In this document: piece by piece, positions 1 through 64,000 of the stretch
Layout of the letters: every line of letters starts with the position of its first letter
Position numbering within the stretch: the stretch's first letter is position 1
Source: Auanema rhodensis
Taxonomy: Eukaryota > Animalia > Nematoda
Assembly (NCBI GenBank): GCA_964057225.1
Contig: OZ059899.1
Location: 9,362,001 to 9,426,000, forward strand
Length of the DNA stretch: 64,000 nucleotides
Direction of reading: 5' to 3'
Notes under the pieces: model-generated
The model's input: the letters and a program-made list of their open reading frames with translations, nothing else
Databases searched by the model: none
What the model was told of the DNA's origin: nothing
Made by a program: the position numbers and the translations under genes

Positions 1-1508
1 GCCTCAGTAGGGATTCGATTATTAGTGTCAGATTCTTGTTTATATTCTGTTGTTTTTTTATTCAATAATTCTTCTGTGGTGATCAGTAAAGCCTGATCTT
101 TTTTAATTGTGGGAGTTTCTTTATCTTTTTGGATATTTTGTACACTTTTTCTTCCTTGTGAGCACAAGGCGGAATTATGATCTCCTTGGCAATTGCGACA
201 TTTTTGTTTTCTGCATTCCGAACTTTTGTGTTTATCGGAAAAGCAAATCCAACAGATGGCCTTTCCGCGAATGCGGTACCTTCTTTTCTCTGGTGTTTCA
301 AATGTGGTGCATTGATAAAAACGATGCTCGGATGAGTCGCAAAAGACACATGGCCAAGTTTGGGTTTTCCGTTGTTCTGCAGTGCTGTCTTTATGTGAAA
401 CAGATGTGACATTGTCTTTGTGATTTCGAAACTTTTGTTCATGACTATTTCTTGTTTGTTCTTTTAGAAAAAAGGAATAGATTTTGTGGTCTACCGCTGT
501 CAGCATTTCTTTAGTAGAATGGTAGTTGTTTGGATGAATTAGAATGTCTTCCACGATGTGGTATGGGAATTTGTTGAGAATCATCGCGGTACACATTTCG
601 CGGGATACTGTAGCTCCGGCTGCTTCAATTTGCCTGATAAGTGCCTTGGTTTCTCCAAATGTTTCTTTGCATGCTTTTGCATTATTGCTTGCAAATTTCA
701 AATTACGTAGTTGTGTCAAAAGAGAGTTGATATCCGACGAATAGTCTCCAAATTCAGAAACTAATGCTTCACGCATAAGCTCATAATTTTGAGCAGAGGG
801 TTCTATTCCTCTGATTGCTATTTGTGAATCGCCTTTGAGGCTTTCACAGAGTAGGTTTACCTTTTCTAAGGTTGTAAACTGTTCATTATCATGAACAAGT
901 CTATCAAAACGGCCCCAGAATGATTTGAAGTTCTCTGGTTTGCCATCAAATGTAGGTAGCGACATCGCTGGTTTTTGGATACTAGTTTGTTGGATGTGTA
1001 GGAATGACTTGATAATTTCCAGAAATTGATCATTCGATTTGTTTTCTGTTTCATTGTTTTCTGTTGAGCGATTGCTGTTGTGCTCAGATTCATTCTTATG
1101 AAGCGTTTTTCTCAGCTTTCTAAGTATGCGTTCGGCTTTCATGATGTGTTCGTCAAGCTCAATAATGGCGTTTTGAACCTTTTTAATGTTGGGTTCAAAG
1201 TCTTCATCGGATGTGAAGGCGATGTACTGTTCGTCTAATGCTTTACGAAGCGTTTTGTCTGATGCTTCGTAAAATTTTTGGAATTTTTTCTCGTTATCTT
1301 GATGATTTTTCAACGATTCTTTGAATTGGTGTTGGACTTTTGTCCAGCGAATGATAAGGCAAGAGAGGGTTTCCTCTTCTTCCTCAGTGTGGAAGTCGCA
1401 ATCTACCAGAATACCAGGAAGGTCCTTCACTTCCATCTCGTATCGTGTAAGTAATTCTCCGAGAAACTGGTTAGACTGTTTGATATGATTGACAAAAAGG
1501 AGTGACAT
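1..1508 (-). CDS. gag: BEL/Pao Gag (N-terminal part of a gag or gag-pol polyprotein), >=502 aa, runs off the window
   Basis: Manual translation from ATG at 1508 (MSLLFVNHIKQ...) is open to base 1; it is absent from the ORF track because no stop is reached. Contains DUF1759-like LPTFDGKPENFKSFWGRFDRLVHDNEQFTTLEKVNLLCESLKG...NYELMREALVSEFG and three zinc knuckles: CVFCDSSEHRFYQC, CWICFSDKHKSSEC, CRNCQGDHNSALC. Confidence 0.9.
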   Translation of the reverse strand, partial: MSLLFVNHIKQSNQFLGELLTRYEMEVKDLPGILVDCDFHTEEEEETLSCLIIRWTKVQHQFKESLKNHQDNEKKFQKFYEASDKTLRKALDEQYIAFTSDEDFEPNIKKVQNAIIELDEHIMKAERILRKLRKTLHKNESEHNSNRSTENNETENKSNDQFLEIIKSFLHIQQTSIQKPAMSLPTFDGKPENFKSFWGRFDRLVHDNEQFTTLEKVNLLCESLKGDSQIAIRGIEPSAQNYELMREALVSEFGDYSSDINSLLTQLRNLKFASNNAKACKETFGETKALIRQIEAAGATVSREMCTAMILNKFPYHIVEDILIHPNNYHSTKEMLTAVDHKIYSFFLKEQTRNSHEQKFRNHKDNVTSVSHKDSTAEQRKTQTWPCVFCDSSEHRFYQCTTFETPEKRRYRIRGKAICWICFSDKHKSSECRKQKCRNCQGDHNSALCSQGRKSVQNIQKDKETPTIKKDQALLITTEELLNKKTTEYKQESDTNNRIPTE

Positions 1509-1769
1509 TTTTGTCGTAGATGTAGGAATAACGCTTATATTCCTTCTACTTTCTCTTTTTTTTGTTTGTTTGGTGATCACAGTATATGTGATAGTGAATC
1601 TCTGTTTCTGTCTGCAGAGTTTGCTTATGGTTCAAGTCTTTTTGGTGTGACTTGACGTGGACTAATGGTTGCCACGATTTCTATTAAGTATGTTTTTTGC
1701 TCAAACACGCTTGATTTGAGCTGTATCTCACCTGCCACGCGGGACTTGAAGCGGCTAAGATCTGAACTA

Positions 1770-1781
1770 GCCGATGCACCA
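1770..1781 (-). promoter_or_regulatory. Primer-binding site complementary to the tRNA-Gly 3' end
   Basis: TGGTGCATCGGC, the complement of ...GCCGATGCA-CCA of eukaryotic tRNA-Gly(GCC), 3 nt downstream of the LTR end. Confidence 0.8.
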
Positions 1782-1784
1782 ATT

Positions 1785-2135
1785 TGTGGCGTTATACCGC
1801 AAGTGTATAGTATGGTTGGAAATAAAACACAAAGCGAATATGTAGAAAAGGGTTTATTGATGAATTAACAAGACAAGCACGGAATAGAATCACTGACTGC
1901 GAACGTTAAAAATGTAAGACTGATCTCTTCTCGTGGGCGGTCGTCAGCCTGAAACAAAGAGTTAGTCATGCCACATGTATAACACAACATGTGGTATGGA
2001 TAAAAATTACTTAGGAAGTTACAAGAAAGAAGAAAGAGGAGAGAGAGAGAGAGAGAGAGAGGGAGAGAACAGGAGAGACAAATAAAACAATTGTTGAAGA
2101 TAAAATTTATACAAACTCACTCGCTTATCGCGACA
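1785..2135 (-). repeat. 5' LTR of BEL/Pao element (351 bp)
   Basis: Minus strand starts TGTCGCGATA and ends TAACGCCACA (imperfect terminal inverted repeat, 8/10); AATAAA at 1853-1858 (minus); PBS follows. The partner LTR is outside the window. Confidence 0.8.
2035..2078 (+). repeat. (GA)n microsatellite inside the BEL/Pao LTR
   Basis: GAGGAGAGAGAGAGAGAGAGAGAGAGAGGGAGAGAACAGGAGAG seen directly. Confidence 0.85.
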
Positions 2136-2208
2136 CTCCTAATTTCTCTCATCACAATTGTCTTAGTTTTTTTTTCTCATAAGAGTTTCTGAAATCTTAG
2201 TTGAACAA

Positions 2209-2281
2209 GGCCGCGTGGCGCAATGGATAACGCGTCTGCCTACGGAGCAGAAGATTGTAGGTTCGAATCCTGCCGTGGTCG
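2209..2281 (+). tRNA. tRNA-Arg(ACG), major type
   Basis: GGCCGCGTGGCGCAATGGATAACGCGTCTGCCT-ACG-GAGCAGAAGATTGTAGGTTCGAATCCTGCCGTGGTCG folds as a cloverleaf with A/B boxes; T7 Pol III terminator 4 nt downstream. Confidence 0.95.
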
Positions 2282-2285
2282 TAAA

Positions 2286-2292
2286 TTTTTTT
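2286..2292 (+). terminator. Pol III oligo-T terminator (representative; present after every tRNA copy)
   Basis: TAAA-TTTTTTT directly after the discriminator base. Confidence 0.85.
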
Positions 2293-3227
2293 CATTTCAC
2301 TTGTCATTCATAAAAATCGAATTTATTTTTTTCAATGATTTTTTTTTGCAATGTGTCATAAGAATTACACAGTTGAACAAAACGTTTTTTAAGAATTTTC
2401 TTTGTTGTCAACATATATATTTTCCTGGAATTCGAAAGCATTCGGGATGGAAATTAGAAAGAAAAGAACTAGTTTTTCCTACTTTAAAACAAACAATAAG
2501 AAATAAAATGAAAAAGATTGTTAGATATCCAATTTAAACTTATACATTTACTTCGATAAAGAGCCTATTAGATTGAAATTTTATGTCTTACAGTTCTCCA
2601 ACAGAACAGACTGATCCTGATTTTTCTACGATTACATAAAACTCTCGTTTGATATAAAAAAAGGAGAGGAATAACGTTTCCAGGATGTCAAGGATATCGA
2701 ATCTAGTGATATTGTAGAAAAATGTAATGTCAGCTCCATAGGTTTTCTCCTAATTTCTCTCATCACAATTGTCTTAGTTTTTTTTCTCATAAGAGTTTCT
2801 GAAATCTTAGGTGAACAAGGCCGTATATAATTTCCTGGAATTCGAAAGCATTTGGGATGGAATTTAGAAAGTAATGAACTAGTTTTTCCTACTTTAAAAC
2901 AAACAATAAGAAATAAAATGAAAAAGATTGTTAGATATCCAATTTAAACTTATACATTTACTTCGATAAAGAGCCTATTAGTTTGAAATTTTATGTCTTA
3001 CAGTTCTCCAACAGAACAGACTGATCCTGATTTTTCTACGATTACATAAAACTCTCGTTTGATATAAAAAAAGGAGAGGAATAACGTTTCCAGGATGTCA
3101 AGGATATCGAATCTAGTGATATTGTAGAGAAATGTAATGTCAGCTTCATAGCTTTTCTCTTGATTTCTCTCATCACAATTGTCTTAGTTTTTTTCTCATA
3201 AGAGTTTCTGAAATCTCAGTTAAACAA

Positions 3228-3300
3228 GGCCGCGTGGCGCAATGGATAACGCGTCTGCCTACGGAGCAGAAGATTGTAGGTTCGAATCCTGCCGTGGTCG
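3228..3300 (+). tRNA. tRNA-Arg(ACG), major type
   Basis: Same 73-mer with oligo-T terminator. Confidence 0.93.
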
Positions 3301-3837
3301 TAAATTTTTTTTTATTTCACTTGTCATTCATAAAAATCGAATTTATTTTTTTCAACGACTATTTTTGCAATGTGTCATAAGAATTTCACAGTTTAACAAA
3401 ACGTTTTTTAAGAAGTTTTTTTGTTGTCAACATATATATTTTGCTGGAATTCGAAAGCATTTGGGATGGAAATTAGAAAGAAAAGAACTAGTTTTTCCTA
3501 CTTTAAAACAAACAATAAGAAATAGAATGAAAAAGATTGTTAGATATCCAATTTAAACTTATACATTTACTTCGATAAAGAGCCTATTAGATTGAAATTT
3601 CATGTCTTACAGTTCTCCAACAGAACAGACTGATCCTGATTTTTCTACGATTACATAAAACTCTCGTTTGATATGAAAAAAGGAGAGGAATAACGTTTCC
3701 AGGATGTCAATGATATTGAATCTAGTGATATTGTAGAAAAATGTAATGTCAGCTCCATAGGTTTTCTCTTAATTTCTCTCATCACAATTGTCTTAGTTTT
3801 TTTTCTCATAAGAGTTTCTGAAATCTTTGTTGAACAA

Positions 3838-3910
3838 GGTCGCGTGGCGCAATGGATAACGCGTCTGCCTACGGAGCAGAAGATTATAGGTTCGAATCCT
3901 GCCGTGGTCG
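3838..3910 (+). tRNA. tRNA-Arg(ACG), variant B (C3T, G49A)
   Basis: GGTCGCG.../ATTATAGG; A49-C65 mismatch. Confidence 0.8.
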
Positions 3911-5266
3911 TAAATTTTTTTCATTTCACTTGTCATTCATAAAAATCGAATTTATTTTTTTCAATGATTTTTTTTTGCAATGTGTCATAAGAATTACACA
4001 GTTGAACAAAACGTTTTTTAAGAATTTTCTTTGTTGTCAACATATATATTTTCCTGGAATTCAAAAGCATTTGGGATGGAAATTAGAAAGAAAAGAACTA
4101 GTTTTTCCTACTTTAAAACAAACAATAAGAAATAAAATGAATAAGATTGTTAGATATCCAATTTAAACTTATACATTTACTTCGATAAAGAGCCTATTAG
4201 ATTGAAATTTTATGTCTTACAGTTCTCCAACAGAACAGACTGATCCTGATTTTTCTACGATTACATAAAACTCTCGTTTGATATAAAAAAAGGAGAGGAA
4301 CAACGTTTCCAGGATGTCAAGGATATCGAATCTAGTGATATTGTAGAAAAATGTAATGTCAGCTCCATAGGTTTTCTCCTAATTTCTCTCATCACAATTG
4401 TCCTAGTTTTTTTTCTCATAAGAGTTTCTGAAATCTTAGGTGAACAAGGCCGTATATAATTTCCTGGAATTCGAAAGCATTTGGGATGGAATTTAGAAAG
4501 TAATGAACTAGTTTTTCCTACTTTAAAACAAACAATAAGAAATAAAATGAAAAAGATTGTTAGATATCCAATTTAAACTTATACATTTACTTCGATAAAG
4601 AGCCTATTAGATTGAAATTTTATGTCTTACAGTTCTCCAACAGAACAGACTGATCCTGATTTTTCTACGATTACATAAAACTCTCGTTTGATATAAAAAA
4701 AGGAGAGGAACAACGTTTCCAGGATGTCAAGGATATCGAATCTAGTGATATTGTAGAAAAATGTAATGTCAGCTCCATAGGTTTTCTCCTAATTTCTCTC
4801 ATCACAATTGTCTTAGTTTTTTTTCTCATAAGAGTTTCTGAAATCTTAGGTGAACAAGGCCGTATATAATTTCCTGGAATTCGAAAGCATTTGGGATGGA
4901 ATTTAGAAAGTAATGAACTAGTTTTTCCTACTTTAAAACAAACAATAAGAAATAAAATGAAAAAGATTGTTAGATATCCAATTTAAACTTATACATTTAC
5001 TTCGATAAAGAGCCTATTAGTTTGAAATTTTATGTCTTACAGTTCTCCAACAGAACAGACTGATCCTGATTTCTCTATGATTACATAAAACTCCCGTTTG
5101 ATATAAAAAAAGGAGAGGAATAACGTTTCCAGGATGTCAAGGATATCGAATCTAGTGATATTGTAGAGAAATGTAATGTCAGCTTCATAGCTTTTCTCTT
5201 GATTTCTCTCATCACAATTGTCTTAGTTTTTTTCTCATAAGAGTTTCTGAAATCTCAGTTAAACAA

Positions 5267-5339
5267 GGCCGCGTGGCGCAATGGATAACGGGTCTACCTA
5301 CGGAGCAGAAAATTGTAGGTTCGAATCCTGCCGTGGTCT
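5267..5339 (+). pseudogene. Degenerate tRNA-Arg(ACG)
   Basis: C25G, G30A, G45A and G73T disrupt the D and anticodon stems. Confidence 0.75.
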
Positions 5340-5876
5340 TAAATTTTTTTTTATTTCACTTGTCATTCATAAAAATCGAATTTATTTTTTTCAACGACTA
5401 TTTTTGCAATGTGTCAGAAGAATTTCACAGTTTAACAAAACGTTTTTTAAAAAGTTTTTTTGTTGTCAACATATATATTTTGCTGGAATTCGAAAGCATT
5501 TGGGATGGAAATTAGAAAGAAAAGAACTAGTTTTTCCTACTTTAAAACAAACAATAAGAAATAGAATGAAAAAGATTGTTAGATATCCAATTTAAACTTA
5601 TACATTTACTTCGATAAAGAGCCTATTAGATTGAAATTTTATGTCTTACAGTTCTCCATCAGAACAGACTGATCCTGATTTTTCTACGATTACATAAAAC
5701 TCTCGTTTGATATGAAAAAAGAAGAGAAATAACGCTTCTAGGATATCAATGATATTGAATCTAGTGATATTGTAGAAAAATGTAATGTCAGCTCCATAGG
5801 TTTTCTCTTAATTTCTCTCATCACAATTGTCTTAGTTTTTTTTCTCATAAGAGTTTCTGAAATCTTTGTTGAACAA

Positions 5877-5949
5877 GGTCGCGTGGCGCAATGGATAACA
5901 CGTCTGCCTACGGAGCAGAAGATTATAGGTTCGAATCCTGCCGTGGTCG
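5877..5949 (+). tRNA. tRNA-Arg(ACG), variant B plus G24A (possible pseudogene)
   Basis: Variant B with an extra D-stem mismatch. Confidence 0.65.
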
Positions 5950-6266
5950 TAAATTTTTTTCATTTCACTTGTCATTTACAAAAATCGAATTTATCTTCTT
6001 CAACAATTATTTTTGCAATGTGTCATAAGAATTTCACAGTTGAACAAAACGTTTTTTAAGAAGTTTTTTTGTTGTCAACATATATATTTTGCTGAAATTC
6101 AAAAGCATTTGGGATGGAAATTAGAAAGAAAAGAACTAGTTTTTCCTACTTTAAAACAAACAATAAGAAATAAAATGAATAAGATTGTTAGATATCCAAT
6201 TTAAACTTATACATTTACTTCGATAAAGAGCCTATTAGTTTGAAATTTTATGTCTTACAGTTCTCC

Positions 6267-6647
6267 CGTTACATATTGTTTCTTCCCGTCTTTTCATGGT
6301 CGGAAGATATATGTACTTCTACCTTGTTCCTTAGGTAGGCAGACCCGAACGCCCCGATTTCCTTATTAAGACAAACACTCAAAGAGAAAAGGATTCATTA
6401 TCAGATAACAAGAAAATACAATATAAGAATTACATTAAGAAAGAATATAAAGAGATATAATGAAGTATTAAATAGAGTATATATATAGATGATATAGAGA
6501 TGAGACTCACATGGCTATAAGACAACCTATCTGGGTTAGGCCAGAAGCAAGAGTGCCATGTGTGTCCCATGTTGTAGGCGGGGCTTGTTCAGGCTCCCGC
6601 TATTTGAATAGCGCGCACATGTTTACCATGTGCTAGCAGATGTGACA
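6267..6647 (-). repeat. 3' LTR of Gypsy copy 1 (381 bp)
   Basis: Direct repeat of 16008-16388; minus strand TGTCACATC...ATGTAACG; preceded by the PPT. Confidence 0.97.
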
Positions 6648-6659
6648 TCCCCCCACCTT
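6648..6659 (-). promoter_or_regulatory. Polypurine tract
   Basis: AAGGTGGGGGGA immediately 5' of the 3' LTR on the minus strand. Confidence 0.9.
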
Positions 6660-7247
6660 AAAAGGTTGAACGTCCTCGTTCAAAAACAAAATAAATTAAT
6701 TCACTATTTAAGATAGTTGGATGTTGGAAAAAAAATCATGGTGTAGTGGATAAAAAAAAAGTGTATACAATACGATTCGAAAGTTTAGCTATTGTCTCTT
6801 CAAGTTTGTTGAATTCGAAATGTAGTATCGAGTAGATTCTATTCCATTCACTTGAGTAGTGAAATGCTTGCAAACGAGAGCTTTGCTTCTAAACCATTCG
6901 ACTGTGATATAGTCGTTCATCTTCTCGAGTTGTACAGGTACGGTGTTACCCTGAGAATAGGTCGAGCCCGTTCTGTACAAAAAAATGAAAACTCGTTTAA
7001 CCCGTATGACTAATGTCCATAAGGTGAATACAAGTAATGATTAAGCATAAAAAAATAGCAAGATTCACAAGAGAATGTTGAAAAAAATCTACTCAATGAG
7101 AGTTGGAGTAATAAAACAAACTTTTGTAAAACAATAGCAGACTTCTCAGAGAAAATCAATCAACAACAAAGAAGTGGTACAATCAGAAATGGCACAAAAT
7201 AAAATAAAAAAATTTCAACAATTTGATTTTGTTAAAAAAAACTACCT

Positions 7248-10200
7248 TCAAGAAATTGTGATAACCGGAATAGATGTTGTCCGTTGGTAAGGTTTGACGA
7301 AGTCCTTGTGTACTCTTCTGCTTTTTCCTTTATCTGTTTGAACCACGACGAAAGATCTTTGAACTGCTGTAACTAAATAAGGCCCTTCGAATGAAGGTGT
7401 TAGTTTGTTTCGAGTAGAATTCACTTTTATCATAACTAAGTCATTAACCTGAATTTCTTTATTTTGTGTTCTATTTCGTGTATTGTACCGTTGTTCATTC
7501 TTCTTTGTGCATGTTTCAATTCTATCTTTTACTATATTAGATGTGCTTTCATTTTGTATTAGCGATCTATTGACAAAATCTTCTGTAGGATTGGCTGGTT
7601 CTTCAGTTTGAAGATTATTTCCAGGCAATTGATGGTCAATAGGAAGTCTTGCATCCCGACCAAATAATACAACATATGGACTAATAGATGTTGATGAGTT
7701 TGGTAACGTATTGATCGCAAACATAACTTTGGGTAGGTGTATATCCCAGTTAGTTTGTTGTTCATTCACGAATGAAGAGAGAGCTTCTTCCAAAGTTCTA
7801 TGAAGTCTCTCAACTTGTCCATTAGCATTTTTATGATATGGTAGCGTAGTAGTGTGTTTAATTCCAAATTGTTTACACATAGCTTGAAATTCAGATGACA
7901 AAAAGCTACTACCATTATCAGTTATCATACTCATTGGTGGTCCATATATGAAAACAAATCTAATTACAAACGCTTTTGTGATTTCAGTAGCCGTTTGTGT
8001 TATTAATGGGCAAGTTGTTCCCCATTTACTAAAAGCGTCTTGAATACTCAAGATGTATCGATGTCCATCATTAGTGCGAGGTAAAGGACCTAGTTTATCT
8101 ACATGAATACGATCAAATGGCTTTTCGGGTATAACAAATCTTCCCATAGGTTGAATATACGATTGGTGTGGGTTAGATTTCCTACTTGCACATTTTGTAC
8201 AACGATTAATAAATTCAGTTATTTGTGGAACCATATTAGTCCAAAAGAATCGTCGTCGAATCGCATCAGTAGTTTTATTTATACCTAGGTGTGCACCAAT
8301 TTTGGAATCTTCGTGAAAAAATTTGATGACAACATCAGTTATTTTGTCGTTTCGAGGCAAAATAATAGATGGTTTTAAATAATTTTTCGCTTGTTTTGCA
8401 TGTAATATGCCTTCTCGTTCTTCATACCGATCTGATATATTAGCCGGACAGTTATCATTATTAATTTGAGAAAGTGCTTCGCGAATCCAGGGAACTCCAG
8501 CTTGAACTTTCCGTATTTCTTCACAATTTAGTTGGTCAATAGAAGAAATAGTTGTAATATGAGCAATAAAAGCATCAACAGGTTTTACTTTGTCCTTTGG
8601 TTTAGTAGGACGACTGTCATTTGCTTCGTTTCCTATATACCTGGAGAGAGCATCACAGACACTGTTTAATTTGCCAGGACGATATTCAATCTTTATGTTG
8701 AAATCTTGTATCATTAGTTGATACTTGGCTAATCTACCTATGAGATCTTTACGCGACATTAAACTGGTTAATGGTCGGTGATCTGTGATAACTGTGGTAG
8801 GTACTCCTAATACATAGGTACGGAATTGTTGAAGAGCAAAGACTAAACCGAGTGCTTCAACTTCAATAGGAGGATATTTCCGTTCCGCTGGAGTCAACTT
8901 TCTACTAGCAAACGCAATCGGGTGCAATGGAGAATTTTTCTCTGCTGATTGCAATAAAACTGCTCCCACAGCGATCATACTGCCATCACTTTCTATAACA
9001 AAAGGTTGGTCTGCTTTAGGAGGTTTCAGTACAGGGGCAGTACACAGTGATGTTTTTAAAGTTTTAAATGCGTCTGCATGTTCCGATTTCCACTCAAAAG
9101 GAGTATCCTTATGTGTTAACTTATACAATGGCTCAGCTATTCCGGCATAATTTTGAATAAACCGTCGAAAATAGTTAGTCATACCTAGAAAGGATCTGAC
9201 AGCCGTAACTGTACTTGGATTTGGAAATTCGGAAACAGCCTGTATCTTAGCAGGATCTGGTTTAACACCATTTCTACCTATTACAAAACCCAAAAACTTT
9301 ACTTCAGTGGCTGCAAAGCAACATTTAGATAACTTAATTTTTAACCCTAGTTCAGTGACCTTTTTCAGCACTTCTTGTATATCTCTTAAATGTTCATCAG
9401 CTGAGTTCGAAATTATTAGCAAATCATCTAGATATACAAACAGTTTGCATCTAACAAGAGATTGCAAGTATCGTACTGCGGATTGAAAAGTGTGTGGCGC
9501 TCCACACAATCCCATAGGCATTCGGCAATACTGATAGGTACCTGATGGAGTGGTAAAAGCAGTTAGGTGTCTATCTGAGCGTTTCAACGGTATTTGGAAG
9601 AAACCAGAAATGAGATCAAAATTCGAAAAGAACTGAGCTCCAGCCGCTAAGTCTATGATATCAGGAATGTGTGGGATGCTGTATGTTTGTTTCTTAGTAA
9701 CACTATTCAATGCTCTAAAGTCAGTTACGAACCGGAAAGAATTATCTTTCTTTTTCACAAGAACAACTGGACTAGTGAAAGTAGCCGTCGAATTTTCGAT
9801 TATACCTTGCGACAACATTTCTTTCACTTGCCGTTCTACTTCTTCTTGCTTACCCAATGGTACTCTGTAAGATCTACTTTTTGGGAAATCCATATCGGAT
9901 CTTATAGGAATGGCATGTTCTACTGGTCCGCAAAAGAGACCAATATTATGATCATGGTTGAAAAATGCCGTTTGGTTTTCCTTAATGATTGTGATCAGAT
10001 TTTTCTTCATTTTATGGGACAGAGTGCAAGAATTGAAGTTCAAATCATCCAAAAGATGCTGAGGAAAAGTTGGTAACTTATCTTCCCAATCAGCTTCTGG
10101 TGGAACATAATCGTTCATAATTTCTTTAGATGCTATAAGTCCTGAACCAATGTGGTCATTTTTATTAATTTTAATTGGCTTTGAAGAATTGTTTGATACT

Positions 10201-13200
10201 ACCATAGTAATAGGAAAAGGTCCTATGGCGGCATCTGGAATTGAGATAGGACCTATGCTAGATTTTAAAAGAGCATATTGATCAAAATCTAATTCTGGTC
10301 CTGTTTGCAAAGATATGTGGGAGGTACTATGTGGTGGAACTGTTACTGTGGACAAACTTATGATATTTACTGTTTTAGTTGTGGTTTTATATGCAAAACA
10401 ACCAGGTTTTACTAAGGGTGTTTCCATATTACCAACAATCAACTTTCCTTTACATAGTTTTAATGTAGTAAATATCTCTCTTTCTTCCAACGTACGCATA
10501 AAATCAGTACCAAGTAACATTTGTCCTGGACAGTCATTGTCTTCAGATATTAAAAATTCGTGTTCCACTTGGTAACCTGCTATACCCACATCTAACTTGC
10601 ATTTTCCCACAAAGCGAAACTCTGATCCATTTGCAGTGGATGCAGATTTAGAATATTTTGTAAAATATTGTCTTCCAATATATGCCAATGTGGAGAACGG
10701 AATATATGAGACCGTAGCTCCAGAATCCCATAATGCTAACAGTCCTCTACCTTCAATGTCAATATGAACAAACGGTAACATGTGTCCATTTTTCTTTGTT
10801 GTTGTGTGACATACAAAAGGTATGGCTAAAGGAATGTAAGTTATTATGGTGGGAAAATAGCTCCGCATCAATTCATCACTAACTGTTTCATGAATCTCAT
10901 CTCCCTCAAGTGGTGGAGCTGTTGGGCTCAACATGATATGGTTTATTTTTAACATAGAAGTAGGGGAGAGATAACATTTTATAGTGAAATATAATGCTAT
11001 CATTAGACATAATATCAGAGTTATACAACCGATGGTAATGAGTGTTCGTTCAATTGAACCTATACAAAAGTCAATGAACAGATCCCAATTGGAGAAAACA
11101 ATTTTCCTGGCATCTCTTATAAGTTTACTTCCTTTGAAGATGAAAGAGGAAATTTGAGGCCAATCATGTGAACGAGAAATTACGCGGAGAAGATCATGGT
11201 GAGGTGAAGTAGATAAACTATAACCATAAGTTAATCCAATAGATAGGGCTAAGGATTTTTCAGTCGAATTTTCAAACAAATTCCGCCCTGTGAATCGAAG
11301 TTTACTCAATTCAGCATAATGATCATGTTTTTCTGAATGAATACTATCTACTTTATGTGTGTCACCTTTATAATCTCTCCATGTTCCATTTTCATACCAA
11401 ATCTCTGTCTCTTTGTGTTCACAATTGATCTCATGTCCTTCAGTGCTCAAATCGTAGCTATCGATAGGAGCAAAGAATAATTGTTTATCGTGTGTTAAAA
11501 CAGGGGTCTCTGCATAACATTTATCATTGTAAGAATGATTACGATAAATGAAATGTGGTTCTATTTCCTGACAAGTTGTTATTTTTAAAACATTTCTTCC
11601 AACAAATCGGGCAACGATATCATCCCGCTGAAGCATAGCTCGTACTCCTATTGTAGGATGTATACGTAATATAGCTTGCCAGCTTTTTACAGTTTCCATT
11701 TGAGATTTACAGATGGTATGAAACTGTTGATGAAATTCGTCAATTATGGAGAGACGCGCTTTCTCAAACCCATAATTCAACTTATTATCTATTATCGTTT
11801 TAGTTTTATGCTCTGATTTGTGGAGAACATTGTCATATACTTCTGCTACATACAACTCTCGACCTCTCTCGTACGCATTAGGGGTAGGAGTTGTTAAACT
11901 ACGAATTGTAGTTTTGGTGGCAGTTATTGGGGTTACAGTAGTATGATGTACCATATTTTTATCAGTTGTAATTTGAGTTTTAACCCAACTTATGAATTCT
12001 AAAACTTCTGTTTTATTGAATTTAGGATTTTCCTGTGGGTATTCGATGGACTGTGGAGGAAATCCATAATATGCTGTACTATTCTTTGTATAAAGGTTGT
12101 GATAGTCAGGCAGCTTGGATATAATTGCTAAATCTTGCTCTTGGTTATTTCTAACAGTAGCATCAGCTTTTTGTTGTCGACTGACTTGCATGTCACGAGA
12201 TATTTGTTCTTTTCCCGATTGTTGTTGGATCATGAATAACATGCCTTGAGCAGTTGCAATAATTTCAGATTGATTCATATTTCCACTGCGTGGTAATATA
12301 GATGGATATAAGGCTCTTGCCAACTGTTCGATTGATGGAACTGTTTGTGTACCATCAAGAATTGTGGCTTGATATACTACTGCGTGAGCCATCCCTCGAA
12401 AGAAATCTTCTATGGATGTTGTAGATTTCATCAAAGATCTTTTTAACCGAGGAACTTCTATACGACGAGCTACTTGAGTGATAAGATCATCCAATTTCAT
12501 GCTATTAATCACCTGTCTAGTAGCCAGTTTAATTTCCTCTATACCCACACATTGTAAAATCAAAAGATTGGGATCTTTGAAATTATTAGACTTTGCCCAG
12601 TTAGTTATGTGATCTTTTGTCAATCCTAAACTAACAATTGTGTCAATGAACAGTGGATTATCTATCGCGAATTGGAGCAAACTCTCATAAGATGATGTAG
12701 CTGCATATCTCATATATTTTGCGTAAAACTTAGTGATAGATGCAGATCCAAAAATGAAAGTAGGTCTTAGAAATGGAAACGCATATGGTTGGGATTTCGC
12801 ATTAACAAAAAGATAATCATCACTGAAAGAGCGATGTTTTTGAGGTAATGCATTACGTTTATTTCTGCGTTTATCAGCATTAAGCAAAGTATTGGAAAGA
12901 TCAAGCAAATTATAAACACGGGGATATGCTGTGAATCGGATAATTGCCTCAGAAGATGATTCAAAAACAGCGAATTCGAAACAAGATTGAACGTGAGCGG
13001 ATGTGGAATGATTTTGGAGAACAAAAGCGCTTTCAATAGAGTGAACTAGAAGAATATGATCACCCAACATGGCGGAGAAGGGGCCAAGTTTTTGATAGTG
13101 ACAGACAACTGATGGGATAGGTGGTTGCCAGATAACTGCACCTTCACCAGTTGCACAAAACCCTTCATTTCCTTTACAATTATCAGTATTTATAAATAAG

Positions 13201-14855
13201 TCTGATACAATGTGATCTTCTTTCAATCTAGTTATTATCCCTCGCTTCAATACAAATTGTTCAATTTCTACACATTCTTCAGTGGACCAAGAGCGAGTTG
13301 GATTATGCTCGTTTAATGGTGTTTCAAAAACTGAATGCTGTTGGGCATTCATGATTTTATCATTCCACATACGATTTCTATGTGCTCGAACACAATCTTT
13401 CTTATCTACTGTTTCAATATGAGAGAATGTGGTGTTACGATCTCTCAAAAACATGAAATCTCTCACACAGCTTTTATACTTTTTCACATAGCATTTCCAT
13501 GCTTCCCATGACTCTATCTCAGCCTTTGGTAGATATATTTCTACCTCAACACTGTGAGCCTTTTCAATTTCTGCCTTATGGCAGCCTGTGACCACAGGAG
13601 GTGTTACTAATATACCCCCTTCAGATTGAGCGCAAATCTGATATTTTGCCGACCCAAAGGGAAGGCATGAGAGTGCCAATAAAGTCAGGCACAACGTGAC
13701 CGGTGGCATGAATGGGGTCGCTACGCTGTATACCCTTGAGTTACCATTCCCATTGGCTGATGGTCTTTGTCTTCTTGGGGAACTAGGCCTAGGGTTCCAA
13801 GACGAGCTATTGGCATTTCTGCCATTGGCAAATGGGCGGTTTCCCGGGTTAGGACGCCTATTCATATTCCCGTTCTGCGAGTTATTATTATTATAACGTA
13901 CGGCAGAAGGTCGCTCTCTCTCTCGCTCATAATCATTAGAGCCATTATTGTGCTGAGTCCAGTTATTATTTTTTTTATTATTTTTATTATTTTTATAATT
14001 TTTATTATTATTATTATTCCTACTTCTTTCTCTTTCTTCACTAAAGCTTAATTTATGCTGTAAAGCATTTATGAGCTCCTTCAAGGTGCTGGTGTCTTCA
14101 TTTCTTTTCATGAAGCTATTACGAACGCCTTCTTCAAACCTAGCTAATTTCTTAGCTTGTTCATAAGTGGCGGGGTTTTTAGTTAAAACCGCAATACCCA
14201 GTTCCTCTTTTAAACCATTTAAAAATGCCGTTTTCAACATTGGTTCCCGCTCGGGATCCATTGGTGACATTATGGTGCTTGCCATTCTCTCTAATTCCAT
14301 ACTAAAATCAAGAACAGATTTATCTCCTTGTTGTACTCGATGAATAAGCGCTATGGTGAAATTTTTATCTGTTTTAGGCGCTAAAAGCTCAGTGAGCTGA
14401 TCCATCAAAACAATCCATGATCCATTAGTTCTTATGCCACTAGGAATACTATTATACAAGGAGAGAGCTGTTTCATTTGATTCCAAAAGAAGAGGCAAAA
14501 TTAATAGTCTCTCAGGTAAGCTTAGATTCATAACATTAAAAAATCTATTTAAAGATTCAACAAAAGAACGAAAGCTACGAGAGCCGTCATACCTGGGACA
14601 GAGATGGCAATTCAAAATAGTTGCCATATTTCTAGAGGGTGGAGCAACATTAGAATTAGGAGATGGAGAGGTAGGAGTCATTTTTCTTTCAAAAGCTTTA
14701 GTTATAGCAGCGGCCCACCGACTTGGTGATCTATTTCGTACTGTAGTAGGTGCCCGAGGTGTTTCCTCAGTGATGGCCTTTCTGCTTTTACTTCTCGTTC
14801 TAATTGTTAGAGAAGAAGAGTGAGAAGAAGAAGAGGAATCACCTTCTTCTCTCAA
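7248..14855 (-). CDS. Gag-Env-Pol polyprotein (Gag CA, signal peptide, gB-like glycoprotein, TM, aspartic protease, RT, RNase H, integrase). Start uncertain: first ATG at 14681, frame open from ~15000
   Basis: 2535-aa ORF. Gag: RYDGSRSF, QQGDKSVLDF, FLNGLKEEL. PR: ALWDSGA (10719-10727). RT: FDLISGFFQI, MPMGL, YLDD (9423-9434). RNase H: ESDGS, EVEAL, TDH, DALSR. IN: HHCC, HVD/TDNG/NGQVER and FEGPY. Confidence 0.95.
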   Translation of the reverse strand: MREEGDSSSSSHSSSLTIRTRSKSRKAITEETPRAPTTVRNRSPSRWAAAITKAFERKMTPTSPSPNSNVAPPSRNMATILNCHLCPRYDGSRSFRSFVESLNRFFNVMNLSLPERLLILPLLLESNETALSLYNSIPSGIRTNGSWIVLMDQLTELLAPKTDKNFTIALIHRVQQGDKSVLDFSMELERMASTIMSPMDPEREPMLKTAFLNGLKEELGIAVLTKNPATYEQAKKLARFEEGVRNSFMKRNEDTSTLKELINALQHKLSFSEERERSRNNNNNKNYKNNKNNKKNNNWTQHNNGSNDYERERERPSAVRYNNNNSQNGNMNRRPNPGNRPFANGRNANSSSWNPRPSSPRRQRPSANGNGNSRVYSVATPFMPPVTLCLTLLALSCLPFGSAKYQICAQSEGGILVTPPVVTGCHKAEIEKAHSVEVEIYLPKAEIESWEAWKCYVKKYKSCVRDFMFLRDRNTTFSHIETVDKKDCVRAHRNRMWNDKIMNAQQHSVFETPLNEHNPTRSWSTEECVEIEQFVLKRGIITRLKEDHIVSDLFINTDNCKGNEGFCATGEGAVIWQPPIPSVVCHYQKLGPFSAMLGDHILLVHSIESAFVLQNHSTSAHVQSCFEFAVFESSSEAIIRFTAYPRVYNLLDLSNTLLNADKRRNKRNALPQKHRSFSDDYLFVNAKSQPYAFPFLRPTFIFGSASITKFYAKYMRYAATSSYESLLQFAIDNPLFIDTIVSLGLTKDHITNWAKSNNFKDPNLLILQCVGIEEIKLATRQVINSMKLDDLITQVARRIEVPRLKRSLMKSTTSIEDFFRGMAHAVVYQATILDGTQTVPSIEQLARALYPSILPRSGNMNQSEIIATAQGMLFMIQQQSGKEQISRDMQVSRQQKADATVRNNQEQDLAIISKLPDYHNLYTKNSTAYYGFPPQSIEYPQENPKFNKTEVLEFISWVKTQITTDKNMVHHTTVTPITATKTTIRSLTTPTPNAYERGRELYVAEVYDNVLHKSEHKTKTIIDNKLNYGFEKARLSIIDEFHQQFHTICKSQMETVKSWQAILRIHPTIGVRAMLQRDDIVARFVGRNVLKITTCQEIEPHFIYRNHSYNDKCYAETPVLTHDKQLFFAPIDSYDLSTEGHEINCEHKETEIWYENGTWRDYKGDTHKVDSIHSEKHDHYAELSKLRFTGRNLFENSTEKSLALSIGLTYGYSLSTSPHHDLLRVISRSHDWPQISSFIFKGSKLIRDARKIVFSNWDLFIDFCIGSIERTLITIGCITLILCLMIALYFTIKCYLSPTSMLKINHIMLSPTAPPLEGDEIHETVSDELMRSYFPTIITYIPLAIPFVCHTTTKKNGHMLPFVHIDIEGRGLLALWDSGATVSYIPFSTLAYIGRQYFTKYSKSASTANGSEFRFVGKCKLDVGIAGYQVEHEFLISEDNDCPGQMLLGTDFMRTLEEREIFTTLKLCKGKLIVGNMETPLVKPGCFAYKTTTKTVNIISLSTVTVPPHSTSHISLQTGPELDFDQYALLKSSIGPISIPDAAIGPFPITMVVSNNSSKPIKINKNDHIGSGLIASKEIMNDYVPPEADWEDKLPTFPQHLLDDLNFNSCTLSHKMKKNLITIIKENQTAFFNHDHNIGLFCGPVEHAIPIRSDMDFPKSRSYRVPLGKQEEVERQVKEMLSQGIIENSTATFTSPVVLVKKKDNSFRFVTDFRALNSVTKKQTYSIPHIPDIIDLAAGAQFFSNFDLISGFFQIPLKRSDRHLTAFTTPSGTYQYCRMPMGLCGAPHTFQSAVRYLQSLVRCKLFVYLDDLLIISNSADEHLRDIQEVLKKVTELGLKIKLSKCCFAATEVKFLGFVIGRNGVKPDPAKIQAVSEFPNPSTVTAVRSFLGMTNYFRRFIQNYAGIAEPLYKLTHKDTPFEWKSEHADAFKTLKTSLCTAPVLKPPKADQPFVIESDGSMIAVGAVLLQSAEKNSPLHPIAFASRKLTPAERKYPPIEVEALGLVFALQQFRTYVLGVPTTVITDHRPLTSLMSRKDLIGRLAKYQLMIQDFNIKIEYRPGKLNSVCDALSRYIGNEANDSRPTKPKDKVKPVDAFIAHITTISSIDQLNCEEIRKVQAGVPWIREALSQINNDNCPANISDRYEEREGILHAKQAKNYLKPSIILPRNDKITDVVIKFFHEDSKIGAHLGINKTTDAIRRRFFWTNMVPQITEFINRCTKCASRKSNPHQSYIQPMGRFVIPEKPFDRIHVDKLGPLPRTNDGHRYILSIQDAFSKWGTTCPLITQTATEITKAFVIRFVFIYGPPMSMITDNGSSFLSSEFQAMCKQFGIKHTTTLPYHKNANGQVERLHRTLEEALSSFVNEQQTNWDIHLPKVMFAINTLPNSSTSISPYVVLFGRDARLPIDHQLPGNNLQTEEPANPTEDFVNRSLIQNESTSNIVKDRIETCTKKNEQRYNTRNRTQNKEIQVNDLVMIKVNSTRNKLTPSFEGPYLVTAVQRSFVVVQTDKGKSRRVHKDFVKPYQRTTSIPVITIS
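10980..13700 (-). other. env: Envelope glycoprotein domain (class III fusogen, herpesvirus gB/chuvirus G-like) within the polyprotein
   Basis: Internal signal peptide VTLCLTLLALSCLPFGSA, Cys-rich ectodomain with ~8 N-glycosylation sequons, furin sites KRRNKR and RLKR, gB-like segment ICKSQ..W..ILRIHPT...DDIVARFVGRNVLKITTC...CYAETPV, and TM LITIGCITLILCLMIALYFTI. Confidence 0.8.
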
Positions 14856-15994
14856 AAATTCAAAAGGAGAGAGGTAGGTGGATGGAGTATTTAAGTTTTT
14901 AGAATTAAATTCAAAAACTTGGCGTACCTCTGGTGATCCTTGTTCCTGATCTTTGTTTTCCTCGCTGATGTCCGAGTCCGACAGGGTGGCTGGTGAATAC
15001 AGTTAGATGAATATAAGAGCGCGTACTGGAAGCAACTAGACTCCAGTAAAAACGTTTGTGACAATGGCGTCTGATGAAGGAGGATCGTTGAAGCTTCAAG
15101 CTCCGCCTCCAGCCATGTGTCACGACACCAGATGTTAGCGCTTATGGTAAACAACCATTGACCGTCTGTCGTGATATTTGAATATTATAATCACTTATGT
15201 CAGCTTAGAGACAAATAAGGAATCACAGATGGTGCCTTAAGCCTGTTTGAAAACTTTTGAATTTTAACAGCTGTTATTGACTACACATATCGAACAGCTG
15301 GTACGCGTGGGCCAACTATTTGAATGTGAGTAAGCTTAAAGTAAACAAAAATGTCTCATCTCGTATATTAAGTTCAATTTTATAAAGTTTATTAAGATTT
15401 GTAGAAAGAATTTCAAAATAAATCTTAATTAAGATAATTTTTAATTTGATTTCAAAAGATTTAGAAGGTAATTTAAGATTGATATAGGAATTTAAATTCA
15501 GTAATCTGTCAATAATATAGGAAAAAGGAAACGTTGGCAGACGTAGAGTGGACTTGGGTGGGTAGGAATTTAAATGTTCTTATTATCTCTGAACTAATAA
15601 GAAAAGAGTTAACAGGAGTAGAACCCTGATGAACCCTTGGATGTGAATCAAAATAAAAAATCGTAAATAAAATTATCCCACCAGCCTCCAGCTTCCAAAC
15701 AACTCAGCTAAAAAGTGAGCTCTGTTGCCACACTGGACATTCACATCATAAAGTAATGAATCAAAATAGCACGCGCGTGCATAACAAAAAGGTAACGCTC
15801 GTCAAAACTATTGTCTGATAGTTTCCCCAAACGTCTCAGACACCTCCCAGTTTTCGTTGAGCGGAGGAGAAGTGGTAGCCAAAATAATTTTTGGGGAAAT
15901 CATGGTGCACGGCTCGGTTACTCCTCACTGTTGGGTAATTAAGTCCAAAAGTCTCGTAAACTTGCTGTCAATAAATTAACAGTAAAGTAAGCAA

Positions 15995-16007
15995 GGTGGA
16001 ACCTCCA
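15995..16007 (-). promoter_or_regulatory. Primer-binding site complementary to the tRNA-Gln 3' end (copy 1)
   Basis: TGGAGGTTCCACC directly after the 5' LTR, the complement of ...GGTGGAACCT-CCA of eukaryotic tRNA-Gln. Confidence 0.88.
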
Positions 16008-16388
16008 CGTTACATATCGTTTCTTCCCGTCTTTTCATGGTCGGAAGATATATGTACTTCTACCTTGTTCCTTAGGTAGGCAGACCCGAACGCCCCGATT
16101 TCCTTATTAAGACAAATACTCAAAGAGAAAAGGATTCATTATCAGATAACAAGAAAATACAATATAAGAATTACATTAAGAAAGAATATAAAGAGATATA
16201 ATGAAGTATTAAATAGAGTATATATATAGATGATATAGAGATGAGACTCACATGGCTATAAGACAACCTATCTGGGTTAGGCCAGAAGCAAGAGTGCCAT
16301 GTGTGTCCCATGTTGTAGGCGGGGCTTGTTCAGGCTCCCGCTATTTGAATAGCGCGCACATGTTTACCATGTGCTAGCAGATGTGACA
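16008..16388 (-). repeat. 5' LTR of Gypsy copy 1 (381 bp)
   Basis: Direct repeat of 6267-6647; followed by the PBS; flanked by TSD CTCC. Confidence 0.97.
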
Positions 16389-16611
16389 CTCCAACAGAAC
16401 AGACTGATCCTGATTTCTCTATGATTACATAAAACTCCCGTTTGATATAAAAAAAGGAGAGGAATAACGTTTCCAGGATGTCAAGGATATCGAATCTAGT
16501 GATATTGTAGAAAAATGTAATGTCAGCTCCATAGGTTTTCTCCTAATTTCTCTCATCACAATTGTCTTAGTTTTTTTTCTCATAAGAGTTTCTGAAATCT
16601 TTGTTGAACAA

Positions 16612-16684
16612 GGTCGCGTGGCGCAATGGATAACGCGTCTGCCTACGGAGCAGAAGATTATAGGTTCGAATCCTGCCGTGGTCG
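16612..16684 (+). tRNA. tRNA-Arg(ACG), variant B
   Basis: C3T, G49A copy. Confidence 0.8.
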
Positions 16685-17630
16685 TAAATTTTTTTCATTT
16701 CACTTGTCATTTACAAAAATCGAATTTATCTTCTTCAACGATTATTTTTGCAATGTGTCATAAGAATTTCACAGTTGAACAAAACGTTTTTTAAGAAGTT
16801 TTTTTGTTGTCAACATATATATTTTGCTGGAATTCAAAAGCATTTGGGATGGAAATTAGAAAGAAAAGAACTAGTTTTTCCTACTCTAAAACAAACAATA
16901 AGAAATAAAATGAAAAAGATTGTTAGATATCCAATTTAAACTTATACATTTACTTCGATAAAGAGCCTATTAGATTGAAATTTTATGTCTTACAGTTCTC
17001 CAACAGAACAGACTGATCCTGATTTTTCTACGATTACATAAAACTCTCGTTTGATATAAAAAAAGGAGAGGAACAACGTTTCCAGGATGTCAAGGATATC
17101 GACTCTAGTGATATTGTAGAAAAATGTAATGTCAGCTCCATAGGTTTTCCCCTAATTTCTCTCATCACAATTGTCTTAGTTTTTTTCTCATAAGAGTTTC
17201 TGAAATCTTAGGTGAACAAGGCCGTATGAAATTTCCTGTAATTCGAAAGCATTTGGGATGGAAATTAGAAAGAAAAGAACTAGTTTTTCCTACTTTAAAA
17301 CAAACAATAAGAAATAAAATGAAAAAGATTGTTAGATATCCAATTTAAACTTATACATTTACTTCGATAAAAAGCCTATTAGATTGAAATTTTATGTCTT
17401 ACAGTTCTCCAACAGAACAGACTGATCCTGATTTCTCTACGATTACATAAAACTCTCGTTTGATATAAAAAAAGGAGAGGAATAACGTTTCCAGGATGTC
17501 AAGGATATCGAATCTAGTGATATTGTAGAAAAATGTAATGTCAGCTCCATAGGTTTTCTCCTAATTTCTCTCATCACAATTGTCTTAGTTTTTTTTTCTC
17601 ATAAGAGTTTCTGAAATCTTAGTTGAACAA

Positions 17631-17703
17631 GGCCGCGTGGCGCAATGGATAACGCGTCTGCCTACGGAGCAGAAGATTGTAGGTTCGAATCCTGCCGTGG
17701 TCG
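17631..17703 (+). tRNA. tRNA-Arg(ACG), major type
   Basis: Same 73-mer. Confidence 0.93.
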
Positions 17704-18648
17704 TAAATTTTTTTCATTTCACTTGTCATTCATAAAAATCGAATTTATTTTTTTCAATGATTTTTTTTTGCAATGTGTCATAAGAATTACACAGTTGAAC
17801 AAAACGTTTTTTAAGAATTTTCTTTGTTGTCAACATATATATTTTCCTGGAATTCGAAAGCATTTGGGATGGAAATTAGAAAGAAAAGAACTAGTTTTTC
17901 CTAATTTAAAACAAACAATAAGAAATAAAATGAAAAAGAATGTTAGATATCCAATTTAAACTTATACATTTACTTCGATAAAGAGCCTATTAGATTGAAA
18001 TTTTATGTCTTACAGTTCTCCAACAGAACAGACTGATCCTGATTTTTCTACGATTACATAAAACTCTCGTTTGATATGAAAAAAGGAGAGGAATAACGTT
18101 TTCAGGATATCAATGATATCGAATCTAGTGATAATGTAGAAAAATGTAATGTCAGCTCCATAGGTTTTCTCCTAATTTCTCTCATCACAATTGTCTTAGT
18201 TTTTTCTCATAAGAGTTTCTGAAATCTTAGGTGAACAAGGCCGTATAAAATTTCCTGTAATTCGAAAGCATTTGGGATGGAATTTAGAAAGAAAAGAACT
18301 AGTTTTTCCTACTTTAAAACAAACAATAAGAAATAAAATGAAAAAGATTGTTAGATATCCAATTTAAACTTATACATTTACTTCGATAAAGAGCCTATTA
18401 GTTTGAAATTTTATGTCTTACAGTTCTCCAACAGAACAGACTGATTCTGATTTCTCTATGATTACATAAAACTCCCGTTTGATATAAAAAAAGGAGAGGA
18501 ATAACGTTTCCAGGATGTCAAGGATATCGAATCTAGTGATATTGTAGAAAAATGTAATGTCAGCTCCATAGGTTTTCTCCTAATTTCTCTCATCACAATT
18601 GTCTTAGTTTTTTTTCTCATAAGAGTTTCTGAAATCTTTGTTGAACAA

Positions 18649-18721
18649 GGTCGCGTGGCGCAATGGATAACGCGTCTGCCTACGGAGCAGAAGATTATAG
18701 GTTCGAATCCTGCCGTGGTCG
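18649..18721 (+). tRNA. tRNA-Arg(ACG), variant B
   Basis: C3T, G49A copy. Confidence 0.8.
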
Positions 18722-19667
18722 TAAATTTTTTTCATTTCACTTGTCATTTACAAAAATCGAATTTATTTTCTTCAACGATTATTTTTGCAATGTGTCATAA
18801 GAATTTCACAGTTGAACAAAACGTTTTTTAAGAAGTTTTTTTGTTGTCAACATATATATTTTGCTGGAATTCAAAAGCATTTGGGATGGAAATTAGAAAG
18901 AAAAGAACTAGTTTTTCCTACTTTAAAACAAACAATAAGAAATAAAATGAAAAAGATTGTTAGATATCCAATTTAAACTTATACATTTACTTCGATAAAG
19001 AGCCTATTAGATTGAAATTTTATGTCTTACAGTTCTCCAACAGAACAGACTGATCCTGATTTTTCTACGATTACATAAAACTCTCGTTTGATATAAAAAA
19101 AGGAGAGGAACAACGTTTCCAGGATGTCAAGGATATCGAATCTAGTGATATTGTAGAGAAATGTAATGTCAGCTCCATAGGTTTTCTCTTAATTTCTCTC
19201 ATCACAATTGTCTTAGTTTTTTTCTCATAAGAGTTTCTGAAATCTTAGGTGAACAAGGCCGTATATAATTTCCTGTAATTCGAAAGCATTTGGGATGGAA
19301 TTTAGAAAGAAAAGAACTAGTTTTTCCTACTTTAAAACAAACAATAAGAAATAAAATGAAAAAGATTGTTAGATATCCAATTTAAACTTATACATTTACT
19401 TCGATAAAAAGCCTATTAGATTGAAATTTTATGTCTTACAGTTCTCCAACAGAACAGACTGATCCTGATTTCTCTACGATTACATAAAACTCTCGTTTGA
19501 TATAAAAAAAGGAGAGGAATAACGTTTCCAGGATGTCAAGGATATCGAATCTAGTGATATTGTAGAAAAATGTAATGTCAGCTCCATAGGTTTTCTCCTA
19601 ATTTCTCTCATCACAATTGTCTTAGTTTTTTTTTCTCATAAGAGTTTCTGAAATCTTTGTTGAACAA

Positions 19668-19740
19668 GGTCGCGTGGCGCAATGGATAACGCGTCTGCCT
19701 ACGGAGCAGAAGATTATAGGTTCGAATCCTGCCGTGGTCG
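19668..19740 (+). tRNA. tRNA-Arg(ACG), variant B
   Basis: C3T, G49A copy. Confidence 0.8.
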
Positions 19741-20684
19741 TAAATTTTTTTCATTTCACTTGTCATTTACAAAAATCGAATTTATTTTCTTCAACGATTA
19801 TTTTTGCAATGTGTCATAAGAATTTCACAGTTGAACAAAACGTTTTTTAAGAAGTTTTTTTGTTGTCAACATATATATTTTGCTGGAATTCAAAAGCATT
19901 TGGGATGGAAATTAGAAAGAAAAGAACTAGTTTTTCCTACTTTAAAACAAACAATAAGAAATAAAATGAAAAAGAATGTTAGATATCCAATTTAAACTTA
20001 TACATTTACTTCGATAAAGAGCCTATTAGATTGAAATTTTATGTCTTACAGTTCTCCAACAGAACAGACTGATCCTGATTTTTCTACGATTACATAAAAC
20101 TCTCGTTTGATATGAAAAAAGGAGAGGAATAACGTTTTCAGGATATCAATGATATCGAATCTAGTGATAATGTAGAAAAATGTAATGTCAGCTCCATAGG
20201 TTTTCTCCTAATTTCTCTCATCACAATTGTCTTAGTTTTTTCTCATAAGAGTTTCTGAAATCTTAGGTGAACAAGGCCGTATAAAATTTCCTGTAATTCG
20301 AAAGCATTTGGGATGGAATTTAGAAAGAAAAGAACTAGTTTTTCCTACTTTAAAACAAACAATAAGAAATAAAATGAAAAAGATTGTTAGATATCCAATT
20401 TAAACTTATACATTTACTTCGATAAAGAGCCTATTAGTTTGAAATTTTATGTCTTACAGTTCTCCAACAGAACAGACTGATTCTGATTTCTCTATGATTA
20501 CATAAAACTCCCGTTTGATATAAAAAAAGGAGAGGAATAACGTTTCCAGGATGTCAAGGATATCGAATCTAGTGATATTGTAGAAAAATGTAATGTCAGC
20601 TCCATAGGTTTTCTCCTAATTTCTCTCATCACAATTGTCTTAGTTTTTTTTCTCATAAGAGTTTCTGAAATCTTTGTTGAACAA

Positions 20685-20757
20685 GGTCGCGTGGCGCAAT
20701 GGATAACGCGTCTGCCTACGGAGCAGAAGATTATAGGTTCGAATCCTGCCGTGGTCG
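20685..20757 (+). tRNA. tRNA-Arg(ACG), variant B
   Basis: C3T, G49A copy. Confidence 0.8.
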
Positions 20758-22112
20758 TAAATTTTTTTCATTTCACTTGTCATTTACAAAAATCGAATTT
20801 ATTTTCTTCAACGATTATTTTTGCAATGTGTCATAAGAATTTCACAGTTGAACAAAACGTTTTTTAAGAAGTTTTTTTGTTGTCAACATATATATTTTGC
20901 TGGAATTCAAAAGCATTTGGGATGGAAATTAGAAAGAAAAGAACTAGTTTTTCCTACTTTAAAACAAACAATAAGAAATAAAATGAAAAAGATTGTTAGA
21001 TATCCAATTTAAACTTATACATTTACTTCGATAAAGAGCCTATTAGATTGAAATTTTATGTCTTACAGTTCTCCAACAGAACAGACTGATCCTGATTTTT
21101 CTACGATTACATAAAACTCTCGTTTGATATAAAAAAAGGAGAGGAACAACGTTTCCAGGATGTCAAGGATATCGAATCTAGTGATATTGTAGAGAAATGT
21201 AATGTCAGCTCCATAGGTTTTCTCTTAATTTCTCTCATCACAATTGTCTTAGTTTTTTTCTCATAAGAGTTTCTGAAATCTTAGGTGAACAAGGCCGTAT
21301 ATAATTTCCTGTAATTCGAAAGCATTTGGGATGGAATTTAGAAAGAAAAGAACTAGTTTTTCCTACTTTAAAACAAACAATAAGAAATAAAATGAAAAAG
21401 ATTGTTAGATATCCAATTTAAACTTATACATTTACTTCGATAAAGAGCCTATTAGTTTGAAATTTTATGTCTTACAGTTCTCCAACAGAACAGACTGATC
21501 CTGATTTCTCTATGATTACATAAAACTCCCGTTTGATATGAAAAAAGAAAAGAAATAACGTTTCCAGGATGTCAAGGATATCGAATCTAGTGATATTGTA
21601 GAGAAATGTAATGTCAGCTCCATAGGTTTTCTCTTAATTTCTCTCATCACAATTGTCTTAGTTTTTTTCTCATAAGAGTTTCTGAAATCTTAGGTGAACA
21701 AGGCCGTATATAATTTCCTGTAATTCGAAAGCATTTGGGATGGAATTTAGAAAGAAAAGAACTAGTTTTTCCTACTTTAAAACAAACAATAAGAAATAAA
21801 ATGAAAAAGATTGTTAGATATCCAATTTAAACTTATACATTTACTTCGATAAAGAGCCTGTTAGATTGAAATTTTATGTCTTACAGTTCTCCAACAGAAC
21901 AGACTGATCCTGATTTCTCTATGATTACATAAAACTCCCGTTTGATATAAAAAAAAGAGAGGAATAACGTTTCCAGGATGTCAAGGATATCGAATCTAGT
22001 GATATTGTAGAGAAATGTAATGTCAGCTCCATAGGTTTTCTCCTAATTTCTCTCATCACAATTGTCTTAGTTTTTTTTTCTCATAAGAGTTTCTGAAATC
22101 TTAGTTTAACAA

Positions 22113-22185
22113 GGCCGCGTGGCGCAATGGATAACGCGTCTGCCTACGGAGCAGAAGATTGTAGGTTCGAATCCTGCCGTGGTCG
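22113..22185 (+). tRNA. tRNA-Arg(ACG), major type
   Basis: Same 73-mer. Confidence 0.93.
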
Positions 22186-22722
22186 TAAATTTTTTTCATT
22201 TCACTTGTCATTCATAAAAATCGAATTTATTTTTTTCAATGATTTTTTTTGCAATGTGTCATAAGAATTACACAGTTGAACAAAACGTTTTTTAAGAATT
22301 TTCTTTGTTGTCAACATATATATTTTCCTGGAATTCGAAAGCATTTGGGATGGAAATTAGAAAGAAAAGAACTAGTTTTTCCTAATTTAAAACAAACAAT
22401 AAGAAATAAAATGAAAAAGATTGTTAGATATCCAATTTAAACTTATACATTTACTTCGATAAAAAGCCTATTAGTTTGAAATTTTATGTCTTACAGTTCT
22501 CCAACAGAACAGACTGATCCTGATTTTTCTACGATTACATAAAACTCTCGTTTGATATAAAAAAAGGAGAGGAATAACGTTTCCAGGATGTCAAGGATAT
22601 CGAATCTAGTGATATTGTAGAAAAATGTAATGTCAGCTCCATAGGTTTTCTCCTAATTTCTCTCATCACAATTGTTTTAGTTTTTTTTTCTCATAAGAGT
22701 TTCTGAAATCTTAGTTGAACAG

Positions 22723-22795
22723 GGCCGCGTGGCGCAATGGATAACGCGTCTGCCTACGGAGCAGAAGATTGTAGGTTCGAATCCTGCCGTGGTCG
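22723..22795 (+). tRNA. tRNA-Arg(ACG), major type
   Basis: Same 73-mer. Confidence 0.93.
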
Positions 22796-23333
22796 TAAAT
22801 TTTTTTCATTTCACTTGTCATTCATAAAAATCGAATTTATTTTTTTCAATGATTTTTTTTTGCAATGTGTCATAAGAATTACACAGTTGAACAAAACGTT
22901 TTTTAAGAATTTTCTTTGTTGTCAACATATATATTTTCCTGGAATTCGAAAGCATTTGGGATGGAAATTAGAAAGAAAAGAACTAGTTTTTCCTACTTTA
23001 AAACAAACAATAAGAAATAAAATGAAAAAGATTGTTAGATATCCAATTTAAACTTATACATTTACTTCGATGAAGAGCCTGTTAGTTTGAAATTTTATGT
23101 CTTACAGTTCTCCAACAGAACACACTGATCCTGATTTTTCTACGATTACATAAAACTCTCGTTTGATATAAAAAAAGGAGAGGAATAACGTTTCCAGGAT
23201 GTCAAGGATATCGAATCTAGTGATATTGTAGAAAAATGTAATGTCAGCTCCATAGGTTTTCTCCTAATTTCTCTCATCACAATTGTCTTAGTTTTTTTTT
23301 CTCATAAGAGTTTCTGAAATCTTAATTGAACAA

Positions 23334-23406
23334 GGCCGCGTGGCGCAATGGATAACGCGTCTGCCTACGGAGCAGAAGATTGTAGGTTCGAATCCTGCCG
23401 TGGTCG
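23334..23406 (+). tRNA. tRNA-Arg(ACG), major type
   Basis: Same 73-mer. Confidence 0.93.
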
Positions 23407-23943
23407 TAAATTTTTTTCATTTCACCTGTCATTCATAAAAATCGAATTTATTTTTTTCAATGATTTTTTTTTGCAATGTGTCATAAGAATTACACAGTTG
23501 AACAAAACTTTTTTAAGAATTTTCTTTGTTGTCAACATATATATTTTCCTGGAATTCGAAAGCATTTGGGATGGAAATTAGAAAGAAAAGAACTAGTTTT
23601 TCCTACTTTAAAACAAACAATAAGAAATAAAATGAAAAAGATTGTTAGATATCCAATTTAAACTTATACATTTACTTCGATAAAGAGCCTGTTAGATTGA
23701 AATTTTATGTCTTACAGTTCTCCAACAGAACAGACTGATCCTGATTTCTCTATGATTACATAAAACTCCCGTTTGATATAAAAAAAAGAGAGGAATAACG
23801 TTTCCAGGATGTCAAGGATATCGAATCTAGTGATATTGTAGAGAAATGTAATGTCAGCTCCATAGGTTTTCTCCTAATTTCTCTCATCACAATTGTCTTA
23901 GTTTTTTTTTCTCATAAGAGTTTCTGAAATCTTAGTTTAACAA

Positions 23944-24016
23944 GGCCGCGTGGCGCAATGGATAACGCGTCTGCCTACGGAGCAGAAGATTGTAGGTTCG
24001 AATCCTGCCGTGGTCG
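23944..24016 (+). tRNA. tRNA-Arg(ACG), major type
   Basis: Same 73-mer. Confidence 0.93.
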
Positions 24017-24553
24017 TAAATTTTTTTCATTTCACTTGTCATTCATAAAAATCGAATTTATTTTTTTCAATGATTTTTTTTGCAATGTGTCATAAGAATT
24101 ACACAGTTGAACAAAACGTTTTTTAAGAATTTTCTTTGTTGTCAACATATATATTTTCCTGGAATTCGAAAGCATTTGGGATGGAAATTAGAAAGAAAAG
24201 AACTAGTTTTTCCTAATTTAAAACAAACAATAAGAAATAAAATGAAAAAGATTGTTAGATATCCAATTTAAACTTATACATTTACTTCGATAAAAAGCCT
24301 ACTAGTTTGAAATTTTATGTCTTACAGTTCTCCAACAGAACAGACTGATCCTGATTTTTCTACGATTACATAAAACTCTTGTTTGATATAAAAAAAGGAG
24401 AGGAATAACGTTTCCAGGATGTCAAGGATATCGAATCTAGTGATATTGTAGAAAAATGTAATGTCAGCTCCATAGGTTTTCTCCTAATTTCTCTCATCAC
24501 AATTGTTTTAGTTTTTTTTTCTCATAAGAGTTTCTGAAATCTTAGTTGAACAG

Positions 24554-24626
24554 GGCCGCGTGGCGCAATGGATAACGCGTCTGCCTACGGAGCAGAAGAT
24601 TGTAGGTTCGAATCCTGCCGTGGTCG
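24554..24626 (+). tRNA. tRNA-Arg(ACG), major type
   Basis: Same 73-mer. Confidence 0.93.
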
Positions 24627-25164
24627 TAAATTTTTTTCATTTCACTTGTCATTCATAAAAATCGAATTTATTTTTTTCAATGATTTTTTTTTGCAATGTG
24701 TCATAAGAATTACACAGTTGAACAAAACGTTTTTTAAGAATTTTCTTTGTTGTCAACATATATATTTTCCTGGAATTCGAAAGCATTTGGGATGGAAATT
24801 AGAAAGAAAAGAACTAGTTTTTCCTACTTTAAAACAAACAATAAGAAATAAAATGAAAAAGATTGTTAGATATCCAATTTAAACTTATACATTTACTTCG
24901 ATGAAGAGCCTGTTAGTTTGAAATTTTATGTCTTACAGTTCTCCAACAGAACAGACTGATCCTGATTTTTCTACGATTACATAAAACTCTCGTTTGATAT
25001 AAAAAAAGGAGAGGAATAACGTTTCCAGGATGTCAAGGATATCGAATCTAGTGATATTGTAGAAAAATGTAATGTCAGCTCCATAGGTTTTCTCCTAATT
25101 TCTCTCATCACAATTGTCTTAGTTTTTTTTTCTCATAAGAGTTTCTGAAATCTTAATTGAACAA

Positions 25165-25237
25165 GGCCGCGTGGCGCAATGGATAACGCGTCTGCCTACG
25201 GAGCAGAAGATTGTAGGTTCGAATCCTGCCGTGGTCG
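25165..25237 (+). tRNA. tRNA-Arg(ACG), major type
   Basis: Same 73-mer. Confidence 0.93.
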
Positions 25238-27405
25238 TAAATTTTTTTCATTTCACCTGTCATTCATAAAAATCGAATTTATTTTTTTCAATGATTTTTT
25301 TTTGCAATGTGTCATAAGAATTACACAGTTGAACAAAACTTTTTTAAGAATTTTCTTTGTTGTCAACATATATATTTTCCTGGAATTCGAAAGCATTTGG
25401 GATGGAAATTAGAAAGAAAAGAACTAGTTTTTCCTACTTTAAAACAAACAATAAGAAATAAAATGAAAAAGATTGTTAGATATTCAATTTAAACTTATAC
25501 ATTTACTTCGATAAAGAGCCTATTAGATTGAAATTTTATGTCTTACAGTTCTCCAACAGAACAGACTGATCCTGATTTTTCTACGATTACATAAAACTCT
25601 CGTTTGATATAAAAAAAGGAGAGGAACAACGTTTCCAGGATGTCAAGGATATCGACTCTAGTGATATTGTAGAAAAATGTAATGTCAGCTCCATAGGTTT
25701 TCCCCTAATTTCTCTCATCACAATTGTCTTAGTTTTTTTCTCATAAGAGTTTCTGAAATCTTAGGTGAACAAGGCCGTATGAAATTTCCTGTAATTCGAA
25801 AGCATTTGGGATGGAAATTAGAAAGAAAAGAACTAGTTTTTCCTACTTTGAAACAAACAATAATAAATAAAATGAAAAGATTGTTAGATATTCAATTTAA
25901 ACTTATACATTTACTTTGATAAAAAGCCTATTAGATTGAAATTTTATGTCTTACAGTTCTCCAACAGAACAGACTGATCCTGATTTCTCTACGATTACAT
26001 AAAACTCTTGTTTGATATAAAAAAAGGAGAGGAATAACGTTTCCAGGATGTCAATGATATTGAATCTAGTGATATTGTAGAAAAATGTAATGTCAGCTCC
26101 ATAGGTTTTCTCTTAATTTCTCTCATCACAATTGTCTTAGTTTTTTTCTCATAAGAGTTTCTGAAATCTTAGGTGAACAAGGCCGTATAAAATTTCCTGT
26201 AATTCGAAAGCATTTGGGATGGAAATTAGAAAGAAAAGAACTAGTTTTTCCTAATTTAAAACAAACAATAAGAAATAAAATGAAAAAGATTGTTAGATAT
26301 CCAATTTAAACTTATACATTTACTTCGATAAAGAGCCTATTAGATTGAAATTTTATGTCTTACAGTTCTCCAACAGAACAGACTGATCCTGATTTTTCTA
26401 CGATTACATAAAACTCTTGTTTGATATAAAAAAAGGAGAGGAATAACGTTTCCAGGATATCAAGGATATCGACTCTAGTGATATTGTAGAAAAATGTAAT
26501 GTCAGCTCCATAGGTTTTCCCCTAATTTCTCTCATCACAATTGTCTTAGTTTTTTTCTCATAAGTTTCTGAAATCTTAGGTGAACAAGGCCGTATGAAAT
26601 TTCCTGTAATTCGAAAGCATTTGGGATGGAAATTAGAAAGAAAAGAACTAGTTTTTCCTACTTTGAAACAAACAATAATAAATAAAATGAAAAAATTGTT
26701 AGATATCCAATTTAAACTTATACATTTACTTTGATAAAAAGCCTATTAGATTGAAATTTTATGTCTTACAGTTCTCCAACAGAACAGACTGATCCTGATT
26801 TCTCTACGATTACATAAAACTCTTGTTTGATATAAAAAAAGGAGAGGAATAACGTTTCCAGGATATCAATGATATCGAATCTAGTGATATTGTAGAAAAA
26901 TGTAATGTCAGCTCCATAGGTTTTCTCCTAATTTCTCTCATCACAATTGTCTTAGTTTTTTTCTCATAAGAGTTTCTGAAATCTTAGGTGAACAAGGCCG
27001 TATAAAATTTCCTGTAATTCGAAAGCATTTGGGATGGAAATTAGAAAGAAAAGAACTAGTTTTTCCTACTTTGAAACAAACAATAATAAATAAAATGAAA
27101 AGATTGTTAGATATTCAATTTAAACTTATACATTTACTTTGATAAAAAGCCTATTAGTTTGAAATTTTATGTCTTACAGTTCTCCAACAGAACAGACTGA
27201 TCCTGATTTTTCTACGATTACATAAAACTCTCGTTTGATATAAAAAAAGGAGAGGAATAACGTTTCCAGAATGTCAAGGATATCGAATCTAGTGATATTG
27301 TAGAAAAATGTAATGTCAGCTCCATAGGTTTTCTCCTAATTTCTCTCATCACAATTGTTTTAGTTTTTTTTTCTCATAAGAGTTTCTGAAATCTTAGTTG
27401 AACAG

Positions 27406-27478
27406 GGCCGCGTGGCGCAATGGATAACGCGTCTGCCTACGGAGCAGAAGATTGTAGGTTCGAATCCTGCCGTGGTCG
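27406..27478 (+). tRNA. tRNA-Arg(ACG), major type
   Basis: Same 73-mer. Confidence 0.93.
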
Positions 27479-28015
27479 TAAATTTTTTTCATTTCACTTA
27501 TCATTCATAAAAATCGAATTTATTTTTTTCAATGATTTTTTTTTGCAATGTGTCATAAGAATTACACAGCTGAACAAAACGTTTTTTAAGAATTTTCTTT
27601 GTTGTCAACATATATATTTTCCTGGAATTCGAAAGCATTTGGGATGGAAATTAGAAAGAAAAGAACTAGTTTTTCCTAATTTAAAACAAACAATAAGAAA
27701 TGAATGAAAAAGATTGTTAGATATCCAATTTAAACTTATACATTTACTTCGATAAAAAGCCTATTAGTTTGAAATTTTATGTCTTACAGTTCTCCAACAG
27801 AACAGACTGATCCTGATTTTTCTACGATTACATAAAACTCTCGTTTGATATAAAAAAAGGAGAGGAATAACGTTTCCAGAATGTCAAGGATATCGAATCT
27901 AGTGATATTGTAGAAAAATGTAATGTCAGCTCCATAGGTTTTCTCCTAATTTCTCTCATCACAATTGTTTTAGTTTTTTTTTCTCATAAGAGTTTCTGAA
28001 ATCTTAGTTGAACAG

Positions 28016-28088
28016 GGCCGCGTGGCGCAATGGATAACGCGTCTGCCTACGGAGCAGAAGATTGTAGGTTCGAATCCTGCCGTGGTCG
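28016..28088 (+). tRNA. tRNA-Arg(ACG), major type
   Basis: Same 73-mer. Confidence 0.93.
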
Positions 28089-28626
28089 TAAATTTTTTTC
28101 ATTTCACTTATCATTCATAAAAATCGAATTTATTTTTTTCAATGATTTTTTTTTGCAACGTGTCATAAGAATTACACAGCTGAACAAAACGTTTTTTAAG
28201 AATTTTCTTTGTTGTCAACATATATATTTTCCTGGAATTCGAAAGCATTTGGGATGGAAATTAGAAAGAAAAGAACTAGTTTTTCCTAATTTAAAACAAA
28301 CAATAAGAAATAAAATGAAAAAGATTGTTAGATATCCAATTTAAACTTATACATTTACTTCGATAAAAAGCCTATTAGTTTGAAATTTTATGTCTTACAG
28401 TTCTCCAACAGAACAGACTGATCCTGATTTTTCTACGATTACATAAAACTCTCGTTTGATATAAAAAAAGGAGAGGAATAACGTTTCCAGAATGTCAAGG
28501 ATATCGAATCTAGTGATATTGTAGAAAAATGTAATGTCAGCTCCATAGGTTTTCTCCTAATTTCTCTCATCACAATTGTTTTAGTTTTTTTTTCTCATAA
28601 GAGTTTCTGAAATCTTAGTTGAACAG

Positions 28627-28699
28627 GGCCGCGTGGCGCAATGGATAACGCGTCTGCCTACGGAGCAGAAGATTGTAGGTTCGAATCCTGCCGTGGTCG
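28627..28699 (+). tRNA. tRNA-Arg(ACG), major type
   Basis: Same 73-mer. Confidence 0.93.
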
Positions 28700-29235
28700 T
28701 AAATTTTTTTCATTTCACTTGTCATTCATAAAAATCGAATTTATTTTTTTCAATGACTTTTTTTGCAATGTGTCATAAGAATTACACAGTTGAACAAAAC
28801 GTTTTTTAAGAATTTTCTTTGTTGTCAACATATATATTTTCCTGGAATTCGAAAGCATTTGGGATGGAAATTAGAAAGAAAAGAACTAGTTTTTCCTACT
28901 TTAAAACAAACAATAAGAAATAAAATGAAAAAGATTGTTAGATATCCAATTTAAACTTATACATTTACTTCGATGAAGAGCCTGTTAGTTTGAAATTTTA
29001 TGTCTTACAGTTCTCCAACAGAACACACTGATCCTGATTTTTCTACGATTACATAAAACTCTCGTTTGATATAAAAAAGGAGAGGAATAACGTTTCCAGG
29101 ATGTCAAGGATATCGAATCTAGTGATATTGTAGAAAAATGTAATGTCAGCTCCATAGGTTTTCTCCTAATTTCTCTCATCACAATTGTTTTAGTTTTTTT
29201 TTCTCATAAGAGTTTCTGAAATCTTAGTTGAACAG

Positions 29236-29308
29236 GGCCGCGTGGCGCAATGGATAACGCGTCTGCCTACGGAGCAGAAGATTGTAGGTTCGAATCCTGC
29301 CGTGGTCG
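29236..29308 (+). tRNA. tRNA-Arg(ACG), major type
   Basis: Same 73-mer. Confidence 0.93.
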
Positions 29309-29845
29309 TAAATTTTTTTCATTTCACTTGTCATTCATAAAAATCGAATTTATTTTTTTCAATGATTTTTTTTTGCAATGTGTCATAAGAATTACACAGT
29401 TGAACAAAACTTTTTTAAGAATTTTCTTTGTTGTCAACATATATATTTTCCTGGAATTCGAAAGCATTTGGGATGGAAATTAGAAAGAAAAGAACTAGTT
29501 TTTCCTACTTTAAAACAAACAATAAGAAATAAAATGAAAAAGATTGTTAGATATTCAATTTAAACTTATACATTTACTTCGATAAAGAGCCTATTAGATT
29601 GAAATTTTATGTCTTACAGTTCTCCAACAGAACAGACTGATCCTGATTTTTCTACGATTACATAAAACTCTCGTTTGATATAAAAAAAGGAGAGGAACAA
29701 CGTTTCCAGGATGTCAAGGATATCGAATCTAGTGATATTGTAGAAAAATGTAATGTCAGCTCCATAGGTTTTCTCCTAATTTCTCTCATCACAATTGTTT
29801 TAGTTTTTTTTTCTCATAAGAGTTTCTGAAATCTTAGTTGAACAG

Positions 29846-29918
29846 GGCCGCGTGGCGCAATGGATAACGCGTCTGCCTACGGAGCAGAAGATTGTAGGTT
29901 CGAATCCTGCCGTGGTCG
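29846..29918 (+). tRNA. tRNA-Arg(ACG), major type
   Basis: Same 73-mer. Confidence 0.93.
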
Positions 29919-30455
29919 TAAATTTTTTTCATTTCACTTGTCATTCATAAAAATCGAATTTATTTTTTTCAATGATTTTTTTTTGCAATGTGTCATAAGA
30001 ATTACACAGTTGAACAAAACGTTTTTTAAGAATTTTCTTTGTTGTCAACATATATATTTTCCTGGAATTCGAAAGCATTTGGGATGGAAATTAGAAAGAA
30101 AAGAACTAGTTTTTCCTACTTTAAAACAAACAATAAGAAATAAAATGAAAAAGATTGTTAGATATCCAATTTAAACTTATACATTTACTTCGATGAAGAG
30201 CCTGTTAGTTTGAAATTTTATGTCTTACAGTTCTCCAACAGAACACACTGATCCTGATTTTTCTACGATTACATAAAACTCTCGTTTGATATAAAAAAGG
30301 AGAGGAATAACGTTTCCAGGATGTCAAGGATATCGAATCTAGTGATATTGTAGAAAAATGTAATGTCAGCTCCATAGGTTTTCTCCTAATTTCTCTCATC
30401 ACAATTGTTTTAGTTTTTTTTTCTCATAAGAGTTTCTGAAATCTTAGTTGAACAG

Positions 30456-30528
30456 GGCCGCGTGGCGCAATGGATAACGCGTCTGCCTACGGAGCAGAAG
30501 ATTGTAGGTTCGAATCCTGCCGTGGTCG
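30456..30528 (+). tRNA. tRNA-Arg(ACG), major type
   Basis: Same 73-mer. Confidence 0.93.
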
Positions 30529-32291
30529 TAAATTTTTTTCATTTCACTTGTCATTCATAAAAATCGAATTTATTTTTTTCAATGATTTTTTTTTGCAATG
30601 TGTCATAAGAATTACACAGTTGAACAAAACTTTTTTAAGAATTTTCTTTGTTGTCAACATATATATTTTCCTGGAATTCGAAAGCATTTGGGATGGAAAT
30701 TAGAAAGAAAAGAACTAGTTTTTCCTACTTTAAAACAAACAATAAGAAATAAAATGAAAAAGATTGTTAGATATTCAATTTAAACTTATACATTTACTTC
30801 GATAAAGAGCCTATTAGATTGAAATTTTATGTCTTACAGTTCTCCAACAGAACAGACTGATCCTGATTTTTCTACGATTACATAAAACTCTCGTTTGATA
30901 TAAAAAAAGGAGAGGAACAACGTTTCCAGGATGTCAAGGATATCGACTCTAGTGATATTGTAGAAAAATGTAATGTCAGCTCCATAGGTTTTCCCCTAAT
31001 TTCTCTCATCACAATTGTCTTAGTTTTTTTCTCATAAGAGTTTCTGAAATCTTAGGTGAACAAGGCCGTATAAAATTTCCTGTAATTCGAAAGCATTTGG
31101 GATGGAATTTAGAAAGAAAAGAACTAGTTTTTCCTACTTTAAAACAAACAATAAGAAATAAAATGAAAAGATTGTTAGATATTCAATTTAAACTTATACA
31201 TTTACTTTGATAAAAAGCCTATTAGATTGAAATTTTATGTCTTACAGTTCTGCAACAGAACAGACTGATCCTGATTTCTCTACAATTACATAAAACTCTT
31301 GTTTGATATAAAAAAAGGAGAGGAATAACGTTTCCAGGATATCAATGATATCGAATCTAGTGATATTGTAGAAAAATGTAATGTCAGCTCCATAGGTTTT
31401 CTCCTAATTTCTCTCATCACAATTGTCTTAGTTTTTTTCTCATCAGAGTTTCTGAAATCTTAGGTGAACAAGGCCGTATAAAATTTCCTGTAATTCGAAA
31501 GCATTTGGGATGGAATTTAGAAAGAAAAGAACTAGTTTTTCCTACTTTAAAACAAACAATAAGAAATAAAATGAAAAAGATTGTTAGATATCCAATTTAA
31601 ACTTATACATTTACTTCGATAAAGAGCCTATTAGATTGAAATTTTATGTCTTACAGTTCTGCAACAGAACAGACTGATCCTGATTTCTCTACAATTACAT
31701 AAAACTCTTGTTTGATATAAAAAAAGGAGAGGAATAACGTTTCCAGGATGTCAAGGATATCGAATCTAGTGATATTGTAGAAAAATGTAATGTCAGCTCC
31801 ATAGGTTTTCTCCTAATTTCTCTCATCACAATTGTCTTAGTTTTTTTCTCATCAGAGTTTCTGAAATCTTAGGTGAACAAGGCCGTATAAAATTTCCTGT
31901 AATTCGAAAGCATTTGGGATGGAATTTAGAAAGAAAAGAACTAGTTTTTCCTACTTTAAAACAAACAATAAGAAATAAAATGAAAAAGATTGTTAGATAT
32001 CCAATTTAAACTTATACATTTACTTCGATGAAGAGCCTGTTAGTTTGAAATTTTATGTCTTACAGTTCTCCAACAGAACACACTGATCCTGATTTTTCTA
32101 CGATTACATAAAACTCTCGTTTGATATGAAAAAAGGAGAGGAATAACGTTTCCAGGATGTCAAGGATATCGAATCTAGTGATATTGTAGAAAAATGTAAT
32201 GTCAGCTCCATAGGTTTTCTCCTAATTTCTCTCATCACAATTGTCTTAGTTTTTTTTTCTCATAAGAGTTTCTGAAATCTTAGTTTAACAA

Positions 32292-32364
32292 GGCCGCGTG
32301 GCGCAATGGATAACGCGTCTGCCTACGGAGCAGAAGATTGTAGGTTCGAATCCTGCCGTGATCG
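32292..32364 (+). tRNA. tRNA-Arg(ACG) with G70A
   Basis: Acceptor-stem mismatch C3-A70. Confidence 0.8.
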
Positions 32365-33311
32365 TAAATTTTTTTCATTTCACTTGTCATTCATAAAAAT
32401 CGAATTTATTTTTTTCAATGATTTTTTTTTGCAATGTGTCATAAGAATTACACAGTTGAACAAAACGTTTTTTAAGAATTTTCTTTGTTGTCAACATATA
32501 TATTTTCCTGGAATTCAAAAGCATTTGGGATGGAAATTAGAAAGAAAAGAACTAGTTTTTCCTAATTTAAAACAAACAATAAGAAATAAAATGAAAAAGA
32601 TTGTTAGATATCCAATTTAAACTTATACATTTACTTCGATAAAGAGCCTATTAGATTGAAATTTTATGTCTTACAGTTCTCCAACAGAACAGACTGATCC
32701 TGATTTTTCTACGATTACATAAAACTCTCGTTTGATATAAAAAAAGGAGAGAAACAACGTTTCCAGGATGTCAAGGATATCGAATCTAGTGATATTGTAG
32801 AAAAATGTAATGTCAGCTCCATAGGTTTTCTCCTAATATCTCTCATCACAATTGTCTTAGTTTTTTTCTCATAAGAGTTTCTGAAATCTTAGGTGAACAA
32901 GGCCGTATAAAATTTCCTGTAATTCGAAAGCATTTGGGATGGAATTTAGAAAGAAAAGAACTAGTTTTTCCTACTTTAAAACAAACAATAAGAAATAAAA
33001 TGAAAAAGATTGTTAGATATCCAATTTAAACTTATACATTTACTTCGATAAAAAGCCTATTAGTTTGAAATTTTATGTCTTACAGTTCTCCAACAGAACA
33101 GACTGATCCTGATTTTTCTACGATTATATAAAACTCTCGTTTGATATAAAAAAAGGAGAGGAATAACGTTTCCAGGATGTCAAGGATATCGAATCTAGTG
33201 ATATTGTAGAAAAATGTAATGTCAGCTCCATAGGTTTTCTCCTAATTTCTCTCATCACAATTGTTTTAGTTTTTTTTTCTCATAAGAGTTTCTGAAATCT
33301 TAGTTGAACAA

Positions 33312-33384
33312 GGCCGCGTGGCGCAATGGATAACGCGTCTGCCTACGGAGCAGAAGATTGTAGGTTCGAATCCTGCCGTGGTCG
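33312..33384 (+). tRNA. tRNA-Arg(ACG), major type
   Basis: Same 73-mer. Confidence 0.93.
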
Positions 33385-34740
33385 TAAATTTTTTTCATTT
33401 CACTTGTCATTCATAAAAATCGAATTTATTTTTTTCAATGATTTTTTTTTGCAATGTGTCATAAGAATTACACAGTTGAACAAAACGTTTTTTAAGAATT
33501 TTCTTTGTTGTCAACATATATATTTTCCTGGAATTCGAAAGCATTTGGGATGGAAATTAGAAAGAAAAGAACTAGTTTTTCCTACTTTAAAACAAACAAT
33601 AAGAAATAAAATGAAAAAGATTGTTAGATATCCAATTTAAACTTATACATTTACTTCGATAAAGAGCCTATTAGATTGAAATTTTATGTCTTACAGTTCT
33701 CCAACAGAACAGACTGATCCTGATTTCTCTATGATTACATAAAACTCCCGTTTGATATAAAAAAAGGAGAGGAATAACGTTTCCAGGATGTCAAGGATAT
33801 CGAATCTAGTGATATTGTAGAGAAATGTAATGTCAGCTCCATAGGTTTTCCCCTAATTTCTCTCATCACAATTGTCTTAGTTTTTTTCTCATAAGAGTTT
33901 CTGAAATCTTAGGTGAACAAGGCCGTATAAAATTTCCTGTAATTCGAAAGCATTTGGGATGGAATTTAGAAAGAAAAGAACTAGTTTTTCCTACTTTAAA
34001 ACAAACAATAAGAAATAAAATGAAAAAGATTGTTAGATATCCAATTTAAACTTATACATTTACTTCGATAAAGAGCCTATTAGATTGAAATTTTATGTCT
34101 TACAGTTCTCCAACAGAACAGACTGATCCTGATTTCTCTATGATTACATAAAACTCCCGTTTGATATAAAAAAAGGAGAGGAATAACGTTTCCAGGATGT
34201 CAAGGATATCGAATCTCGTGATATTGTAGAGAAATGTAATGTCAGCTCCATAGGTTTTCTCTTAATTTCTCTCATCACAATTGTCTTAGTTTTTTTCTCA
34301 TAAGAGTTTCTGAAATCTTAGGTGAACAAGGCCGTATAAAATTTCCTGTAATTCGAAAGCATTTGGGATGGAATTTAGAAAGAAAAGAACTAGTTTTTCC
34401 TACTTTAAAACAAACAATAAGAAATAAAATGAAAAAGATTGTTAGATATCCAATTTAAACTTATACATTTACTTCGATAAAAAGCCTATTAGTTTGAAAT
34501 TTTATGTCTTACAGTTCTCCAACAGAACAGACTGATCCTGATTTTTCTACGATTACATAAAACTCTCGTTTGATATAAAAAAAGGAGAGGAATAACGTTT
34601 CCAGGATGTCAAGGATATCGAATCTAGTGATATTGTAGAAAAATGTAATGTCAGCTCCATAGGTTTTCTCCTAATTTCTCTCATCACAATTGTCTTAGTT
34701 TTTTTTTCTCATAAGAGTTTCTGAAATCTTAGTTGAACAA

Positions 34741-34813
34741 GGCCGCGTGGCACAATGGATAACGCGTCTGCCTACGGAGCAGAAGATTGTAGGTTCGAAT
34801 CCTGCCGTGGTCG
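34741..34813 (+). tRNA. tRNA-Arg(ACG) with G12A
   Basis: D-stem mismatch. Confidence 0.8.
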
Positions 34814-35760
34814 TAAATTTTTTTCATTTCACTTGTCATTCATAAAAATCGAATTTATTTTTTTCAATGATTTTTTTTTGCAATGTGTCATAAGAATTAC
34901 ACAGTTGAACAAAACGTTTTTTAAGAATTTTCTTTGTTGTCAACATATATATTTTCCTGGAATTCGAAAGCATTTGGGATGGAAATTAGAAAGAAAAGAG
35001 CTAGTTTTTCCTACTTTAAAACAAACAATAAGAAATAAAATGAAAAAGATTGTTAGATATCCAATTTAAACTTATACATTTACTTCGATAAAGAGCCTAC
35101 TAGATTGAAATTTTATGTCTTACAGTTCTCCAACAGAACAGACTGATCCTGATTTTTCTACGATTACATAAAACTCTCGTTTGATATAAAAAAAGGAGAG
35201 GAACAACGTTTCCAGGATGTCAAGGATATCGAATCTAGTGATATTGTAGAAAAATGTAATGTCAGCTCCATAGGTTTTCTCTTAATTTCTCTCATCACAA
35301 TTGTCTTAGTTTTTTTCTCATAAGAGTTTCTGAAATCTTAGGTGAACAAGGCCGTATATAATTTCCTGTAATTCGAAAGCATTTGGGATGGAATTTAGAA
35401 AGAAAAGAACTAGTTTTTCCTACTTTAAAACAAACAATAAGAAATAAAATGAAAAAGATTGTTAGATATCCAATTTAAACTTATACATTTACTTCGATAA
35501 AGAGCCTATTAGATTGAAATTTTATGTCTTACAGTTCTCCAACAGAACACACTGATCCTGATTTTTCTACGATTACATAAAACTCCCGTTTGATATAAAA
35601 AAAGGAGAGGAATAACGTTTCCAGAATGTCAAGGATATCGAATCTAGTGATATTGTAGAAAAATGTAATGTCAGCTCCATAGGTTTTCTCCTAATTTCTC
35701 TCATCACAATTGTCTTAGTTTTTTTTTCTCATAAGAGTTTCTGAAATCTTAGTTGAACAA

Positions 35761-35833
35761 GGCCGCGTGGCGCAATGGATAACGCGTCTGCCTACGGAGC
35801 AGAAGATTGTAGGTTCGAATCCTGCCGTGGTCG
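35761..35833 (+). tRNA. tRNA-Arg(ACG), major type
   Basis: Same 73-mer. Confidence 0.93.
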
Positions 35834-37596
35834 TAAATTTTTTTCATTTCACTTGTCATTCATAAAAATCGAATTTATTTTTTTCAATGATTTTTTTTTG
35901 CAATGTGTCATAAGAATTACACAGTTGAACAAAACGTTTTTTAAGAATTTTCTTTGTTGTCAACATATATATTTTCCTGGAATTCGAAAGCATTTGGGAT
36001 GGAAATTAGAAAGAAAAGAACTAGTTTTTCCTACTTTAAAACAAACAATAAGAAATAAAATGAAAAAGATTGTTAGATATCCAATTTAAACTTATACATT
36101 TACTTCGATAAAGAGCCTATTAGATTGAAATTTTATGTCTTACAGTTCTCCAACAGAACAGACTGATCCTGATTTCTCTATGATTACATAAAACTCCCGT
36201 TTGATATGAAAAAAGGAGAGGAATAACGTTTCCAGGATGTCAAGGATAGCCAATCTAGTGATATTGTAGAGAAATGTAATGTCAGCTCCATAGGTTTTCT
36301 CTTAATTTCTCTCATCACAATTGTCTTAGTTTTTTTCTCATAAGAGTTTCTGAAATCTTAGGTGAACAAGGCCGTATATAATTTCCTGTAATTCGAAAGC
36401 ATTTGGGATGGAATTTAGAAAGAAAAGAACTAGTTTTTCCTACTTTAAAACAAACAATAAGAAATAAAATGAAAAAGATTGTTAGATATCCAATTTAAAC
36501 TTATACATTTACTTCGATGAAGAGCCTGTTAGTTTGAAATTTTATGTCTTACAGTTCTCCAACAGAACAGACTGATCCTGATTTTTCTACGATTACATAA
36601 AACTCTCGTTTGATATAAAAAAAGGAGAGAAACAACGTTTCCAGGATGTCAAGGATATCGAATCTAGTGATATTGTAGAAAAATGTAATGTCAGCTCCAT
36701 AGGTTTTCTCTTAATTTCTCTCATCACAATTGTCTTAGTTTTTTTCTCATAAGAGTTTCTGAAATCTTAGGTGAACAAGGCCGTATATAATTTCCTGTAA
36801 TTCGAAAGCATTTGGGATGGAATTTAGAAAGAAAAGAGTTAGTTTTTCCTACTTTAAAACAAACAATAAGAAATAAAATGAAAAAGATTGTTAGATATCC
36901 AATTTAAACTTATACATTTACTTCGATAAAGAGCCTATTAGATTGAAATTTTATGTCTTACAGTTCTCCAACAGAACAGACTGATCCTGATTTCTCTATG
37001 ATTACATAAAACTCCCGTTTGATATAAAAAAAGGAGAGGAATAACGTTTCCAGGATGTCAAGGATATCGAATCTAGTGATATTGTAGAGAAATGTAATGT
37101 CAGCTCCATAGGTTTTCTCTTAATTTCTCTCATCACAATTGTCTTAGTTTTTTTCTCATAAGAGTTTCTGAAATCTTAGGTGAACAAGGCCGTATAAAAT
37201 TTCCTGTAATTCGAAAGCATTTGGGATGGAATTTAGAAAGAAAAGAACTAGTTTTTCCTACTTTAAAACAAACAATAAGAAATAAAATGAAAAAGATTGT
37301 TAGATATCCAATTTAAACTTATACATTTACTTCGATAAAAAGCCTATTAGTTTGAAATTTTATGTCTTACAGTTCTCCAACAGAACAGACTGATCCTGAT
37401 TTTTCTACGATTACATAAAACTCTCGTTTGATATAAAAAAAGGAGAGGAATAACGTTTCCAGGATGTCAAGGATATCGAATCTAGTGATATTGTAGAAAA
37501 ATGTAATGTCAGCTCCATAGGTTTTCTCCTAATTTCTCTCATCACAATTGTCTTAGTTTTTTTCTCATAAGAGTTTCTGAAATCTTAGTTGAACAA

Positions 37597-37669
37597 GGCC
37601 GCGTGGCGCAATGGATAACGCGTCTGCCTACGGAGCAGAAGATTGTAGGTTCGAATCCTGCCGTGGTCG
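37597..37669 (+). tRNA. tRNA-Arg(ACG), major type
   Basis: Same 73-mer. Confidence 0.93.
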
Positions 37670-39436
37670 TAAATTTTTTTCATTTCACTTGTCATTCATA
37701 AAAATCGAATTTATTTTTTTCAATGATTTTTTTTTGCAATGTGTCATAAGAATTACACAGTTGAACGAAACGTTTTTTAAGAATTTTCTTTGTTGTCAAC
37801 ATATATATTTTCCTGGCATTCGAAAGCATTTGGGATGGAAATTAGAAAGAAAAGAGCTAGTTTTTCCTACTTTAAAACAAACAATAAGAAATAAAATGAA
37901 AAAGATTGTTAGATATCCAATTTAAACTTATACATTTACTTCGATAAAGAGCCTATTAGATTGAAATTTTATGTCTTACAGTTCTCCAACAGAACAGACT
38001 GATCCTGATTTTTCTACGATTACATAAAACTCTCGTTTGATATAAAAAAAGGAGAGGAACAACGTTTCCAGGATGTCAAGGATATCGAATCTAGTGATAT
38101 TGTAGAAAAATGTAATGTCAGCTCCATAGGTTTTCTCTTAATTTCTCTCATCACAATTGTCTTAGTTTTTTTCTCATAAGAGTTTCTGAAATCTTAGGTG
38201 AACAAGGCCGTATATAATTTCCTGTAATTCGAAAGCATTTGGGATGGAATTTAGAAAGAAAAGAACTAGTTTTTCCTACTTTAAAACAAACAATAAGAAA
38301 TAAAATGAAAAAGATTGTTAGATATCCAATTTAAACTTATACATTTACTTCGATAAAGAGCCTATTAGATTGAAATTTTATGTCTTACAGTTCTCCAACA
38401 GAACACACTGATCCTGATTTTTCTACGATTACATAAAACTCCCGTTTGATATAAAAAAAGGAGAGGAATAACGTTTCCAGGATGTCAAGGATATCGAATC
38501 TAGTGATATTGTAGAAAAATGTAATGTCAGCTCCATAGGTTTTCTCCTAATTTCTCTCATCACAATTGTCTTAGTTTTTTTTTCTCATAAGAGTTTCTGA
38601 AATCTTAGTTGAACAAGGCCGTATATAATTTCCTGTAATTCGAAAGCATTTGGGATGGAATTTAGAAAGAAAAGAACTAGTTTTTCCTACTTTAAAACAA
38701 ACAATAAGAAATAAAATGAAAAAGATTGTTAGATATCCAATTTAAACTTATACATTTACTTCGATAAAGAGCCTATTAGATTGAAATTTTATGTCTTACA
38801 GTTCTCCAACAGAACAGACTGATCCTGATTTTTCTACGATTACATAAAACTCTCGTTTGATATAAAAAAAGGAGAGGAACAACGTTTCCAGGATGTCAAG
38901 GATATCGAATCTAGTGATATTGTAGAAAAATGTAATGTCAGCTCCATAGGTTTTCTCTTAATTTCTCTCATCACAATTGTCTTAGTTTTTTTCTCATAAG
39001 AGTTTCTGAAATCTTAGGTGAACAAGGCCGTATATAATTTCCTGTAATTCGAAAGCATTTGGGATGGAATTTAGAAAGAAAATAACTAGTTTTTCCTACT
39101 TTAAAACAAACAATAAGAAATAAAATGAAAAAGATTGTTAGATATCCAATTTAAACTTATACATTTACTTCGATAAAGAGCCTATTAGATTGAAATTTTA
39201 TGTCTTACAGTTCTCCAACAGAACACACTGATCCTGATTTTTCTACGATTACATAAAACTCCCGTTTGATATAAAAAAAGGAGAGGAATAACGTTTCCAG
39301 GATGTCAAGGATATCGAATCTAGTGATATTGTAGAAAAATGTAATGTCAGCTCCATAGGTTTTCTCCTAATTTCTCTCATCACAATTGTCTTAGTTTTTT
39401 TTTCTCATAAGAGTTTCTGAAATCTTAGTTGAACAA

Positions 39437-39509
39437 GGCCGCGTGGCGCAATGGATAACGCGTCTGCCTACGGAGCAGAAGATTGTAGGTTCGAATCCTG
39501 CCGTGGTCG
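39437..39509 (+). tRNA. tRNA-Arg(ACG), major type
   Basis: Same 73-mer. Confidence 0.93.
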
Positions 39510-40865
39510 TAAATTTTTTTCATTTCACTTGTCATTCATAAAAATCGAATTTATTTTTTTCAATGATTTTTTTTTTGCAATGTGTCATAAGAATTACACA
39601 GTTGAACAAAACGTTTTTTAAGAATTTTCTTTGTTGTCAACATATATATTTTCCTGGATTTCGAAAGCATTTGGGATGGAAATTAGAAAGAAAAGAACTA
39701 GTTTTTCCTACTTTAAAACAAACAATAAGAAATAAAATGAAAAAGATTGTTAGATATCCAATTTAAACTTATACATTTACTTCGATGAAGAGCCTGTTAG
39801 TTTGAAATTTTATGTCTTACAGTTCTCCAACAGAACAGACTGATCCTGATTTTTCTACGATTACATAAAACTCTCGTTTGATATAAAAAAAGGAGAGGAA
39901 CAACGTTTCCAGGATGTCAAGGATATCGAATCTAGTGATATTGTAGAAAAATGTAATGTCAGCTCCATAGGTTTTCTCTTAATTTCTCTCATCACAATTG
40001 TCTTAGTTTTTTTCTCATAAGAGTTTCTGAAATCTTAGGTGAACAAGGCCGTATATAATTTCCTGTAATTCGAAAGCATTTGGGATGGAATTTAGAAAGA
40101 AAAGAGTTAGTTTTTCCTACTTTAAAACAAACAATAAGAAATAAAATGAAAAAGATTGTTAGATATCCAATTTAAACTTATACATTTACTTCGATAAAGA
40201 GCCTATTAGATTGAAATTTTATGTCTTACAGTTCTCCAACAGAACAGACTGATCCTGATTTCTCTATGATTACATAAAACTCCCGTTTGATATAAAAAAA
40301 GGAGAGGAATAACGTTTCCAGGATGTCAAGGATATCGAATCTAGTGATATTGTAGAGAAATGTAATGTCAGCTCCATAGGTTTTCTCTTAATTTCTCTCA
40401 TCACAATTGTCTTAGTTTTTTTCTCATAAGAGTTTCTGAAATCTTAGGTGAACAAGGCCGTATAAAATTTCCTGTAATTCGAAAGCATTTGGGATGGAAT
40501 TTAGAAAGAAAAGAACTAGTTTTTCCTACTTTAAAACAAACAATAAGAAATAAAATGAAAAAGATTGTTAGATATCCAATTTAAACTTATACATTTACTT
40601 CGATAAAAAGCCTATTAGTTTGAAATTTTATGTCTTACAGTTCTCCAACAGAACAGACTGATCCTGATTTTTCTACGATTACATAAAACTCTCGTTTGAT
40701 ATAAAAAAAGGAGAGGAATAACGTTTCCAGGATGTCAAGGAATATTGAATCTAGTGATATTGTAGAAAAATGTAATGTCAGCTCCATAGGTTTTCTCCTA
40801 ATTTCTCTCATCACAATTGTCTTAGTTTTTTTCTCATAAGAGTTTCTGAAATCTTAGTTGAACAA

Positions 40866-40938
40866 GGCCGCGTGGCGCAATGGATAACGCGTCTGCCTAC
40901 GGAGCAGAAGATTGTAGGTTCGAATCCTGCCGTGGTCG
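40866..40938 (+). tRNA. tRNA-Arg(ACG), major type
   Basis: Same 73-mer. Confidence 0.93.
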
Positions 40939-41887
40939 TAAATTTTTTTCATTTCACTTGTCATTCATAAAAATCGAATTTATTTTTTTCAATGATTTTT
41001 TTTTGCAATGTGTCATAAGAATTACACAGTTGAACAAAACGTTTTTTAAGAATTTTCTTTGTTGTCAACATATATATTTTCCTGGAATTCGAAAGCATTT
41101 GGGATGGAAATTAGAAAGAAAAGAACTAGTTTTTCCTACTTTAAAACAAACAATAAGAAATAAAATGAAAAAGATTGTTAGATATCCAATTTAAACTTAT
41201 ACATTTACTTCGATAAAGAGCCTATTAGATTGAAATTTTATGTCTTACAGTTCTCCAACAGAACAGACTGATCCTGATTTCTCTATGATTACATAAAACT
41301 CCCGTTTGATATGAAAAAAGGAGAGGAATAACGTTTCCAGGATGTCAAGGATAGCCAATCTAGTGATATTGTAGAAAAATGTAATGTCAGCTCCATAGGT
41401 TTTCTCCTAATTTCTCTCATCACAATTGTCTTAGTTTTTTTTCTCATAAGAGTTTCTGAAATCTTAGGTGAACAAGGCCGTATATAATTTCCTGTAATTC
41501 GAAAGTATTTGGGATGGAATTTAGAAAGAAAAGAACTAGTTTTTCCTACTTTAAAACAAAAAAATAAGAAATAAAATGAAAAAGATTGTTAGATATCCAA
41601 TTTAAACTTATACATTTATTTCGATGAAGAGCCTATTAGATTGAAATTTTATGTCTTACAGTTCTCCAACAGAACAGACTGATCCTGATTTCTCTATGAT
41701 TACATAAAACTCCCGTTTGATATAAAAAAAGGAGAGGAATAACGTTTCCAGGATGTCAAGGATAGCGAATCTAGTGATATTGTAGAGAAATGTAATGTCA
41801 GCTCCATAGGTTTTCTCCTAATTTCTCTCATCACAATTGTCTTAGTTTTTTTTTCTCATAAGAGTTTCTGAAATCTTAGTTGAACAA

Positions 41888-41960
41888 GGCCGCGTGGCGC
41901 AATGGATAACGCGTCTGCCTACGGAGCAGAAGATTGTAGGTTCGAATCCTGCCGTGGTCG
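41888..41960 (+). tRNA. tRNA-Arg(ACG), major type
   Basis: Same 73-mer. Confidence 0.93.
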
Positions 41961-42910
41961 TAAATTTTTTTCATTTCACTTGTCATTCATAAAAATCGAA
42001 TTTATTTTTTTCAATGATTTTTTTTTTGCAATGTGTCATAAGAATTACACAGTTGAACAAAACGTTTTTTAAGAATTTTCTTTGTTGTCAACATATATAT
42101 TTTCCTGGAATTCGAAAGCATTTGGGATGGAAATTAGAAAGAAAAGAACTAGTTTTTCCTACTTTAAAACAAACAATAAGAAATAAAATGAAAAAGATTG
42201 TTAGATATCCAATTTAAACTTATACATTTACTTCGATAAAGAGCCTATTAGATTGAAATTTTATGTCTTACAGTTCTCCAACAGAACAGACTGATCCTGA
42301 TTTCTCTATGATTACATAAAACTCCCGTTTGATATGAAAAAAGGAGAGGAATAACGTTTCCAGGATGTCAAGGATAGCCAATCTAGTGATATTGTAGAAA
42401 AATGTAATGTCAGCTCCATAGGTTTTCTCCTAATTTCTCTCATCACAATTGTCTTAGTTTTTTTTCTCATAAGAGTTTCTGAAATCTTAGGTGAACAAGG
42501 CCGTATATAATTTCCTGTAATTCGAAAGTATTTGGGATGGAATTTAGAAAGAAAAGAACTAGTTTTTCCTACTTTAAAACAAAAAAATAAGAAATAAAAT
42601 GAAAAAGATTGTTAGATATCCAATTTAAACTTATACATTTATTTCGATGAAGAGCCTGTTAGTTTGAAATTTTATGTCTTACAGTTCTCCAACAGAACAG
42701 ACTGATCCTGATTTTTCTACGATTACATAAAACTCTCGTTTGATATAAAAAAAGGAGAGGAACAACGTTTCCAGGATGTCAAGGATATCGAATCTAGTGA
42801 TATTGTAGAAAAATGTAATGTCAGCTCCACAGGTTTTCTCCTAATTTCTCTCATCACAATTGTCTTAGTTTTTTTTTCTCATAAGAGTTTCTGAAATCTT
42901 AGTTGAACAA

Positions 42911-42983
42911 GGCCGCGTGGCGCAATGGATAACGCGTCTGCCTACGGAGCAGAAGATTGTAGGTTCGAATCCTGCCGTGGTCG
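42911..42983 (+). tRNA. tRNA-Arg(ACG), major type
   Basis: Same 73-mer. Confidence 0.93.
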
Positions 42984-43928
42984 TAAATTTTTTTCATTTC
43001 ACTTGTCATTCATAAAAATCGAATTTATTTTTTTCAATGATTTTTTTTGGCAATGTGTCATAAGAATTACACAGTTGAACAAAACGTTTTTTAAGAAGTT
43101 TTTTTGTTGTCAACATATATATTTTGCTGGAATTCAAAAGCATTTGGGATGGAAATTAGAAAGAAAAGAACTAGTTTTTCCTACTTCAAAACAAACAATA
43201 AGAAATAAAATGGAAAAGATTGTTAGATATCCAATTCAAACTTATACATTTACTTCGATAAAGAGCCTATTAGATTGAAATTTTATGTCTTACAGTTCTC
43301 CAACAGAACAGACTGATCCTGATTTTTCTACGATTACATAAAACTCTCGTTTGATATAAAAAAAGGAGAGGAACAACGTTTCCAGGATGTCAAGGATATC
43401 GAATCTAGTGATATTGTAGAAAAATGTAATGTCAGCTCCATAGGTTTTCCCCTAATTTCTCTCATCACAATTGTCTTAGTTTTTTTCTCATAAGAGTTTC
43501 TGAAATCTTAGGTGAACAAGGCCGTATAAAATTTCCTGTAATTCGAAAGCATTTGGGATGGAATTTAGAAAGAAAAGAACTAGTTTTTCCTACTTTAAAA
43601 CAAACAATAAAAAATAAAATGAAAAAGATTGTTAGATATCCAATTTAAACTTATACATTTACTTCGATGAAGAGCCTGTTAGTTTGAAATTTTATGTCTT
43701 ACAGTTCTCCAACAGAACAGACTGATCCTGATTTTTCTACGATTACATAAAACTCTCGTTTGATATAAAAAAAGGAGAGGAATAACGTTTCCAGGATGTC
43801 AAGGATATCGAATCTAGTGATATTGTAGAGAAATGTAATGTCAGCTTCATAGCTTTTCTCTTGATTTCTCTCATCACAATTGTCTTAGTTTTTTTCTCAT
43901 AAGAGTTTCTGAAATCTTAGGTGAACAA

Positions 43929-44001
43929 GGCCGCGTGGCGCAATGGATAACGCGTCTGCCTACGGAGCAGAAGATTGTAGGTTCGAATCCTGCCGTGGTC
44001 G
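43929..44001 (+). tRNA. tRNA-Arg(ACG), major type
   Basis: Same 73-mer. Confidence 0.93.
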
Positions 44002-44539
44002 TAAATTTTTTTAATTTCACTTGTCATTCATAAAAATCGAATTTATTTTTTTCAATGATTTTTTTTTGCAATGTGTCATAAGAATTACACAGTTGAACAA
44101 AACGTTTTTTAAGAATTTTCTTTGTTGTCAACATATATATTTTCCTGGAATTCGAAAGCATTTGGGATGGAAAGTAGAAAGAAAAGAACTAGTTTTTCCT
44201 ACTTTAAAACAAACAATAAGAAATAAAATGAAAAAGATTGTTAGATATCCAATTTAAACTTATACATTTACTTCGATAAAGAGCCTATTAGATTGAAATT
44301 TTATGTCTTACAGTTCTCCAACAGAACAGACTGATCCTGATTTCTCTATGATTACATAAAACTCCCGTTTGATATAAAAAAAGGAGAGGAATAACGTTTC
44401 CAGGATGTCAAGGATAGCGAATCTAGTGATATTGTAGAGAAATGTAATGTCAGCTCCATAGGTTTTCTCCTAATTTCTCTCATCACAATTGTCTTAGTTT
44501 TTTTTTCTCATAAGAGTTTCTGAAATCTTAGTTGAACAA

Positions 44540-44612
44540 GGCCGCGTGGCGCAATGGATAACGCGTCTGCCTACGGAGCAGAAGATTGTAGGTTCGAATC
44601 CTGCCGTGGTCG
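44540..44612 (+). tRNA. tRNA-Arg(ACG), major type
   Basis: Same 73-mer. Confidence 0.93.
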
Positions 44613-45150
44613 TAAATTTTTTTCATTTCACTTGTCATTCATAAAAATCGAATTTATTTTTTTCAATGATTTTTTTTGGCAATGTGTCATAAGAATTACA
44701 CAGTTGAACAAAACGTTTTTTAAGAAGTTTTTTTGTTGTCAACATATATATTTTGCTGGAATTCAAAAGCATTTGGGATGGAAATTAGAAAGAAAAGAAC
44801 TAGTTTTTCCTACTTCGAAACAAACAATAAGAAATAAAATGGAAAAGATTGTTAGATATCCAATTCAAACTTATACATTTACTTCGATAAAGAGCCTATT
44901 AGATTGAAATTTTATGTCTTACAGTTCTCCAACAGAACAGACTGATCCTGATTTTTCTACGATTACATAAAACTCTCGTTTGATATAAAAAAAGGAGAGG
45001 AACAACGTTTCCAGGATGTCAAGGATATCGAATCTAGTGATATTGTAGAAAAATGTAATGTCAGCTCCATAGGTTTTCCCCTAATTTCTCTCATCACAAT
45101 TGTCTTAGTTTTTTTTTCTCATAAGAGTTTCTGAAATCTTAGTTGAACAA

Positions 45151-45223
45151 GGCCGCGTGGCGCAATGGATAACGCGTCTGCCTACGGAGCAGAAGATTGT
45201 AGGTTCGAATCCTGCCGTGGTCG
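45151..45223 (+). tRNA. tRNA-Arg(ACG), major type
   Basis: Same 73-mer. Confidence 0.93.
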
Positions 45224-46168
45224 TAAATTTTTTTCATTTCACTTGTCATTCATAAAAATCGAATTTATTTTTTTCAATGATTTTTTTTGGCAATGTGTCA
45301 TAAGAATTACACAGTTGAACAAAACGTTTTTTAAGAAGTTTTTTTGTTGTCAACATATATATTTTGCTGGAATTCAAAAGCATTTGGGATGGAAATTAGA
45401 AAGAAAAGAACTAGTTTTTCCTACTTCAAAACAAACAATAAGAAATAAAATGGAAAAGATTGTTAGATATCCAATTCAAACTTATACATTTACTTCGATA
45501 AAGAGCCTATTAGATTGAAATTTTATGTCTTACAGTTCTCCAACAGAACAGACTGATCCTGATTTTTCTACGATTACATAAAACTCTCGTTTGATATAAA
45601 AAAAGGAGAGGAACAACGTTTCCAGGATGTCAAGGATATCGAATCTAGTGATATTGTAGAAAAATGTAATGTCAGCTCCATAGGTTTTCCCCTAATTTCT
45701 CTCATCACAATTGTCTTAGTTTTTTTCTCATAAGAGTTTCTGAAATCTTAGGTGAACAAGGCCGTATAAAATTTCCTGTAATTCGAAAGCATTTGGGATG
45801 GAATTTAGAAAGAAAAGAACTAGTTTTTCCTACTTTAAAACAAACAATAAAAAATAAAATGAAAAAGATTGTTAGATATCCAATTTAAACTTATACATTT
45901 ACTTCGATGAAGAGCCTGTTAGTTTGAAATTTTATGTCTTACAGTTCTCCAACAGAACAGACTGATCCTGATTTTTCTACGATTACATAAAACTCTCGTT
46001 TGATATAAAAAAAGGAGAGGAATAACGTTTCCAGGATGTCAAGGATATCGAATCTAGTGATATTGTAGAGAAATGTAATGTCAGCTTCATAGCTTTTCTC
46101 TTGATTTCTCTCATCACAATTGTCTTAGTTTTTTTCTCATAAGAGTTTCTGAAATCTTAGGTGAACAA

Positions 46169-46241
46169 GGCCGCGTGGCGCAATGGATAACGCGTCTGCC
46201 TACGGAGCAGAAGATTGTAGGTTCGAATCCTGCCGTGGTCG
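46169..46241 (+). tRNA. tRNA-Arg(ACG), major type
   Basis: Same 73-mer. Confidence 0.93.
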
Positions 46242-46779
46242 TAAATTTTTTTCATTTCACTTGTCATTCATAAAAATCGAATTTATTTTTTTCAATGATT
46301 TTTTTTTGCAATGTGTCATAAGAATTACACAGTTGAACAAAACGTTTTTTAAGAATTTTCTTTGTTGTCAACATATATATTTTCCTGGAATTCGAAAGCA
46401 TTTGGGATGGAAATTAGAAAGAAAAGAACTAGTTTTTCCTACTTTAAAACAAACAATAAGAAATAAAATGAAAAAGATTGTTAGATATCCAATTTAAACT
46501 TATACATTTACTTCGATAAAGAGCCTATTAGATTGAAATTTTATGTCTTACAGTTCTCCAACAGAACAGACTGTTCCTGATTTCTCTATGATTACATAAA
46601 ACTCCCGTTTGATATAAAAAAAGGAGAGGAATAACGTTTCCAGGATGTCAAGGATAGCGAATCTAGTGATATTGTAGAGAAATGTAATGTCAGCTCCATA
46701 GGTTTTCTCCTAATTTCTCTCATCACAATTGTCTTAGTTTTTTTTTCTCATAAGAGTTTCTGAAATCTTAGTTGAACAA

Positions 46780-46852
46780 GGCCGCGTGGCGCAATGGATA
46801 ACGCGTCTGCCTACGGAGCAGAAGATTGTAGGTTCGAATCCTGCCGTGGTCG
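46780..46852 (+). tRNA. tRNA-Arg(ACG), major type
   Basis: Same 73-mer. Confidence 0.93.
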
Positions 46853-47799
46853 TAAATTTTTTTCATTTCACTTGTCATTCATAAAAATCGAATTTATTTT
46901 TTTCAATGATTTTTTTTGGCAATGTGTCATAAGAATTACACAGTTGAACAAAACGTTTTTTAAGAAGTTTTTTTGTTGTCAACATATATATTTTGCTGGA
47001 ATTCAAAAGCATTTGGGATGGAAATTAGAAAGAAAAGAACTAGTTTTTCCTACTTCAAAACAAACAATAAGAAATAAAATGGAAAAGATTGTTAGATATC
47101 CAATTCAAACTTATACATTTACTTCGATAAAGAGCCTATTAGATTGAAATTTTATGTCTTACAGTTCTCCAACAGAACAGACTGATCCTGATTTTTCTAC
47201 GATTACATAAAACTCTCGTTTGATATAAAAAAAGGAGAGGAACAACGTTTCCAGGATGTCAAGGATATCGAATCTAGTGATATTGTAGAAAAATGTAATG
47301 TCAGCTCCATAGGTTTTCCCCTAATTTCTCTCATCACAATTGTCTTAGTTTTTTTCTCATAAGAGTTTCTGAAATCTTAGGTGAACAAGGCCGTATAAAA
47401 TTTCCTGTAATTCGAAAGCATTTGGGATGGAATTTAGAAAGAAAAGAACTAGTTTTTCCTACTTTAAAACAAACAATAAGAAATAAAATGAAAAAGATTG
47501 TTAGATATCCAATTTAAACTTATACATTTACTTCGATAAAAAGCCTATTAGTTTGAAATTTTATGTCTTACAGTTCTCCAACAGAACAGACTGATCCTGA
47601 TTTTTCTACGATTACATAAAACTCTCGTTTGATATAAAAAAAAGAGAGGAATAACGTTTCCAGGATGTCAAGGATATCGAATCTAGTGATATTGTAGAAA
47701 AATGTAATGTCAGCTCCATAGGTTTTCTCCTAATTTCTCTCATCACAATTGTTTTAGTTTTTTTTTCTCATAAGAGTTTCTGAAATCTTAGTTGAACAA

Positions 47800-47872
47800 G
47801 GCCGCGTGGCGCAATGGATAACGCGTCTGCCTACGGAGCAGAAGATTGTAGGTTCGAATCCTGCCGTGGTCG
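47800..47872 (+). tRNA. tRNA-Arg(ACG), major type
   Basis: Same 73-mer. Confidence 0.93.
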
Positions 47873-48819
47873 TAAATTTTTTTCATTTCACTTGTCATTC
47901 ATAAAAATCGAATTTATTTTTTTCAATGATTTTTTTTTGCAATGTGTCATAAGAATTACACAGTTGAACAAAACGTTTTTTAAGAATTTTCTTTGTTGTC
48001 AACATATATATTTTCCTGGAATTCGAAAGCATTTGGGATGGAAATTAGAAAGAAAAGAACTAGTTTTTCCTACTTTAAAACAAACAATAAGAAATAAAAT
48101 GAAAAAGATTGTTAGATATCCAATTTAAACTTATACATTTACTTCGATAAAGAGCCTATTAGATTGAAATTTTATGTCTTACAGTTCTCCAACAGAACAG
48201 ACTGATCCTGATTTCTCTATGATTACATAAAACTCCCGTTTGATATAAAAAAAGGAGAGGAATAACGTTTCCAGGATGTCAAGGATAGCGAATCTAGTGA
48301 TATTGTAGAGAAATGTAATGTCAGCTCCATAGGTTTTCTCTTAATTTCTCTCATCACAATTGTCTTAGTTTTTTTCTCATAAGAGTTTCTGAAATCTTAG
48401 GTGAACAAGGCCGTATATAATTTCCTGTAATTCGAAAGCATTTGGGATGGAATTTAGAAAGAAAAGAACTAGTTTTTCCTACTTTAAAACAAACAATAAG
48501 AAATAAAATGAAAAAGATTGTTAGATATCCAATTTAAACTTATACATTTACTTCGATGAAGAGCCTGTTAGTTTGAAATTTTATGTCTTACAGTTCTCCA
48601 ACAGAACAGACTGATCCTGATTTTTCTACGATTACATAAAACTCTCGTTTGATATAAAAAAAGGAGAGGAATAACGTTTCCAGGATGTCAAGGATATCGA
48701 ATCTAGTGATATTGTAGAAAAATGTAATGTCAGCTCCACAGGTTTTCTCCTAATTTCTCTCATCACAATTGTCTTAGTTTTTTTTTCTCATAAGAGTTTC
48801 TGAAATCTTAGTTGAACAA

Positions 48820-48892
48820 GGCCGCGTGGCGCAATGGATAACGCGTCTACCTACGGAGCAGAAGATTGTAGGTTCGAATCCTGCCGTGGTCG
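48820..48892 (+). tRNA. tRNA-Arg(ACG) with G30A
   Basis: Anticodon-stem mismatch A30-C40. Confidence 0.78.
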
Positions 48893-49428
48893 TAAATTTT
48901 TTTCATTTCACTTGTCATTCATAAAAATCGAATTTATTTTTTTCAATGATTTTTTTTTGCAATGTGTCATAAGAATTTCACAGTTGAACAAAACGTTTTT
49001 TAAGAAGTTTTTTTGTTGTCAACATATATATTTTGCTGGAATTCAAAAGCATTTGGGATGGAAATTAGAAAGAAAAGAACTAGTTTTTCCTACTTTAAAA
49101 CAAACAATAAGAAATAAAATGAAAAAGATTGTTAGATATCCAATTTAAACTTATACATTTACTTCGATAAAGAGCCTATTAGTTTGAAATTTTATGTCTT
49201 ACAGTTCTCCAACAGAACAGACTGATCCTGATTTCTCTATGATTACATAAAACTCTCGTTTGATATAAAAAAAGGAGAGGAATAACGTTTCCAGGATGTC
49301 AAGGATATCGAATCTAGTGATATTGTAGAGAAATGTAATGTCAGCTTCATAGCTTTTCTCTTGATTTCTCTCATCACAATTGTCTTAGTTTTTTTCTCAT
49401 AAGAGTTTCTGAAATCTCAGTTAAACAA

Positions 49429-49501
49429 GGCCGCGTGGCGCAATGGATAACGCGTCTGCCTACGGAGCAGAAGATTGTAGGTTCGAATCCTGCCGTGGTC
49501 G
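49429..49501 (+). tRNA. tRNA-Arg(ACG), major type
   Basis: Same 73-mer. Confidence 0.93.
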
Positions 49502-50447
49502 TAAATTTTTTTTATTTCACTTGTCATTCATAAAAATCGAATTTATTTTTTTCAACGACTATTTTTGCAATGTGTCATAAGAATTTCACAGTTTAACAAA
49601 ACGTTTTTTAAGAAGTTTTTTTGTTGTCAACATATATATTTTGCTGGAATTCGAAAGCATTTGGGATGGAAATTAGAAAGAAAAGAACTAGTTTTTCCTA
49701 CTTTAAAACAAACAATAAGAAATAAAAAGAAAAAGATTGTTAGATATCCAATTTAAACTTATACATTTACTTCGATAAAGAGCCTATTAGATTGAAATTT
49801 TATGTCCTACAGTTCTCCAACAGAACAGACTGATCCTGATTTCTTTATGATTACATAAAACTCCCGTTTGATATAAAAAAAGGAGAGGAATAACGTTTCC
49901 AGGATGTCAAGGATATCGAATCTAGTGATATTGTAGAGAAATGTAATGTGAGCTCCATAGGTGTTCTCCTAATTTCTCTCATCACAATTGTCTTAGTTTT
50001 TTTTCTCATAAGAGTTTCTGAAATCTTAGGTGAACAAGGCCGTATATAATTTCCTGGAATTCGAAAGCATTTGGGATGGAATTTAGAAAGAAAAGAACTA
50101 GTTTTTCCTACTTTAAAACAAACAATAAGAAATAAAATGAAAAAGATTGTTAGATATCCAATTTAAACTTATACATTTACTTCGATGAAGAGCCTGTTAG
50201 TTTGAAATTTTATGTCTTACAGTTCTCCAACAGAACAGACTGATCCTGATTTTTCTACGATTACATAAAACTCTCGTTTGATATAAAAAAAGGAGAGGAA
50301 TAACGTTTCCAGGATGTCAAGGATATCGAATCTAGTGATATTGTAGAAAAATGTAATGTTAGCTCCACAGGTTTTCTCCTAATTTCTCTCATCACAATTG
50401 TCTTAGTTTTTTTTCTCATAAGAGTTTCTGAAATCTTTGTTGAACAA

Positions 50448-50520
50448 GGTCGCGTGGCGCAATGGATAACGCGTCTGCCTACGGAGCAGAAGATTATAGG
50501 TTCGAATCCCGCCGTGGTCG
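50448..50520 (+). tRNA. tRNA-Arg(ACG), variant B plus T63C (possible pseudogene)
   Basis: Two T-stem mismatches. Confidence 0.65.
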
Positions 50521-51465
50521 TAAATTTTTTTCATTTCACTTGTCATTTACAAAAATCGAATTTATCTTCTTCAACGATTATTTTTGCAATGTGTCATAAG
50601 AATTTCACAGTTGAACAAAACGTTTTTTAAGAAGTTTTTTTGTTGTCAACATATATATTTTGCTGGAATTCAAAAGCATTTGGGATGGAAATTAGAAAGA
50701 AAAGAACTAGTTTTTCCTACTTTAAAACAAACAATAAGAAATAAAATGAAAAAGATTGTTAGATATCCAATTTAAACTTATACATTTACTTCGATAAAGA
50801 GCCTATTAGATTGAAATTTTATGTCTTACAGTTCTCCAACAGAACAGACTGATCCTGATTTTTCTACGATTACATAAAACTCTCGTTTAATATAAAAAAA
50901 GGAGAGGAACAAGGTTTCCAGGATGTCAAGGATATCGAATCTAGTGATATTGTAGAAAAATGTAATGTCAGCTCCATAGGTTTTCTCCTAATTTCTCTCA
51001 TCACAATTGTCTTAGTTTTTTTCTCATAAGAGTTTCTGAAATCTTAGGTGAACAAGGCCGTATAAAATTTCCTGTAATTCGAAAGCATTTGGGATGGAAT
51101 TTAGAAAGAAAAGAACTAGTTTTTCCTACTTTAAAACAAACAATAAAAAATAAAATGAAAAAGATTGTTAGATATCCAATTTAAACTTATACATTTACTT
51201 CGATAAGAAGCCTATTAGTTTGAAATTTTATGTCTTACAGTTCTCCAACAGAACAGACTGATCCTGATTTTTCTACGATTACATAAAACTCTCGTTTGAT
51301 ATAAAAAAAGGAGAGGAATAACGTTTCCAGGATGTCAAGGATATCGAATCTAGTGATATTGTAGAAAAATGTAATGTCAGCTCCATAGGTTTTCTCCTAA
51401 TTTCTCTCATCACAATTGTCTTAGTTTTTTTTCTCATAAGAGTTTCTGAAATCTTAGTTGAACAA

Positions 51466-51538
51466 GGCCGCGTGGCGCAATGGATAACGCGTCTGCCTAC
51501 GGAGCAGAAGATTGTAGGTTCGAATCCTGCCGTGGTCG
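51466..51538 (+). tRNA. tRNA-Arg(ACG), major type
   Basis: Same 73-mer. Confidence 0.93.
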
Positions 51539-52074
51539 TAAATTTTTTTCATTTCACTTGTCATTCATAAAAATCGAATTTATTTTTTTCAATGATTTTT
51601 TTTTGCAATGTGTCATAAGAATTACACAGTTGAACAAAACGTTTTTTAAGAAGTTTTTTTGTTGTCAACATATATATTTTGCTGGAATTCAAAAGCATTT
51701 GGGATGGAAATTAGAAAGAAAAGAACTAGTTTTTCCTACTTTAAAACAAACAATAAGAAATAAAATGAAAAAGATTGTTAGATATCCAATTTAAACTTAT
51801 ACATTTACTTCGATAAAGAGCCTATTAGTTTGAAATTTTATGTCTTACAGTTCTCCAACAGAACAGACTGATCCTGATTTCTCTATGATTACATAAAACT
51901 CTCGTTTGATATAAAAAAAGGAGAGGAATAACGTTTCCAGGATGTCAAGGATATCGAATCTAGTGATATTGTAGAGAAATGTAATGTCAGCTTCATAGCT
52001 TTTCTCTTGATTTTTCTCATCACAATTGTCTTAGTTTTTTTCTCATAAGAGTTTCTGAAATCTCAGTTAAACAA

Positions 52075-52147
52075 GGCCGCGTGGCGCAATGGATAACGCG
52101 TCTGCCTACGGAGCAGAAGATTGTAGGTTCGAATCCTGCCGTGGTCG
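52075..52147 (+). tRNA. tRNA-Arg(ACG), major type
   Basis: Same 73-mer. Confidence 0.93.
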
Positions 52148-52683
52148 TAAATTTTTTTTATTTCACTTGTCATTCATAAAAATCGAATTTATTTTTTTCA
52201 ATGATTTTTTTTTGCAATGTGTCATAAGAATTTCACAGTTGAACAAAACGTTTTTTAAGAAGTTTTTTTGTTGTCAACATATATATTTTGCAGGAATTCA
52301 AAAGCATTTGGGATGGAAATTAGAAAGAAAAGAACTAGTTTTTCCTACTTTAAAACAAACAATAAGAAATAAAATGAAAAAGATTGTTAGATATCCAATT
52401 TAAACTTATACATTTACTTCGATAAAGAGCCTATTAGTTTGAAATTTTATGTCTTACAGTTCTCCAACAGAACAGACTGATCCTGATTTCTCTATGATTA
52501 CATAAAACTCTCGTTTGATATAAAAAAAGGAGAGGAATAACGTTTCCAGGATGTCAAGGATATCGAATCTAGTGATATTGTAGAGAAATGTAATGTCAGC
52601 TTCATAGCTTTTCTCTTGATTTCTCTCATCACAATTGTCTTAGTTTTTTTCTCATAAGAGTTTCTGAAATCTCAGTTAAACAA

Positions 52684-52756
52684 GGCCGCGTGGCGCAATG
52701 GATAACGCGTCTGCCTACGGAGCAGAAGATTGTAGGTTCGAATCCTGCCGTGGTCG
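52684..52756 (+). tRNA. tRNA-Arg(ACG), major type
   Basis: Same 73-mer. Confidence 0.93.
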
Positions 52757-53702
52757 TAAATTTTTTTTATTTCACTTGTCATTCATAAAAATCGAATTTA
52801 TTTTTTTCAACGACTATTTTTGCAATGTGTCATAAGAATTTCACAGTTTAACAAAACGTTTTTTAAGAAGTTTTTTTGTTGTCAACATATATATTTTGCT
52901 GGAATTCGAAAGCATTTGGGATGGAAATTAGAAAGAAAAGAACTAGTTTTTCCTACTTTAAAACAAACAATAAGAAATAAAATGAAAAAGATTGTTAGAT
53001 ATCCAATTTAAACTTATACATTTACTTCGATAAAGAGCCTATTAGATTGAAATTTTATGTCCTACAGTTCTCCAACAGAACAGACTGATCCTGATTTCTC
53101 TATGATTACATAAAACTCCCGTTTGATATAAAAAAAGGAGAGGAATAACGTTTCCAGGATGTCAAGGATATCGAATCTAGTGATATTGTAGAGAAATGTA
53201 ATGTGAGCTCCATAGGTTTTCTCCTAATTTCTCTCATCACAATTGTCTTAGTTTTTTTTCTCATAAGAGTTTCTGAAATCTTAGGTGAACAAGGCCGTAT
53301 ATAATTTCCTGGAATTCGAAAGCATTTGGGATGGAATTTAGAAAGAAAAGAACTAGTTTTTCCTACTTTAAAACAAACAATAAGAAATAAAATGAAAAAG
53401 ATTGTTAGATATCCAATTTAAACTTATACATTTACTTCAATAAAGAGCCTATTAGTTTGAAATTTTATGTCTTACAGTTCTCCAACAGAACAGACTGATC
53501 CTGATTTCTCTATGATTACATAAAACTCCCGTTTGATATGAAAAAAGGAGAGGAACAAGGTTTCCAGGATGTCAAGGATATTGAATCTAGTGATATTGTA
53601 GAAAAATGTAATGTCAGCTCCATAGGTTTTCTCTTAATTTCTCTCATCACAATTGTCTTAGTTTTTTTTCTCATAAGAGTTTCTGAAATCTTTGTTGAAC
53701 AA

Positions 53703-53775
53703 GGTCGCGTGGCGCAATGGATAACGCGTCTGCCTACGGAGCAGAAGATTATAGGTTCGAATCCTGCCGTGGTCG
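53703..53775 (+). tRNA. tRNA-Arg(ACG), variant B
   Basis: C3T, G49A copy. Confidence 0.8.
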
Positions 53776-54719
53776 TAAATTTTTTTCATTTCACTTGTCA
53801 TTTACAAAAATCGAATTTATCTTCTTCAACGATTATTTTTGCAATGTGTCATAAGAATTTCACAGTTGAACAAAACGTTTTTTAAGAAGTTTTTTTGTTG
53901 TCAACATATATATTTTGCTGGAATTCAAAAGCATTTGGGATGGAAATTAGAAAGAAAAGAACTAGTTTTTCCTACTTTAAAACAAACAATAAGAAATAAA
54001 ATGAAAAAGATTGTTAGATATCCAATTTAAACTTATACATTTACTTCGATAAAGAGCCTATTAGATTGAAATTTTATGTCTTACAGTTCTCCAACAGAAC
54101 AGACTGATCCTGATTTTTCTACGATTACATAAAACTCTCGTTTAATATAAAAAAAGGAGAGGAACAAGGTTTCCAGGATGTCAAGGATATCGAATCTAGT
54201 GATATTGTAGAAAAATGTAATGTCAGCTCCATAGGTTTTCTCCTAATTTCTCTCATCACAATTGTCTTAGTTTTTTTCTCATAAGAGTTTCTGAAATCTT
54301 AGGTGAACAAGGCCGTATAAAATTTCCTGTAATTCGAAAGCATTTGGGATGGAATTTAGAAAGAAAAGAACTAGTTTTTCCTACTTTAAAACAAACAATA
54401 AAAAATAAAATGAAAAAGATTGTTAGATATCCAATTTAAACTTATACATTTACTTCGATAAAGAGCCTATTAGTTTGAAATTTTATGTCTTACAGTTCTC
54501 CAACAGAACAGACTGATCCTGATTTCTCTATGATTACATAAAACTCTCGTTTGATATAAAAAAAGGAGAGGAATAACGTTTCCAGGATGTCAAGGATATC
54601 GAATCTAGTGATATTGTAGAGAAATGTAATGTCAGCTTCATAGCTTTTCTCTTGATTTTTCTCATCACAATTGTCTTAGTTTTTTTCTCATAAGAGTTTC
54701 TGAAATCTCAGTTAAACAA

Positions 54720-54792
54720 GGCCGCGTGGCGCAATGGATAACGCGTCTGCCTACGGAGCAGAAGATTGTAGGTTCGAATCCTGCCGTGGTCG
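54720..54792 (+). tRNA. tRNA-Arg(ACG), major type
   Basis: Same 73-mer. Confidence 0.93.
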
Positions 54793-54996
54793 TAAATTTT
54801 TTTTATTTCACTTGTCATTCATAAAAATCGAATTTATTTTTTTCAATGATTTTTTTTTGCAATGTGTCATAAGAATTTCACAGTTGAACAAAACGTTTTT
54901 TAAGAAGTTTTTTTGTTGTCAACATATATATTTTGCTGGAATTCAAAAGCATTTGGGATGGAAATTAGAAAGAAAAGAACTAGTTTTTCCTACTTT

Positions 54997-55377
54997 TGTC
55001 ACATCTGCAAGCACATGGTAAACATGTGCGCGCTATTCAAATAGCGGGAGCCTGAACAAGCCCCGCCCACAACATGGGACACACATGGCACTCTTGCTTC
55101 TGGCCTAACCCAGATAGGTTGTCTTATAGTCATGTGAGTCTCATCTCTATATCATCTATATATATACTCTATTTAATACTTTATTAGATCTCTTTATATT
55201 CTTTCTTAATGTAATTCTTATATTGTATTTTCTTGTTATCTGATAATGAATCCTTTTCTCTTTAAGTATTTGTCTTAATAAGGAAATCGGGGCGTTCGGG
55301 TCTGCCTACCTAAGGAACAAGGTAGAAGTACATATATCTTCCGACCATGAAAAGACGGGAAGAAACAATATGTAACG
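54997..55377 (+). repeat. 5' LTR of Gypsy copy 2 (381 bp)
   Basis: TGTCACATC...ATGTAACG; about 6-7 substitutions versus the copy-1 LTRs. Confidence 0.95.
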
Positions 55378-55390
55378 TGGAGGTTCCACC
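55378..55390 (+). promoter_or_regulatory. Primer-binding site (tRNA-Gln), copy 2
   Basis: TGGAGGTTCCACC immediately after the LTR. Confidence 0.88.
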
Positions 55391-56530
55391 TTGCTTACTT
55401 TACTGTTAATTTATTGACAGCAAGTTTACGAGACTTTTGGACTTAATTACCCAACAGTGAGGAGTAACCGAGCCGTGCACCATGATTTCCCCAAAAATTA
55501 TTTTGGCTACCACTTCTCCTCCGCTCAACGAAAACTGGGAGGTGTCTGAGACGTTTGGGGAAACTATCAGACAATAGTTTTGACGAGCGTTACCTTTTTG
55601 TTATGCACGCGCGTGCTATTTTGATTCATTACTTTATGATGTGAATGTCCAGTGTGGCAACAGAGCTCACTTTTTAGCTGAGTTGTTTGGAAGCTGGAGG
55701 CTGTTGGGATAATTTTATTTACGATTTTTTGATTTTGATTCACATCCAAGGGTTCATCAGGGTTCTACTCCTGTTAACTCTTTTCTTATTAGTTCAGAGA
55801 TAATAAGAATATTTAAATTCCTACCCACCCAAGTCCACTCTACGTCTGCCAACGTTTCCTTTTTCCTATATTATTGACAGATTACTGAATTTAAATTCCT
55901 ATATCAATCTTAAATTACCTTCTAAATCTTTTGAAATTAAATTAAAAATTATCTTAATTAAGATTTATTTTGAAATTCTTTCTACAAATCTTAATAAACT
56001 TTATAAAATTGAACTTAATATACGAGATGAGACATTTTTGTTTACTTTAAGCTTACTCACATTCAAATAGTTGGCCCACGCGTACCAGCTGTTCGATATG
56101 TGTAGTCAATAACAGCTGTTAAAATTCAAAAGTTTTCAAACAGGCTTAAGGCACCATCTGTGATTCCTTATTTGTCTCTAAGCTGACATAAGTGATTATA
56201 ATATTCAAATATCACGACAGACGGTCAATGGTTGTTTACCATAAGCGCTAACATCTGGTGTCGTGACACATGGCTGGAGGCGGAGCTTGAAGCTTCAACG
56301 ATCCTCCTTCATCAGACGCCATTGTCACAAACGTTTTTACTGGAGTCTAGTTGCTTCCAGTACGCGCTCTTATATTCATCTAACTGTATTCACCAGCCAC
56401 CCTGTCGGACTCGGACATCAGCGAGGAAAACAAAGATCAGGAACAAGGATCACCAGAGGTACGCCAAGTTTTTGAATTTAATTCTAAAAACTTAAATACT
56501 CCATCCACCTACCTCTCTCCTTTTGAATTT

Positions 56531-59500
56531 TTGAGAGAAGAAGGTGATTCCTCTTCTTCTTCTCACTCTTCTTCTCTAACAATTAGAACGAGAAGTAAAA
56601 GCAGAAAGGCCATCACTGAGGAAACACCTCGGGCACCTACTACAGTACGAAATAGATCACCAAGTCGGTGGGCCGCTGCTATAACTAAAGCTTTTGAAAG
56701 AAAAATGACTCCTACCTCTCCATCTCCTAATTCTAATGTTGCTCCACCCTCTAGAAATATGGCAACTATTTTGAATTGCCATCTCTGTCCCAGGTATGAC
56801 GGCTCTCGTAGCTTTCGTTCTTTTGTTGAATCTTTAAATAGATTTTTTAATGTTATGAATCTAAGTTTACCTGAGAGACTATTAATTTTACCTCTTCTTT
56901 TGGAATCAAATGAAACAGCTCTCTCCTTGTATAATAGTATTCCTAGTGGCATAAGAACTAATGGCCCATGGATTGTTTTGATGGATCAGCTCACTGAGCT
57001 TTTAGCGCCTAAAACAGATAAAAATTTCACCATAGCGCTTATTCATCGAATACAACAAGGAGATAAATCTGTTCTCGATTTTAGTATGGAATTAGAGAGA
57101 ATGGCAAGCACCATAATGTCACCAATGGATCCCGAGCGGGAACCAATGTTGAAAACGGCATTTTTAAATGGTTTAAAAGAGGAACTGGGTATTGCGGTTT
57201 TAACTAAAAACCCCGCCACTTATGAACAAGCTAAGAAATTAGCTAGGTTTGAAGAAGGCGTTCGGAATAGCTTCATGAAAAGAAATGAAGACACCAGCAC
57301 CTTGAAGGAGCTCATAAATGCTTTACAACATAAATTAAGCTTTAGTGAAGAAAGAGAAAGAAGTAGGAATAATAATAATAATAAAAATTATAAAAATAAT
57401 AAAAATAATAAAAAAAATAATAACTGGACTCAGCACAATAATGGCTCTAATGATTATGAGCGAGAGAGAGAGCGACCTTCTGCCGTACGTTATAATAATA
57501 ATAACTCGCAGAACGGGAATATGAATAGGCGTCCTAACCCGGGAAACCGCCCATTTGCCAATGGCAAAAATGCCAATAGCTCGTCTTGGAACCCTAGGCC
57601 TAGTTCCCCAAGAAGACAAAGACCATCAGCCAATGGGAATGGTAACTCAAGGGTATACAGCGTAGCGACCCCATTCATGCCACCGGTCACGTTGTGCCTG
57701 ACTTTATTGGCACTCTCATGCCTTCCCTTTGGGTCGGCAAAATATCAGATTTGCGCTCAATCTGAAGGGGGTATATTAGTAACACCTCCTGTGGTCACAG
57801 GCTGCCATAAGGCAGAAATTGAAAAGGCTCACAGTGTTGAGGTAGAAATATATCTACCAAAGGCTGAGATAGAGTCATGGGAAGCATGGAAATGCTATGT
57901 GAAAAAGTATAAAAGCTGTGTGAGAGATTTCATGTTTTTGAGAGATCGTAACACCACATTCTCTCATATTGAAACAGTAGATAAGAAAGATTGTGTTCGA
58001 GCACATAGAAATCGTATGTGGAATGATAAAATCATGAATGCCCAACAGCATTCAGTTTTTGAAACACCATTAAACGAGCATAATCCAACTCGCTCTTGGT
58101 CCACTGAAGAATGTGTAGAAATTGAACAATTTGTATTGAAGCGAGGGATAATAACTAGATTGAAAGAAGATCACATTGTATCAGACTTATTTATAAATAC
58201 TGATAATTGTAAAGGAAATGAAGGGTTTTGTGCAACTGGTGAAGGTGCAGTTATCTGGCAACCACCTATCCCATCAGTTGTCTGTCACTATCAAAAACTT
58301 GGCCCCTTCTCCGCCATGTTGGGTGATCATATTCTTCTAGTTCACTCTATTGAAAGCGCTTTTGTTCTCCAAAATCATTCCACATCCGCTCACGTTCAAT
58401 CTTGTTTCGAATTCGCTGTTTTTGAATCATCCTCTGAGGCAATTATCCGATTCACAGCATATCCCCGTGTTTATAATTTGCTTGATCTTTCCAATACTTT
58501 GCTTAATGCTGATAGACGCAGAAATAAACGTAATGCATTACCTCAAAAACATCGCTCTTTCAGTGATGATTATCTTTTTGTTAATGCGAAATCCCAACCA
58601 TATGCGTTTCCATTTCTAAGACCTACTTTCATTTTTGGATCTGCATCTATCACTAAGTTTTACGCAAAATATATGAGATATGCAGCTACATCATCTTATG
58701 AGAGTTTGCTCCAATTCGCGATAGATAATCCACTGTTCATTGACACAATTGTTAGTTTAGGATTGACAAAAGATCACATAACTAACTGGGCAAAGTCTAA
58801 TAATTTCAAAGATCCCAATCTTTTGATTTTACAATGTGTGGGTATAGAGGAAATTAAACTGGCTACTAGACAGGTGATTAATAGCATGAAATTGGATGAT
58901 CTTATCACTCAAGTAGCTCGTCGTATAGAAGTTCCTCGGTTAAAAAGATCTTTGATGAAATCTACAACATCCATAGAAGATTTCTTTCGAGGGATGGCCA
59001 CGCAGTAGTATATCAAGCCACAATTCTTGATGGTACACAAACAGTTCCATCAATCGAACAGTTGGCAAGAGCCTTATATCCATCTATATTACCACGCAGT
59101 GGAAATATGAATCAATCTGAAATTATTGCAACTGCTCAAGGCATGTTATTCATGATCCAACAACAATCGGGAAAAGAACAAATATCTCGTGACATGCAAG
59201 TCAGTCGACAACAAAAAGCTGATGCTACTGTTAGAAATAACCAAGAGCAAGATTTAGCAATTATATCCAAGCTGCCTGACTATCACAACCTTTATACAAA
59301 GAATAGTACAGCATATTATGGATTTCCTCCACAGTCCATCGAATACCCACAGGAAAATCCTAAATTCAATAAAACAGAAGTTTTAGAATTCATAAGTTGG
59401 GTTAAAACTCAAATCACAACTGATAAAAATATGGTACAGCATACTACTGTAACCCCAATAACTTCCACCAAAACTACAATTCGTAGTTTAACAACTCCTA

Positions 59501-62500
59501 CCCCTAATGCGTACGAGAGAGGTCGAGAGTTGTATGTAGCAGAAGTATATGACAATGTTCTCCACAAATCAGAGCATAAAACTAAAACGATAATAGATAA
59601 TAAGTTGAATTATGGGTTTGAGAAAGCGCGTCTCTCCATAATTGACGAATTTCATCAACAGTTTCATACCATCTGTAAATCTCAAATGGAAACTGTAAAA
59701 AGCTGGCAAGCTATATTACGTATACATCCTACAATAGGAGTACGAGCTATGCTTCAGCGGGATGATATCGTTGCCCGATTTGTTGGAAGAAATGTTTTAA
59801 AAATAACAACTTGTCAGGAAATAGAACCACATTTCATTTATCGTAATCATTCTTACAATGATAAATGTTATGCAGAGACCCCTGTTTTAACACACGATAA
59901 ACAATTATTCTTTGCTCCTATCGATAGCTACGATTTGAGCACTGAAGGACATGAGATCAATTGTGAACACAAAGAGACAGAAATTTGGTATGAAAATGGA
60001 ACATGGAGAGATTATAAAGGTGACACACATAAAGTAGATAGTATTCATTCAGAAAAACATGATCATTATGCTGAATTGAGTAAACTTCGATTCACAGGGC
60101 GGAATTTGTTTGAAAATTCGACTGAAAAATCCTTAGCCCTATCTATTGGATTAACTTATGGTTATAGTTTATCTACTTCACCTCACCATGATCTTCTCCG
60201 CGTAATTTCTCGTTCACGTGATTGGCCTCAAATTTCCTCTTTCATCTTCAAAGGAAGTAAACTTATAAGAGATGCCAGGAAAATTGTTTTCTCCAATTGG
60301 GATCTGTTCATTGACTTTTGTATAGGTTCAATTGAACGAACACTCATTACCATCGGTTGTATAACTCTGATATTATGTCTAATGATAGCATTATATTTCA
60401 CTATAAAATGTTATCTCTCCCCTACTTCTATGTTAAAAATAAACCATATCATGTTGAGCCCAACAGCTCCACCACTTGAGGGAGATGAGATTCATGAAAC
60501 AGTTAGTGATGAATTGATGCGGAGCTATTTTCCCACCATCATAACTTACATTCCTTTAGCCATACCTTTTGTATGTCACACAACAACAAAGAAAAATGGA
60601 CACTTGTTACCGTTTGTTCATATTGACATTGAAGGTAGAGGACTGTTAGCATTATGGGATTCTGGAGCTACGGTCTCATATATTCCGTTCTCCACATTGG
60701 CATATATTGGAAGACAATATTTTACAAAATATTCTAAATCTGCATCCACTGCAAATGGATCAGAGTTTCGCTTTGTGGGAAAATGCAAGTTAGATGTGGG
60801 TATAGCAGGTTACCAAGTGGAACACGAATTTTTAATATCTGAAGACAATGACTGTCCAGGACAAATGTTACTTGGTACTGATTTTATGCGTACGTTGGAA
60901 GAAAGAGAGATATTTACTACATTAAAACTATGTAAAGGAAAGTTGATTGTTGGTAATATGGAAACACCCTTAGTAAAACCTGGTTGTTTTGCATATAAAA
61001 CCACAACTAAAACAGTAAATATCATAAGTTTGTCCACAGTAACAGTTCCACCACATAGTACCTCCCACATATCTTTGCAAACAGGACCAGAATTAGATTT
61101 TGATCAATATGCTCTTTTAAAATCTAGCACAGGTCCTATCTCAATTCCAGATGCCGCCATAGGACCTTTTCCTATTACTATGGTAGTATCAAACAATTCT
61201 TCAAAGCCAATTAAAATTAATAAAAATGACCACATTGGTTCAGGACTTATAGCATCTAAAGAAATTATGAACGATTATGTTCCACCTGAAGCTGATTGGG
61301 AAGATAAGTTACCAACTTTTCCTCAGCATCTTTTGGATGATTTGAACTTCAATTCTTGCACTCTGTCCCATAAAATGAAGAAAAATCTGATCACAATCAT
61401 TAAGGAAAACCAAACGGCATTTTTCAACCATGATCATAATATTGGTCTCTTTTGCGGACCAGTTGAACATGCCATTCCTATAAGATCTGATATGGATTTT
61501 CCAAAAAGTAGATCTTACAGAGTACCATTGGGTAAGCAAGAAGAAGTAGAACGGCAAGTGAAAGAAATGTTGTCGCAAGGTATAATCGAAAATTCGACGG
61601 CTACTTTCACTAGTCCAGTTGTTCTTGTGAAAAAGAAAGATAATTCTTTCCGGTTCGTTACTGACTTTAGAGCATTGAATAGTGTTACTAAGAAACAAAC
61701 ATACAGCATCCCACACATTCCTGATATCATAGACTTAGCGGCTGGAGCTCAGTTCTTTTCGAATTTTGAAAACTCATTTCTGGTTTCTTCCAAATACCGT
61801 TGAAACACTCAGATAGATACCTAACTGCTTTTACCACTCCATCAGGTACCTATCAGTATTGCCGAATGCCTATGGGATTGTGTGGAGCGCCACACACTTT
61901 TCAATCCGCAGTACGATACTTGCAATCTCTTGTTAGATGCAAACTGTTTGTATATCTAGATGATTTGCTAATAATTTCGAACTCAGCTGAAGAACATTTA
62001 AGAGATATACAAGAAGTGCTGAACAAGGTCACTGAACTAGGGTTAAAAATTAAGTTATCTAAATGTTGCTTTGCAGCCACTGAAGTAAAGTTTTTGGGTT
62101 TTATAATAGGTAGAAATGGTGTTAAACCAGATCCTGCTAAAATACAGGCTGTTTCCGAATTTCCAAATCCAAGCACAGTTACGGCTGTCAGATCCTTTCT
62201 AGGTATGACTAACTATTTTCGACGGTTTATTCAAAATTATGCCGGAATAGCTGAGCCATTGTATAAGTTAACACATAAGGATACTCCTTTTGAGTGGAAA
62301 TCGGAACATGCAGACGCATTTAAAACTTTAAAAACATTACTGTGTACTGCCCCTGTACTGAAACCTCCTAAAGCAGACCAACCTTTTGTTATAGAAAGTG
62401 ATGGCAGTATGATCGCTGTGGGAGCAGTTTTATTGCAATCAGCAGAGAAAAATTCTCCATTACACCCGATTGCGTTCGCTAGTAGAAAGTTGACTCCAGC

Positions 62501-64000
62501 GGAACGGAAATATCCTCCTATTGAAGTTGAAGCACTCGGTTTAGTCTTTGCTCTTCAACAATTCCGTACCTATGTATTAGGAGTACCTACCACAGTTATC
62601 ACAGATCACCGACCATTAACCAGTTTAATGTCGCGTAAAGATCTCATAGGTAGATTAGCCAAGTATCAACTAATGATACAAGATTTCAACATAAAGATTG
62701 AATATCGTCCTGGCAAATTAAACAGTGTCTGTGATGCTCTCTCCAGGTATATAGGAAACGAAGCAAATGACAGTCGTCCTACTAAACCAAAGGACAAAGT
62801 AAAACCTGTTGATGCTTTTATTGCTCATATCACAACTATTTCTTCTATTGACCAACTAAATTGTGAAGAAATACGGAAAGTTCAAGCTGGAGTTCCCTGG
62901 ATTCGCGAAGCACTTTCTCAAATTAATAATGATAACTGTCCGGCTAATATATCAGACCGGTATGAAGAACGAGAAGGCATATTACATGCAAAACAAGCGA
63001 AAAATTATTTGAAACCATCTATTATTTTGCCTCGTAACGACAAAATAACTGATGTTGTTATCAAGTTTTTTCATGAAGATTCCAAAATTGGTGCACACCT
63101 AGGTATAAATAAAACTACTGATGCGATTCGACGACGATTCTTTTGGACTAATATGGTTCCACAAATAACTGAATTTATTAATCGTTGTACAAAATGTGCA
63201 AGTAGGAAATCTTATCCACACCAATCGTATATTCAACTTATGGGAAGATTTGTTATACCCGAAAAGCCATTTGATCGTATTCATGTAGATATACTAGGTC
63301 CTTTACCTCGCACTAATGATGGACATCGATACATCTTGAGTATTCAAGACGCTTTTAGTAAATGGGGAACAACTTGCCCATTAATAACACAAACGGCTAC
63401 TGAAATCACAAAAGCGTTTGTAATTAGATTTGTTTTCATATATGGACCACCAATGAGTATGATAACCGATAATGGTAGTAGCTTTTTGTCATCTGAATTT
63501 CAAGCTATGTGTAAACAATTTGGAATTAAACACACTACTACGCTACCATATCATAAAAATGCTAATGGACAAGTTGAGAGACTTCATAGAACTTTAGAAG
63601 AAGCTCTATCTTCATTCGTGAATGAACAACAAACTAACTGGGATATACACCTACCTAAAGTTATGTTTGCGATCAATACGTTACCAAACTCATCAACATC
63701 TATTAGTCCATATGTTGTATTATTTGGTCGGGATGCAAGACTTCCTATTGACCATCAATTGCCTGGAAATAATCTTCAAACTGAAGAACCAGCCAATCCT
63801 ACAGAAGATTTTGTCAATAGATCGCTAATACAAAATGAAAGCACATCTAATATAGTAAAAGATAGAATTGAAACATGCACAAAGAAGAATGAACAACGGT
63901 ACAATACACGAAATAGAACACAAAATAAAGAAATTCAGGTTAATGACTTAGTTATGATAAAAGTGAATTCTACTCGAAACAAACTAACACCTTCATTCGA
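56531..64000 (+). pseudogene. Frameshifted gag-env-pol polyprotein of copy 2 (fragments 56531-59008, 59062-61803, ~61773->64000)
   Basis: 1-nt deletion at ~58998 (ATGGCCACG vs ATGGCTCACG) in env; +2 change at ~61770 (TTTGAAAACTC vs TTTGATCTC) removes the first catalytic Asp of RT. Confidence 0.88.

Follow-up and report, generated by a model that had tools for sequence, protein, structure and literature searches.

The 64,000-nt stretch of the Auanema rhodensis genome analysed here (the window) contains an LTR element that spans 6267-16388 on the minus strand (10,122 bp). The element, its second copy and the surrounding array comprise the following features, with residue numbers counted from position 14855 (translation P0001):

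2209-54996 (+): host tandem array, units of 410 bp interspersed with units of ~200 bp that contain tRNA-Arg(ACG)
6263-6266 (+): target-site duplication (TSD) CTCC, partner at 16389-16392
16008-16388 (-): 5' LTR, 381 bp, TGT...ACG
15996-16007 (-): primer-binding site (PBS) of tRNA-Gln type, directly behind the 5' LTR
7248-15002 (-): single stop-free frame, 2584 codons from stop to stop
13713-14681 (-): Gag, with the capsid domain at 14205-14471 followed by an Asn/Arg-rich stretch
13647-13712 (-): internal signal-peptide-like stretch, aa 382-403, last residues G-S-A
11043-13646 (-): predicted gB-like class III fusogen ectodomain, aa 404-1271
12855-12866 (-): furin-like motif RNKR, aa 664-667
12438-12449 (-): second furin-like motif RLKR, aa 803-806, absent from the closest env relative
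11796-12920 (-): lineage-specific insert of ~375 residues between two conserved gB halves
10986-11042 (-): predicted transmembrane (TM) helix, aa 1272-1290
10914-10946 (-): predicted cytosolic tail with protease-site-like INHI (aa 1304-1307), then late-domain-like PTAP (aa 1311-1314)
10494-10766 (-): aspartyl protease (PR), Pfam aa 1364-1454, DSG at aa 1377
9279-9758 (-): reverse transcriptase (RT), Pfam aa 1700-1859, YLDD at aa 1808
8700-9092 (-): RNase H (RH), Pfam aa 1922-2052
7833-8342 (-): integrase (IN; H2C2 and core), Pfam aa 2172-2341
6648-6659 (-): polypurine tract (PPT), ahead of the 3' LTR
6267-6647 (-): 3' LTR, 381 bp
54997-64000 (+): second copy, 99.3% identical, continuing past the window end

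The element is intact and young, as the earlier note had stated: the two LTRs show 2 differences over 381 bases, and PBS, PPT and the 4-bp duplication CTCC are all present, the latter verified by comparison with an uninterrupted repeat unit of the host array. PR-RT-RH-IN with intact catalytic motifs, including DSG and YLDD, together with the LTR pair, tRNA PBS, PPT and TSD, place the element in Ty3/gypsy (Metaviridae). An assignment to BEL/Pao, as for Atlas virus and its kin, was rejected since Peptidase_A17/DUF1759 and an env behind Pol are lacking, and so was an insect errantivirus of the Drosophila gypsy type, since the element has no separate F-type env ORF 3' of pol. Within the 3' UTR the longest stop-free stretch has 83 codons, and accessory ORFs are not evident there.

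The second copy lies on the opposite strand, at a different site in the repeat unit, and carries frameshifts near 58999 and 61771, which may be real or read errors. Between the two copies, 30 codons differ synonymously and 19 non-synonymously (pN/pS 0.18, binomial p 3e-9), and no stop substitution was found in the 2,489 codons compared. Both sit in the host array, which holds 45 tRNA-Arg(ACG) genes in 53 kb; the earlier note mentions neither the second copy nor the array. Long tandem arrays such as the one around the element are prone to assembly errors, so the structure of the element could in principle be an assembly artefact, or else a viral glycoprotein gene nested into an ordinary gypsy element. 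Two independent insertions colinear over 9 kb and the same domain order in dozens of relatives from other genomes refute this reading, to which we assign a practically negligible probability.

Units of the array are 92-100% alike and spaced by 410 or 610 bases in irregular order. An Rfam search of 1-19000 returned tRNAs only; the eight tRNA copies in this part score 39 to 58 bits, and some may be decaying. Targeting of tRNA genes by the element was considered and is unsupported: 204-317 bases separate the insertion edges from the closest tRNA genes, the sites differ, and array sequence makes up almost the entire window. At the array's edge, 1-1631 on the minus strand is occupied by a 543-codon frame with DUF1759 (E 5e-16), a BEL/Pao gag that continues past the window start.

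The first ATG of the frame is found at 14681 and predicts a protein of 2477 aa; the frame stays open for 107 codons upstream, and a TTG codon stands at position 14855, where the earlier note had let it start. Where translation truly starts is uncertain; it may begin at a non-AUG codon or in a spliced 5' exon. The upstream part (14682-15002, minus strand) is acidic and Ser-rich, and 58 codons compared there show 0 changes between the two copies. Gag, signal-like stretch, ectodomain, TM helix, PR, RT, RH and IN follow each other in one frame, confirming the domain order first proposed from the bare sequence. The hydrophobic stretches also lie where they had been placed, as the two most hydrophobic 19-mers of the whole protein are residues 382-400 (13656-13712, mean 1.81) and 1272-1290 (mean 2.63). 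Gag contains a Retrotrans_gag domain (Pfam, aa 129-217) without a CCHC knuckle, and probably ends at the protease-site-like sequence RVYSV. Signal peptidase cleavage follows the -3/-1 rule, which the G-S-A end of aa 382-403 fits. The ectodomain had also been described as Cys-rich and glycosylatable. These descriptors carry no evidential weight because the densities are no different from those of Pol, with 1.94% Cys in the insert versus 1.69% in Pol and 8 sequons in 877 residues versus 14 in 1186.

What the region between Gag and Pol encodes was addressed at the levels of sequence and predicted structure. The Pfam match to Glycoprotein_B was weak and below the cut-off (aa 1024-1115, E 4e-4), the env region gave only a chance match in a sequence search against the PDB (E 0.41), and 0 of 2,127 candidates passed in a word-seeded homologue search with aa 404-1290. 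A full HMMER search of 1.84 billion representatives with env yielded 248 matches at E<=1e-3; the env relatives match PF24664/PF00606, and PF24664 was present in 21 of the 23 relatives scanned. ESM Atlas returned viral glycoproteins with best scores of 0.88, which we take as a lead only.

An AlphaFold2 model of env was built from 68 aligned sequences. Its N-terminal beta-rich part and the region after a long central helix are confident (pLDDT 80-98 across most of model residues 1-260 and 651-760) and the part between them is poor, with a pTM of 0.45 and pLDDT below 50 in 276 of 856 residues. Searched with Foldseek, this model recovered herpesvirus gB in all top rows of the PDB, with a best E of 2e-11; in BFVD the top rows were glycoproteins of nyami-, rhabdo-like and chu-like type (best E 2e-18), the second row being a nyavirus glycoprotein. 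VIA-align superimposed it on HCMV gB over 397 aligned residues (Z 12.7, rmsd 4.5 A); the first 10 rows were all class III fusogens, and the remaining rows fell below Z 6. The insert is thus predicted to be a class III (gB-like) fusogen. AlphaFold and Foldseek were among the checks that the earlier note had proposed for its env call, which their outcome and the Pfam matches of the relatives support.

The furin-like motif RNKR lies within the ~375-residue insert, which consists of a helical part followed by a Thr/Pro-rich stretch. In 86 relatives holding both gB halves, the spacing between them has a median of 57 residues and ranges from 12 to 508, with 18 relatives at 250 or more; a typical insert has a furin-like motif at its start and a Thr/Pro-rich stretch at its end. 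P0002 is the one relative with clear homology to the query insert (E 5e-15). When insert groups were compared by profile, three comparisons converged on one helical stretch of ~40 residues, all with weak scores (E 0.003-0.04), and in a shuffle control of one insert-group pair the score was 20.5 versus a shuffle maximum of 17.5. This weakly suggests a possible helical core common to the query insert and two other insert groups. Folded alone from two sequences, the insert reached a pLDDT of 43.8. That it forms a receptor-binding or shielding module is a guess.

In the best 150 of the 248 env matches, env is followed by pol in one protein in 48 cases (9 of them with a Gag match too) and preceded by pol in 5; 12 hold gag and env only and 85 env only, Pol domains being undetected in 97. 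Env stands ahead of Pol in 48 of the 53 relatives that hold both, some of which are gene models. In five relatives (P0033, P0047, P0048, P0077 and P0084) a gB-like env follows the integrase; the two checked, P0033 and P0077, are BEL/Pao by Pfam, so this env family is common to two retroelement superfamilies. The env of these BEL/Pao elements is homologous to that of the query and likewise forms a fusogen inside a retroelement polyprotein, but it stands after a BEL/Pao Pol. Atlas virus, according to the parts of its description used here, shares the fusogen inside a retroelement polyprotein but has a phlebovirus-like Env after a BEL/Pao Pol. Some env-carrying relatives, P0040 (500-555), P0250, P0239 and P0186, hold extra Pfam domains (RRM; dUTPase; Ig-like; PF07245 beside PF24664).

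Among the 120 RT-RH matches listed, env was detected before RT in 33, after RT in 0 and not at all in 87. The RT phylogeny, also proposed by the earlier note, was computed with FastTree from 132 RT-RH rows and midpoint-rooted. It places the query in a rhabditid clade of 12 members, all 12 with env before pol (support 0.999), whose named members come from Auanema, Caenorhabditis and Diploscapter; env is present in 37 members of the enclosing clade of 40 (support 0.80). The nearest named RT-RH relatives among the matches listed are 57-67% identical, all of them rhabditid, which by itself makes a rhabditid nematode the likely host. In named relatives Env is 22-36% identical where RT is 56-72% identical. 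Env fold, cysteine pattern, signal, TM helix and furin motif persist across the clade.

The element is a member of a published nematode group of GAG-ENV-POL elements with gB-type env, and the layout itself is not new. In 2022 Sacco and colleagues reportedly used the name NERV for nematode elements that are said to have a continuous gag-env-pro-pol ORF and, in some members, accessory ORFs. According to the available text of Chary and Hayashi (eLife 2026, PMC13524379), gB-type ENV is the sole ENV type in errantiviruses of Nematoda, Bryozoa and Platyhelminthes, and their gene order is GAG-ENV-POL. The same text credits the nematode GAG-ENV-POL case to Sacco et al. 2022 (J Gen Virol 103:001739), summarized there as a nematode metavirus in which env and pol are flipped in order and the glycoprotein was acquired from an RNA virus. 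Env before pol and an RNA-virus-type glycoprotein link these non-canonical nematode ERVs to the query by description only. An in-frame env between gag and pol in one polyprotein is furthermore found in Burro/GYPSM1 of planarians, which its authors call the first such case in the part of PMC6431247 consulted. Novelty of the layout, which the earlier note had called unverified, is therefore refuted. As described in that part, Burro differs by an ORF1 of ~4,900 aa with MATH, BIR, BCL2 and other cargo and with CCHC knuckles, compared with 2,477 aa in the query without such Pfam matches or knuckle. Cer1 of C. elegans, which had been named among the first comparators, shares the nematode host, the Ty3/gypsy Pol and one long ORF; its extra ORF stands after pol, is expressed from a spliced mRNA and encodes a nuclear export protein, not Env (PMC10309623, portions consulted), so the comparison was misplaced.

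The query resembles the nematode errantiviruses in the available portions of PMC13524379 in gene order, in a gB-type env between signal and TM helix (by hydropathy here), in its Ty3/gypsy Pol and in the presence of multiple near-identical copies. Its 12-nt PBS is identical to those of Clat_errantivirus_4 and Ctro_errantivirus_1; in the 30 of 36 nematode rows covered in the supplement, tRNA-Gln occurs in 8 and this exact 12-mer in 2. By eye, the query shares the eight-cysteine pattern of domains I-II with Clat_errantivirus_4, the row that P0185, from the query's own clade of 0.999 support, closely resembles, and with respect to the cysteine-bridge classes C1a/C1d and C2 its cysteines resemble the Nematoda_C1 rows, to which this comparison was confined. 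As the RT-RH tree was built without sequences of that paper, PBS and by-eye match form the link to them. The query is probably an uncatalogued family member because three of its env peptides are absent from seven supplements of PMC13524379, in which gaps could hide them, and because the nearest RT-RH relative is 67% identical.

Relatives have signal-like and TM stretches at corresponding positions. In 55 of 60 relatives the 25 residues after the TM helix are more positive than the 25 before it, as expected for a polyprotein threaded from cytosol to lumen and back to cytosol, a topology that we consider plausible. Sequences on the cytosolic sides were compared in 60 TM-to-PR linkers, reduced from 69 by merging at 60% identity, and in 44 env-less pre-protease windows, which remained of 50 after 3 with an upstream TM-like stretch were set aside and 3 merged. 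The motif [VI]N-x-[VIL], which we take to be the typical gypsy protease site, was found in 36 of 60 linkers versus 8 of 44 env-less windows (shuffled linkers: mean 8.4, max 17) and, before the signal, 19 times in 2,000 residues versus 10 in 14,496 RT-RH residues. In the query, INHI lies 13 residues after the TM helix, and RVYSV before the signal is a looser site that does not fit this pattern. Env is flanked by protease-site-like motifs on both of its predicted cytosolic sides. As a separate observation, [YF][IVLY]P occurs shortly before the protease in 31 of 60 env-carrying linkers versus 3 of 44 env-less windows, which may reflect clade ancestry.

P[TS]AP occurs in 11 of 60 linkers versus 2 of 44 env-less windows (Fisher p 0.04, a value to be read with the related elements not being independent and the motif having been picked after seeing it), in 8 of 45 linkers after stricter merging and in none of 14,496 RT-RH residues; shuffled linkers gave a mean of 0.30 and a maximum of 3. 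It is missing from 49 of 60 linkers, and its occurrences are scattered over the tree. PPxY was found in 0 of 60 linkers and YPxL in 3 of 60 versus 2 of 44 env-less windows, so neither is enriched. The late-domain-like PTAP behind the TM helix is likely a budding signal.

Altogether, these data describe an intact young Ty3/gypsy GAG-ENV-POL element, and we consider it probable, with good though incomplete confidence, that its Gag, predicted gB-like fusogen and Pol are produced as a single protein that crosses the ER membrane twice. We infer the following course. Residues 382-403 would act as an internal signal, which signal peptidase would cut after A403; the signal peptide would then hold Gag on the cytosolic face and so replace an anchor of the matrix or myristoyl kind (the residue after Met59 is Thr). 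Env folding would take place in the lumen, with furin cleavage at 664-667, while translocation would halt at the TM helix, leaving tail and Pol on the cytosolic side, so that Gag and Pol would both begin membrane-bound beside Env. For budding, ESCRT-I would be recruited by the tail PTAP, after which the protease of the element would release Gag near RVYSV and Pol near INHI. A permanent tether of Pol to the Env tail, as the earlier note had envisaged, is doubtful given the protease-site-like motif 13 residues past the TM helix; the tether would be transient because the protease would free Pol near INHI. The 1:1:1 stoichiometry claimed there would hold for synthesis alone.

Alternatively, splicing or early polyadenylation could give Gag, Env and Pol from separate messages, or an excess of Gag, the threaded full-length protein being minor. 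Capsids need Gag in excess over Pol, which would suit such an arrangement, as would the frame open upstream of the first ATG with a donor-like site at 14929. The single-ORF element Cer1 is also described as making a spliced mRNA in the consulted portions of PMC10309623. However, under strict criteria the sense strand holds a single acceptor-like site, at 12828 within Env, and a single donor-like site, neither of which is positioned so that splicing would bypass env or set it apart, and env and pol are kept in one protein in 48 of the best 150 relatives, some of them gene models. We therefore regard separate messages as unlikely.

A further alternative concerns what Env is kept for: passage from cell to cell or from soma to germline within one animal, or mere hitchhiking since a break in env would cut off Pol, in either case without a budded infectious particle. 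The in-frame position protects env from stops and frameshifts, the divergence of Env exceeds that of RT in the named relatives, and Env alone differs between the two copies by 3 synonymous and 4 non-synonymous changes (pN/pS 0.36 on 7 changes), all in line with this reading. Mere linkage would, however, permit in-frame deletion, and the clade has retained fold, cysteines, signal, TM helix and furin motif; moreover, a threaded polyprotein would be compatible with movement inside one animal. We rate this alternative as quite improbable.

Within the threaded-polyprotein reading, a more far-reaching proposal is tentative and, in our estimate, rather doubtful: that the element uses a mode of assembly undescribed for any reverse-transcribing element. 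Gag would ride on the cut signal peptide of Env and Pol on the Env tail, with the PTAP late domain located past the Env anchor rather than within Gag, so that one threaded precursor would serve targeting, envelope loading, enzyme packaging and budding, and the variable furin-loop insert would be a receptor-binding or shielding module of a stand-alone gB. A word search of the main text of PMC13524379, figures aside, found no mention of polyprotein, fused, splic-, late domain, PTAP, ESCRT or budding. In the literature searched, to which the text of Sacco et al. 2022 did not belong, PTAP behind the TM helix, two-sided protease-site-like motifs and the ~375-residue furin-loop insert have no prior mention.

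Gene order alone is known for such elements, and their assembly is the remaining question. The copy described here makes this question concrete, as it is intact, stems from a family with at least two recent insertions, and provides coordinates for the predicted signal, the furin site, two protease cuts and PTAP. If the threaded precursor proves true, it would represent a retroelement with a flavivirus/alphavirus-like membrane polyprotein strategy and a late domain outside Gag.

Follow-up and report, generated by a model that had tools for sequence, protein, structure and literature searches.

An intact Ty3/gypsy element of Auanema rhodensis with a predicted class III fusion protein between gag and protease

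Described nematode elements and the Auanema locus

According to the accessible text of Chary & Hayashi (eLife 2026, PMC13524379), errantiviruses of Nematoda, Bryozoa and Platyhelminthes carry env of the HSV/gB type only, in the order GAG-ENV-POL. All 36 Nematoda elements catalogued there are ENV_HSV, cysteine bridges divide the envs into subtypes C1a, C1d, C2a and C2c, the acquisition of env is considered very ancient, and the discussion describes the entry mechanism of nematode retroelements with class III fusogens as still unknown. The same text credits the flipped env-pol order in nematodes to Sacco et al. 2022 (J Gen Virol 103:1739), whose title, as given in its reference list, claims the capture of genes from an RNA virus. 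The accessible part of PMC9094657 describes the same env family in another nematode retroelement, Ascaris Tas of the BEL/Pao type. The preliminary description of the locus had cited this gB-like env of TAS correctly, and BEL/Pao homologues with the same env family were also recovered in our searches.

The element described here lies in a stretch of 64,000 nucleotides of an Auanema rhodensis contig, hereafter the window (Table 1). With the nematode GAG-ENV-POL errantiviruses it shares the gene order, a gB-type env, LTRs and a primer site for tRNA-Gln; in the accessible catalogue, 8 of the 36 nematode rows have a Gln primer site, and two Caenorhabditis rows contain the element's exact 12-mer (PMC13524379). 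A GAG-ENV-POL arrangement with a gB-type env is already described for nematodes, and our element adds a young, intact member to this known group of retroelements with class III fusogens. Tas and BEL/Pao elements have YVDN, Peptidase_A17 and env after integrase, whereas the element has YLDD, gypsy domains and env before protease; neither a YVDN RT, nor a Pao peptidase (Peptidase_A17), nor an env after integrase was found in it. The NERVs of Sacco and colleagues reportedly consist of one continuous gag-env-pro-pol ORF with a Nyamiviridae-like env, some of them having accessory ORFs. The element resembles them in the flipped env-pol order and, given their reported Nyamiviridae-like env, in the viral structures that its env matches (see below). 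Unlike some NERVs, it has no evident accessory ORFs, its 3' untranslated stretch containing only ORFs of 43 and 49 codons.

Table 1. Features of the element and its second copy, numbered from the first letter of the window
Feature	Position	Strand	Details
5' LTR	16008..16388	-	381 bp; ends TG...CG; 2 mismatches vs 3' LTR
Primer-binding site	15996..16007	-	complementary to tRNA-Gln 3' end; directly after 5' LTR
Leader, long 5'	14682..15995	-	short upstream ORFs; GT donor at 14927 inside
GT...AG-bounded segment	10826..14927	-	4102 nt, all gag and env; missing in joined form of public runs
Single gag-env-pro-pol ORF	7248..14681	-	2477 codons from first ATG; open frame begins at 15002 (2584 codons between stops)
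gag	13716..14681	-	Retrotrans_gag PF03732, E 4e-4, below cut-off; residues 178-266; Asn/Arg-rich nucleocapsid-like stretch
Internal signal-like hydrophobic segment	13650..13709	-	hydropathy; precedes env
env N-half	12915..13649	-	predicted domains I/II, candidate fusion loops (env residues 65-68, W121), 10 conserved cysteines
Furin-like site RNKR	12855..12866	-	sequence
Insert, domain II-III linker	11850..12854	-	predicted helical bundle, then Thr/Pro-rich stretch
env C-half	11214..11849	-	predicted central helix (domain III), crown (domain IV); contains motif 11723-11499
Predicted transmembrane anchor	10968..11045	-	19-residue hydropathy up to 2.6
Aspartyl protease	10494..10766	-	Pfam; residues 1413-1503
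Reverse transcriptase, YLDD	9279..9758	-	Pfam; residues 1749-1908
RNase H	8700..9092	-	Pfam; residues 1971-2101
Integrase	7368..8342	-	Pfam; residues 2221-2390; H2C2 finger, rve core, GPY motif
Polypurine tract	6648..6659	-	precedes 3' LTR
3' LTR	6267..6647	-	381 bp
Target-site duplication, 4 bp	6263..6266; second copy 16389-16392	.	within tRNA-Arg array spacer
Second element copy	54997..64000	+	99.3% identical; window end cuts it

The locus is an intact Ty3/gypsy LTR element and a recent insertion. Its ORF encodes, in order, gag, an internal signal, env, a transmembrane segment, protease, RT, RNase H and integrase; pol follows the protease-RT-RNase H-integrase order of Ty3/gypsy, and the gB-type env stands between gag and pol of an element furnished with LTRs and a primer site. 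Hydropathy of the ORF reveals just two hydrophobic segments, directly before and directly after env. The empty insertion site is represented within the window by 81 matching units of the surrounding array and in public runs by an empty-site joint with a 4-letter overlap.

The second copy has two frameshifts, near 58999 in env and near 61771 in RT. Over the coding sequence, the two copies of the gag-env-pol element show 19 nonsynonymous and 31 synonymous differences (ratio 0.17); in env alone the counts are 4 and 3 (p 0.18), too few to judge selection. Synonymous divergence between 7387-16388 and 54997-64000 is about 0.03 in gag and pol and 0.005 in env, all from small counts, and the low value in env may hint at recombination between the copies. 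The 3' ends of LTRs processed by integrase usually have the form CA; all three LTRs here end in CG (16008, 6267 and, in the second copy, 55377), and the 4-bp duplication is nonetheless clean.

The tandem tRNA-Arg(ACG) array, with units of about 410/610 bp, extends over 2200-6262 and 16393-54996 and comprises 45 genes by ARAGORN and 82 repeat copies. Three LTR elements border or interrupt it. At 3-1631 (-) lies the start of a BEL/Pao element, whose gag has DUF1759 (E 5e-16) and zinc knuckles and which runs past the start of the window. Targeting of tRNA genes at a fixed distance was considered and is unsupported, the two copies occupying different places in the array unit; a literature search returned nothing on point concerning LTR elements in nematode tRNA arrays.

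Predicted fold of the envelope

The gB-like motif noticed earlier (FHTICKSQ...CYAETPV) is encoded at 11723-11499 (-), where our gB alignments match the segment just as it had been seen, the likeness to gB exceeding chance, and the YQIC start is likewise present on the minus strand, from 13643. The range first assigned to the envelope, 11490..13650, encloses both and stops short of the remaining ectodomain and of the transmembrane segment, which reach to about 10968; the preliminary description is also silent on the in-frame position of env between gag and protease.

Taken alone, env matches Pfam Glycoprotein_B with 21.9 bits (E 1.4e-4), under the cut-off of 43, the match within the whole ORF being similarly weak (residues 1073-1164, E 4.5e-4); it had no match to Monjiviricetes_fusion at E 0.01, and phmmer against the PDB returned nothing relevant. 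A search of 1.84 billion representatives yielded 248 env homologues at E <= 0.001, 150 of which were listed, most of these matching both ends of the ectodomain. From them we built a profile of 40 sequences (alignment A1: the query and 39 of the 150 listed homologues, mostly under 1100 residues), which found herpes gB chains in the PDB down to E 6e-14 via the C-half of env, with the W-C / NP / ARF-G / C / CY segment in register. Among the 40 members of the alignment, 32 match Monjiviricetes_fusion and 21 Glycoprotein_B. The N-half of the same profile matched four PDB chains named 'Glycoprotein' (E about 1e-5), which we take to be rhabdovirus G; since a 13-sequence profile of the N-half had no match in the PDB, this likeness to rhabdovirus G belongs to the 40-sequence profile only.

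A correspondence between the cysteines of env and gB, anticipated in the preliminary description, holds for six of them and fails for eight. Cysteines of gB are aligned with env C6, C23, C647, C693, C711 and C743 (N-terminal strand, domains III/IV), each of which is kept in 97-100% of the covering homologues in the sequence alignment, any disulfide pairing among them being putative. The eight cysteines of the N-half (C53-C223) are conserved in the family and fall outside the gB alignments, and the cysteine pattern of gB domains I/II was not found; the spacing of C53-C223 presumably resembles that of rhabdovirus G. Positions 66, 67 and 121, at predicted hairpin tips, are hydrophobic in 30/32, 25/32 and 32/34 homologues, respectively, the second loop being otherwise polar here. 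A hydrophobic segment similar to the putative internal signal stands ahead of env in all 16 homologous polyproteins examined.

The AlphaFold model of env has a mean pLDDT of 69.7 and a pTM of 0.46, with residues 1-260 and 600-770 mostly above 80. Its top Foldseek match in the PDB is a class III fusogen, as had been expected of it, namely post-fusion HSV gB (E 4e-11), with a TM-score of 0.19 by query length, which is low because about 40% of the ectodomain is either insert or poorly predicted. Superposition of residues 1-811 of the model on post-fusion HSV gB with VIA gave Z 13.0 and an rmsd of 6.6 over 404 aligned residues. The predicted fold agrees with that of class III fusogens, which comprises a beta-rich fusion domain, PH-like domains, a long central helix and a crown. 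Among the predicted viral structures of BFVD, the best matches were glycoproteins of nyamivirus-like and other negative-strand RNA viruses: Beihai rhabdo-like virus 3 and, with it at the top, Nyavirus (E 3e-16 to 4e-14), then also a hemipteran rhabdo-related virus and Keturi virus, herpes gB appearing at rank 6; structural identity to BFVD viral proteins is 7-15%. No F-type Pfam family was found in the ORF at E up to 1, and the residues after RNKR are polar, unlike class I proteins of the F type, in which a fusion peptide follows the furin site immediately.

Taken together, the profile, Foldseek and VIA matches agree with the original assignment of the envelope to class III rather than to the baculovirus F type: env is predicted to be a class III fusion protein of the gB / chuvirus-G type. 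In the model, its fusion domain is closer to RNA-virus G proteins than to gB. With herpesvirus gB it shares the predicted post-fusion fold (model residues 1-811) and the six cysteines in register, and it differs from gB in an identity of about 10-13%, in the unaligned cysteines of domains I/II, in the 380-residue linker and in being embedded in a polyprotein.

This linker comprises about 380 residues between RNKR and the central helix, the family median being 63 and the range 17-513 (85 of 151 rows, those in which both env halves exceed 15 bits). Only one of 33 other long inserts shares the sequence found here, that of an Auanema protein (26% over 253 residues, E 5e-14). Searches with the insert gave no Pfam family below E 0.02, no match among PDB sequences and no match or homologue in the ESM Atlas and a word index; a two-sequence model was poor (pLDDT 42) and had no Foldseek match at E 0.001, which says nothing about the fold. 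A death-domain-like reading, made by eye, found no support in the Pfam, PDB, ESM Atlas and Foldseek searches and was dropped. Judging by its position, the insert most likely serves attachment or shielding, and if it binds a receptor, a lone gB-type protein would attach without the helper glycoproteins that herpesviruses need. Other insert families, mutually unrelated, occupy the same env linker in P0026/P0035/P0037/P0052/P0120 and in P0013/P0016/P0031. In its accessible part, the main text of PMC13524379 refers neither to a linker insert nor to a polyprotein or to splicing.

Proposed mechanism and the GT-AG junction

Overall, we would give a probability of about 0.9 to the reading that this is an intact, recent Ty3/gypsy element with a predicted class III fusogen between gag and protease, that env was inherited with pol, and that the element operates as follows. 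The polyprotein would pass through the ER membrane: its internal signal would leave Gag in the cytosol and direct Env into the lumen, and the transmembrane segment of Env would return protease, RT and integrase to the cytosol, where the element's own protease would free them. Host furin would cleave Env at RNKR, and Env trimers on budding particles would then fuse membranes and let the element pass between cells, probably from soma to germline. The linker after the furin site would be a hypervariable slot, holding an extra helical domain in this case.

How Pol is supplied is the point on which another scenario has to be weighed. Foamy viruses supply Pol from a separate spliced RNA, and it is conceivable, though rather unlikely, that a spliced RNA skipping gag and env supplies Pol here besides the polyprotein, with short derivatives descending from that RNA. 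A joint 10825/14928 with canonical ends (AG|GT donor, TTTAG acceptor) was found in 6 of 8 public runs and in all four studies, three of the six runs having at least 31 letters on the short side; one of the runs may be the window's own source. The probability that chance alone yields GT..AG at any of the three possible cuts does not exceed 0.8%, and the protease domain follows the acceptor by about 20 codons, an ATG at 10781 being in frame, all of which speaks for splicing of a pol RNA. Against it, two out-of-frame ATGs precede the in-frame one, no more than 15 of 39 rows, counting the query, have a Met there, and no run that contains the element is on record as RNA. Moreover, runs guessed to be DNA contain the joint, and in two contigs a near-complete deletion of pol comes within 34-43 nt after it.

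Since the joint occurs in runs guessed to be DNA and almost all of pol is lost in those two contigs, the most economical interpretation is a family of short non-coding copies made from spliced RNA, and signal in RNA runs can come from such non-coding derivatives. In the three runs guessed to be RNA, coverage of env is thin or lacking, which we do not take as evidence. Apparently, there is a derivative family of about 2.7 kb consisting of the leader, the GT-AG junction, a short piece, the pol deletion and the 3' end. Further joined forms in the public runs are 10792/7500, 10783/7449 and 7446/7487; one run contains a second GT-AG skip, of 40 nt, in which the short side has just 22 letters.

It is tempting, and no more than speculative, to extend the spliced-RNA scenario: leader-to-protease splicing might uncouple the enzymes from the membrane-bound polyprotein, the pol RNA might be packaged and have seeded short non-coding parasites, and captured attachment domains might be exchanged at the linker. 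Should the spliced leader-to-protease RNA prove functional, it would account for control over the amount of Pol and its location in an element with a single ORF. In the open-access literature, a search returned nothing pertinent on a spliced pol RNA, or on non-autonomous derivatives, in elements of this type; the spliced mRNA that Cer1 uses is for a different protein (PMC10309623, accessible part).

A less probable scenario still is that env is a relic of the fold that no longer fuses membranes and that the element moves strictly within cells. Refolding could be impeded by the large insert, copies without env appear to be common in DNA runs and env is frameshifted in the second copy. However, a long insert at this position is nothing unusual in the family, given the range of linker lengths above, and this env has kept all 14 cysteines conserved in the family as well as its signal, furin-like site and anchor, the hydrophobic first loop and W121. 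The openness of the env frame was not counted here because the frame must stay open for pol.

Lineage of the envelope

The reading in which env came with pol can be followed in the trees, all of which were built without viral sequences. The named homologues with the best scores belong to Auanema, Caenorhabditis and Acrobeloides, and 8 of 10 homologues looked up are named nematode proteins. Env precedes RT in all 31 RT-matching homologues among the 150 listed of 248; five other listed homologues are BEL/Pao-like, four having a Pao peptidase and a C-terminal env (4 of 18 scanned). In the RT tree (19 rows), the element groups with nematode GAG-ENV-POL members as sister to an element of C. japonica, 58% identical (support 100/99), the pair lying inside an 11-row clade (100/96) that includes P0037, whose cluster-mate P0160 comes from C. 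brenneri and may be the catalogued Cbre_errantivirus_2. In the tree of the env N-half (26 rows), the element is sister to five Caenorhabditis envs, among them that of the C. japonica element (SH-aLRT 95). Both env trees place the five BEL/Pao envs on another side (support 94); the C-half tree (33 rows) was made by a quick fallback method, and support for the deep branches of the env trees is weak. Among the listed homologues, the closest relatives are 58% identical in RT and 31% in env.

Grouping of both env and RT with Caenorhabditis elements argues that the capture was neither recent nor private to this lineage, env having probably come down together with pol from an older GAG-ENV-POL lineage of nematodes. 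Deeper in time, env may still have been captured from an RNA virus. The independent capture proposed in the preliminary description would predict discordant glycoprotein and RT trees, and the two share the same nearest relatives instead. Such a recent acquisition of a class III env by this lineage, from a negative-strand RNA virus or a BEL/Pao element, is very improbable: RNA-virus glycoproteins are the best BFVD matches, the profile N-half matches the four 'Glycoprotein' chains, the env family occurs in BEL/Pao elements too and RNA-virus gene capture stands in the title of Sacco 2022, but against this are the concordant relatives, the separate placement of the five BEL/Pao envs in both env trees, the arrangement common to the 36 catalogued nematode elements and a structural identity to viral proteins of only 7-15%.

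Finally, two minor observations can be added. A metagenome scan found one distant locus (L001, 31% in pol), in which a 453-codon ORF is followed by one of 1177 codons, leaving no room for env between them. Five proteins of Steinernema (P0049, P0065, P0067, P0089 and P0132), 668-1104 residues long, have an env starting near the N-terminus and could be separate env ORFs or host-domesticated genes.
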